Part shown: in pieces, positions 1 to 40,788 of the stretch
Layout of the letters: each line of letters starts with the position of its first letter
Position numbering within the stretch: the first letter of the stretch is position 1
Origin: an uncultured Gammaproteobacteria bacterium
GTDB taxonomy: Bacteria; Patescibacteriota; Patescibacteriia; Patescibacteriales; UBA12465
NCBI GenBank assembly: GCA_964567015.1
Contig: CAZMKG010000001.1
Coordinates: 51,488 to 92,275 of the forward strand
Length of the DNA stretch: 40,788 nucleotides
Reading direction: 5' to 3'
Translations under genes and position numbers: made by a program
The notes under the pieces: generated by a model
Told to the model about the DNA's origin: nothing
The model's input: the letters and a program-made list of their open reading frames with translations, nothing else
The model's database searches: none

Positions 1-393
1 TATGGTTCAATGGTCGTGTTTGAAAACGGCGAGGCGAACAGAAACGAATATCGCTTATTTAAAATTAAAGAAGCGCCGGGCGGAGATGATGAAAGAGCTT
101 TGGCTGAAGTTTTAACCAGACGCTTTAAACATAACGAATGGACTTTACCCGATATTATAATGATTGACGGCGGCTCGCCGCAGATAAGTTTTTTATCGAG
201 AGTGTTTGCTAAAAATAATATCCAGGTTCCGATGGTCGGTATTTCTAAATTCGGGGGCGATAAATTAGTTTTTACCGCCGGCACAAAAAAAGAATTAAAA
301 GATTTAGCGGAAAATATCAAACCGACGCTATTGAAATTGCGCGAAGAAGCGCATCGCTTTGCTAATTATGGACGGAAACGGGCAAAACCTTGA
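1..393 (+). CDS. uvrC: UvrC excinuclease, C-terminal part (5' end lies outside the window)
   Basis: The frame is open from base 1 (YGS precedes the listed Met). VVFENGEANRNEYRLFKIK, GGDDERALAEVLTRRF, LPDIIMIDGG and EEAHRFANYGRKRAK match the conserved C-terminal endonuclease region of UvrC. The ORF stops directly after the RKRAK motif. Confidence 0.7.
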   Translation, partial: YGSMVVFENGEANRNEYRLFKIKEAPGGDDERALAEVLTRRFKHNEWTLPDIIMIDGGSPQISFLSRVFAKNNIQVPMVGISKFGGDKLVFTAGTKKELKDLAENIKPTLLKLREEAHRFANYGRKRAKP

Positions 394-417
394 CAAATAT
401 TCCTAATCTGCTAATAT
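390..417 (+). promoter_or_regulatory. sigma70-type promoter for the rplJ-rplL operon
   Basis: TTGACA (390-395), 16-nt spacer, TAATAT (412-417). It overlaps the uvrC stop codon and sits about 150 nt upstream of rplJ. Confidence 0.6.
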
Positions 418-570
418 ACAACCATAACAAATAAACTTTTACCACAGACAGCCAGCCTGATACTTAAGTATCTATAAGTCTTGCCGAGGTACAAATCCGC
501 TTTATTAAGCGTTTTCTCGTCTGTGGTAACACAGATTTTTTTGTATAAAATTGTTTAATATCAATAATAT
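418..570 (+). promoter_or_regulatory. rplJ (L10) 5' leader RNA with alternative antiterminator and terminator structures
   Basis: A long-range stem pairs CCACAGAC (442-449) with GTCTGTGG (519-526) and encloses two hairpins, GATAC-TTAA-GTATC (459-472) and CGCTT-TATT-AAGCG (498-511). The 3' strand of the long stem is reused by a terminator hairpin at 520-535. Confidence 0.55.
520..542 (+). terminator. leader attenuator (intrinsic terminator upstream of the rplJ start)
   Basis: TCTGTG (520-525), GTAA loop, CACAGA (530-535), then seven T (536-542), ending 29 nt before the rplJ ATG. Confidence 0.55.
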
Positions 571-1101
571 ATGCCTAAGAACAAAATTCAAAAACAAGAA
601 ATTTTGCGCAATTTAAGCGAAAAATTTAAAAAGTCAAAATCAGTTGTGTTCGCCGGTTTTAATGCCTTAACCGTTAAGGACAATGAAAACCTTCGCGCTC
701 AGCTACGAAAAGAAAATAGCGAATATTATGTTGCTAAAAAAACATTAATGAATATCGCTTTTAAAGATCAAATGGCTGACCTGAATGTTCGGGAAATGGA
801 TGGAAAATTAGCGGCTATTTTTTCCTACGAAGACGAAGTCGCCTCAGCCAAGATTTTAGGAAATTTCCGTAAAGATAAAGAGAAAGAAGATCGTATCTTT
901 TTCTTGGGCGGTATCTTAGAAAATAAGTTATTGTCTAAATCGGAAGTCGAGGCTTTGGCTAAGCTCCCGAGCAAACAGGAATTATATGGTCGCTTGGTTG
1001 GTTCTTTAAATGCCCCTGTTTCCGGATTTGTTAACGCTTTGGCGGGCAATTTAAGAAATTTAGTCTATGTTTTAAAGGCTGTTTCTGAAAAGAAAGCTTA
1101 A
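571..1101 (+). CDS. rplJ: 50S ribosomal protein L10
   Basis: 176 aa lying directly upstream of L7/L12. The N-terminal KQEILRNLSEKFKKSKSVVFAGFNALTVKDNENLRAQLRK is typical L10, and a C-terminal helix for L12 binding is present. Confidence 0.9.
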   Translation: MPKNKIQKQEILRNLSEKFKKSKSVVFAGFNALTVKDNENLRAQLRKENSEYYVAKKTLMNIAFKDQMADLNVREMDGKLAAIFSYEDEVASAKILGNFRKDKEKEDRIFFLGGILENKLLSKSEVEALAKLPSKQELYGRLVGSLNAPVSGFVNALAGNLRNLVYVLKAVSEKKA

Positions 1102-1137
1102 AAATAATTAATTAATAATAAATTTAATTTTAAATCT

Positions 1138-1533
1138 ATGGAAGAAAAAAATGTTGTCGTCCCAGCTAAATTTGAAAAGTTGGTTGGCGAAATCGAAAAA
1201 ATGAGCGTTCTAGATTTAGCGGAACTCGTTAAAATCTTAGAAGAAAAATTTGGTGTTAGCGCTTCTGCTCCAGTTATGGCTATGGCTCCTGGCGCTGCCG
1301 CAGCTGCTCCAGTTGAAGAAAAAGATAGCTTTGACGTTGAAATCACCGATGCCGGTGCTAACAAGATTAACGTTATTAAAGCCGTCCGCGAATTGACTGA
1401 ATTAGGCTTAAAAGAAGCTAAAGATTTAGTTGATGCCGCTCCTAAGGTTTTAAAGGAAGGCGTTAAGAAAGCCGACGCCGAAGCCATGAAGAAAAAATTG
1501 GAAGAAGCCGGTGCTAAAGTAACTTTGAAATAA
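1138..1533 (+). CDS. rplL: 50S ribosomal protein L7/L12
   Basis: 131 aa with the [20 protein letters not shown]-domain, an Ala/Pro-rich hinge, and the C-domain [24 protein letters not shown]...[10 protein letters not shown]. Confidence 0.95.
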
Positions 1534-1553
1534 TATTCAAATTTAAACTTAAT

Positions 1554-1588
1554 AAAAGACCGCTCCTTAGGGAGCGGTCTTTTGTTTT
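1554..1588. terminator. bidirectional intrinsic terminator between convergent rplL and the 766-aa gene
   Basis: AAAAGACCGCTCC (1554-1566), TTAG loop, GGAGCGGTCTTTT (1571-1583), then GTTTT. An A-run on the left serves the minus strand. Confidence 0.8.
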
Positions 1589-1617
1589 AACTTACTGAGC
1601 GTGTTAACCGTTTTTAA

Positions 1618-3918
1618 TTACTGATTTAAAGGAATCTTATAAATTATTTCATCAGATAGGAAGTAGGCGGTCTTGCCTTTCTCATCAATCGCAAAATCAA
1701 TCGGGGAGAGGGAATCGGTTTGGTATTGGTTCATTAAATGTCCGTCTTTTATCGCTAGAACAGCTAGGCGTTTGGAATCGGCGTCAAATAGATAAATATA
1801 GTTAGTGCCGACTATCATCTTATCGGCGGACATGGCCGGAGAGATGGCTGTGGCGGCATACTCTTCCTTTTTATTCATATAGAATTTTAAGACTTCGCCG
1901 TTATCGTTTAATATATAAACACTGCCATCGATAGAAATATCTTTAACCGAGCTTAAATCAACCGCCTCTTTCAGCCAATCGATTTTACCGGAATAATTGT
2001 TGTTTCCGGAATTATAAGAGTAGCGGAAAATCTGGTTTTGATTTTTGGCTAAAATGTATAAATACTTTCCGGAGTTGAAAGTGTCATAAACTTCCCGATT
2101 GCCGAGGGAAGCGCCATTTTCTATATTAATAACGCTTATTTGGTTATTTTTTAAATTAAATTTAGCAACCTTGCCGTTGGCCCAATAATAAATCGCGCCT
2201 TTCCGGTCGAATCGCGGATTGCTTAAACTAGCGGCATTTGTCGCCTCGAATCGGCTCGATTCCAAAGTCTTTGGCGTAACGCCATAAATTGTTTTTCCGC
2301 CGGAAGCATAAATTTTTCCGTCCGTCCAAATAATATTGGATACCTGCAAACCGCTTAAATCATTAACCTTTTCCGGCTGATCAATCCTGATTATTCTTTG
2401 GATTTTATCGGCTTGGTTCTTAAACACCTCGTTAAAACGTTCGTATATGATTTTTTGGTCGTCTTTTTCCTTGGGCAATGAAGCTAATAGTTCGGTTATT
2501 TCGGCTAATGTTTTTTTAGCGTCGTTTTCGTTGTTGTAAAGCATTAAGGAGTCAATATCGGCTTGTTTTTCGCTGATGGCGGCCACTAGATTATTATAGT
2601 TTTCTTTTTCCGTTTGTTGTTTCTTATGCCAAGAGGTAATAATTAAACTGCCGGCAAAAATTACCACGACTAAAGCAAGCGCTAAAAATAAATGGCGGCG
2701 CTTTTTTTCCATGCTTTCAAATCGGTCTTTAATCTTTGTTTTAAGGCCGGTAAATAAACGCGCGCCGCCGATTCCTGATATGGGGGTTATCAATTTTTTT
2801 AAGTTAACGCCAATTTGGCTCGGTCTCTTTTTAAAAACGATTTTTTCTTTGATCATGAACGAATCGGCTCGCGCCATATTGTTCATTGTTTTGATATTGC
2901 CAAGATCAATCGGTTGGACTGTCGGCTGTTCATCGTATTTTTCCTCTTTTTCCGGACTTTCTCGATAGACTTTTTTCGGAGCGGTTTTCCGTTTTTGTTT
3001 CAAATTTTCGATAACACGATTGGCGCCCTTAAGGATATCGGAAAAATTTATTAGTCCGGCGGGGGCCAGCATCCTCTCGGTTTTTTGTTCGGTGTAGTTA
3101 AGACTGGAAATCGAACCGTGAGCGCTTAAATTACGTTCCGGTTCTTCCTTTATTTCTTGATTATCCGCGCCAATGGTATTTTTTATGATTATCCCCAAAA
3201 AGGGAATGAAAGAATTTATTTTTCCCAGGACATTTTTCAACTGTTCGGCCGCGACAATCGGCGGCAATTTTGTCACTATGCCAATCATATCGCGGCTGGA
3301 AATATATTCGGGTAAAGCCTCGCTGGTAAAGACAAAATAGGAGCCGACGGGAATTTCACCACTGATAACCGAAGAGAATATCGCCGGTGTTCTTAAAGAA
3401 TTTTTATCGTTGTCAATTGCCCGATCTTCTATCTCAGAAGCGTTGGTTTCGACATTGATTATTTCGTATTGTTCGCCGTGCCGGTAGATTAGGAGCGCTT
3501 TATTTTTTCCGAAGTTAGAAAAATATAATTTATTTTCAAAAATAACGCCGATGGTTATATTGGTAGCCGAAACATTAAGCCTGATTTTTTCTTCGCTTAA
3601 AAATTCGGTTAAATCCTTATTGATTTTAGACACGGACGCTTCAAAGATTTTTTCAATTTTTAAATCTTCTATCTTATTGCGCAGGAGAATTTTTTCATCG
3701 TTATAATAATTTTCATCGATACTGGAAATCAGAAAATCCATGACTTTGCGTCCGTCGTTTTTCTTTCCGCTGATTTCGGCGATGATGAACATTTTGCCGG
3801 CTAGACCTTCTTTAAAAGAATCCGGTTGCGCGATATAGACGTCGCTTAAACCGTTGGTCTTTCCGGAATTTAGAATTATGGAAGAAATTTTATTATACAT
3901 AAGCAAAATTTCAATCAT
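1618..3918 (-). CDS. large single-pass membrane protein: cytoplasmic N-domain (possibly a degenerate PP2C/SpoIIE-like fold), one TM helix, helical linker, beta-propeller-like extracytoplasmic repeats
   Basis: 766 aa with one hydrophobic helix, HLFLALALVVVIFAGSLIITSW. The C-terminal third has about six repeats of the type GKIYASGGKTIYGV, GAIYYWANGKVAKFNL, KYLYILAKNQNQIFRY, GSVYILNDNGEVLKFY, NYIYLFDADSKRLAVL and KTAYFLSDEIIYKI. The PP2C-like call for the N-domain rests only on pattern (IGVIFENKLYFSNFGKNKALLIYR, VGSYFVFTSEAL). Confidence 0.5.
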   Translation of the reverse strand: MIEILLMYNKISSIILNSGKTNGLSDVYIAQPDSFKEGLAGKMFIIAEISGKKNDGRKVMDFLISSIDENYYNDEKILLRNKIEDLKIEKIFEASVSKINKDLTEFLSEEKIRLNVSATNITIGVIFENKLYFSNFGKNKALLIYRHGEQYEIINVETNASEIEDRAIDNDKNSLRTPAIFSSVISGEIPVGSYFVFTSEALPEYISSRDMIGIVTKLPPIVAAEQLKNVLGKINSFIPFLGIIIKNTIGADNQEIKEEPERNLSAHGSISSLNYTEQKTERMLAPAGLINFSDILKGANRVIENLKQKRKTAPKKVYRESPEKEEKYDEQPTVQPIDLGNIKTMNNMARADSFMIKEKIVFKKRPSQIGVNLKKLITPISGIGGARLFTGLKTKIKDRFESMEKKRRHLFLALALVVVIFAGSLIITSWHKKQQTEKENYNNLVAAISEKQADIDSLMLYNNENDAKKTLAEITELLASLPKEKDDQKIIYERFNEVFKNQADKIQRIIRIDQPEKVNDLSGLQVSNIIWTDGKIYASGGKTIYGVTPKTLESSRFEATNAASLSNPRFDRKGAIYYWANGKVAKFNLKNNQISVINIENGASLGNREVYDTFNSGKYLYILAKNQNQIFRYSYNSGNNNYSGKIDWLKEAVDLSSVKDISIDGSVYILNDNGEVLKFYMNKKEEYAATAISPAMSADKMIVGTNYIYLFDADSKRLAVLAIKDGHLMNQYQTDSLSPIDFAIDEKGKTAYFLSDEIIYKIPLNQ

Positions 3919-3936
3919 TTGGTTAGTTTAAACCGA

Positions 3937-3965
3937 TTGACTGTTTACCGTATATATTATACTAT
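3937..3965 (+). promoter_or_regulatory. candidate promoter for the wHTH-DUF4012 operon
   Basis: TTGACT (3937-3942), 17-nt spacer, TACTAT (3960-3965), 21 nt upstream of the ATG at 3987. Confidence 0.4.
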
Positions 3966-3986
3966 AAATTCATAAATAAAGAAAAT

Positions 3987-4646
3987 ATGCTTAATCTTCT
4001 ATTTGGTTCCGAGGCTAAAATCAAGATTCTTAGCCTTCTTCTCCTCCATCCCGAAAATAGATATGAGATTTCTCAAATGATCCGCGACTTAAAACTGACG
4101 GCTAATTTGGCGCGTCGAGAAATTGATAATTTGGTGGAATTAGGCTTAGTCGATGCTTTAGTGGAGGAAAACCTTTCTGTGGAAGAAAATAACGTCGAAA
4201 ATGATGACGGCGAAAAAAAGAAGAAGGCGGCAAAAAAAGGAAAAAAAGAACCGGTTGAGCCGGAAGAAAAAAAGTTTTTCGGAATAAATAAAAAATTTAT
4301 TCTTTACCCGGAAATTAAAGCCCTTTTCGTCAAAGCTCAGATTTTATCCAGCCAAAAATTTATTTCTGCCCTGGAAAAAAATTTCCAACCGAAATTATTG
4401 CTTTTAACAGGATTTTTTACTAATTATCCGGAGGCGCAGACAGACATCCTGATAGTCGGTTCGATTAAACGTCCCGCTTTTTTGAAACTAATCGCCGAGT
4501 TGGAAAATGACTTGGAAAGAGAGATAAATTTTACTATTCTGGACGAGAAGGAATTTAAATACCGCCAAGAAATAATGGATATTTTCCTTTATAATATCTT
4601 AGAGGGGAAGGCGGTAACTTTAATCGATAATCTTTCCGATAAGTAG
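3987..4646 (+). CDS. winged-helix (ArsR-like) DNA-binding protein with a charged linker and a C-terminal domain of unknown function
   Basis: The N-terminal SEAKIKILSLLLLHPENRYEISQMIRDLKLTANLARREIDNLVELGLV is a wHTH pattern. A Lys/Glu low-complexity linker follows, then a roughly 110-aa C-domain. Confidence 0.55.
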   Translation: MLNLLFGSEAKIKILSLLLLHPENRYEISQMIRDLKLTANLARREIDNLVELGLVDALVEENLSVEENNVENDDGEKKKKAAKKGKKEPVEPEEKKFFGINKKFILYPEIKALFVKAQILSSQKFISALEKNFQPKLLLLTGFFTNYPEAQTDILIVGSIKRPAFLKLIAELENDLEREINFTILDEKEFKYRQEIMDIFLYNILEGKAVTLIDNLSDK

Positions 4647-4647
4647 T

Positions 4648-6525
4648 ATGAAAAATGTGATAATTATTATCTTGAAACTTCTGGCAAAATTATTAAAATA
4701 CGCTCTAATCGCTCTGATCGGGCTTTTTTTTATATTATTGATCCTGCTAGTCAGCACCTATAGAGATTTAAGAATGGCTTATGTATCCGGATTGGAAGGG
4801 AAGGAACGACTAACGCAAGCCGTCGCGCAAGTGAAATTAAGAAATTGGGATGAAGCTTTGGAAAGTTCCCAAGAAGCCGAAGCCGATTTTAATGCCGCTT
4901 TAGCCAGAATTGATTCTACTCATAATAATTTTGCCATAAAGAATTTCCCCCTCCTCCGGAATCAAATCAATGATTTAAGCTATCTTTTTAAAACAACAGA
5001 AATTATCAGCCGCTCTTTAACCAGGTCGATTCCTTTGCTTGGCCAGTTAGATAAAATAAGCAGCGCGTCGGCCGGTGGAAATTTTGCGAATTTAAATGGC
5101 GATGACAAAAATAAATTTTTAAAATTAATTTACGAATCGGAGCCGGAACTCAACGGACTTAAGGCTAATTTAACTTTGGCGCTTTTAAACATTAATAAGA
5201 TACATAAGATTGGCATACTCTGGCCGGTCTATAATCAAATAGGGGAGTATAAAGATCAGCTTCAAGAGGCTGATAAGTTGATTGAAAAATTAAGTCCGCT
5301 CGTAAAGATATTGCCGACTTTAGGCGGGTATCCGACCGAGAAGCATTTTCTTATCCTTCTGCAAAATAACGACGAACTTCGACCGACCGGCGGTTTTATC
5401 GGCGTTTTTGGATTAGCAAACACTAAAAACGGCGAAATTGTCTCTCTAAAGACCGACGACAGCTATCACTTGGATATGCCGGCTGTCGATAAATGGCATA
5501 AAGAGCCGCCGACGCCGATAAAAAAATATCTCGGCGTTGAAAATTGGTATTTGCGCGATGCAAATTGGGTTCCTGATTGGCCGCTGGCCGCGCAAAAAAT
5601 AAATGAAATCTACACCGGAGAAAGTTTGGCAATCGGCCAAAGCGCTCCTGATTTCTCCGGCATAATCGCTATTAATCCTGACTTTATCAGCGACCTTTTA
5701 TCTCTTGTCGGTCCGATAAACATCAAAGGGGAAGAGTATAATTCGCAAAATTTTCAAGAACTTCTGCAATATAACGTGGAAATAGCCTATAAAGATCGGA
5801 ATATTTCTTCTTGGGACAGAAAAGAGATAATCAACGAATTATTGGAAGAATTAAAAGCACGCCTTTTTAGTTTGCCTTCTGATAAATGGATAGAACTGAT
5901 AAACACAACCGGGGATAATATAGCCAGGAAAAACATTCAAATTTATTTTGCCGATAAATCCTTGGAAAATTTGGTTAAAAATTTGGGCGCGAGCGGGGAA
6001 GTTAAAAAAACCGATAGCGATTATTTAATGGTTGTCGACGCTAATTTAGCCGCTTTTAAAAGTGATGCCGTCGTTAAGAAGAAAATTAATTATAGCGTCA
6101 GCGAACGGAATGGACAAACAACAGCTAATTTGACTTTAAATTATCGCCACGAAGGGGATTTCAATTGGCGGACAACGCGTTACCGTAGTTACACTAGAAT
6201 ATATTTACCCTTAGGAAGCCGGTTCATAAATTATTCCGGATTAGATAAAGATAAATCCGATTGGACGGCGATTGACGATCCGATTTTAAACAAAACAATT
6301 TTCGGTTTCTTTTTTACCGTCGAGCCGGGGACTGAAAAAGAAATCTCAATCGATTATTCCTTGCCGGAAGCCATCGCCGGACAAATGGATGACGGGACTT
6401 ATAGTTTAACCGTTCAAAAACAGTCGGGGAGAAGAACCGAAGAATTAAAAGTCAATATCAACCCCGAAGACGGCGGCAAAAAAAATTGGGTAACCGATTT
6501 AGAAACGGACAAATTTTTTAAATAA
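4648..6525 (+). CDS. DUF4012 domain-containing membrane-anchored protein
   Basis: N-terminal TM helix plus the hallmark motif LLQNNDELRPTGGFIGVFG. The start codon abuts the stop of the upstream wHTH gene. Confidence 0.7.
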   Translation: MKNVIIIILKLLAKLLKYALIALIGLFFILLILLVSTYRDLRMAYVSGLEGKERLTQAVAQVKLRNWDEALESSQEAEADFNAALARIDSTHNNFAIKNFPLLRNQINDLSYLFKTTEIISRSLTRSIPLLGQLDKISSASAGGNFANLNGDDKNKFLKLIYESEPELNGLKANLTLALLNINKIHKIGILWPVYNQIGEYKDQLQEADKLIEKLSPLVKILPTLGGYPTEKHFLILLQNNDELRPTGGFIGVFGLANTKNGEIVSLKTDDSYHLDMPAVDKWHKEPPTPIKKYLGVENWYLRDANWVPDWPLAAQKINEIYTGESLAIGQSAPDFSGIIAINPDFISDLLSLVGPINIKGEEYNSQNFQELLQYNVEIAYKDRNISSWDRKEIINELLEELKARLFSLPSDKWIELINTTGDNIARKNIQIYFADKSLENLVKNLGASGEVKKTDSDYLMVVDANLAAFKSDAVVKKKINYSVSERNGQTTANLTLNYRHEGDFNWRTTRYRSYTRIYLPLGSRFINYSGLDKDKSDWTAIDDPILNKTIFGFFFTVEPGTEKEISIDYSLPEAIAGQMDDGTYSLTVQKQSGRRTEELKVNINPEDGGKKNWVTDLETDKFFK

Positions 6526-6546
6526 ATAAAAATTGTCCAAATAAAT

Positions 6547-7845
6547 ATGAATAGCCTGTTTATCTCAATAATCATCTTAATATTTTTAGCCATTATTTTT
6601 CGGCCGGTAATCGGCGTTTATTTGATGGCCGCTTGTTTGCCTATAATCGGACGGGATATTAATCTTGGAGAATTTACCTTGCCGATTTCCGATTTAGTCG
6701 CCCTGCTTACTTTAATCGGCTTCGTCGTCAATTTATTTTGGCGAGCGTTATTTAAACCCAAAGAACGCCTAAAAATAACATGGCCTTTATTTTTCCCGTT
6801 TCTAATGTTCTTTTCAGCCAGTATCTTATCGATTATTTTTTCTCATGATAAAACCGGCTGTTTTTATTATTTTTTACGTTGGCCATTTTTTCTCTATGTG
6901 GCTTATATTTTTATTCCGGCAAACATTATTACCGACGCTAAAACATTAAAAAAGACGGTTGTTATCGTATTTCTAAGCGCCATGGCCGTTTTAGTTTCGG
7001 GGTATTTGTCTTTAATCGGTCAAGATTGGCAAAATAGTTTTTTCCGTTTGAAGTCGGTATATTTTTGGGGCGGGTATCCTTTTGGAGAAAATCACAATCT
7101 GATCGCGGAATTTTTGAATATCGGCGTCTTCTTTGTTTTAGTTATTAAAGAGTTTTTAAAAAGAAAAAAAGAGAGAAGATTGGCGGATATAATATTTTTC
7201 TTGACCGCTCTCGGGATTATCCTGACTTTTTCCCGCGCCGGCTGGATAACTTTATTTTTGCAACTGGGAATATATTTATTTTATCGAACAAAAAATGATA
7301 GCCGGAAGAAATTGTCAATTGCTATTTTCGCTCTTTTAGGCGCGGTTATTATTTCACCGCTACTCTGGAAAATGAGCGTACTTCAAGACAATAATACAAG
7401 TTCAACCGAGAATCGCATCTTGTTGACGGAAATAGCCTGGCAGGCATTTAAAGAAAAGCCGCTCTTTGGCTACGGCAGCGGAGAATTTATTAGCCTGGTC
7501 GGCAATAATATTCGGTTTGTGTCTAAATACGGCGCGCCGATCGATTCGCATGGCGTGCTGCAAAAGGTTATGGCGGAAAACGGCGCTCTTGGTTTGATTA
7601 GTTGGCTTTTTATTTTAGCGTATCTGGTTAGATTTAGCATTTTAGCCATAAAAAAGTATTATCCGAAAGTGCCTTGGGTATTGCCGTTTGCCTTAGCCGC
7701 GCTCGGCGGGATATTTTTTCAATTTTTTAACACCTCGTATTTTAAAGGAAGAGTTTGGTTTCCGCTTAGCCTCTTCTGGCTGGCGATAAAATTTTCCGAA
7801 CAAGTATATGCCGAAAAAAATAAAAATTCTTCACATCCTGCCTAG
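6547..7845 (+). CDS. O-antigen ligase / Wzy-like polytopic membrane protein
   Basis: About 10-12 TM helices. The TFSRAGWITLFLQ motif and a large loop followed by FGYGSGEF are typical of the O-antigen ligase (Wzy_C) family. Confidence 0.7.
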   Translation: MNSLFISIIILIFLAIIFRPVIGVYLMAACLPIIGRDINLGEFTLPISDLVALLTLIGFVVNLFWRALFKPKERLKITWPLFFPFLMFFSASILSIIFSHDKTGCFYYFLRWPFFLYVAYIFIPANIITDAKTLKKTVVIVFLSAMAVLVSGYLSLIGQDWQNSFFRLKSVYFWGGYPFGENHNLIAEFLNIGVFFVLVIKEFLKRKKERRLADIIFFLTALGIILTFSRAGWITLFLQLGIYLFYRTKNDSRKKLSIAIFALLGAVIISPLLWKMSVLQDNNTSSTENRILLTEIAWQAFKEKPLFGYGSGEFISLVGNNIRFVSKYGAPIDSHGVLQKVMAENGALGLISWLFILAYLVRFSILAIKKYYPKVPWVLPFALAALGGIFFQFFNTSYFKGRVWFPLSLFWLAIKFSEQVYAEKNKNSSHPA

Positions 7846-8932
7846 CTTAAGCCGGGGCGGCGCGGAAAAAATTTGCCGCGAACTTTTGCTTAAGATTGAT
7901 TCGGAAAAATTTTCTTCCGCTCTTTTGTTGTTTAAAGATATCGATTTCGATCAAGCGGGAAGAGAAGAATTAATCGCCAATAATATCGAAATAATTTCTT
8001 TGCGAAAAAGATGCCTAATCGATCCGATTAATTTTTGGCAAATACTCAAGACGATAAAAAGGGTTAAACCGGATATTATCCATACCCATTTAGGCGGGGA
8101 TATTTATGGACGTCTGGCCGGCAAACTGGCCGGCGCGCCGATAATTGTATCAACTGAACATAATTTAAATAATAATGAACGCCGCTTGGCCGCAATTGGT
8201 AAAAAGATTACTGCCCGCTATGCGGCTAAAATTTTTGCCGTTTCCGAGGCGGTTAAGAATGACGCCGTTAAACGTTATAATATTCCGCCGGAAAAAATAG
8301 CGGTTATTTATAATGGCGTAGACGCGCTTTATTTTAGACCCGATTATCTTAGAAAAAATAACGAGAAGAATGGTGAAGAAAAAAAAATTATTATCGGCGC
8401 CCTGGGTCGTTTAACGGCGCAAAAGGGATTCGAGACTTTAATTGAAGCGGCTACCAAGATAAAGAATAAAGATTACCTGATAAAAATAGCGGGAATCGGC
8501 GAATCGGAGAACAAATTAAAAGATAAGATTATCGAATTAAATCTTGATAAGCGAGTTAACCTGGTCGGCGCGGTAAACGCTCGCGATTTCTTGGCGGATA
8601 TTGATATTTTTGTTTTTCCTTCGCTTTGGGAAGGATTAGGCTTGGCTGTTTTAGAAGCCGGATCAATGGCAAAACCGATAATCGCTAGCGAGACAGGCGG
8701 TATTAAGGAAATTATAAACGACAACAACGGCTGGCTTTTTCCGGCCGGCGATGCGACCGAACTGGCTGGACGGATAGATTTCGTAATAACTAATTTAAAG
8801 ACCGAAGGAGTAAGAGAGAAAACGGAGAAAATAAAAAAAATAGTCGATAGTCAATTTAGTTTAGATACCATGATCGAAGCTTATGAAGAATGGTACCAGA
8901 TCTTGCAGTTAAAAAATAAAGTAGGAAAATAA
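7808..8932 (+). CDS. glycosyltransferase, GT4 family (GT-B fold)
   Basis: N-terminal KILHILPSLSRGGAEK and C-terminal PSLWEGLGLAVLEAGSMAKPIIASETGGIKEII (E-x7-E signature). It overlaps the upstream gene by 38 nt. Confidence 0.85.
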   Translation: MPKKIKILHILPSLSRGGAEKICRELLLKIDSEKFSSALLLFKDIDFDQAGREELIANNIEIISLRKRCLIDPINFWQILKTIKRVKPDIIHTHLGGDIYGRLAGKLAGAPIIVSTEHNLNNNERRLAAIGKKITARYAAKIFAVSEAVKNDAVKRYNIPPEKIAVIYNGVDALYFRPDYLRKNNEKNGEEKKIIIGALGRLTAQKGFETLIEAATKIKNKDYLIKIAGIGESENKLKDKIIELNLDKRVNLVGAVNARDFLADIDIFVFPSLWEGLGLAVLEAGSMAKPIIASETGGIKEIINDNNGWLFPAGDATELAGRIDFVITNLKTEGVREKTEKIKKIVDSQFSLDTMIEAYEEWYQILQLKNKVGK

Positions 8933-8936
8933 TCAT

Positions 8937-10175
8937 ATGCGTATTCTCCAAGTAAATAAATTTTATTATCCTCGCGGCGGCGCCGACAAATATTTTATAA
9001 ATTTAACGGATGCCTTAAGAAAAGCGGGGAATGAAGTGGCAATTTTTTCTATGGCTCACCCGGAGAATTTGCCTAGTGAATTCAGCGATTATTTCGTTTC
9101 CCGGATTGATTTTAACAATGGTTCCTGGCGCGATAAATTAAAATCTCCGGGACGGATAATCTATAGTTTCGAGGCCAAAAGAAAATTTAAAAAATTAATC
9201 GAAGATTTCCGTCCGGACATAATCCATATTCATAATATTTACCACCAAATATCCCCGTCAATCTTGGCTGTGGCTAAAAAAGCGGGGATTCCGGTCGTCA
9301 TGCATTTGCATGATTATAAGTTGATTTGCCCGAATTACCAATTATTCGCGAATGGAAAAATTTGCGAAGCTTGTAAACCGAAAAAATATTGCCAATGCGC
9401 GAAGAAAAAATGTTTTAAAGAATCATTTGCCCAAAGCCTGCTTGCCTCGCTTGAAATGTTTATTCATCATTCGGTTTTAAAAATATACGAAAAAAATATC
9501 AGTTTTTTTATCGCTCCGAGCGACTTTATGAAAAGAAAAGTTATAGAATTTGGCTGGCCAAAAGATAAGATAGGAGTGGTTATTAATCCTGTTTTTAAAA
9601 CATTTACCGGCGAAGATAACCGGTCGGAAGACAATAGTCAACCGGAAGAAGATTATCTTTTATACTTTGGACGCTTGTCAAAAGAAAAGGGGATTGATGT
9701 TTTAATCAAGGCGGCCGCTTTAACCGGCGTCAAGCTTAAATTTGCCGGCAGCGGTCTCGAAGAAGAGAATCTGAAAGAAGCGGTAAAAGAAGCCGGGGCG
9801 CAAGCCGATTTTTTAGGATTCAAAGATGGCATAGAATTACGCCAAATAATCTTAAAAGCTAAAGCAGTTATAATTCCTTCAATTTGGTATGAAAATATGC
9901 CCCTGAGCCTTCTAGAGGCTCTTAGTTTGGGGAAAATAGTCATTGCTTCTAATATCGGTGGTATCCCGGAAATAATAAAAGACGGAGAAAATGGCTTATT
10001 ATTTAATCCTTGCGATGTTAATGATTTAAAGACTAAAATAACCTTGCTTGATACAATCGACGCGCAAACGAGGCAAATAATTAAGGGAAGAGCGAGGCAA
10101 AGCGTCGCCGGCTTAAATGAAGAAAATAATTTAAAGGAAGTCTTGAAAATCTATCAGGCAATTCTTAAAAAATAA
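8937..10175 (+). CDS. glycosyltransferase, GT4 family
   Basis: RILQVNKFYYPRGGADKY at the N-terminus, and PSIWYENMPLSLLEALSLGKIVIASNIGGIPEIIKDGENG near the C-terminus. Confidence 0.85.
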   Translation: MRILQVNKFYYPRGGADKYFINLTDALRKAGNEVAIFSMAHPENLPSEFSDYFVSRIDFNNGSWRDKLKSPGRIIYSFEAKRKFKKLIEDFRPDIIHIHNIYHQISPSILAVAKKAGIPVVMHLHDYKLICPNYQLFANGKICEACKPKKYCQCAKKKCFKESFAQSLLASLEMFIHHSVLKIYEKNISFFIAPSDFMKRKVIEFGWPKDKIGVVINPVFKTFTGEDNRSEDNSQPEEDYLLYFGRLSKEKGIDVLIKAAALTGVKLKFAGSGLEEENLKEAVKEAGAQADFLGFKDGIELRQIILKAKAVIIPSIWYENMPLSLLEALSLGKIVIASNIGGIPEIIKDGENGLLFNPCDVNDLKTKITLLDTIDAQTRQIIKGRARQSVAGLNEENNLKEVLKIYQAILKK

Positions 10176-10210
10176 AAAAATAACCTCCTAAAACCGGGGG
10201 TTATTTTTTA
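10173..10210. terminator. bidirectional intrinsic terminator
   Basis: ATAACCTCC (10180-10188) pairs with GGGGGTTAT (10196-10204, one G-U pair). It is flanked by an A-run and a T-run and lies between convergent genes. Confidence 0.7.
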
Positions 10211-10227
10211 TATTGGTTATTGAATTA

Positions 10228-11508
10228 TTATTCAACCCGGAAAGCGATACTATAGTTTAACTTTGAATTATTGCCGCTAGCTTTTATATCATAGGCGCCA
10301 TTAGGCATATCAGGCAATTTAATCTTGACCGAGAAGCGGCCGCGATAATCGGTTGGCACGGTTATTAAAGAGCCGCCATTAAAATTAATATTTACCGTTT
10401 CTTCGGGAAGGAAACCGCCGCCGGATACTAGAATATCGGAACCGGAAGGCGCCGTATTTTTATCGAGATTTAAGAATAAATTTTCTAGAGAATAGGCTTC
10501 CGCTTCCGCAGTAGCGGTAACCGAAGCGATTTTATCAAGCTTATCGTTTAAAATTAAAATATTGGAATTATTAAAAACAATAATCTTGTCACCCTGGTTA
10601 TAAACAACTTTAAGGCCCATGGCCCAGCCGGCATATCCGCCCATATTTCCGGTCCAAGCGTAATCTTTTAATTTCATCTCCTTATCAAGTTTAACGACTC
10701 CGACGCCATTGGAAAAATAAACATATTCGGTATTTCCGCTCGCTGCCATATCAAATCCCTGATAATCAAGATGCTTAAAAGAAGCCAATAAATTTCCGGC
10801 TGAATCGAATTTTTTGGCCGCATAGTCATCGATAGCATAAATATAGCCATCAGCGTCTTGATAAGCGCGGCGATTTCCTTTTTCATACTTAAAATCAAGC
10901 GGCGCTTCGCCGGCAAGGGAAGTTGTCTTTAAATTATATATTTTTAAAGCGCTTTCTGACTCGTCAACGCTTAATATAAATTTTTGATTATCGCCGCTAA
11001 TATTATATGGGGCGGCGGCATTCTTAAAATCATAAGAAACAATCGATTCTAAATCGGTATTGAACAGTTTTGTTCCTTTGGCGCTGATAGTCGCCAAGTT
11101 ATTGCCGATTTTATCGATTCGATTATACCATTCCCAAAAAGAATTGGTTGTCTTTTTTACAAGGTTTAAATCGGCGCCGACAAGTTCGTATTTATAAATC
11201 GTATAGTTACTGACCGCATAGACGTATAAATGGCTATTTTCTTCGGAAAATTTTGCGTCGAAGAATTTTCCGTAGGAATTAAAAAGGGAATCGTAGGGAC
11301 GAATTTTTGTTAGTAAACCTAATTTTTGGTCTTCTAATTTGAAAATTTCAAGACTTCCGGTATTGGTCGTTAAGACATAAACGCTTTCCCGGTATGATAT
11401 TGCGTCCCCGGAATAATAAGATTGAGTGCTGCTTTCGCCTGATTTTGCGATAAAGAGGATAAAAATCAAGGAAGTTAGCGCCACTGAAAATATTGCTAAT
11501 TTTTTCAT
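10228..11508 (-). CDS. secreted protein with beta-propeller-like repeats and a C-terminal Ig-like domain
   Basis: Signal peptide MKKLAIFSVALTSLIFILFIAKS. Repeats include SVYVLTTNTGSLEIFKL, HLYVYAVSNYTIYKYEL, GYIYAIDDYAAKKFD, EYVYFSNGVGVVKLD and DKIIVFNNSNILILND. The C-terminal beta-sandwich-like segment reads SDILVSGGGFLPEETVNINF...YDIKASG. Confidence 0.5.
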   Translation of the reverse strand: MKKLAIFSVALTSLIFILFIAKSGESSTQSYYSGDAISYRESVYVLTTNTGSLEIFKLEDQKLGLLTKIRPYDSLFNSYGKFFDAKFSEENSHLYVYAVSNYTIYKYELVGADLNLVKKTTNSFWEWYNRIDKIGNNLATISAKGTKLFNTDLESIVSYDFKNAAAPYNISGDNQKFILSVDESESALKIYNLKTTSLAGEAPLDFKYEKGNRRAYQDADGYIYAIDDYAAKKFDSAGNLLASFKHLDYQGFDMAASGNTEYVYFSNGVGVVKLDKEMKLKDYAWTGNMGGYAGWAMGLKVVYNQGDKIIVFNNSNILILNDKLDKIASVTATAEAEAYSLENLFLNLDKNTAPSGSDILVSGGGFLPEETVNINFNGGSLITVPTDYRGRFSVKIKLPDMPNGAYDIKASGNNSKLNYSIAFRVE

Positions 11509-11548
11509 ATATTTTTTAGTTTTAGATAATTTTGCATTATATTAATAA

Positions 11549-11592
11549 ATTTGTCAATCGCCGTTGACAAATAAAAATAATTGTAGTATAAA
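11549..11592 (+). promoter_or_regulatory. promoter for the Wzz-like gene, embedded in a 9-6-9 inverted repeat
   Basis: TTGACA (11564-11569), 17-nt spacer, TATAAA (11587-11592). ATTTGTCAA (11549-11557) and TTGACAAAT (11564-11572) are exact reverse complements separated by TCGCCG. Confidence 0.6.
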
Positions 11593-11628
11593 TGGAGGAT
11601 GAAAAAATAATAAAGACAATAAGAATAT

Positions 11629-12417
11629 ATGGAATTTCATGAGTTTTTAAGCTTAATAAGAAGAAAGAGACAAACAATTTTTGTTATAATATTGACCGGG
11701 ATTATACTGACTGCGGTTTTTTCCTTGGCGCAAACCATGAAATATAGCGTCCATTCTCGTCTCTTAGTCGTCCAAAATTCAATCGGAGACGACACTTATG
11801 CTTTGTCAAAATCAAATGAATATTTAGGCAACCTTTTCGCGGAAATTATCCATTCCAGCTCATTTTACGATCAAGTCCTGATCTCTAATTTTGGCATTGA
11901 TCGAAGCTATTTCGACGGAACTTATAGCCAGCAAGTTAAGAAATGGCGCAAAACCGTTGAAACAAAAACCCAAAGCAATACCGGTATTATCGATATCAGC
12001 GTCTACCATCCAAATGTCCAAGAAGCTCGAAAAATAGCTTTGGCTATTAACAATATCTTAATTAGCAGTAATCAAAACTATCAAGGCGGGCAAAATGTTA
12101 GAATAAACATTATCGATCAGCCGCTTTCGTCTGTTTATCCGACCAAACCCGATTTGCTTTTTAATCTTTCGGCTGCCACTTTAATATCTCTTTTCCTTGC
12201 CCTGTTTTATATTTATGTTTTTCCGGAGGAAGAATATGATATTCGTCTTTTGGGAAAGAAAAAAAAGAAGATAAAAACATTAAAAAACCAACCGGTCGAA
12301 CCGTTAAAATACGAGACTATAAACAGGGAAACACCGGAAATAGAAACAACTGAAATAGAAACGCCGGAAGAGCGCGCGCCCTTAAATGGAAATATCAGAA
12401 ATATCATTGGGCGATAA
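11629..12417 (+). CDS. Wzz-like chain-length determinant / polysaccharide co-polymerase-like protein
   Basis: N-terminal LSLIRRKRQTIFVIILTGIILTAVFSLAQTMKYSVHSRLLV (basic stretch, TM helix, then a Y-x-hydrophobic run), a second TM near the C-terminus (LSAATLISLFLALFYIYVF), and an acidic Thr/Glu/Pro tail. Confidence 0.55.
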   Translation: MEFHEFLSLIRRKRQTIFVIILTGIILTAVFSLAQTMKYSVHSRLLVVQNSIGDDTYALSKSNEYLGNLFAEIIHSSSFYDQVLISNFGIDRSYFDGTYSQQVKKWRKTVETKTQSNTGIIDISVYHPNVQEARKIALAINNILISSNQNYQGGQNVRINIIDQPLSSVYPTKPDLLFNLSAATLISLFLALFYIYVFPEEEYDIRLLGKKKKKIKTLKNQPVEPLKYETINRETPEIETTEIETPEERAPLNGNIRNIIGR

Positions 12418-12431
12418 TAAAAAAATAATTA

Positions 12432-12460
12432 TTGACAGATATAAGGAAAACAGTCATAAT
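12432..12460 (+). promoter_or_regulatory. promoter of the two-gene barrel cassette
   Basis: TTGACA (12432-12437), 17-nt spacer, CATAAT (12455-12460). Confidence 0.6.
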
Positions 12461-12534
12461 TAGATGAAAAACTTTTTATGAGTTTTTTGAAAAAGAACAT
12501 TAATAATTGAATAATAAAATATAGAAATGAAGAG

Positions 12535-13446
12535 ATGAAGAAAAAAATTGTCTTTTTCTGGGTGATGTTTTTGACTGCGGTTTATGCTTATGGTCAAACT
12601 GAAAACATTCAGCCCCTTGTAGAATTTCGTGGGACAACAATGATTTCTGTTTTTGCCGGTGGTTATACCGCCCAAAAAAACGGAAACAACCAAGGAAATT
12701 GGTATGGGATGTATTTAGAACATTTGCCGGTTCGTTTTTTGTTTTCTGAATATAAGCATTTGAATCTTGGGCTTTCAGCCTTAGCTTCCAGAAGCTCATA
12801 TGAAGGAAACGATAAAACCAGTAAAAGTTCTAATACAAATTACGAATTTGGACTTGGTTTTGGCGGTGGTTTCTATAACTACCACTTTTCCAAAAATTCC
12901 GCTCTTTATCTTGGCGCTAATTCTTTAATAAAGAATGGTCAAGAAATTGTAACAGGAACAAATTCGTCAAGCTCCGGACGATATTTAGCTAATGAGTATT
13001 ATCTGATGTGGTCTTCTGAACTAAATTTAAACGTCATGAAGACGTATGAATCCGGTTTGAGAGGCTTGCCGCGAACGCAATTGCGGCTTATCTATCAGAG
13101 ACCACTCAAAACAAATCGCGACGCTTATTGGAACACTGCTCCGCTGTCAGAATCCTCTACGTGGGATAAGACAGCTTATATGAGTGAACTAAAAGTAAGC
13201 ATGTATCGTTTCGGTGAAAATTTATTTCTCGAACCAAAAGTTGTTGCCGCTTATCATTATTATGAAGGCGATGACAGCCAATGGCTAATCGGAGGAGTTG
13301 AATTTTCATTACGAAAATTGAATTGGGATGATTTCTTATCTCTTTCGTTTTCAGTGAAAAAACAGATTGGGAATTACATCCCGAATCTGAATGACGCCCA
13401 ATTTACTTTGGGACTAAACTTTATGCCTTTTAATTTTAAAAGGTAA
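12535..13446 (+). CDS. secreted protein predicted to be an outer-membrane-type beta-barrel (about 12 amphipathic strands)
   Basis: Signal peptide MKKKIVFFWVMFLTAVYAYG/QTEN. Repeated alternating hydrophobic/polar segments include NYEFGLGFGGGFYNYHF, YYLMWSSELNLNV, YMSELKVSMYRF, WLIGGVEFSLRK, LSLSFSVKKQI and QFTLGLNFMPFNF. The C-terminus is aromatic-rich. I recognise no family. Confidence 0.45.
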   Translation: MKKKIVFFWVMFLTAVYAYGQTENIQPLVEFRGTTMISVFAGGYTAQKNGNNQGNWYGMYLEHLPVRFLFSEYKHLNLGLSALASRSSYEGNDKTSKSSNTNYEFGLGFGGGFYNYHFSKNSALYLGANSLIKNGQEIVTGTNSSSSGRYLANEYYLMWSSELNLNVMKTYESGLRGLPRTQLRLIYQRPLKTNRDAYWNTAPLSESSTWDKTAYMSELKVSMYRFGENLFLEPKVVAAYHYYEGDDSQWLIGGVEFSLRKLNWDDFLSLSFSVKKQIGNYIPNLNDAQFTLGLNFMPFNFKR

Positions 13447-13490
13447 GAATGATGAAATAGTTGTAATTGTATAATTTAAAAAAATTTAAG

Positions 13491-14276
13491 ATGAGTCAGA
13501 AGTTCTGGTATTTCGTGTCACCTATTGCTGGCGCAATTATTGTTTTACTTGTATTGGTTATATGTGGTTTTGATTTTAAGTCTAAATCATGGCCACAAGT
13601 AGAACCGATAGCAGGAGTAAATCCTGTTGTGGTTGAAGATATAGATTCGGTAAATATCGCTTTGGGCGATAGTATCGTTTCTTTAAATGAAGAAAACGGG
13701 GCCTTAGAAGACAGTATTGTCGTTTTAAAGGACGTTATTGTTAAGCTAAATACGGCATTAGATAAATGCAGTAGCAGTAAAAAAACTGCTGCTAAGGCTA
13801 AACCGGTAACATCCTCTCAGGAACCACTTCAGAAAGTTGTTGTCGAGGTGGTGGTAAAAAATCCTGAAATAGCAGAAGTTGTTGCTGAAGCCCCCAAAAA
13901 GGTGGTGAGTCAACCAACTAAAGCTGTTGTTGAAACTCCGGCTATTGAGGAAAAAGTTATTGCTTGCTTCCGCACAAATGGAAGTAAAGACCAATATTTT
14001 CCTCATTACGCGATTGATCGCGGCGCGACTGTCAGTAATGCCAAGGACAATCGCAAATTAGGGTATAATTATATCCTTAATCCGGTCGAATCAATCTCCG
14101 GGAGTGTGCCTGGTATTACAAAGGAAGGCGTCTTTTTCGTTCCCGTATCTTACTTGAAAAAGTATCTCAATATGTCAGGGGAATCTCTGAAATATGTTGA
14201 TTTACTTTATGAGGAAAACTGGGATGGAGTACGCATGACTCTCCAAGGAGAGTACTACGTATATCATTCTAGGTAA
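13491..14276 (+). CDS. membrane-anchored protein: N-terminal TM, short coiled-coil repeat, Pro/Val/Lys/Glu-rich spacer, globular C-domain (TonB/TolA-like layout)
   Basis: The ORF-track start at 13467 is a TTG, so I prefer the ATG at 13491 (MSQKFWYFVSPIAGAIIVLLVLVICGF). A DSIVSLNEENGALEDSIVVLKDVIVKLN repeat is followed by the spacer AKPVTSSQEPLQKVVVEVVVKNPEIAEVVAEAPKKVVSQPTKAVVETPAIEEKV and then an unrecognised domain of about 110 aa. Confidence 0.5.
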   Translation: MSQKFWYFVSPIAGAIIVLLVLVICGFDFKSKSWPQVEPIAGVNPVVVEDIDSVNIALGDSIVSLNEENGALEDSIVVLKDVIVKLNTALDKCSSSKKTAAKAKPVTSSQEPLQKVVVEVVVKNPEIAEVVAEAPKKVVSQPTKAVVETPAIEEKVIACFRTNGSKDQYFPHYAIDRGATVSNAKDNRKLGYNYILNPVESISGSVPGITKEGVFFVPVSYLKKYLNMSGESLKYVDLLYEENWDGVRMTLQGEYYVYHSR

Positions 14277-14299
14277 AAGTGAAAATTAGTTTAATTTAG

Positions 14300-14339
14300 C
14301 CCTCAGGACACATCGTTGTTCTGGGGGTTTTATTTTTTC
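14300..14339 (+). terminator. intrinsic terminator closing the cassette
   Basis: CCCTCAGGAC (14300-14309) pairs with GTTCTGGGGG (14318-14327, two G-U pairs), followed by TTTTATTTTTTC. Confidence 0.7.
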
Positions 14340-14371
14340 TTGACAAATATTTATAAATATCCCATTACCTA

Positions 14372-14400
14372 TTGACAAATTATAAAAATATTTTTATAAT
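14372..14400 (+). promoter_or_regulatory. consensus sigma70 promoter for GT4 plus the lipoprotein gene
   Basis: TTGACA (14372-14377), 17-nt spacer, TATAAT (14395-14400). A second TTGACAAAT lies at 14340-14348 with a poorer -10. Confidence 0.7.
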
Positions 14401-14420
14401 ATCTTATTACATCATCGAAT

Positions 14421-15506
14421 ATGACCATCGCTTTTATTGGGCAAAAGGGAATTCCCGCCAAAAATGGCGGAGTTGATCGCCACGTCGAAAACCTGGCGAG
14501 ATTTTTGGCTGTAAAAGGAGAAAAAGTTATTGTTTATAATCGTAAAAATTATTTGGAAAATAACATTACGGAGTGGAAAGGGGTTAAATTAGTTTATCTT
14601 CCGTTTATCGATTGCCAAAATTTAGCGGCGATAACTCATGGATTTTTAGCGACTATCGACGCTATTAAGCGCAAGGTCGATGTTATTCATTATCATGGAA
14701 TCGGGCCGTCTCTTTTAGCTTGGATACCGCGCGTTTTCGCGCCAAAAATAAAAGTGGTCGCTACTTTGCATAGTTTTGATTATGGTAATGACAAATGGAG
14801 CGGTTTTGCTAAATTAATGCTTAAACTCGGCGAAGTCAGCATGTGTCGCTTTGCGCATGAAATTATTGTTTTAACAGAAACGATGCGTGATTATTTATTA
14901 CAAAGACATGGACGCGAAAGTCATGTTATTCCTAATGGCGCCTATATCAATATTAATCACGGAACAAACAAACTTAACGATTTTGGTTTAAAAAGCGGAA
15001 AATATATTTTAAGTGTTTCCCGTCTTATCCGATTAAAAGGCCTTCAATATTTAATTCCGGCTTTTAAAGAAATTAAAAGTGATGAAAAATTAGTGATTGT
15101 CGGCGACGGTGATTATCTTCCGGAACTTAAAAAATTAGCCGCTGGCGATCAGCGAATTATTTTTACCGGCAACCAAACAGATGAAACTTTAGACCAGCTT
15201 TATACCAATGCTAAATTATTTATTCAATCATCAGAAATGGAAGGATTGTCTATCTCTTTATTAGAAGCGATGGCCTATGGCCTACCGTGTTTAGTAAGTG
15301 AAATTATCGCCAATCAGCAAGCAGCCGGAGAAACGGCGATTTATTTTACTTCCAAGGATATTAAAGATTTAGAAAAAAAATTAAATTATTGTTTAACCAA
15401 CCCGGAAAGAATGGCAGAAATCGGACGAGCCGGAGAAGAAAGGGCAAAAAATATTTTTAATTGGGAAAAAATTTCCGCCGACACTTTAGCAATTTATAAA
15501 AAATAA
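14421..15506 (+). CDS. glycosyltransferase, GT4 family
   Basis: IAFIGQKGIPAKNGGVDRHVENLA at the N-terminus, and QSSEMEGLSISLLEAMAYGLPCLVSEI (E-x7-E) in the C-domain. Confidence 0.85.
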   Translation: MTIAFIGQKGIPAKNGGVDRHVENLARFLAVKGEKVIVYNRKNYLENNITEWKGVKLVYLPFIDCQNLAAITHGFLATIDAIKRKVDVIHYHGIGPSLLAWIPRVFAPKIKVVATLHSFDYGNDKWSGFAKLMLKLGEVSMCRFAHEIIVLTETMRDYLLQRHGRESHVIPNGAYININHGTNKLNDFGLKSGKYILSVSRLIRLKGLQYLIPAFKEIKSDEKLVIVGDGDYLPELKKLAAGDQRIIFTGNQTDETLDQLYTNAKLFIQSSEMEGLSISLLEAMAYGLPCLVSEIIANQQAAGETAIYFTSKDIKDLEKKLNYCLTNPERMAEIGRAGEERAKNIFNWEKISADTLAIYKK

Positions 15507-15573
15507 TATAAATTAATTAATCAAAATAGTTCTTCACAATTAAATAAAATAAAGCAACAAAAAAATATAAGAA

Positions 15574-16101
15574 ATGAAAACAAAAATTTTTTGTATCATT
15601 TTCGCCAGCCTGTTATTAACGGGTTGCGAATATGTGGAGTATGCAGGGTTAGATCCTGATACACCAATAACACCGTCAGAACAAGGAGATACTATGGTTC
15701 TGAAAGAGCCGGTAGTAGCCTTTGCTGGTTCTGCGCCTGATGGCGCTTATACTGTACTTATTCTCTTCGCAAAAGAGAGACTAAGAGATATAACTGACAC
15801 AGTTATTTATTTCAATGGCAATGTCTCAAACTGGGAAAAGAAAATTATCCCAGCAAGCGACAAAAACTATGTCATTGATAATGGTCAGCCAAAAAAAGTC
15901 GCCAAAGACGGCTTATATATTGGGGCTAAATTTGTCCTGAAAGATAAGGGTTTGTATAATATTGCCCTTGTCCACTCAGGTAATAATTGGACGGATTTGT
16001 CCGGCTCCAGATTTATCCGTCATGACAATCCTGGATTAGTCTGGTTTGATTTCAATAACGGAGAAATAGCTTCAAGTGGCGATCAAATAGCCACTAAGTA
16101 A
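15574..16101 (+). CDS. small lipoprotein of unknown function (beta-rich)
   Basis: Lipobox LLLTG/C in MKTKIFCIIFASLLLTGCEY. The mature part is about 155 aa with no recognisable family. Confidence 0.6.
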   Translation: MKTKIFCIIFASLLLTGCEYVEYAGLDPDTPITPSEQGDTMVLKEPVVAFAGSAPDGAYTVLILFAKERLRDITDTVIYFNGNVSNWEKKIIPASDKNYVIDNGQPKKVAKDGLYIGAKFVLKDKGLYNIALVHSGNNWTDLSGSRFIRHDNPGLVWFDFNNGEIASSGDQIATK

Positions 16102-16106
16102 ATTAC

Positions 16107-16140
16107 AAAAGCCGCACCCTTACAGGAGCGGCTTTTAAAA
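16107..16140. terminator. bidirectional intrinsic terminator
   Basis: AAAAGCCGC (16107-16115) pairs with GCGGCTTTT (16129-16137), with inner CCT/AGG pairs. It lies between the convergent lipoprotein and corA genes. Confidence 0.75.
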
Positions 16141-16143
16141 TTT

Positions 16144-17109
16144 TTAACGCAACCACTTTTTTCTTTCAAAAATAAATAACATTATCGAGGAAGCAAATGT
16201 CATTAAGCCGATTATAATCCAAAAACCTGAGGGGCGATCAACAAACGGCATGTAGTTCGCATTCATGCCAAAAATTCCGGCCAATAAGCTTAGAGGGAAA
16301 ACAATAACGGAAAAGATGGTTAATGTTTTCATGATATTGGTCATACGATTATTTAAAAGAGACTCATTTGTATTATTTAAAACTTCAATCATTTCCTTTT
16401 GGTTATCGAGCGTTTCCCAAATACGTTTAGTGTGTTCGACTAGGCCGGCATAGTATTTTTTAATCGCCGGCTTTTCGACCAAGCTACTTTCCATAACCGT
16501 CAATTGCTGAAGAATGTTTTTATGATTTTGCATTATCTTGCGAATATTAATAATATTTCGCCGATTGGTTAAAATTCTAGTAACGGCATCTTTTTGGTTG
16601 CCGGAAAAAATTAAATCTTCAATTTCATTTAGATTAACACTATTATTGTCTAGAATCTGAAAACAACCGTCTAGCAGATGGCCTAAGATTTCATAGAGTA
16701 AGATAGCGGAAGATTCAAGAAAAAAAGAAACAAGGGAATCCGGACTTTTTTTTCCTAAATCAAAAAATTGCTTTAGCGCTTTAAGATTATTGCCGCTAGT
16801 GGAAATAAGAAAACCGTGACCGATAAAAAAATCTATTTCCCCGGAAACAATTTTATCATCCTTTAAAACAGGAAAATGCAGAACCAGAAAAAGATAATCC
16901 GGCCCTCTAAATATCTGTGGGCGTTGAAAGGAAACGGAGGCGGCGGAAGCTTTTAAATGAACCAGATTAAAATTATAATTTTTTCTTAAATAATCAATTT
17001 CATTTTTTCCGACATTTATAATATTAACCCACTTTAATTTTCCTTCGGTCCGTGGATTGTCGATAGTTAGTTCCTCGATTCGATCAGTTATTCTTTTATA
17101 ATTGGACAT
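16144..17109 (-). CDS. corA: CorA-family magnesium/cobalt transporter
   Basis: Two C-terminal TM helices carry the GMN motif (LLAGIFGMNANYMPF). The ORF-track start at 17118 is a TTG, so the ATG at 17109 (MSNYKR) is preferred. Confidence 0.85.
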   Translation of the reverse strand: MSNYKRITDRIEELTIDNPRTEGKLKWVNIINVGKNEIDYLRKNYNFNLVHLKASAASVSFQRPQIFRGPDYLFLVLHFPVLKDDKIVSGEIDFFIGHGFLISTSGNNLKALKQFFDLGKKSPDSLVSFFLESSAILLYEILGHLLDGCFQILDNNSVNLNEIEDLIFSGNQKDAVTRILTNRRNIINIRKIMQNHKNILQQLTVMESSLVEKPAIKKYYAGLVEHTKRIWETLDNQKEMIEVLNNTNESLLNNRMTNIMKTLTIFSVIVFPLSLLAGIFGMNANYMPFVDRPSGFWIIIGLMTFASSIMLFIFERKKWLR

Positions 17110-17201
17110 AAAAAACAAAAGTTTATTTTATTAAAATTTTCTTAAAATCTTTGACGAAAACCTTATTTTATAATAAGATTAAGATGTTGATATTATAACA
17201 T

Positions 17202-18419
17202 ATGGTCAATATTTTGGGAATAAATTTAAGCGGATTAAGCCAATCAGAGGTCTTAAAAAAGATCACTGATTTTTTAAATAGCGGCGAATCGCATTATGTC
17301 GTTACCCCGAATCCGGAAATTATTCTAGCCGCCGGGAAAGACGAAGAGCTTTTCTATATTTTAAATGAAGCCGATCTATCCCTGGCTGATGGTTTCGGTT
17401 TAAAAATGGCCGGTTGGTTGTTTGGTGTTAATATACCGCGTGTTACCGGTTCGGATACAACCGTTGAACTTCTAAAAATCGCCGCCGAAAAAGGGAATAG
17501 AGTAATGATTTTAAATTGGGAAAACGGACTTTCGCAATCTAATGATATTAAAACTGCTTTAGACAAGAAATTCCCCGGTTTGATTTTTTCTGTTTTAGAT
17601 ATTAGCCGCGATAAATTTTTATCAAACGAAAACGTAGAAAAAATAAATCAATTTGCGCCGGAAATTTTGTTCAACACTCTTGGCTCTCCGTATCAGGAAA
17701 AATTAATGTATCATAATATAAAAAAATTGCCTTCCGTCAGAGTTGCGCTAGGAATCGGCGGATCGTTTGATTTTATCACCGGCAAAGCCAAGCGCGCGCC
17801 GAAGATATTTCGCTCTTTGGGTTTAGAATGGTTTTGGCGTTTATTAATTTCTTTTTTTGGAAAAAATCCCGGTAAAAGAATAAAACGAGTATATCAAGCG
17901 ACTTTTGTTTTTATCGGCCGAGTGCTCCTGGGGCGTTTCTTTTATCCATTTTTTTATCGTAAAAACGTCGCTTGTTTTCTTTATAAAAAAAATGGGGGGG
18001 AATTCGAGGTTTTAGTGGTAGAGAGAGCGGATCATCCCGGACATTGGCAGTTGCCGCAAGGAGGGACTGACGGCGAACCACTGGATGTTGCCGGAGCGCG
18101 GGAATTGCGCGAAGAATTAGGAACTGATAAAATTACTATTCGTGCGGCTTTTAAAAATGTTTACCGCTATAAATTTTCCGATAGGGATAAGTATGCTGCC
18201 ATTAATTCACGCCACCTCGCTTTTAATCATAAAGGCCAAAGCCAGGGACTTTTAATTGCCGAGTTTACTGGCAGCGACAGCGATATAAAAATAAATTTCT
18301 GGGATCATCGGAACTGGAAGTGGGTTGAAATTGATCAATTAGTTGACACCGTGCATGAATTTAGAAAAGAAGGCTGCAAAAAATTCTTAGTAAAATTTAA
18401 ATCATTAAATCTTAATTAA
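17202..18419 (+). CDS. fusion protein: WecG/TagA/CpsF-type glycosyltransferase (GT26) plus a C-terminal NUDIX hydrolase domain
   Basis: Residues 1 to about 235 carry ILGINLSGLS, HYVVTPNPEIILAA, LSLADGFGLKMAGW and LEWFWRL, all GT26 hallmarks. Residues from about 250 to 405 carry the Nudix-box-like GGTDGEPLDVAGARELREELG. It is one uninterrupted ORF. Confidence 0.7.
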   Translation: MVNILGINLSGLSQSEVLKKITDFLNSGESHYVVTPNPEIILAAGKDEELFYILNEADLSLADGFGLKMAGWLFGVNIPRVTGSDTTVELLKIAAEKGNRVMILNWENGLSQSNDIKTALDKKFPGLIFSVLDISRDKFLSNENVEKINQFAPEILFNTLGSPYQEKLMYHNIKKLPSVRVALGIGGSFDFITGKAKRAPKIFRSLGLEWFWRLLISFFGKNPGKRIKRVYQATFVFIGRVLLGRFFYPFFYRKNVACFLYKKNGGEFEVLVVERADHPGHWQLPQGGTDGEPLDVAGARELREELGTDKITIRAAFKNVYRYKFSDRDKYAAINSRHLAFNHKGQSQGLLIAEFTGSDSDIKINFWDHRNWKWVEIDQLVDTVHEFRKEGCKKFLVKFKSLNLN

Positions 18420-18441
18420 TTTTTAGATAACTCAAAATAAT

Positions 18442-19905
18442 ATGTCTGTTTTCCATGATAAATCATCTGATAAAAAAGTACGCTTGCGCTTTGCGCCATC
18501 TCCAACCGGTTTTCTTCATTTAGGAAACTTCCGTACAGCTTTTTTTGGCTACCTCTTAGCTAAAAGCTGGGGTGGGGAATTTCTTCTGCGTATTGAAGAT
18601 ACTGACCAAAAAAGAGAAGTGGAAGGCGCTACGGAAAAACTTATAGAAATTCTTAAGTGGATTGGCGTTAATTTTGACGAAGGTCCGAATATCGGTGGCG
18701 ATTATGGTCCTTATATTCAAACTGAACGCCTGGATATTTATAAAGAATATGCGGATAAATTACTAAAGGATGGTAAAGCTTATCGTTGTTTTTGCACTGA
18801 GGAGCGTTTAACTGATATGCGTTTAGCGCAAGAGGCAAATAACGAAGCGCCGCGCTATGATCGTTTATGCCGCGATTTAAGCGAAGTGGAAATTGAGAAA
18901 AAATTAAAAGCCGGCGAAAGTTTTGTTATCCGCCAAAAAATGCCGCTCGAAGGTGAAATAATTGTTCATGACGAGATTCGAGGCGATATAAAATTTCAAG
19001 CCGCTGATTTAGACGACCAAGTCTTAGTAAAGTCTAATGGTGTTCCGACTTATCAATTTGCCAGTGTAATTGATGATCACTTAATGGAAATATCTCATGT
19101 TACTCGCGGCGACGAATGGCTGCCTTCTTTTCCAAAAAATATTTTATTATACGAAGCATTTGGTTGGACTCCGCCTAAATTTATCCATTTAGCTTTAATC
19201 TTAAATAAAACAGGAGGAAAACTTAGCAAACGCCAAGGCGATGTTTTTATTGAACAATATCGGGATAAAGGTTATTTACAAGAGTCTATTATTAATTTTT
19301 GCGCGCTTTTAGGTTGGCACGGAAAAAATGATAAAGAAATATATTCGCTCGCTGAACTTGAAAAAGAATTTTCTCTTGAAGGTATTGGCGCCAGCCCGGC
19401 AATTTTTGATATTGAAAAGTTAGATTATTATAACGGTTATTATATCCGTCAAAAATCACTTAAAGAATTAACAGAGTTATGCCGACCATACCTTAAAAAG
19501 GCCGGCTATATAGTAGACGGCCAGAATATTTCGGCTTATGTCGGTTTAGCTCAAGAAAGAATGAAAAAGCTTGAAGATATAGTAGAAATGACCTCTTTTT
19601 TATTCGAATTACCGGCTTATGATGAAAGTCTTTTAGCCTGGAAGACTTTAAGCGTTAATGACGCTAAAAATAATCTAAAAGATTTAGAAATAGAATTGGA
19701 AAAAGTTACCGATAGCGATTGGACAAAAGAGAATTTAGAAACGGCAATTTTAAATTGGATAAAAGTTGGCGGCAAAAAAAATGGCGATTATTTATGGCCC
19801 CTACGTGTTGCCTTAACCGGACTTAAAAACAGTCCGGGCCCGTTCGAGGTGGCGGCCGCTTTAGGAAAAAATGAGAGTTTTAAACGTTTAAAAAAAGCTT
19901 TATAA
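18442..19905 (+). CDS. gltX: glutamyl-tRNA synthetase
   Basis: RFAPSPTGFLHLGNFRTA (HIGH-type motif), LRIEDTD, KLSKR (KMSKS-type), and length 487 aa. Confidence 0.92.
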   Translation: MSVFHDKSSDKKVRLRFAPSPTGFLHLGNFRTAFFGYLLAKSWGGEFLLRIEDTDQKREVEGATEKLIEILKWIGVNFDEGPNIGGDYGPYIQTERLDIYKEYADKLLKDGKAYRCFCTEERLTDMRLAQEANNEAPRYDRLCRDLSEVEIEKKLKAGESFVIRQKMPLEGEIIVHDEIRGDIKFQAADLDDQVLVKSNGVPTYQFASVIDDHLMEISHVTRGDEWLPSFPKNILLYEAFGWTPPKFIHLALILNKTGGKLSKRQGDVFIEQYRDKGYLQESIINFCALLGWHGKNDKEIYSLAELEKEFSLEGIGASPAIFDIEKLDYYNGYYIRQKSLKELTELCRPYLKKAGYIVDGQNISAYVGLAQERMKKLEDIVEMTSFLFELPAYDESLLAWKTLSVNDAKNNLKDLEIELEKVTDSDWTKENLETAILNWIKVGGKKNGDYLWPLRVALTGLKNSPGPFEVAAALGKNESFKRLKKAL

Positions 19906-19927
19906 AATTAATAATTATAAGAAAAGT

Positions 19928-20935
19928 ATGGTCGGGATAGAAATGACACCAAAAAAGAAAACAATAATTATCTTGGGTGGAATTATTTTTTTATTATCGC
20001 TAATCACTCTAAGCTTCTTTATTGGTAGATATGATGTAAAAAAAGAACTAACACAGAATACAAAAAAAATAGAAAAGCATGAAATCGGGTACAGATATAT
20101 CAGCCCTTTATTAGAGTGTGAAAATTATAATCCGTTAAATTATAATTATTCTTTATTGGAAAAAAATATAAAAAAAATAATTAATTCACACATTTCTAAA
20201 AAAGAAGTCGATTCAGTCTCTCTTTACTTTCGTGATTTGAATAACGGACCATGGATAGAAATAAACGGGGGGGATAAGTTCTCTCCAGCCAGTTTATTAA
20301 AAGTTCCTTTAATGATGGTTTATTTTAATTTAGCTGAAAATGATAAAAATCTTTTAGATAAAAAGTTAATCGTCAAAAATTATAAAACAGAAGCTTCACC
20401 AAATATTTTGCCGCAAAAATCCGTTAAGATTGGAGAAGAGTACACAGTTGAAGAGTTGATAGGTTATATGATTAAATATTCAGACAATACGGCTGCTAAT
20501 ACTTTATTAGCAAACATCTCCATAAAAGATACAGAAGAGATATACAATGACTTTAATTTAAAAATACCCGGATTAGATGGATCTGAAAATTTTATGAGTG
20601 TAACTGAATACGCTTCTTTTTTCCGTATACTATATAATGCTTCTTATCTTGATAGGGAAATGTCGGAAAAAGCTTTAAAATTATTAACTTCTTCAGCTTT
20701 TACTAATGGTATAGTCGCCGGTCTCCCTGATAACACAATGGTTGCTCATAAATTTGGTGAAAGAGTTTTTGAAAACAAAAAACAACTCCATGATTGCGGT
20801 ATTATTTACTCTCTTAATGGCAATTATCTGCTTTGTGTTATGACTAAGGGAGATGATTTTGAAAAAATGAAAACTACAATAGCCGATATTTCTAAAGATG
20901 TTTTTAATGGTATGAATTCGTTTACAAAACAATAA
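19928..20935 (+). CDS. membrane-anchored class A beta-lactamase-fold serine hydrolase
   Basis: N-terminal TM helix. S-x-x-K in FSPASLLKV, SDN in KYSDNTAAN, and the K-T/F-G-like HKFGE. Confidence 0.6.
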   Translation: MVGIEMTPKKKTIIILGGIIFLLSLITLSFFIGRYDVKKELTQNTKKIEKHEIGYRYISPLLECENYNPLNYNYSLLEKNIKKIINSHISKKEVDSVSLYFRDLNNGPWIEINGGDKFSPASLLKVPLMMVYFNLAENDKNLLDKKLIVKNYKTEASPNILPQKSVKIGEEYTVEELIGYMIKYSDNTAANTLLANISIKDTEEIYNDFNLKIPGLDGSENFMSVTEYASFFRILYNASYLDREMSEKALKLLTSSAFTNGIVAGLPDNTMVAHKFGERVFENKKQLHDCGIIYSLNGNYLLCVMTKGDDFEKMKTTIADISKDVFNGMNSFTKQ

Positions 20936-20957
20936 AAAAATGTTATAGTGATAGAAC

Positions 20958-22187
20958 ATGAGAAATAGAATTATAAAATCAGTAATTATTTTCTTTATCC
21001 TTTCCGGCTTTTTAGGTGCGGCTCCTTTTGTTTTTAGTCAAACAGGGAATATAGATGCGGAAATAAACGATCTTAATCTAAAAATTCAAAATCAGAAAAA
21101 ACAAATAGAAACCCTTAAGGCAAAACAGAAAGAATACCAAGCTCAAATAGACGCCAAACGCCGCGATCGCGTGAGTTTAAACAACCAATTGGCTATAATC
21201 GAGGACCGTTTGGCTCAAGCCCAGCTCGATATCGACGGCGTGAATTTAGAAATAGATAAAACTAATTTGGAAATACAAAAAACTGAAATAGACAGCGCCA
21301 ATCTTGATGCCAAGATAGAGGAGAAGAAGCAGCACATCGCCAACTTATTGCGTCTTGTTTATAAGCAAGACCAGATGACGACGCTTGAAATGCTTTTGCT
21401 TAACGGATCTTTATCCGATTTTCTAAATCAAGCCAAATATCTCGAGGACACGAATAATGAAATAGGGAAAAGCGTCGAGGATTTGCGGGCCGATAAAGAA
21501 CGTCTTGATGGCAACAAAGAAACTTTAAACGGAAAAAGCGCCAAATTAATAGCTTTAAAAGAACAACTTAAAGAAAAGGAAGGCGCTCTTTCTTATGAAC
21601 AAGAAAGTAAAACTTATATCCTGGAAGAAACAAAATCTTCGGAAAAACAATATCAAGCCTTATTGGCTAAAGCTAAAAAAGAACAGGATCAAGCGGCCGC
21701 GGAAATATCCAGCGCCGAAAACCAGATTAGGAAAAAGATGTCGCAGAAAGATAAACAGAGGCTTGATGGTGGTAATAATACGATTGCTTGGCCAGTCCCT
21801 AAAAATATAATAACCACCTCTTTCCATGATCCTGATTATCCGTATCGCAATATAATCGGCGAACACTCGGCAGTCGATATTAGAGCCGCGCAGGGAACAA
21901 CTATCGATGCCGCGGCTGATGGTTATGTCGCTAAAGTAAAATTTAATGGCGATAAAAGCTATGCTTATATCATGCTTATTCACGGAGACGGTTTAGCGAC
22001 TGTTTATGGTCATGTTTCGGCTGTTTATGTCACAACCGATCAATATGTTGTTCAGGGGCAGGCTATCGGCCGTACCGGAGGAACACCGGGGACAATCGGT
22101 GCCGGATCAACCACTACCGGACCGCATCTCCACTTTGAAGTTAGAAAGAATGGTCTACCGGTAAATCCGGAAAACTATCTCCCTTAA
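20958..22187 (+). CDS. M23 family metallopeptidase with an N-terminal coiled coil (EnvC-like layout)
   Basis: Signal/anchor sequence, about 250 aa of heptad-rich Q/K/E sequence, then HSAVDIRAAQGTTIDAAADGYV and GPHLHFEVRKNGLPVNP. Confidence 0.85.
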   Translation: MRNRIIKSVIIFFILSGFLGAAPFVFSQTGNIDAEINDLNLKIQNQKKQIETLKAKQKEYQAQIDAKRRDRVSLNNQLAIIEDRLAQAQLDIDGVNLEIDKTNLEIQKTEIDSANLDAKIEEKKQHIANLLRLVYKQDQMTTLEMLLLNGSLSDFLNQAKYLEDTNNEIGKSVEDLRADKERLDGNKETLNGKSAKLIALKEQLKEKEGALSYEQESKTYILEETKSSEKQYQALLAKAKKEQDQAAAEISSAENQIRKKMSQKDKQRLDGGNNTIAWPVPKNIITTSFHDPDYPYRNIIGEHSAVDIRAAQGTTIDAAADGYVAKVKFNGDKSYAYIMLIHGDGLATVYGHVSAVYVTTDQYVVQGQAIGRTGGTPGTIGAGSTTTGPHLHFEVRKNGLPVNPENYLP

Positions 22188-22208
22188 TAAGAATAAAAAA
22201 TATTTTTT

Positions 22209-22236
22209 AAAAACCGAGTCGATGCTCGGTTTTTTT
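22209..22236. terminator. bidirectional intrinsic terminator
   Basis: AAAAACCGAG, TCGATG loop, CTCGGTTTTTTT. It lies between the convergent M23 and xer genes and touches the xer stop codon. Confidence 0.8.
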
Positions 22237-23191
22237 AGAATTTACGTTTATCATGGACCTGCCGATGAATATCCCGCAGTTGTTTATTAGTGACATGGGT
22301 ATAAATTTGAGTGGTAGCAATATTACTATGACCTAAAAATTCCTGAACTGTTCTTAAATCAACACCGGAATTAAGCAAATCAGTCGCGAAAGAATGGCGC
22401 AGGGTATGAGGAGTGGCCATAACAGGTAAGCCGGAAATAATTACATATTTTTTAACAATATCTTCGATACTTTTAACGGTTAAACGACGGGAAGCGCTAG
22501 TTTTAGCACCGCCGCGTTTATAATTTATAAATAAAGCATCGTCCATATCTTTCCGTTCCTTAAGGTAGGCGCGTAAAGCCTTAATTGCGCGTTCAGAGAA
22601 GTAAACAGTTCTTATTTTACTGCCTTTACCAACCACGGCAATTTCCAAATCGCTTGTTTCATCTTTAATTCTTAATTGATCGCGATTTAGAGCCGCTAAT
22701 TCGGCCACGCGCAATCCGGTAGAAAACAAGGTTTCTAAAATCGACCGATCACGCAATCCAATAATTGTTCCGGCCTCGGGAGCGCTTAGTAAATTAGAAA
22801 GCTGATTTAAAGTTAAAAATTTTATTTCTTTATCGGCTTTATCTTTGGCCAATTTTACTTTCGACGGAGGCAGGGAAGCCACGTTCTTTTCTACAAAAAA
22901 CTCTAAAAGAGACCTTAGGGCTATCAAATAGTAGTTCTGAGTGGTCTTTTTTAGTGTTTTTCTGGTTTTAGGGTCAATATGGCGCGAAAGATACACTTTA
23001 TACTGCCAAACATGGTCTGGGGTCAATTCTGAAGGTTTTAGAGCCTCAATTTTAGCCTCCTTAAGCCAAGAGAAGAACTTCCGCAGGAAACGGGTGTAGT
23101 TTTCCTGGGTCTTTGAAGATAGGCCTTTTTCAACCTCGGAATAGTCAAGGAAATCAATTAAATATTGTATTATCGGTTTTTGTAAACCCAT
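22235..23191 (-). CDS. xerC: Xer-type tyrosine site-specific recombinase (XerC and XerD cannot be distinguished)
   Basis: 318 aa. It has the N-terminal SAM-like core-binding domain, the catalytic region GLRVAELAAL (R), HTLRHSFATDLL (H-x-x-R) and LGHSNIATTQIYTHV (H and the Y nucleophile). Confidence 0.85.
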   Translation of the reverse strand: MGLQKPIIQYLIDFLDYSEVEKGLSSKTQENYTRFLRKFFSWLKEAKIEALKPSELTPDHVWQYKVYLSRHIDPKTRKTLKKTTQNYYLIALRSLLEFFVEKNVASLPPSKVKLAKDKADKEIKFLTLNQLSNLLSAPEAGTIIGLRDRSILETLFSTGLRVAELAALNRDQLRIKDETSDLEIAVVGKGSKIRTVYFSERAIKALRAYLKERKDMDDALFINYKRGGAKTSASRRLTVKSIEDIVKKYVIISGLPVMATPHTLRHSFATDLLNSGVDLRTVQEFLGHSNIATTQIYTHVTNKQLRDIHRQVHDKRKF

Positions 23192-23285
23192 ATAACTAAT
23201 AGGATTAAAATAATAAATAAAGAACGGGGCAGTATAGTTCTTATAGGTTTTTGTTTGTTTTTGCCCCGATTCTCTTATCTTTGAT

Positions 23286-23313
23286 ACTTCGCATAATGTA
23301 TATTAATACACCT
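23286..23313. other. candidate dif-like Xer recombination site
   Basis: ACTTCGCATAA-TGTATA-TTAATACACCT. The 16-mer CGCATAATGTATATTA matches E. coli dif (GGTGCGCATAATGTATATTATGTTAAAT) in the same register, and 19 of 28 positions match B. subtilis dif (ACTTCCTAGAATATATATTATGTAAACT). It lies 95 bp upstream of the xer start. The right arm is divergent. Confidence 0.5.
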
Positions 23314-23320
23314 ATTATAT

Positions 23321-23353
23321 AAGAAAACAAAAGGGGGTGCAAGGCCTCCTTTT
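23321..23353 (-). terminator. intrinsic terminator downstream of the FtsQ-like gene
   Basis: The minus strand reads AAAAGGAGG-CCTTGCA-CCCCCTTTT followed by GTTTTCTT, giving an 8-9 bp stem with one G-U pair. Confidence 0.55.
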
Positions 23354-23538
23354 AGGCTTTGTTGTTTTCTTTATAAGGCCATATTAAATAATATCCCCAT
23401 AAACTGAACATCCGGTTGGAATAATAGAATTATTTTTATGGCTATTAAAAATAAACCGATAATAACCGCGCAAAAAATAATGACGGCGAGAAAGAAAAAA
23501 AATTTAAAAGCGCCTTCCATGTCCATATTTTTATTTGA

Positions 23539-24387
23539 TTAATGAATAAATATCCGATCGCCGTAGCGGAGGTCGATATAGTTAGTCTTATTAAAATTAT
23601 CCTTTATTTTTTCCCTTTTTACAAGGACTAAGCGGTCTATTTGGTCTTTGGCGCCGCTTTTGGTGTTAAAATATACCAACGGGCCGTCTTTAAATTTTAC
23701 TTGAATGGTGTTAAATTCCCGGTCGATAATGAAGCGTTCGACGGATAATTCCGGAACGAGAGATAGGTTGTTGGCTAGATCCAAAATAAATTTTAAATAT
23801 TCATCAGAAATATTTATTTTATTGTCAGAGTTAATTAAATCGATGTTATTTTTATTTTCCAATATAAGATAGCGCGATTTGTCATCTTCGGAAACATTTT
23901 CCTCGCGGATGACATAAGCATCGATTGAAGCGTAAAAGAAGTTGTTTCCCTGCTGAAAAATAAAAGAATAGGGGCGTTCACCGACTTTGACAAGAAGGGT
24001 CTTCGCCGGATGTTTAGTTATTTCAACAGAGGCAAGATTATAGGATGATAAGATTTTTTCGCGCGCTTCTTCTCTGTTAAAAAGCCAAATACTATTTTGC
24101 TTAAAAAAGCCGTAACACTTCTGGTTTGTTTGCTCGTTAACCATTGCCCTTATATTGTCGTCTGATATTCTTGTCAGTCCTTCAATCTTAATATTATTAA
24201 TTCGCCAAATTGGTGAAAAACAAAAAAACCAAAAAATAAAAATTAAAAAAGAAACGCTTAAAACGGCTATTAAGATAAATGCGTGTTTACCCTTCTCTTT
24301 TCTGGGTTTATGAAAAAAAGGATTAGCAAGATTATTCCGCTGATAGTCTTTCTTTATTTTTTTTGAGTATGTTGTTCCTATTGACAT
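23539..24387 (-). CDS. ftsQ: FtsQ/DivIB-like cell-division protein (POTRA domain)
   Basis: Basic N-tail, one TM helix (AFILIAVLSVSFLIFIFWFFCF), the POTRA-like WRINNIKIEGLTRISDDNIRAMV, and a beta-rich C-domain. Confidence 0.6.
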   Translation of the reverse strand: MSIGTTYSKKIKKDYQRNNLANPFFHKPRKEKGKHAFILIAVLSVSFLIFIFWFFCFSPIWRINNIKIEGLTRISDDNIRAMVNEQTNQKCYGFFKQNSIWLFNREEAREKILSSYNLASVEITKHPAKTLLVKVGERPYSFIFQQGNNFFYASIDAYVIREENVSEDDKSRYLILENKNNIDLINSDNKINISDEYLKFILDLANNLSLVPELSVERFIIDREFNTIQVKFKDGPLVYFNTKSGAKDQIDRLVLVKREKIKDNFNKTNYIDLRYGDRIFIH

Positions 24388-24421
24388 AATCTATAAAAGA
24401 TGTCTTTTTATATATATCGGC

Positions 24422-25573
24422 TTACCAAATAATTTCCCTCTTTATATTCGGTTGCAAGCGGGCTAAAAATTCATAAGGGATAGTATCCATCAAGCGCGCT
24501 AAATTTAAAACAGAGTTTCTGTCTTCCCTTTCATCGGAAACTATTATTACCTGATCGCCTTTAGCAACAATTTGATCGCCAACATCAAGACAAGTCAGAT
24601 TCATGCATATTTTTCCGGCAATCGGAGCATATTTTCTTGAGTTAAGGCCGGATACTAAAAATTCCGCCCTGTTTGATAAACGTCTGTCGAGGCCTTCAAA
24701 ATAACCGAACGGGATAATCACAATACTAGTTTCCTTGGTTGTCCGATAGCTCTCATTATAGGAAACTGTTTCATCTGGTAGTAGCCTTTGCACAGAAACT
24801 GCTTTTGATCTAACCTTTAAAGCCGGTTTTAGGGATAAATTCTTCTCAAATTCCGCTTCTTCGGAATCGGATAACGGGCTATAACCGTAAAGGGCTAATC
24901 CGGGGCGATAAGCTGTCAAAAGCTTGTTGTTTAGTTTAAGAAGACCGGCGGAATTTCCAAGATGTATCCAGCGCGGATAATAATCGGCGGCGCGCAAATC
25001 GTCCAAAGATTTTATAAATTCATCTTCCTGCGCCTGATTCAAGATAGAACGCTCATCGGCTGACGCCAAGTGGGAACATAATCCGACAATTTCGACTTCA
25101 TCAAGGTATTCTTTATTATTTTTTATAAATTCCTTTATATTTTTTATGCCTTCGCGATTCATTCCTGAATTAACGAAAAGATGGACTTGGGCCCGCTTGC
25201 CGTAACGAGCTAAATATTTAAGAGTCTCGCTGTTATAAACGACAAATTCCGTGCGATCAAAATCACAATAATCATAAGCTCCTAGAGGCATTTCACCAAG
25301 AATCAAGACCTTTCTTTTGAAAAATTGCCAGGCTATCTGCGCTTCGGGGAAAGAATCAACGGCAACCATCGGCGCGGATGTTTTATTTATAATCAAACAC
25401 ATTTCTTTCAATCCGTGTCCATAAGCATTTGATTTTAAAACGGGAAAAATCTCCGCGCTTCCCTGCCGGTCTTTTAAATAATTGAAGTTAGCAATAATTT
25501 TTTTCGCGTCTATTTCTATAACATTTAAAGTTTCGTATTTCGGCTTTAAAAATTGGCGTAGATAGTTTATCAT
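24422..25573 (-). CDS. alr: alanine racemase
   Basis: PLP-lysine motif FPVLKSNAYGHGL and a typical C-terminal beta-domain (PIAGKICMNLTCLDV), 383 aa. Confidence 0.88.
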   Translation of the reverse strand: MINYLRQFLKPKYETLNVIEIDAKKIIANFNYLKDRQGSAEIFPVLKSNAYGHGLKEMCLIINKTSAPMVAVDSFPEAQIAWQFFKRKVLILGEMPLGAYDYCDFDRTEFVVYNSETLKYLARYGKRAQVHLFVNSGMNREGIKNIKEFIKNNKEYLDEVEIVGLCSHLASADERSILNQAQEDEFIKSLDDLRAADYYPRWIHLGNSAGLLKLNNKLLTAYRPGLALYGYSPLSDSEEAEFEKNLSLKPALKVRSKAVSVQRLLPDETVSYNESYRTTKETSIVIIPFGYFEGLDRRLSNRAEFLVSGLNSRKYAPIAGKICMNLTCLDVGDQIVAKGDQVIIVSDEREDRNSVLNLARLMDTIPYEFLARLQPNIKREIIW

Positions 25574-25578
25574 ATCAA

Positions 25579-26682
25579 TTAGGGGCGGCCGATTATACCG
25601 GCGCCTTTATTTATCTTATCGAAGTTAAGATTGGTATCCAAATCATCGAGCTTCTTATGACTTTCAGCTCCCGTCAAGCTATCGCGAGCATAGCATTGCG
25701 CGCCGCTTAAAAGGACAGCCGCGCCGCCGACCTGCTTATCGTTTGGCATAAATTGGATTTCAAAACCGGCGCGATATCCATCATCTTGGTTTTTTAATTC
25801 CGGGATTTTCCAAATTATTTGCCGTGAAGAAGGATTGTAGGAAAAATCTCCGGCCAATACCGAACGCCTATCGGTTAGTTCGACTTCCGCCGGAAGTTTG
25901 GCGCTAAAAACCAAATCTTTAAATTCGCCGGCGCTCTCTACATCAAAAAACACCCAATAATTAGTCGGCAGACCGGCTAACGGCGGCAATGGCCCGCTGC
26001 CTAATTCATCTCCTTGGGGACTATTATAATAAATAACGGCTTTAGCCTTGAGCTCCGATTTTAAATATAAATCCGGCAAAGAAAGAGATTCTTTAATTAT
26101 CTGCCCTTTTATCAGATACTCTTCCTGCGCTTGCCATTTCACGGTTCTGATAGCCGGATTATTATTTTTAAAACGAACATTAATCTTTATTTCCCTGCCT
26201 TCGCCGGCGTTTAAGAGACCGAGAACTAGTTTCCTGTTATTAATCTCGATTCCTGATTCATCGCCGCTATCGGCTAATTTTATTTGATTTACCGAAAAGT
26301 TCTTATCAAGCGTCAAAAAATCAACTTTAATATCGTTAATTGCCATTTTTCCAGAGTTATTAAACTTTACTGTCAGCTCTACATCGCCATTATCGTTAAA
26401 CGAGGAGGCGGCGGCCGAAAAGTCAAAAATTAACGGAGGATTATTCAAATTCAATTCCAATCTTTCCGGCAATGGTTGATCGATTATGTTTTTAACCGAC
26501 GGATGATAAAAATATAAAGCTATAACCGTCGTTATTAATAATATAATTATTATTCCCAGAGATATGTCTAAAACTAGATGCCAGCGATTTTTACGATAAA
26601 AACGTTCACAGCGATTAAGCCAGCGCCGTTTAAACCAATTATCTTTAAACCAATTGTGACTGTGTTTAAAAAATCTCATCAT
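25579..26682 (-). CDS. membrane-anchored protein with a Trp/Arg-rich cytoplasmic tail and two Ig-like (CARDB/DUF11-like) extracytoplasmic domains
   Basis: N-terminal HSHNWFKDNWFKRRWLNRCERFYRKNRWH, then the TM helix LVLDISLGIIIILLITTVIALYF and beta-rich repeats. The motif GSGPLPPLAGLPTNYWVFF is seen in many Patescibacteria hypotheticals (from memory, not searched). Confidence 0.45.
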   Translation of the reverse strand: MMRFFKHSHNWFKDNWFKRRWLNRCERFYRKNRWHLVLDISLGIIIILLITTVIALYFYHPSVKNIIDQPLPERLELNLNNPPLIFDFSAAASSFNDNGDVELTVKFNNSGKMAINDIKVDFLTLDKNFSVNQIKLADSGDESGIEINNRKLVLGLLNAGEGREIKINVRFKNNNPAIRTVKWQAQEEYLIKGQIIKESLSLPDLYLKSELKAKAVIYYNSPQGDELGSGPLPPLAGLPTNYWVFFDVESAGEFKDLVFSAKLPAEVELTDRRSVLAGDFSYNPSSRQIIWKIPELKNQDDGYRAGFEIQFMPNDKQVGGAAVLLSGAQCYARDSLTGAESHKKLDDLDTNLNFDKINKGAGIIGRP

Positions 26683-26688
26683 ATATTT

Positions 26689-28704
26689 TTAATAAAAATT
26701 TTTTATTCCGGTTAAGATGTCATCAACGCCATCGCCGTTAATATCGCTGGCCCCGACTTTAATGCCGCCATGATAACTTTTATCATAAGCAAAGAAACTT
26801 CCAATTACCTTGCCCTGATAATTAAATATCCGAACATGCGGCCCGCCGCCGCCACCCGGTCCCGTAATTATTTCATTTTGACCGTCGCCATTAACATCGC
26901 CTATCGCAACGCTTACTCCGCCCTTAAAATTTTTATCATAGGCGAGAAATTCCTTCTTTAAGACGCCTTTCTGCGAAAATATTTTTATCGTCGGTTCGAG
27001 TCCCGCGCCCGGACCGGTGATTATTTCTTCCTGGCCATCGCCATCAACATCACCCAAGGCGACATTGACGCCGCCGCGCGCATTTTTATCATAAGCAAAA
27101 AAGAAACCGCTTGCCTTCCCGATTGGAGAAAAAATGCCCACCTGCGGCCCGCCGCCGACTCCGGTGCCGGTTATTATTTGTCTGACATACCCCTGATCAA
27201 TCTTTGCCGCTAAATTTATATCCCCTTTATATTTACCGGAATACGGGTAAAAAGACGCGACTTTATCTCCGTTTTTTCGCAAAGTTATCATGCCCTTCTC
27301 GGCTGTTAAATTTACATCTTGCGCGACCGTATCTTGGCTGGCGATTATTATTTCTTGCCCCCCGGGAAAATTATTCAAATAGGGGAAAAAGCCGTTTCTG
27401 ACCTGCTGGCCGTTTAGACCGTAGACGCGATAAAAATATCCATTGATAAAAGAAGTGTCAGTTATGGTATTGCTCTGGCGCAAAAGAACAATCCCGTCTT
27501 TAGGGGCTAATTTCAGGTAACTTATTTTTAAACCGGTATTAAAAACGGGGTCCTGAAGTCCTTTTATTTTTTCAACGTCTTCTTTTGAAAAAACATAGAG
27601 TTGTTCCTTGTCGGTGGAATTAACAATCGCCGAACCGTATTTAAAATCGCGCCGCCACAAGCCAGCTTTAATATCGGCGCTCTTGTTGTCTAAAATATTA
27701 TAAGCTCCGGAAACGGCCGGACCTAAATTAGTATCATATTCATCATACCACCAAGCCTGGCTATGATCGCTCGTATCATAATCAAAACTGTAAAAACCAT
27801 TGCCCAATAGCGCGCTGGTTAAGCCATATCTAAAATAACGATAATCTGTTTGATTTTTATTAAAACTGTTGATAATTGAAACATTCGGCGCGACGTTGAC
27901 ACTCGGAAGATGAAGATAGGTTTTCATCGAACCCGCCCAGGTGCCGCCATTTTCCCACGACGACGGAAAATCTTCCAGCATCATGCCGTTTAATAATTTT
28001 TGATACCCTTCATAAACGCGCCCGTTGCCGACAATAATAAAATCATTTCCGGCCAATTGTCTGGTGGCAGCTAAAACTTTTTTGAAGCCGGCCGCCCAAG
28101 CGTCGTTAAGACTAACGGTTGTATCCTTTTTTTTATCGCCATCGGCATCAATATCGCCGCCGTTAATCCAAGCGACATCCCCCCAGGCATTATCGTAAAA
28201 AACTCCATCCCACAGACCGCTTGCCTTTATCTCTTTAATGACGAAATCTGATAAATAATCATTAAATCGCTGCCCCTTGGAATTAGTTCCGGCTTTGTCC
28301 GTTAAATTAAACATTGAACTGCCCGGCCAATTTGAAATCTTATTTCCGTTTTGATCTCTAAGCCACCAAGAATCGCTTAAACCGGAGGCCAACTGATTGC
28401 GCATGACGGCATTACGATAAATTCCAACATTATCGATTAATTCCACCGAATTTATATAAGCAAGAATAATTATCCGCGGGTTCAACTTTCTTATTTCTAA
28501 AATCTGCTCCTGGCTGTTTACCTGAGTTTCCATATCAAGAATTAACAAGTTCCATCTGGCCAGTTCTTTCGCTTCGGCGTCGGTTATTTCCCACTTTAAA
28601 AAATAATTGGCTGTCCGCGGATAAGCGGTCGGCAAGACTGCCGCTTGCGCGATCAACGGACAAAAAACAATAAAAGTTAAAAAAATGGCGGCAATTTTTT
28701 TCAT
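26689..28704 (-). CDS. secreted protein: N-terminal TIM-barrel glycoside-hydrolase-like domain (GH114/GHL15-like) plus C-terminal FG-GAP/VCBS repeats
   Basis: Signal peptide MKKIAAIFLTFIVFCPLIAQA. The N-domain has WNLLILDME, IILAYINSVE and GLWDGVFYDNAWGD. The C-terminus has repeated GDVDGDGQEEIITGPG, GDVNGDGQNEIITGPG and SDINGDGVDDILTG. Confidence 0.55.
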   Translation of the reverse strand: MKKIAAIFLTFIVFCPLIAQAAVLPTAYPRTANYFLKWEITDAEAKELARWNLLILDMETQVNSQEQILEIRKLNPRIIILAYINSVELIDNVGIYRNAVMRNQLASGLSDSWWLRDQNGNKISNWPGSSMFNLTDKAGTNSKGQRFNDYLSDFVIKEIKASGLWDGVFYDNAWGDVAWINGGDIDADGDKKKDTTVSLNDAWAAGFKKVLAATRQLAGNDFIIVGNGRVYEGYQKLLNGMMLEDFPSSWENGGTWAGSMKTYLHLPSVNVAPNVSIINSFNKNQTDYRYFRYGLTSALLGNGFYSFDYDTSDHSQAWWYDEYDTNLGPAVSGAYNILDNKSADIKAGLWRRDFKYGSAIVNSTDKEQLYVFSKEDVEKIKGLQDPVFNTGLKISYLKLAPKDGIVLLRQSNTITDTSFINGYFYRVYGLNGQQVRNGFFPYLNNFPGGQEIIIASQDTVAQDVNLTAEKGMITLRKNGDKVASFYPYSGKYKGDINLAAKIDQGYVRQIITGTGVGGGPQVGIFSPIGKASGFFFAYDKNARGGVNVALGDVDGDGQEEIITGPGAGLEPTIKIFSQKGVLKKEFLAYDKNFKGGVSVAIGDVNGDGQNEIITGPGGGGGPHVRIFNYQGKVIGSFFAYDKSYHGGIKVGASDINGDGVDDILTGIKNFY
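26719..27177 (-). repeat. three tandem 153-nt (51-aa) FG-GAP-type coding repeats
   Basis: The units IITGTGVGGGPQVGIFS...GDVDGDGQEE, IITGPGAGLEPTIKIFS...GDVNGDGQNE and IITGPGGGGGPHVRIFN...SDINGDGVDD are each 51 aa. Confidence 0.8.
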
Positions 28705-28709
28705 GATAA

Positions 28710-29990
28710 TTACTTCTTTTTAGGCTTTATCTTCTTATATCCTCTCGGCATATATTTTGCCAACGATTTCGGAATATTGATCGAGCCGTCGGCATTTTGA
28801 TTATTTTCCATAATAGCAATCAGGCATCTAGTGATGGCGATGGCCGTCCCGTTCAAAGTATAAACAAATTCTTTTTCGCCGCTCTCCTTTTTATATTTTG
28901 TGTTCATTGCTCGCGCTTGATAATCGGTACAGTTTGAAGTCGAGGTCACCTCCGCCCAAGCCCCCATACCGCCGTCAGCAGCCGGTTTCCCCGGCATCCA
29001 AGCTTCAAGGTCATATGTTCTGATAGAAGGCGCGCCTAAATCGGCCGTGCAATGATCGATAATTTGAAAAGGAATTTTTAAGCCCTTGAATATTTCTTTC
29101 TCAATACTTAAAAGTTCGAGATGGGCCTTTTCGGCGTTTTCCGGCTTTACATATTGGAACATCTCAATTTTAGTAAATTGATGGACACGGAAAATGCCTT
29201 TGGAAAATTTTGAATAACTACCGGCTTCCGTGCGGAAACAATGACTGACGGCGACATATTTTTTAGGAAGTTCGCTTTCCTCGAAAACTTCATCTTTATG
29301 GAGTCCGCCCATCGTTATTTCTGCTGTGCCAATTAAACATAAGTCCGTGTCGGCGACATTATAAACTTGAGTCGATTCGCCGCGCGGGTTAAATCCCATA
29401 CCTTCGAGAATTTCTCTTTTGGCTAAATCCGGAGAAGTAAAAGGCGTAAACCCATGTTTAATTAATATTTCTAAAGCATATTGAATTAACGCATACTCCA
29501 TAAGCGCCAATTCGTTTTTTAAATAATAAAATTTGGCGCCGCTGACTTTAGTCGCGCGATCGAAATCTATTAAATCCAAGGCGGCCGCCAGTTCCACGTG
29601 GTCCTTTGGCGTAAATTTAAATTTTGTCGGCGCGCCGCAAGTTTCCAAAACCGGATTATCGTCTTCGTTGTCGCTGACTTTAACATCCGGATGGGTTAAA
29701 TTAGGAACAGCCAGAAGCATTTCATTTAATTTCGCCTGTTTTTCCGTCAGTTTCTCTTCTTTGGCTTTTAAAGATTCTCCTAAAGATTTCATCTCCGCGA
29801 TTATCTCCGGCGTCGGTTTTATTTTTGAGGATTGATTACGTTTTGCCCGAGCGCTTTCAATTTCCGTAATTAAATTGCGCGTTTCACTGTCTAGAGTCAA
29901 TAAGGCGTCGATATCAACCGAGGATAACCGATTTTTTGAATTTGTTTTTATTAATTCCGGATTTTCTCTTATTATTTTTATATCTAGCAT
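28710..29990 (-). CDS. serS: seryl-tRNA synthetase
   Basis: N-terminal coiled-coil arm (MLDIKIIRENPE...), class II core FRVHQFTKIEMF, and GTAIAITRCLIAIMENNQ, 426 aa. Confidence 0.92.
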   Translation of the reverse strand: MLDIKIIRENPELIKTNSKNRLSSVDIDALLTLDSETRNLITEIESARAKRNQSSKIKPTPEIIAEMKSLGESLKAKEEKLTEKQAKLNEMLLAVPNLTHPDVKVSDNEDDNPVLETCGAPTKFKFTPKDHVELAAALDLIDFDRATKVSGAKFYYLKNELALMEYALIQYALEILIKHGFTPFTSPDLAKREILEGMGFNPRGESTQVYNVADTDLCLIGTAEITMGGLHKDEVFEESELPKKYVAVSHCFRTEAGSYSKFSKGIFRVHQFTKIEMFQYVKPENAEKAHLELLSIEKEIFKGLKIPFQIIDHCTADLGAPSIRTYDLEAWMPGKPAADGGMGAWAEVTSTSNCTDYQARAMNTKYKKESGEKEFVYTLNGTAIAITRCLIAIMENNQNADGSINIPKSLAKYMPRGYKKIKPKKK

Positions 29991-30048
29991 ATATTTATAT
30001 TAATTATTCAATTATTTATTTTCCGCTTATCTTATTATCGGCGATTTA

Positions 30049-31698
30049 TTAACTTATCACTTCCCCGCCGAAAGTTTTCAGAAGATTATTCAAAGATTTT
30101 CCGTCTTCTTTAGCGGTTATCGGCTCGTTTTCCGGTTCGGCAGACTTAATATCATCTATTTCTTTTGGTTCATCAATATTATTTTCCTCATGCCTTATCT
30201 CTAAATTTTCATCAATCACTAAATTTAAAGAAAGCATCGCTCCGAAAACTTCCGCTAAAGTCGTCTCCACAATTGTTTTTATAGAGGCATCGTTTATGCG
30301 GTCGTGATGAAATTTATACTTAAAGACTAAGCGGAGCTGGCTATCTTTTATTTCTTGCGGCTGGCAATTTTGCAAGACAAACGACAAAGAATGATTATAT
30401 TTTTTTATCTTTACTAAAAATTCCGGCCATTTTTCAAGAACTTCCGTTTGATTAAGGCTAATTGATTCCTCGCTGAATTTTTTTATGCCTATTTTTTCCG
30501 CGTCTATCGCCACGGCTTCTTTTTTCGGCGGCGCGACTTTAACCGTTTCTTCATCTTTTCTTACTTTCAGGCTACTATTCGCAATCGGCGCGGCTTCGTT
30601 ATTCGCGCCATAACAAATATCGATAATAGCCAACTCCAAAGGCAGTTGGGAAATTAAAGTATTTTTATTATCGTTATAAGCTTCAAGAAAACGCTTGGTA
30701 AAGATTAATAATTGACCCCAGGAAATATTATTGGCGATTGACCCGACTTTTATTTCCAAACTCTCGCCTAGGTTCAGGCCGAGACTGTCAATCAAGCTCG
30801 GACTTACTTTGCTTAGCATTATTTTACGGAGCAAAGCGACTAATTCTCCGGTGAAATTCCTTAGATTAACGCCGGTATCGGCAAGATTGTTTATTAAAGA
30901 AACAGCTCTGGCGGCGTCTTTCTTGCTTAGATAATCAAGCAAATCAACCGCTTCGTTGCTGTTATAATGAGGGATTATAAGTTCCGCATCTTCTAGACTT
31001 ATTTTTTTGTCGCCGAGAGAAAAAATTTGACCAAGCAAACTTTCCGCATCGCGCAAATGTCCGCCGCTACGGCGCGCAACCGCCTCTAAAACTTCAGAAT
31101 CTATTTCTATATTTTCTTTGGCGGCGATTAAAGACAGTTTTTTCACAATATCCGAAACACTGATGCGCTTAAAGTCAAAACGCTCGCAGCGGGAAATAAT
31201 AGTTGAGGGAACTTTTTGGATTTCCGTCGTACATAAAATAAAGATAACGTAAGTCGGCGGTTCCTCGATTATTTTCAGAAGAGCATTAAAAGCCGAAATC
31301 GAAAGCATGTGGACTTCGTCGATAATAAAGACCTTGAATTTCGAATTAGTCGGCATTAATCTGGAAAAACTGATAATGTTTTCTCGGACATTATCGACTC
31401 CGGTGTTTGAGGCGGCATCGATTTCAACTACGTCCAAATTCTTCCCTTGAGTAATGCTTAAGCAGCTGGCGCATTTATTGCATGGTTCAAAATCGCCCGC
31501 TTTGCGATTTTCGCAATTAACGGTCTTCGCCAAGACGCGAGCCAGGGTGGTTTTTCCGACTGCGCGCGGACCGCAGAATAAAAAAGCCTGCGCTAATTTA
31601 TCGGCGCTGATTTCATTTTGCAAAGTTATTTTTATGTGGTTCTGTCCCAGAATTTCAGAAAAATTTTGAGGACGATAATCGCGATAGAGGGTCGACAT
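30049..31698 (-). CDS. dnaX: DNA polymerase III subunit gamma/tau
   Basis: YRPQNFSEILGQ, Walker A GPRAVGKTTLARVLAK, the Zn module CENRKAGDFEPCNKCASC, IIDEVHML, and sensor SRC. Confidence 0.92.
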   Translation of the reverse strand: MSTLYRDYRPQNFSEILGQNHIKITLQNEISADKLAQAFLFCGPRAVGKTTLARVLAKTVNCENRKAGDFEPCNKCASCLSITQGKNLDVVEIDAASNTGVDNVRENIISFSRLMPTNSKFKVFIIDEVHMLSISAFNALLKIIEEPPTYVIFILCTTEIQKVPSTIISRCERFDFKRISVSDIVKKLSLIAAKENIEIDSEVLEAVARRSGGHLRDAESLLGQIFSLGDKKISLEDAELIIPHYNSNEAVDLLDYLSKKDAARAVSLINNLADTGVNLRNFTGELVALLRKIMLSKVSPSLIDSLGLNLGESLEIKVGSIANNISWGQLLIFTKRFLEAYNDNKNTLISQLPLELAIIDICYGANNEAAPIANSSLKVRKDEETVKVAPPKKEAVAIDAEKIGIKKFSEESISLNQTEVLEKWPEFLVKIKKYNHSLSFVLQNCQPQEIKDSQLRLVFKYKFHHDRINDASIKTIVETTLAEVFGAMLSLNLVIDENLEIRHEENNIDEPKEIDDIKSAEPENEPITAKEDGKSLNNLLKTFGGEVIS

Positions 31699-31747
31699 AA
31701 TATAATTTCTTTAATTTATCTTAAATTTATCTTTTCTATATTTTTAT

Positions 31748-34237
31748 TTAGTTTTCCGATAAAGACATTTTAGAACGGCGTTCTATTTCCGCTTCGACCA
31801 AACGTACGTTCTGGCCGTATTTCAAACGGCTTAAAGATCTAATCTTGTCGGCCATTCCTTCGCGTTTAACACCTAAAATCGGCCAAATAGTATTAAGGGA
31901 GAAAGGACGAGTGGCGGAATTATCAACTAATAATTTAATCGCCGCCATCCCCATACCGACATTTATCAAATCATATTGATTGAAGACCGGAGAGAATTCT
32001 TTGACCAAGAATTCCGCATCTTCCGAGCCGACTTTAAAACTAACCATCGTTCCGACATTTCCAAAGACCGCGTCTTTGATTTCATTATTATTATTCTTGC
32101 TTAATTGCCCGATATACTGGTGGGCGATAATAAGATTCAGGGCATATTTGCGAGCCTCGGACAATATTTGGCAAATAGAAGACGTAGTGAAATTCTGGAA
32201 TTCGTCGATATATAAATAAAAATCTTTTCTGTTCTCCGGCGGCAAATCCGTGCGCGACAGAGCGGCCATTAAAATCTTGCCCACTAAAATCATACCCAAA
32301 AGATAGGCATTCATTTCTCCAACCAGACCCTTTGGTAAATCAACTAATAGTATTTTTTGCTTATCCATTACTTCTCGCAGGTTAAAAGCGCTCTTCTGCT
32401 GGCCGATTATCGGCCGCATCATATCATTGGAAATAAAAGAAGTCAGTTTAGAGGTGATATAAGGGACAATATTAGCCAGCGCCGCTTCTCCACCCGCCTT
32501 CTCCGCTTCCTTGCGCCAGAAATCAACAACAGTTTGATTCTTGCAGCGACTCAATTTAAATCTTCTAAAATCGGCATCGGCCAGGACTTTCGGTATTTCC
32601 ATTAAAGTTGACCCTGAGTCAGGATCATCCATAACCAAAAGCATCGCGTTACGCATATATTGTTCAAACATCGGTCCGCCAGTCGCTTTCAAATCATACA
32701 ATTTATCAAGGATGCCAATCATTTCGTTAATCACAAAACTTTTCTGTTCGGGATAGCGCGGGTCATATTCCAAAAGATTTAAAGCCAAGGGGCGCTCAAT
32801 ATCTCCCGGTGAAAAAATAATAACATCCTCCGCTCTTTCCGGAGGAATTCTATCTAAAATATCCGTTATTAAATCACCATTCGGATCAAAAACGCAGACA
32901 CCTTCCCCGTTCTGAATATCTTGGATTGCCATATTGGCTAGAAGAACGGATTTACCGGTACCGGATTTACCGACGATATAGGTATGGCGGCGGCGATCCT
33001 GACGTTTGATTCTGATTTCCTTCTTAACGCCGCGATAAATATTTTCACCAAGCGTTATCCCCTCTCCGGGAATAGTGGCTGGGGCCGGAGCGATTCTTGA
33101 AGTAAGCCAAACAATATTCGGAGTTTCAGTTCCTTTAAGCGGTAAATGAAAAAGACCGGTTAATTCTTCGGTGCCTAATAAAAAATTCAAATTATCGCGG
33201 AAACGCCGATAAATAAAATCATCGATAATCCGATGCTGATTGCCGGTATAAATTCTAGAGAAATTATTACCGTAATTATAATTATTATACTCACTATAAG
33301 CATTCGAAAGATTATCAAGATAGTAAGCGGCTTTTTCTTTTGTTTCGGCGCAGGCGACCAGACGAAGATTGACTTCCAAACCAGCTTTTTGATTTTTTTC
33401 TTCAATGCCCTTAAGCATTTCTTGCTCGGCGGCCGTTAAAGTCTTCGGCTTATTTATAGACTGATTAGAATTTTTAGTTGATTGTTCTTTGGATGGAAAA
33501 AAGTCGCGGATTTTTGCCAATGGCGAACTGCTCTTTCCAATACCTTCCCAAACCGAACCGTAACGGTTAATCATACTCGAAGCATTCTTACTGGCTTTGT
33601 GCCACTTCCCCGGAGCGCTCCGAACAACATACTGGATAGATATGCTTTCGTGTTTATCAAGTTTTGATAAAACGTTAATGATTGAATTTAAAGGATCGAC
33701 TGTCATCTTCCCATAAGTTTTAAGCGGCAGAACAAAATTATCCTTTGTTTTAAGATAAGCTGCCGCCACGTAACCATTAGGGATAAATGAGTTATAATCA
33801 GAAACTTCTTCCAAAACGGCATCCGGGTAATGAGCAGTGATTTGTTTTTCTAAATACAAAGCATTTTTTTCCGGCGCGACCGCATAAAAATAAATTTTTC
33901 CGCGTTCGGCCACTATTTCGAAAGAAAAGTGATCGTTGCGTCCAAAAAACCAACTAATAATTCCTCTTTGCGCGCGTAAACCGCCGATAGCCGAAAAAAT
34001 CGTTTCGCCCTTGGCAATTTCTTCTTTAAGCTGCTGAGAATTTTCTTCTTTATTCTCGTCTTTTGGTTTCTCTTTTGGAAGCTTGATTAAAAAAAGCTTG
34101 TGTTTCGAGTAATCCTCTCCGAAGCCCGATATTCTTACAATCTTTCTGACTAAAAATAAAAACGGCAAAAAAATAATAAGGACAGCCAAGCCCTTTAGAA
34201 TTACAACCGAATCAAGATATGTAGTAAAATCTATCAT
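31748..34237 (-). CDS. VirD4/TraD-like (type IV coupling protein-like) P-loop ATPase with an N-terminal TM anchor and a lineage-specific N-domain
   Basis: 829 aa. It has the TM helix GLAVLIIFLPFLFLV, Walker A HTYIVGKSGTGKSVLLANM, Walker B-like FYLYIDEFQNF, and a C-terminal TraD/TraG-type region (LIIAHQYIGQL). Confidence 0.6.
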   Translation of the reverse strand: MIDFTTYLDSVVILKGLAVLIIFLPFLFLVRKIVRISGFGEDYSKHKLFLIKLPKEKPKDENKEENSQQLKEEIAKGETIFSAIGGLRAQRGIISWFFGRNDHFSFEIVAERGKIYFYAVAPEKNALYLEKQITAHYPDAVLEEVSDYNSFIPNGYVAAAYLKTKDNFVLPLKTYGKMTVDPLNSIINVLSKLDKHESISIQYVVRSAPGKWHKASKNASSMINRYGSVWEGIGKSSSPLAKIRDFFPSKEQSTKNSNQSINKPKTLTAAEQEMLKGIEEKNQKAGLEVNLRLVACAETKEKAAYYLDNLSNAYSEYNNYNYGNNFSRIYTGNQHRIIDDFIYRRFRDNLNFLLGTEELTGLFHLPLKGTETPNIVWLTSRIAPAPATIPGEGITLGENIYRGVKKEIRIKRQDRRRHTYIVGKSGTGKSVLLANMAIQDIQNGEGVCVFDPNGDLITDILDRIPPERAEDVIIFSPGDIERPLALNLLEYDPRYPEQKSFVINEMIGILDKLYDLKATGGPMFEQYMRNAMLLVMDDPDSGSTLMEIPKVLADADFRRFKLSRCKNQTVVDFWRKEAEKAGGEAALANIVPYITSKLTSFISNDMMRPIIGQQKSAFNLREVMDKQKILLVDLPKGLVGEMNAYLLGMILVGKILMAALSRTDLPPENRKDFYLYIDEFQNFTTSSICQILSEARKYALNLIIAHQYIGQLSKNNNNEIKDAVFGNVGTMVSFKVGSEDAEFLVKEFSPVFNQYDLINVGMGMAAIKLLVDNSATRPFSLNTIWPILGVKREGMADKIRSLSRLKYGQNVRLVEAEIERRSKMSLSEN

Positions 34238-34239
34238 AT

Positions 34240-34719
34240 TTATTTATCTTTTAAACGCATAATTTTATCGGCTTTTATTTTCACTTCCTGCTCCAAAAAA
34301 AATTTATTTATTCCCGTTACCATACCGAGCCATTGCCTAATCAAAGAAACTATCTTATTGATTTTTACTTTAGCGGAACTTAGGAGTTCGCTGATCTTAG
34401 AAACAGTCTCTTCGCCTTTTTTCTTAAAAGCCTTTTGCTCTTCCGGTTTCATCTTTAAAAATATTTCATCCAGACCCTCGGCCAGAATACTGTCGATTGC
34501 TTCTTCTTGCCTCTTTTGCCAATCGGATATCGGCGCAACCGGCAAAAAGTCGCCCAAATTTTTTTGGGGAGATTGGTTTGAAACGACTTCGTCTTTCTTT
34601 TCGGCGGACGACGAAATAAATTCCGCTTTCTTTTCGGGATTAAGCGGTTTTTCAACTCCGGCAGCAACCGGTTTTGCATTCTCGAAATTTGGTTTTTCGA
34701 TTTTCATTTCTCCTGCCAT
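34240..34719 (-). CDS. hypothetical 159-aa protein, translationally coupled to the ATPase
   Basis: Its stop is 2 nt from the ATPase ATG and its start is 5 nt after the ferredoxin stop. It has a Lys/Glu-rich helical region, a disordered N-terminal third, and no recognisable motif. Confidence 0.6.
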   Translation of the reverse strand: MAGEMKIEKPNFENAKPVAAGVEKPLNPEKKAEFISSSAEKKDEVVSNQSPQKNLGDFLPVAPISDWQKRQEEAIDSILAEGLDEIFLKMKPEEQKAFKKKGEETVSKISELLSSAKVKINKIVSLIRQWLGMVTGINKFFLEQEVKIKADKIMRLKDK

Positions 34720-34724
34720 ATCGG

Positions 34725-34898
34725 TTAGTTAGCCATGATAGCCTCAACCGGACAATTAGCAGCCGCATTTTTTGCGCAATCGGTTGTTTTGTCTTTTATA
34801 ACCTCGGATTTTCCGTCTGCTCCAATTACAAAAGTTTCCGGGCACATGCCGGCACATAAACCGCAGCCGATACACTTGTTTTGATCAACTTTCACCAT
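34725..34898 (-). CDS. fdx: small single-cluster [4Fe-4S] ferredoxin (57 aa, below the ORF-track cutoff)
   Basis: My own translation of the minus strand gives MVKVDQNKCIGCGLCAGMCPETFVIGADGKSEVIKDKTTDCAKNAAANCPVEAIMAN. The C-x2-C-x2-C-x3-CP ... C ... CP pattern and length match Thermotoga/Pyrococcus-type monocluster ferredoxins. Confidence 0.8.
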   Translation of the reverse strand: MVKVDQNKCIGCGLCAGMCPETFVIGADGKSEVIKDKTTDCAKNAAANCPVEAIMAN

Positions 34899-35006
34899 AT
34901 TTTTTTTATTAGTTTTTTAAGTTTTTTTACATATTTATTATAGCATATCTTATAAAAAATAAAACACCGACCATATCTCTAAAATTGGCGATAAAATGAC
35001 ATATAT

Positions 35007-35035
35007 TTGACAATTTTCCGCGGCTGAGTTATATT
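35007..35035 (+). promoter_or_regulatory. promoter for rpmA
   Basis: TTGACA (35007-35012), 17-nt spacer, TATATT (35030-35035). A small hairpin, TGCTAG...CTAGCA, sits in the 83-nt leader. Confidence 0.55.
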
Positions 35036-35118
35036 TAATAAATAAAGTTAAAATTAACCTTAATTAATCCTTAAAGTGCTAGTCTTCTGGCTAGCATTTT
35101 CAGTGTAAATCAATCTAT

Positions 35119-35505
35119 ATGGCACATAAGAAAGCCGCTGGGTCAACCTCGTTGGGCCGCGAATCAGAAAGTAAACGTTTAGGCGTTAAATTAACCGATG
35201 GCGAGTGGGCTAAGACAGGCGCTATTATTATCAGACAACGCGGCACAAAATATCATCCCGGTCTTAACGTTGGTATTGGTGGAGACGATACCCTGTTTTC
35301 TCTTACAAACGGTTTCGTAAAATTTTCTACCAAAAAATTAAAGAAATTTAATAACACCCTTAAGTCAACAAAAATCGTCAGTGTTATTCCTTTGACCGAC
35401 GAAAAACGTGAAGAATTAAAGAAAATTGCCAAAGAAGCTGCCGCTAAAAAGAAGACTGTAAAAAAGCCGGTTAAAAAATCCGCCAAAAAAACTGCAAAAA
35501 AATAA
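35119..35505 (+). CDS. rpmA: 50S ribosomal protein L27 with a Lys-rich C-terminal extension
   Basis: [24 protein letters not shown]...[27 protein letters not shown] is canonical L27. About 45 extra residues (…[28 protein letters not shown]) follow the usual end. Confidence 0.9.
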
Positions 35506-35517
35506 AATATCGATTTT

Positions 35518-35551
35518 TAAAAAATAAGCTCTATTCGGAGCTTATTTTTTT
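35518..35551. terminator. bidirectional intrinsic terminator (rpmA / pyrG)
   Basis: ATAAGCTC (35524-35531), TATTCG loop, GAGCTTAT (35538-35545), flanked by an A-run and a T-run. Confidence 0.8.
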
Positions 35552-35594
35552 ATTGTATGACTGAGATTATTGTATAACTGAGAATTTTTTTACT

Positions 35595-37280
35595 CTATTT
35601 CTTTCCCTTGCAAACTTTTACAAATTCAACAAATAGCGGGTGCGGTGTCAGTGGACGAGAGATATATTCCGGATGAAATTGAACACCGATGAAAAATGGG
35701 TGATTCGTAATTTCGACCGATTCAACAATTTGCCCGTCCGGAGAAGTGCCGGCAACGGTTAAGCCTAATTTTTCAAATATATCGCGATAATCATTATTGA
35801 ATTCATAGCGATGGCGATGGCGCTCGGAAACAACCTTATCGGAGCCGAAACGCGCATAAGCTTTTGCCAGATGCGTTCCCGGCTTAATCTTGCATGGCCA
35901 ACCGCCTAAGCGAATAGTTCCGCCATACCCCTTCTCTTTTATCAACTCCGCCTGTCCCGGCATAATATGGATAACCGGATTTTTAGTCTTAGAGTCGACC
36001 TCGGACGAATTAGCGTCTTTTAGACCGGCCACATCGCGCGCAAATTCGATAACTGCCATCTGCATTCCGTAGCAAAGACCGAAATAAGGCACTTTATTTT
36101 CTCGGCAATATTTTATAGTTTTTATTTTCCCTTCCGCGCCGCGCGAACCCCAACCCTGCGGAACAATAATCCCGTCCATGCCTTTTAGAACCTTTATGCC
36201 CTCAGTTTCGACTTCTTCGGCGCTTAACCAATGTATCTTTGCTTTGCAATGATTATAATTAGCGGCGTGCTTAATCGCTTCAATCACGGAAATATAGGAA
36301 TCGCCAAAAGAAAAGTCGCCGCTCGCAAAATATTTGCCGACAACGCCGATATTTACAACCGGCTCTTTTATCTTTGAATTGGCGACCATTTTTTTCCAGG
36401 CTTCATTATTACTTTTTTTCTTGCGTATCGGCAAACCAAATTTTTCTAAGATACGCATGCTTAAATTGTCTTTTTCAAAATTAAGAGGAATGTCATAAAT
36501 TGAATCGGCATCAGGCGCGGCAATAACCGCCTCCATCGGCACATTGCAATTTATCGACAATTTTTCGCGACGCGACGTATCAATCTGTTTCTCGGCGCGC
36601 GCCACGATAAAATCCGGCTGGATACCGGCTGATTGCAAATTGCGAACGGCATGTTGGGTCGGTTTCGTTTTCATCTCGCCAATCATATTCGGTATCGGCA
36701 AATAAGAGACAAGCACAAATAAAACATCTTTCGGATTAAATAATTTCATTATGCGAGCCGCTTCCAAGAATAATAGATTTTCATATTCGCCGACGGTGCC
36801 GCCGATTTCAATAATCATTATTTCCGCCCCGGTCTTATCAACCGCTTTTTGAATTCGGTCGCGTATTTCCATCGGAATATGAGGAACAACTTGGACACAT
36901 TTTCCTTTATACTCAAGGTTGCGTTCGCGGGCGATTACCGTTTGATAAACGCGCCCGGTTGTCATATAATTTTCCCGATAAATATTTTTCCCTAAGAATC
37001 TTTCGTAATTGCCAATATCTTGATCGGTTTCATCGCCGTCTTCAGTCACAAAAACTTCCCCGTGTTCAATCGGATTCATGGTGCCGGCATCGACGTTAAT
37101 ATAAGGATCCATTTTTATCGCGCTGACATTATAACCGCGCGCTTGGAGAATTTGGCCGATTGAAGCGGTTGTTACCCCCTTACCGACCCCGGACATTACT
37201 CCACCGGTAACAAAGATATACTTTGTCGGTTTTTTCTCCTTTTTTGCTGTTTTTTTAGCTAAAGACATAGATATTGACAT
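35595..37280 (-). CDS. pyrG: CTP synthase
   Basis: KYIFVTGGVMSGVGKG, DPYINVDAGTM, and the GATase domain with GLCYGMQ and HRHRYEFN, 561 aa. Confidence 0.95.
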   Translation of the reverse strand: MSISMSLAKKTAKKEKKPTKYIFVTGGVMSGVGKGVTTASIGQILQARGYNVSAIKMDPYINVDAGTMNPIEHGEVFVTEDGDETDQDIGNYERFLGKNIYRENYMTTGRVYQTVIARERNLEYKGKCVQVVPHIPMEIRDRIQKAVDKTGAEIMIIEIGGTVGEYENLLFLEAARIMKLFNPKDVLFVLVSYLPIPNMIGEMKTKPTQHAVRNLQSAGIQPDFIVARAEKQIDTSRREKLSINCNVPMEAVIAAPDADSIYDIPLNFEKDNLSMRILEKFGLPIRKKKSNNEAWKKMVANSKIKEPVVNIGVVGKYFASGDFSFGDSYISVIEAIKHAANYNHCKAKIHWLSAEEVETEGIKVLKGMDGIIVPQGWGSRGAEGKIKTIKYCRENKVPYFGLCYGMQMAVIEFARDVAGLKDANSSEVDSKTKNPVIHIMPGQAELIKEKGYGGTIRLGGWPCKIKPGTHLAKAYARFGSDKVVSERHRHRYEFNNDYRDIFEKLGLTVAGTSPDGQIVESVEITNHPFFIGVQFHPEYISRPLTPHPLFVEFVKVCKGKK

Positions 37281-37302
37281 TTAAATATTATTATGATATA
37301 AA
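37274..37302 (+). promoter_or_regulatory. promoter for the 118-aa orphan gene
   Basis: TTGACA (37274-37279, inside the first pyrG codons on the other strand), 17-nt spacer, TATAAA (37297-37302). Confidence 0.5.
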
Positions 37303-37357
37303 ATATAGTTAAGTTCTTTTTAATTTTTTTTAACAACAACCATATAAAAGTAAAGAA

Positions 37358-37714
37358 ATGGGATTACACTTAATGCACCGTACGGAAGCCTTCTCTGATG
37401 AGCGTATCAGCTTAATAGAGAGAATTGGTGGAAAATGTTTCAGTCGCCTTGTAAATCAAGAGGCTGAAAATATTGTTGCCTATATCATTTCACTCGATTA
37501 TTCCCCGGGTGATTTCGAAGAAAACATTTCTGAGAATCCTTGCGCAAACTGCCCGAAAAAATGTTGGCGGTTAAAGGAAAATAGACCTCTTAACGAAGAA
37601 GAGATCGAAAAAATAAAAGAAATGATAGAGGAAAAAATAACTATGGAGACAGCTGATGATCTTGTCTCCGAGGTTATAGCGCAAGATTACGGTAACGATC
37701 ATTATTGCTATTAA
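37358..37714 (+). CDS. hypothetical acidic Cys-containing protein (orphan)
   Basis: A 118-aa ORF with its own promoter and terminator. It contains CANCPKKC (C-x2-C-x3-C) plus two further Cys and belongs to no family I recognise. The start could also be the Met at codon 6. Confidence 0.4.
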   Translation: MGLHLMHRTEAFSDERISLIERIGGKCFSRLVNQEAENIVAYIISLDYSPGDFEENISENPCANCPKKCWRLKENRPLNEEEIEKIKEMIEEKITMETADDLVSEVIAQDYGNDHYCY

Positions 37715-37726
37715 ATCCTCTCAATC

Positions 37727-37767
37727 TAAAATGACGACTCTTAACTAGAGCCGCCATTTTTTTATTT
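37727..37767. terminator. intrinsic terminator between convergent genes
   Basis: AAAATGACGACTC pairs with GAGCCGCCATTTT. The two imperfect positions are A-C on the plus transcript and G-U on the minus transcript. T-runs lie on both sides. Confidence 0.55.
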
Positions 37768-39024
37768 TTTCTTCAGTTTCAAAAGTTCTACCGCCTTATC
37801 CATTTGCGGATCGATATTCTTATCAACATCTTTCTGTTCCAGTTTTACACTATAATCAGGCGCGATTCCCTTTTCATCGATAGCGTCTCCGGCCGGTGTC
37901 AGCCACTTGGCAACCGTAATCTTCAAGGCCGAACCATCGCTTAAATCCTGAAGACTTTGGACTGAACCCTTTCCGTAAGTCTGCTCGCCAACCAATATCG
38001 CCTCTTTATAATCGCGTAAAGCGCCGGCGACAATCTCGGAAGCCGAAGCGCTGCCGCCGTTGACCAATACAACTGTCGGGATATTCTTTAAACGGGCATT
38101 GCCGTTTGAAGGATATTCGTTGCGTTTATTTTCCCCAAACTGTTCGGCGACAACCGGACCGGCTTCAACCCATTCCGAAGCCATCGCAACCGCCGTATCA
38201 AGATAACCGCCCGGATTATTTCTTAAATCAAGAATTATTCCCTTCGGATTTTTTAATAAAGCTTCGCTGACAGCCGAATTGAATAAGCCAAAAGTATCAT
38301 CATTAAAATTAGTGACTTTAATTATAAATATCCCATCGTCGCGCATCTCCGTCTTTACGCTTTTAACAATAATAGTATCGCGGACAATCGTAATATCCTG
38401 AACTTTCGTATTCGCGCCGCGCATAATCGTTAATTTCACCTTTGTTCCCTTCGCCCCTCTTATCGCTTTAACGGTTTCGTCGACAGTCAGACCGATAGTC
38501 GATTTATCGTCAACCGCGTAAATTTTATCGCCGGCGCGCAGACCGGCTTTCTGCGCCGGCATCCCGTCAAGCGGAGCGATAATCGTCACAATATCGTTTC
38601 TCATCCCGATTTCGGCGCCGATACCCTCAAATGTTCCGGCTAAATCATCGGCAAATTCCTTCGCATCGGTCGGATTCATAAATACGGTATAAGGATCGTT
38701 AGCGGCGGCGGACATACCTTTAAGCGAGCCATAAAAAAGATCCTTATTTTTTATCTGATTCTTATCGACATGATTCTGCTTTAAAGAATCCCAAACTTCC
38801 CAATAAAGATTAAAATCAAAAACATCATCAGGATTAACAACCGACGAACTGGAAGCCGCGTCTTCCGAGTAAGCTAAAACTCTGGATGCGCCGCCGTTAT
38901 TTTTCCCTTTTCTCTCTCCAGCATAGAAACCTCCCCAAAAAGTCATAACAACAAAAATAGCCAGAACTAATCCGGGGATAAATTTTTTAAAATTATCTTT
39001 AAAATATTTTAAATTCATATTCAT
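37762..39024 (-). CDS. S41 carboxy-terminal processing peptidase with a PDZ domain
   Basis: TM/signal anchor, PDZ segment GLRAGDKIYAVDDKS, catalytic region VLVNGGSASASEIVAGALRD, and YGKGSVQ. Confidence 0.88.
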   Translation of the reverse strand: MNMNLKYFKDNFKKFIPGLVLAIFVVMTFWGGFYAGERKGKNNGGASRVLAYSEDAASSSSVVNPDDVFDFNLYWEVWDSLKQNHVDKNQIKNKDLFYGSLKGMSAAANDPYTVFMNPTDAKEFADDLAGTFEGIGAEIGMRNDIVTIIAPLDGMPAQKAGLRAGDKIYAVDDKSTIGLTVDETVKAIRGAKGTKVKLTIMRGANTKVQDITIVRDTIIVKSVKTEMRDDGIFIIKVTNFNDDTFGLFNSAVSEALLKNPKGIILDLRNNPGGYLDTAVAMASEWVEAGPVVAEQFGENKRNEYPSNGNARLKNIPTVVLVNGGSASASEIVAGALRDYKEAILVGEQTYGKGSVQSLQDLSDGSALKITVAKWLTPAGDAIDEKGIAPDYSVKLEQKDVDKNIDPQMDKAVELLKLKKK

Positions 39025-39025
39025 A

Positions 39026-39634
39026 TTATTTTCTGATAAGCAAAGGTTTTTTTTCGTCTCTTAAATCGATTAAGCGCGACGGTTTCCGTTTTCGCGCGCG
39101 GCCGGCATTAACCACCAAATCCGGGCGATTTTTTTTCTCGGGAAAATATTCATTCAAGCGGTTGAAATCGGTAATTCCCTCTTCGCCGCTAATATTAAAA
39201 CTGGTTGAGACCAGGGGTGAGCCCGCCTTCTTTATTATTTTAACCAAAAATTCGCTTTTAGGCAAACGGACAGCCAAACCGTCGGAACCGCGTGTTAATT
39301 CGCGCGGCAATTGATTTAAATTCTTTAAAATAACAGTGGTTGGCGGCTGATTTTTCGACCAGAGTTTCTTTAAAAATTTTATTTGGTCCGCTGAGATAGC
39401 CGCATATTTTTTAGCCATTTTTAAATCACTGACTAAAATCAACAGGGGTTTTTTGGCGTCGCGTTTTTTAAGACGATAGATCTTTTTTATCGGTTTGGCT
39501 AAATCCGCCCGGCAACTTAATCCATAAATAGTGTCGGTTGGTAAAACCGCTATCCGACCGATTTTCAAAGAACCGGCTATTAAGTCGGTAATAGCCGGTT
39601 TTACGCTATTTAAATTTATCTTTATTCGATCCAT
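39026..39634 (-). CDS. tsaC: L-threonylcarbamoyladenylate synthase (YrdC/TsaC family)
   Basis: VLPTDTIYGLSC, LVSTSFNISGEE, 202 aa (YrdC domain only). Confidence 0.85.
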   Translation of the reverse strand: MDRIKINLNSVKPAITDLIAGSLKIGRIAVLPTDTIYGLSCRADLAKPIKKIYRLKKRDAKKPLLILVSDLKMAKKYAAISADQIKFLKKLWSKNQPPTTVILKNLNQLPRELTRGSDGLAVRLPKSEFLVKIIKKAGSPLVSTSFNISGEEGITDFNRLNEYFPEKKNRPDLVVNAGRARKRKPSRLIDLRDEKKPLLIRK

Positions 39635-39660
39635 TATTTTTTATCCTAAAAATTTTTATA

Positions 39661-40182
39661 TTAAATAATCGACTTTAAAGCTTTTAGAGCATCGGGCAAA
39701 AGAGGCAGAATAATTTTTACTATCTTTAACAATAACGGAGCAATAACGGAAGTTTTTAATTGTTCACTAATACCTAAAAGATTATCGACGAAAGCATAGC
39801 GGGAAACGACATAGATTATCAATCCGAGAAATAATGCTCCTTCCAAAAAACCCAAAGCCGCGCCGGCCAGATTATTTAAATATTTACTGCCGGGAATTAC
39901 GGCGATAAGATTAAATATTTTTTCAATCAATTTAAAAACTAAATCCGCTAATTTTGTAATGGCGACAAACAGGATTATAAAAGAAAGAATCTTTCCTAAA
40001 GAGTCATGGCCTTTATAAATGTTCTCGCTCCAAGAGAAAAAAACCAGATAAAAATGGCTGGCGACGAAAGCGCCAACGATTAAACCGACGACTCGCCCCA
40101 AAAGATTGATTAAACCCTTGAATAAACCGTTTAAAACGGCGCAAACAAGAATGGCTAACAAACAGATGTCGAAAATTGACAT
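39661..40182 (-). CDS. cvpA: CvpA-family membrane protein
   Basis: 173 aa with four TM helices. The N-terminus IFDICLLAILVCAVLNGLFKGLINLLGRVVGLIVG is typical of CvpA. Confidence 0.7.
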   Translation of the reverse strand: MSIFDICLLAILVCAVLNGLFKGLINLLGRVVGLIVGAFVASHFYLVFFSWSENIYKGHDSLGKILSFIILFVAITKLADLVFKLIEKIFNLIAVIPGSKYLNNLAGAALGFLEGALFLGLIIYVVSRYAFVDNLLGISEQLKTSVIAPLLLKIVKIILPLLPDALKALKSII

Positions 40183-40212
40183 ATATTTTTTATTTAGAAA
40201 CGCGCCGACTAT

Positions 40213-40788
40213 TTATTGCAGGCGCGGAAAAAGGGGTTCCTCTTTTTTTATTTGTTCATTTAAAAATTGCGTTTGGATTTTCTGGGATGTCCCGGGAATA
40301 AACGGTTCCAACAAATAAGAAATATTTAAAATCGTCTGCGCTAAAGGGAGCAAAACATTTCCAATTTCTTTTTTGTCGGTCATTTTCCAGGGAGTCTTCG
40401 CGCTAAGCTCTTCATCGCAAATTTTTATTTTTTCCCAAATCGCCTGCAGGGCTTCGTTAAAACGGTAATCTTTCATAGCCTGTTCAAATTTACCGACTGT
40501 TTCTTTGATGCCATTGCCGCTTAAATCAACCTTCAAGTTTGTTTCAATTTCATTTTTTTCCAAGAGATTGGAGACGCGCGCCACTAAATTTCCTAGCCCG
40601 TTAGCCAAATCGGCGTTATATCTCCCCGCAAATTTTTCGTCGCTATAATCGCCGTCTTCAAATGGCGGTATTTCCGCCAAAAGATAATAACGGACAGCAT
40701 CAGCGCCGTATTTATCGACTAGCTCATAAGGATTCACAAAATTCCCCAGACTCTTGCTCATCTTTTGCCCATTCATGGTTAAAAACCC
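40213..40788 (-). CDS. metG: methionyl-tRNA synthetase, C-terminal part (5' end outside the window)
   Basis: The frame is open to the window edge. GFLTMNGQKMSKSLGN (KMSKS) is followed by the helical anticodon-binding domain (DAVRYYLL, GLGNLVARV). Confidence 0.88.
   Translation of the reverse strand, partial: GFLTMNGQKMSKSLGNFVNPYELVDKYGADAVRYYLLAEIPPFEDGDYSDEKFAGRYNADLANGLGNLVARVSNLLEKNEIETNLKVDLSGNGIKETVGKFEQAMKDYRFNEALQAIWEKIKICDEELSAKTPWKMTDKKEIGNVLLPLAQTILNISYLLEPFIPGTSQKIQTQFLNEQIKKEEPLFPRLQ

Follow-up and report, generated by a model that had tools for sequence, protein, structure and literature searches.

A predicted outer-membrane-type beta-barrel and its stalked, membrane-anchored partner in a conserved surface-glycan locus of Patescibacteria

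According to published descriptions, Patescibacteria have no outer membrane (PMC12102498, PMC12857230, PMC10160955). Genomic markers for a second membrane include beta-barrel proteins, a tethering system and BamA, and the group has been scored among those that lost this membrane, without a cryo-ET basis because it is uncultured (PMC10160955). In Thermotogae, a barrel and a long coiled-coil spacer (Ompalpha/Ompbeta, SlpA/OmpM) hold the outer layer, and in some Thermotoga species a single operon encodes both the barrel and the coiled-coil tether. The toga is poor in lipid and consists mostly of protein, and Thermotogae encode BamA (PMC10160955). A literature search turned up no account of barrels or porins from Patescibacteria.

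Barrels encoded in Wzy-type loci include those of the PCP-OPX-beta-barrel translocons of Myxococcus and Wzi of E. coli group 1 capsules, and PelB and AlgE are the barrels of synthase systems. The known polysaccharide export barrels of Gram-negative bacteria have 16-18 strands and reside in a true outer membrane. The MspA-type porins of mycobacteria form barrel pores in a second hydrophobic layer on wall-linked glycan, in a lineage that is not known to have BAM.

We analysed a 40,788-nucleotide stretch of DNA (the window), of which positions 12432-14339 are one two-gene transcription unit (Table 1). A promoter, two genes and a terminator had been placed here by an earlier reading made from the letters alone (the sequence-only reading), and all of these sequence features were confirmed in place. 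The unit's own promoter and terminator, which that reading had emphasized, are both conserved in relatives. The two promoter hexamers and their spacing are kept in L007, L001 and L008 while the surrounding intergenic sequence is divergent, and the terminator hairpin is preserved via compensatory substitutions in L001, L003 and L008. As a class, promoter-like sites are not enriched across the region (19, versus 14.4 +/- 4.4 in shuffles). An in-frame TTG at 13467 precedes the ATG of gene 2, and close homologues begin at the ATG. Regulatory RNA in the 75-nt leader of gene 1 was ruled out by an Rfam scan of the whole window, which gave no match. No tRNAs were found in the window, which also encodes a VirD4/TrwB-like coupling protein.

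Table 1. Coordinates of the two-gene unit and its surroundings in the window
Feature	Position	Strand	Remarks
Conserved surface-glycan locus	4648..18419	.	Pfam; order kept in relatives
Wzz/CpsC-type polysaccharide co-polymerase	11629..12417	+	Always directly upstream of gene 1; Pfam Wzz E 4.3e-6
Sigma-70-type promoter TTGACA-N17-CATAAT	12432..12460	+	Upstream of gene 1; 11/12 consensus positions matched
Gene 1	12535..13446	+	ATG ORF, 303 aa
Gene 1 signal peptide MKKKIVFFWVMFLTAVYAYG	12535..12594	+	Predicted cleavage before Gln21
Gene 2	13491..14276	+	ATG ORF, 261 aa
Intrinsic terminator	14298..14339	+	13-pair hairpin 14298-14329, then T-run; end of two-gene unit

The surrounding glycan locus comprises DUF4012, Wzy_C, three GT4 genes, a 426-aa secreted protein, the polysaccharide co-polymerase (PCP), the barrel (gene 1), its partner (gene 2), a lipoprotein, CorA and WecG/TagA-NUDIX. 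The co-polymerase matches TIGR01006 (CpsC family) at E 1.1e-10, below the family cut-off. Metagenome contigs and those GTDB loci of sufficient length have the same gene order, and the order chain-length protein, barrel, partner, GT4 was found in about 20 species of Falkowbacteria/Patescibacteria. The two genes co-occur in relatives, as their description as a pair implied: gene 2 directly follows gene 1 in 19 of 22 GTDB species loci, and the other three contigs end before this point. Even the most distant members of the gene 1 family still adjoin the co-polymerase and a gene-2-like protein. The detectable barrel family amounts to 69 clusters among 1.84 billion representative proteins; all members examined lie in the surface-glycan locus and no homologue was seen outside it. 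When an index of 5.8 billion proteins was searched again with a broad barrel alignment, only two more proteins were added. In the contigs examined, the pair is single-copy and at a fixed position. The sequence-only reading had described a self-contained cassette; we find instead a pair that keeps its place within a conserved surface-glycan locus, which is flanked by housekeeping genes. A mobile cassette is ruled out by flat GC, by the agreement of independent assemblies and by synteny that is fixed beside GluRS, CorA and WecG.

The genome from which the window derives is that of a member of the Patescibacteria. Its relatives carry the labels Candidatus Falkowbacteria or Patescibacteria group; among them is a closed, complete 977-kb chromosome (Falkowbacteria). 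Other related contigs are labelled 'uncultured Gammaproteobacteria' or 'Marivirga sp.', labels that would suit foreign or misassembled DNA (a chimera, a contig of a diderm, or DNA recently transferred from a diderm host). So would the Gln that follows the predicted signal peptide of gene 1, as Gln at +1 is reminiscent of Bacteroidota secreted proteins (the Q-rule). We regard such an origin as extremely unlikely. The contigs with these labels have Patescibacteria synteny and housekeeping genes 64-87% identical to those of the window, and the closed chromosome and the confinement of all detected homologues to this locus also speak against it. GC is flat across the region (0.34-0.40), and two independent assemblies agree at 99.8% identity over both junctions. 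Thus, the DNA of barrel and partner is native and not a chimera, as had been argued from the promoter. Acquisition from a diderm host, also raised by the sequence-only reading, is at odds with the flat composition, the fixed position in the glycan locus and the lack of homologues elsewhere. Recent horizontal acquisition is ruled out by the flat GC, the fixed synteny and the agreement of independent assemblies.

The predicted product of gene 1, at good confidence, is a 12-stranded outer-membrane-type beta-barrel. This assignment is based on structure prediction, fold matches and an asymmetry in conservation, and not on hydrophobicity alternation. The AlphaFold2 model shows a leader helix (residues 2-19) followed by 12 long beta-strands (pLDDT 83.4, pTM 0.77), where the sequence-only reading had counted about 12 segments. 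In all five models, which were built from an alignment of 16 sequences only, pLDDT is 80-83. The helix also supports the cleavable signal peptide that had been proposed, as does the Gln at +1 of the predicted cleavage site, which all 62 of the 62 family members aligned possess, with A or G before it. A comparable hydrophobic N-terminal leader occurs in most of the 63 family members. The mature protein has about 283 aa, with strand 1 starting about 13 residues past the cleavage site; it lacks Cys and is high in Gly, Asn, Ser and Tyr.

A Foldseek search of the PDB with the gene 1 model returned 149 matches at E <= 0.001, the best 50 of which are all outer-membrane (OM) barrels. The best are to autotransporter beta-domains (E from 7e-9, TM about 0.5-0.59); the matches listed further include PelBC and AlgE, which export polysaccharides. 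The top named matches in the BFVD library of viral folds are OM barrels as well; a phage origin of the barrel was rejected, given that these are generic OM barrels only. No Pfam or NCBIfam match was found for gene 1, and a PDB profile search with the alignment of 63 family members gave nothing significant (PorV E 0.43, EspP E 1.2). The 63 members gave 13 weak Pfam matches, nine of them to OM-barrel families (Autotransporter 6, OMP_b-brl 2, PagL 1).

Each strand of gene 1 has one face that is more hydrophobic than the other. The less hydrophobic face is the more conserved (0.73 versus 0.60, p = 9e-5) and holds 29 of the 38 invariant in-strand residues of the family. A conserved polar face is expected of the lumen of a barrel, and a soluble beta-sandwich would give the opposite. 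An invariant Glu/Lys ladder (E218, K220, E233, K235, E256, K275) lines the predicted lumen, and hydrophobic residues or Gly make up only about 63% of the outward face. Measured over the whole sequence, the hydrophobic/polar alternation noted by the sequence-only reading does not exceed chance (period-2 hydrophobicity power z = 0.7 for gene 1 alone, z = 1.5-1.9 for family profiles). We did not rely on this test, which is weak even for real outer-membrane proteins used as positive controls (OmpX z = 1.9, OmpA z = 3.1). Outer-membrane proteins often have an aromatic C-terminal residue. The last residue is aromatic in 21 of 63 family members (13 Phe, 5 Tyr, 3 Trp) and an aromatic residue is present within the last four positions in 37 of 63; the protein of the window ends in ...FMPFNFKR.

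We also considered that gene 1 may not encode a membrane barrel, in which case the model would be an artefact caused by too shallow an alignment, and the glycan pathway would use the protein as a beta-rich component that is soluble or associated with the wall. The 16-sequence alignment, the non-significant period-2 signal and the absence of a curated family at threshold would be consistent with this. Nevertheless, we judge it improbable, given five models of similar confidence, PDB fold matches (among those listed) and top named viral-library matches that are all OM barrels, and weak Pfam matches that cluster on OM-barrel families. The polarity of the conserved face, the Cys-free, Gly/Asn/Ser/Tyr-rich composition and the many aromatic C-termini also argue for a barrel.

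The closest structures to gene 1 are the autotransporter beta-domains of Hbp, AIDA-I, NalP, EspP and BrkA (PF03797; E 7e-9 to 1e-6, TM <= 0.59), which likewise have 12 strands and about 280 aa. Unlike these, gene 1 lacks both a passenger domain and a helix that fills the pore, shares only 9-13% sequence identity with them, and occurs in an organism that is not known to possess an outer membrane. PF03797 gives sub-threshold matches in six of 63 relatives (best E 4.7e-4) and none in the protein of the window. Membership of the autotransporters is ruled out by the missing passenger domain and the sub-threshold PF03797 matches. Gene 1 represents a new protein family in an unexpected cellular setting.

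Gene 2 is predicted to encode a bitopic membrane protein with an N-terminal transmembrane (TM) anchor, a coiled coil at about residues 52-95, a linker and a C-domain. All four elements had been proposed, including a C-domain of about 110 aa, and all appear in the AlphaFold2 model: a TM helix (5-24), helices at 52-66 and 72-95 (low confidence over 52-95), a disordered linker of about 55 residues rich in V/K/E/P/A (about 96-150), and a confidently modelled beta-rich C-domain (150-261). Gene 2 has no Pfam match, no PDB sequence-profile match and no fold match by Foldseek (best E = 0.76). The sequence-only reading had recognised neither protein as a known family, in agreement with the lack of Pfam matches for both genes.

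Gene 2 shares its general plan with TonB and TolA, whose C-domain contacts outer-membrane proteins. The likeness drawn by the sequence-only reading extends to this layout (TM anchor, spacer, C-domain), but not to homology, which is ruled out by Pfam, PDB-sequence and fold searches. On the strength of the layout alone, with its charged, Pro-containing spacer and C-domain of similar size, gene 2 could be a TonB/TolA-type energy transducer that powers transport through the barrel. We consider this highly unlikely. No TonB_C or TolA match was found in Pfam at E <= 1 in 13 family members, and the TM helix lacks the conserved His/Ser motif, with Gly14 as its sole invariant residue. There are no ExbB/ExbD/TolQ/TolR (MotA/ExbB family) genes in the window. 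The barrel, too, has no plug or TonB-box region, since the mature protein begins only about 13 residues before strand 1.

As in the Thermotogae bipartite system, a barrel and a coiled-coil spacer protein are encoded together here. Gene 2, however, differs from the Thermotogae tethers in that it has no SLH domain, is TM-anchored in the cytoplasmic membrane instead of bound to peptidoglycan, and has a much shorter stalk. As with Gram-negative export barrels, gene 1 adjoins a PCP, and its locus also encodes GT4 enzymes and a polymerase/ligase-like protein of the Wzy_C family. In contrast to PCP-OPX machinery, the OPX domain (Poly_export) is absent from gene 2 and its neighbours (Pfam), and the co-polymerase is of the Gram-positive CpsC type. 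MspA is an octameric composite barrel unrelated in sequence to gene 1, and a mycolate-like lipid pathway is not evident here.

The sequence-only reading had placed a barrel gene in a probably monoderm genome, and this finds support, as the group concerned is the Patescibacteria, described as without an outer membrane (PMC12102498, PMC12857230, PMC10160955). No BAM, Lpt or Lol genes were found in the window. The explanation that we tentatively prefer, at somewhat less than even confidence, is that the barrel and its stalked partner are a native envelope module, with the barrel in an outer hydrophobic layer, held or served by the partner, and with a role in exporting or anchoring the glycan. The operon would be inherited vertically as a native envelope unit of Falkowbacteria-type Patescibacteria. 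The gene 1 protein would be exported via Sec, cleaved before the invariant Gln and folded into a 12-stranded OM-type barrel whose outside is variable and more hydrophobic and whose lumen is conserved and charged. This barrel would be seated in an outer, hydrophobic envelope layer, either lipid-containing or mostly proteinaceous, and would be assembled without a known BAM machine. Gene 2 would be held in the cytoplasmic membrane by its single N-terminal helix. Its coiled-coil stalk, linker of about 55 residues and globular head without known relatives would extend outward, so that the protein, with an estimated span of roughly 10-25 nm, may reach from the cytoplasmic membrane to the barrel. Together with the CpsC-type co-polymerase, barrel and partner could form the distal route by which the Wzy-made surface glycan is exported or anchored. 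The constant presence of the pair beside the co-polymerase in a Wzy/PCP/GT4 locus speaks for a functional connection with the glycan. The Thermotoga operon of barrel and coiled-coil tether, in an outer layer poor in lipid, is a precedent for the module (PMC10160955). The strand number argues against a role in export, as gene 1 has 12 strands and known polysaccharide export barrels have 16-18. Further points against the preferred explanation are the weak period-2 signal, the modest hydrophobicity of the outward face, the absence of an OPX domain from gene 2 and the absence of BAM, Lpt and Lol genes from the window.

Alternatively, the pair may have no specific link to glycan export. The barrel would then be an abundant porin or structural protein of an outer sheath resembling a toga or an S-layer, and gene 2 would tether it to the cytoplasmic membrane, in analogy to Ompalpha/Ompbeta or SlpA/OmpM. 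The near-consensus promoter and strong terminator would fit high expression, the charged ladder of the lumen could close a pore rather than open one, and the Thermotoga operon of barrel and coiled coil is a precedent (PMC10160955). We consider this reading unlikely, as the pair invariably lies in the Wzy/PCP/GT4 locus, where even the most distant members adjoin the co-polymerase, and no match to SLH or any other wall-binding domain was found in gene 2.

A role directed at other cells was also weighed, in which an episymbiont would secrete the barrel as a weapon or for docking. It would insert into a diderm host's outer membrane, and gene 2 would present or deliver it. Cultivated Patescibacteria are described as epibionts of host bacteria (PMC12857230), no outer membrane that could house a barrel is recognised in the producer (PMC12102498), and the coupling protein in the window could be placed in this context. 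The pair, however, lies among housekeeping and envelope-biosynthesis genes, is present as one copy at a fixed position with a strongly conserved lumen in the contigs examined, and has no adjoining toxin, adhesin or secretion-system gene. Furthermore, single-chain barrels of the gene 1 type are inserted from the periplasmic side and are not known to enter membranes from outside. A pore for a host membrane, one of the options of the sequence-only reading, finds no support among the present findings, and we regard this role as very improbable.

The native envelope module that we prefer can be extended to a broader proposal, namely that Falkowbacteria and their relatives have a second outer layer that contains barrels. 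This layer would have been retained from a diderm ancestor or invented independently (compare the toga and the mycomembrane), with a lineage-specific barrel, a new type of stalked partner that holds it from the cytoplasmic membrane, and no canonical BAM. This broader proposal is rather doubtful at present. The operon may hint at an unrecognised outer layer in these cells.

The presence of a conserved barrel of outer-membrane type and a stalked partner in a core envelope locus provides a concrete test of the monoderm assumption for Patescibacteria. If the barrel is not membrane-embedded, the case would caution against inferring envelope type from predicted folds. If it truly resides in an outer layer, the finding would be relevant to the loss or gain of outer membranes, to the assembly of barrels without BAM, and to the way in which tiny episymbionts present glycans at their surface.

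Gene 1 is not recognized by Pfam or NCBIfam models and represents a new family, for which structure prediction indicates a known fold class, the outer-membrane-type beta-barrel. AlphaFold2, run with a 16-sequence alignment, gave a model (mean pLDDT 83.4, pTM 0.77; all five models 80-83) in which 12 strands, each 9-24 residues long, come after a signal-peptide helix, with several two-residue connections on one side and long hairpins opposite. Foldseek returned 149 PDB matches at E <= 0.001, and the best 50 of the 149 are all outer-membrane barrels. Autotransporter beta-domains, likewise 12-stranded, score best (Hbp at E 7e-9; BrkA at TM 0.59 and rmsd 6.3 A), and the matches listed also include OmpG, FadL and the polysaccharide exporters PelBC and AlgE. 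Fold matches in a viral structure library agree with the PDB picture. Scanned singly, 63 family members gave 13 weak Pfam matches, most of them to outer-membrane-barrel families: Autotransporter (6), OMP_b-brl (2) and PagL (1). This concentration is far above chance, given how few of the 24,736 Pfam models describe barrels of this kind.

One face of each predicted strand is more hydrophobic. The polar face is the more conserved (mean commonest-residue frequency 0.73 vs 0.60, p = 9e-5). Of the 38 invariant residues within strands, 29 are on this face, among them a group of Glu/Lys positions. A membrane barrel whose lumen is functional would be expected to show this pattern, and a soluble sandwich built on a hydrophobic core the opposite; that the barrel prediction is an artefact is less likely. 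The alternating hydrophobic and polar segments cited in the sequence-only reading are not significant as a signal by themselves (period-2 hydrophobicity power z = 0.7 for gene 1 and 1.5-1.9 for family profiles; positive controls OmpX 1.9 and OmpA barrel 3.1). Hydrophobic residues and Gly make up only about 63% of the outward face, probably because the strands reach well past any membrane.

In 62/62 aligned members (alignment A3 of the gene 1 family), the residue immediately after the predicted signal-peptide cleavage site is Gln, and the one before it is Ala (38), Gly (22) or Ser (2). Gln at +1 is reminiscent of the 'Q-rule' of Bacteroidota, which concerns pyroglutamate N-termini. The M23 peptidase encoded in the window may also have Gln at +1. 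Outer-membrane proteins often end in an aromatic residue; 21 of 63 family members do, and gene 1 ends in FMPFNFKR.

Features of the window and of related loci (coordinates are those of the window unless a locus is named)
Feature	Position	Strand	Details
Trio	1618-6525	- (766-aa protein)	766-aa protein without Pfam match; 219-aa protein; 625-aa DUF4012 protein
Secreted protein	10228-11508	-	426 aa; weak Ig-like 'PGS' C-terminal match (NF058592, E 4.6e-7, below cut-off)
Promoter of the pair	12432-12460	+	TTGACA-N17-CATAAT, 11/12 consensus positions
Gene 1	12535-13446	+	ATG ORF, 303 aa
Gly20-Gln21 of gene 1	12592-12597	+	predicted cleavage site
Gene 2	13491-14276	+	261 aa, counted from the start ATG of close homologues
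Terminator of the pair	14298-14339	+	13-pair hairpin with T-run
Additional TTGACA	14341-14346
GT4 promoter	14372-14400		TTGACA-N17-TATAAT, perfect match
Lipoprotein	15574-16101		175 aa, lipobox LLTGC
WecG/TagA-NUDIX	17202-18419		glycosyltransferase-NUDIX hydrolase fusion
M23 peptidase	20958-22187		...VFS/QTGN (possible cleavage at slash)
Type IV coupling protein	31748-34237	-	VirD4/TrwB-like, 829 aa; TrwB_AAD_bind, TraG-D_C
Shorter gene 2 paralogue	L017 9198-9728; L004 9317-9820		167-176 aa; gene 2 profile E 4e-8 and 8e-7

Gene 2 represents a new family. AlphaFold2 was confident for the C-terminal domain only (residues 150-261, pLDDT 71-92 per 10-residue block). The model has a TM helix (5-24) and further helices (52-66 and 72-95), and residues 96-150 are disordered and V/K/E/P/A-rich. 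Judging by residue counts, the coiled coil together with the extended linker of 55 residues could bridge 10-25 nm, a very rough estimate. The C-domain contains the best-conserved motif, CFRxNGSxDxHFPHYAxDRGA. For this domain we identified no Pfam match at E <= 1 in 13 members, no PDB sequence match and no fold match (best E 0.76), and Gly14 is the sole invariant residue of the TM helix. Thus, the proposed likeness to TonB and TolA holds for layout and fails for homology, and a TonB-like transducer is a less likely role.

The two genes are separated by 44 nt on the same strand, and the ORFs, promoter and terminator hairpin of the sequence-only reading were all found in place. Promoter-like sites are not enriched as a class in this AT-rich region (19 observed vs 14.4 +/- 4.4 in shuffles), so the promoter call rests on comparative evidence: relatives with a barrel 67-88% identical keep both hexamers and their spacing as the surrounding spacer diverges. 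The hairpin is preserved in relatives via compensatory changes. The GT4 gene downstream is served by a separate promoter, which starts 33 nt past the operon terminator and is conserved in the related loci L001, L003 and L008. An additional TTGACA lies between the two. The conserved promoter and hairpin of the pair and the separate GT4 promoter thus indicate that gene 1 and gene 2 form a discrete transcription unit.

The barrel family comprises 15 clusters in a 5.8-billion-protein index and, by profile search, 69 representative clusters among 1.84 billion proteins; the gene 2 family comprises 12 clusters. When one genome was scanned for each GTDB species, gene 1 relatives came up in 22 species. 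Gene 2 follows gene 1 in 19/22 of these loci, and the remaining three contigs end before that point. Loci of sufficient length share a gene order: DUF4012, Wzy_C, GT4, GT4, the 426-aa secreted protein (opposite strand), Wzz/CpsC-type co-polymerase (TIGR01006, E 1e-10, below the model cut-off), barrel, partner, GT4, lipoprotein, CorA, WecG/TagA-NUDIX and GluRS. The most distant barrel members examined (profile E 1e-10 to 3e-4) are also in this locus, adjoining a co-polymerase-like gene and a TM-linker-domain protein, several of which match the gene 2 profile. In the distant relative L032, Wzy_C and a GT4 gene lie between barrel and co-polymerase, with the barrel still within the locus. Among the members examined, none was seen outside the glycan locus; a host-directed pore is a less likely reading. 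Some species have a second, shorter gene 2 paralogue between co-polymerase and barrel (TM helix, Pro/Ala linker and a C-domain matching the gene 2 profile), which is absent from the window. The main gene 2 homologue of L017 starts with a lipoprotein-like signal (...FLYSC).

Several other genes recur with the locus. The 426-aa secreted protein, for which we identified no annotation beyond the NF058592 match, occupies the same position in all related loci reaching there, at 51-82% identity, and probably belongs to the envelope module as well. At the lipoprotein position relatives encode a 381-aa protein, and the window ORF aligns to no more than the middle part of it; the short form also occurs in the 99.8% identical independent assembly L040. 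In L032 and L034 the trio that includes a DUF4012 protein again lies upstream of the glycan locus, as does part of it in L037; its 219-aa member has weak HTH-regulator matches. The WecG/TagA-NUDIX fusion is retained in several relatives (L001, L004, L035), and NUDIX is missing in others (L032).

Other window ORFs encode ribosomal proteins, four aminoacyl-tRNA synthetases, DnaX, CTP synthase, alanine racemase and an FtsQ-type POTRA protein; none is an outer-membrane biogenesis gene. The VirD4/TrwB-like coupling protein is consistent with type IV secretion systems, reported to be common in Patescibacteria (PMC12102498). Where the label of a gene 1 relative is informative, it reads Candidatus Falkowbacteria or Patescibacteria group; a closed 977-kb chromosome (CP066698.1) is among these relatives. 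Public MAG contigs labelled 'uncultured Gammaproteobacteria' (L007, L011, L013-L015, L018, L020, L024, L028) or 'Marivirga sp.' (L010) share the Patescibacteria gene order and, where present, housekeeping genes 64-87% identical to those of the window. We read these labels as apparent errors, from placeholder labels or mis-binning. GC is flat across the region (0.34-0.40), and two Logan assemblies, obtained independently from separate sequencing runs, align colinearly and at 99.8% identity with window 7491-18229 and 11950-15071, covering both junctions of the unit. This excludes a chimera or recent insertion and bears out the earlier argument against an assembly chimera; foreign DNA is also less likely. 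The pair appears to be of long standing in this Patescibacteria clade, passed on vertically as part of its surface-glycan machinery.

The sequence-only reading was correct in its observation, and its overall interpretation, which offered a host-directed pore, an outer layer or acquisition from a diderm host, is partly supported. The most economical reading is a barrel in an outer hydrophobic layer with a stalked partner, in the service of a glycan. The barrel would be embedded in some hydrophobic layer beyond the cytoplasmic membrane, from which the stalked gene 2 product would reach it. Both may serve the Wzy-made glycan, as exit pore or anchor, alongside the CpsC-type co-polymerase. A close rival, by analogy, is a purely structural barrel-plus-tether pair like the Thermotoga toga, which consists of barrel trimers with small lipid patches only; in some Thermotoga species the coiled-coil Ompalpha is encoded together with Ompbeta (PMC10160955).

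Barrel proteins, a tether and BamA are hallmarks for predicting a second membrane (PMC10160955). A limited literature text search turned up no description of barrel proteins or porins from Patescibacteria. One evolutionary scheme scores their outer membrane as lost; its legend states that this annotation, unlike the others, is without a cryo-ET basis, the group being uncultured (PMC10160955). As Patescibacteria are regarded as monoderms, an outer-membrane-type barrel is unexpected, and it is above all this cellular setting, along with the gene 1 family and its partner, that is new.
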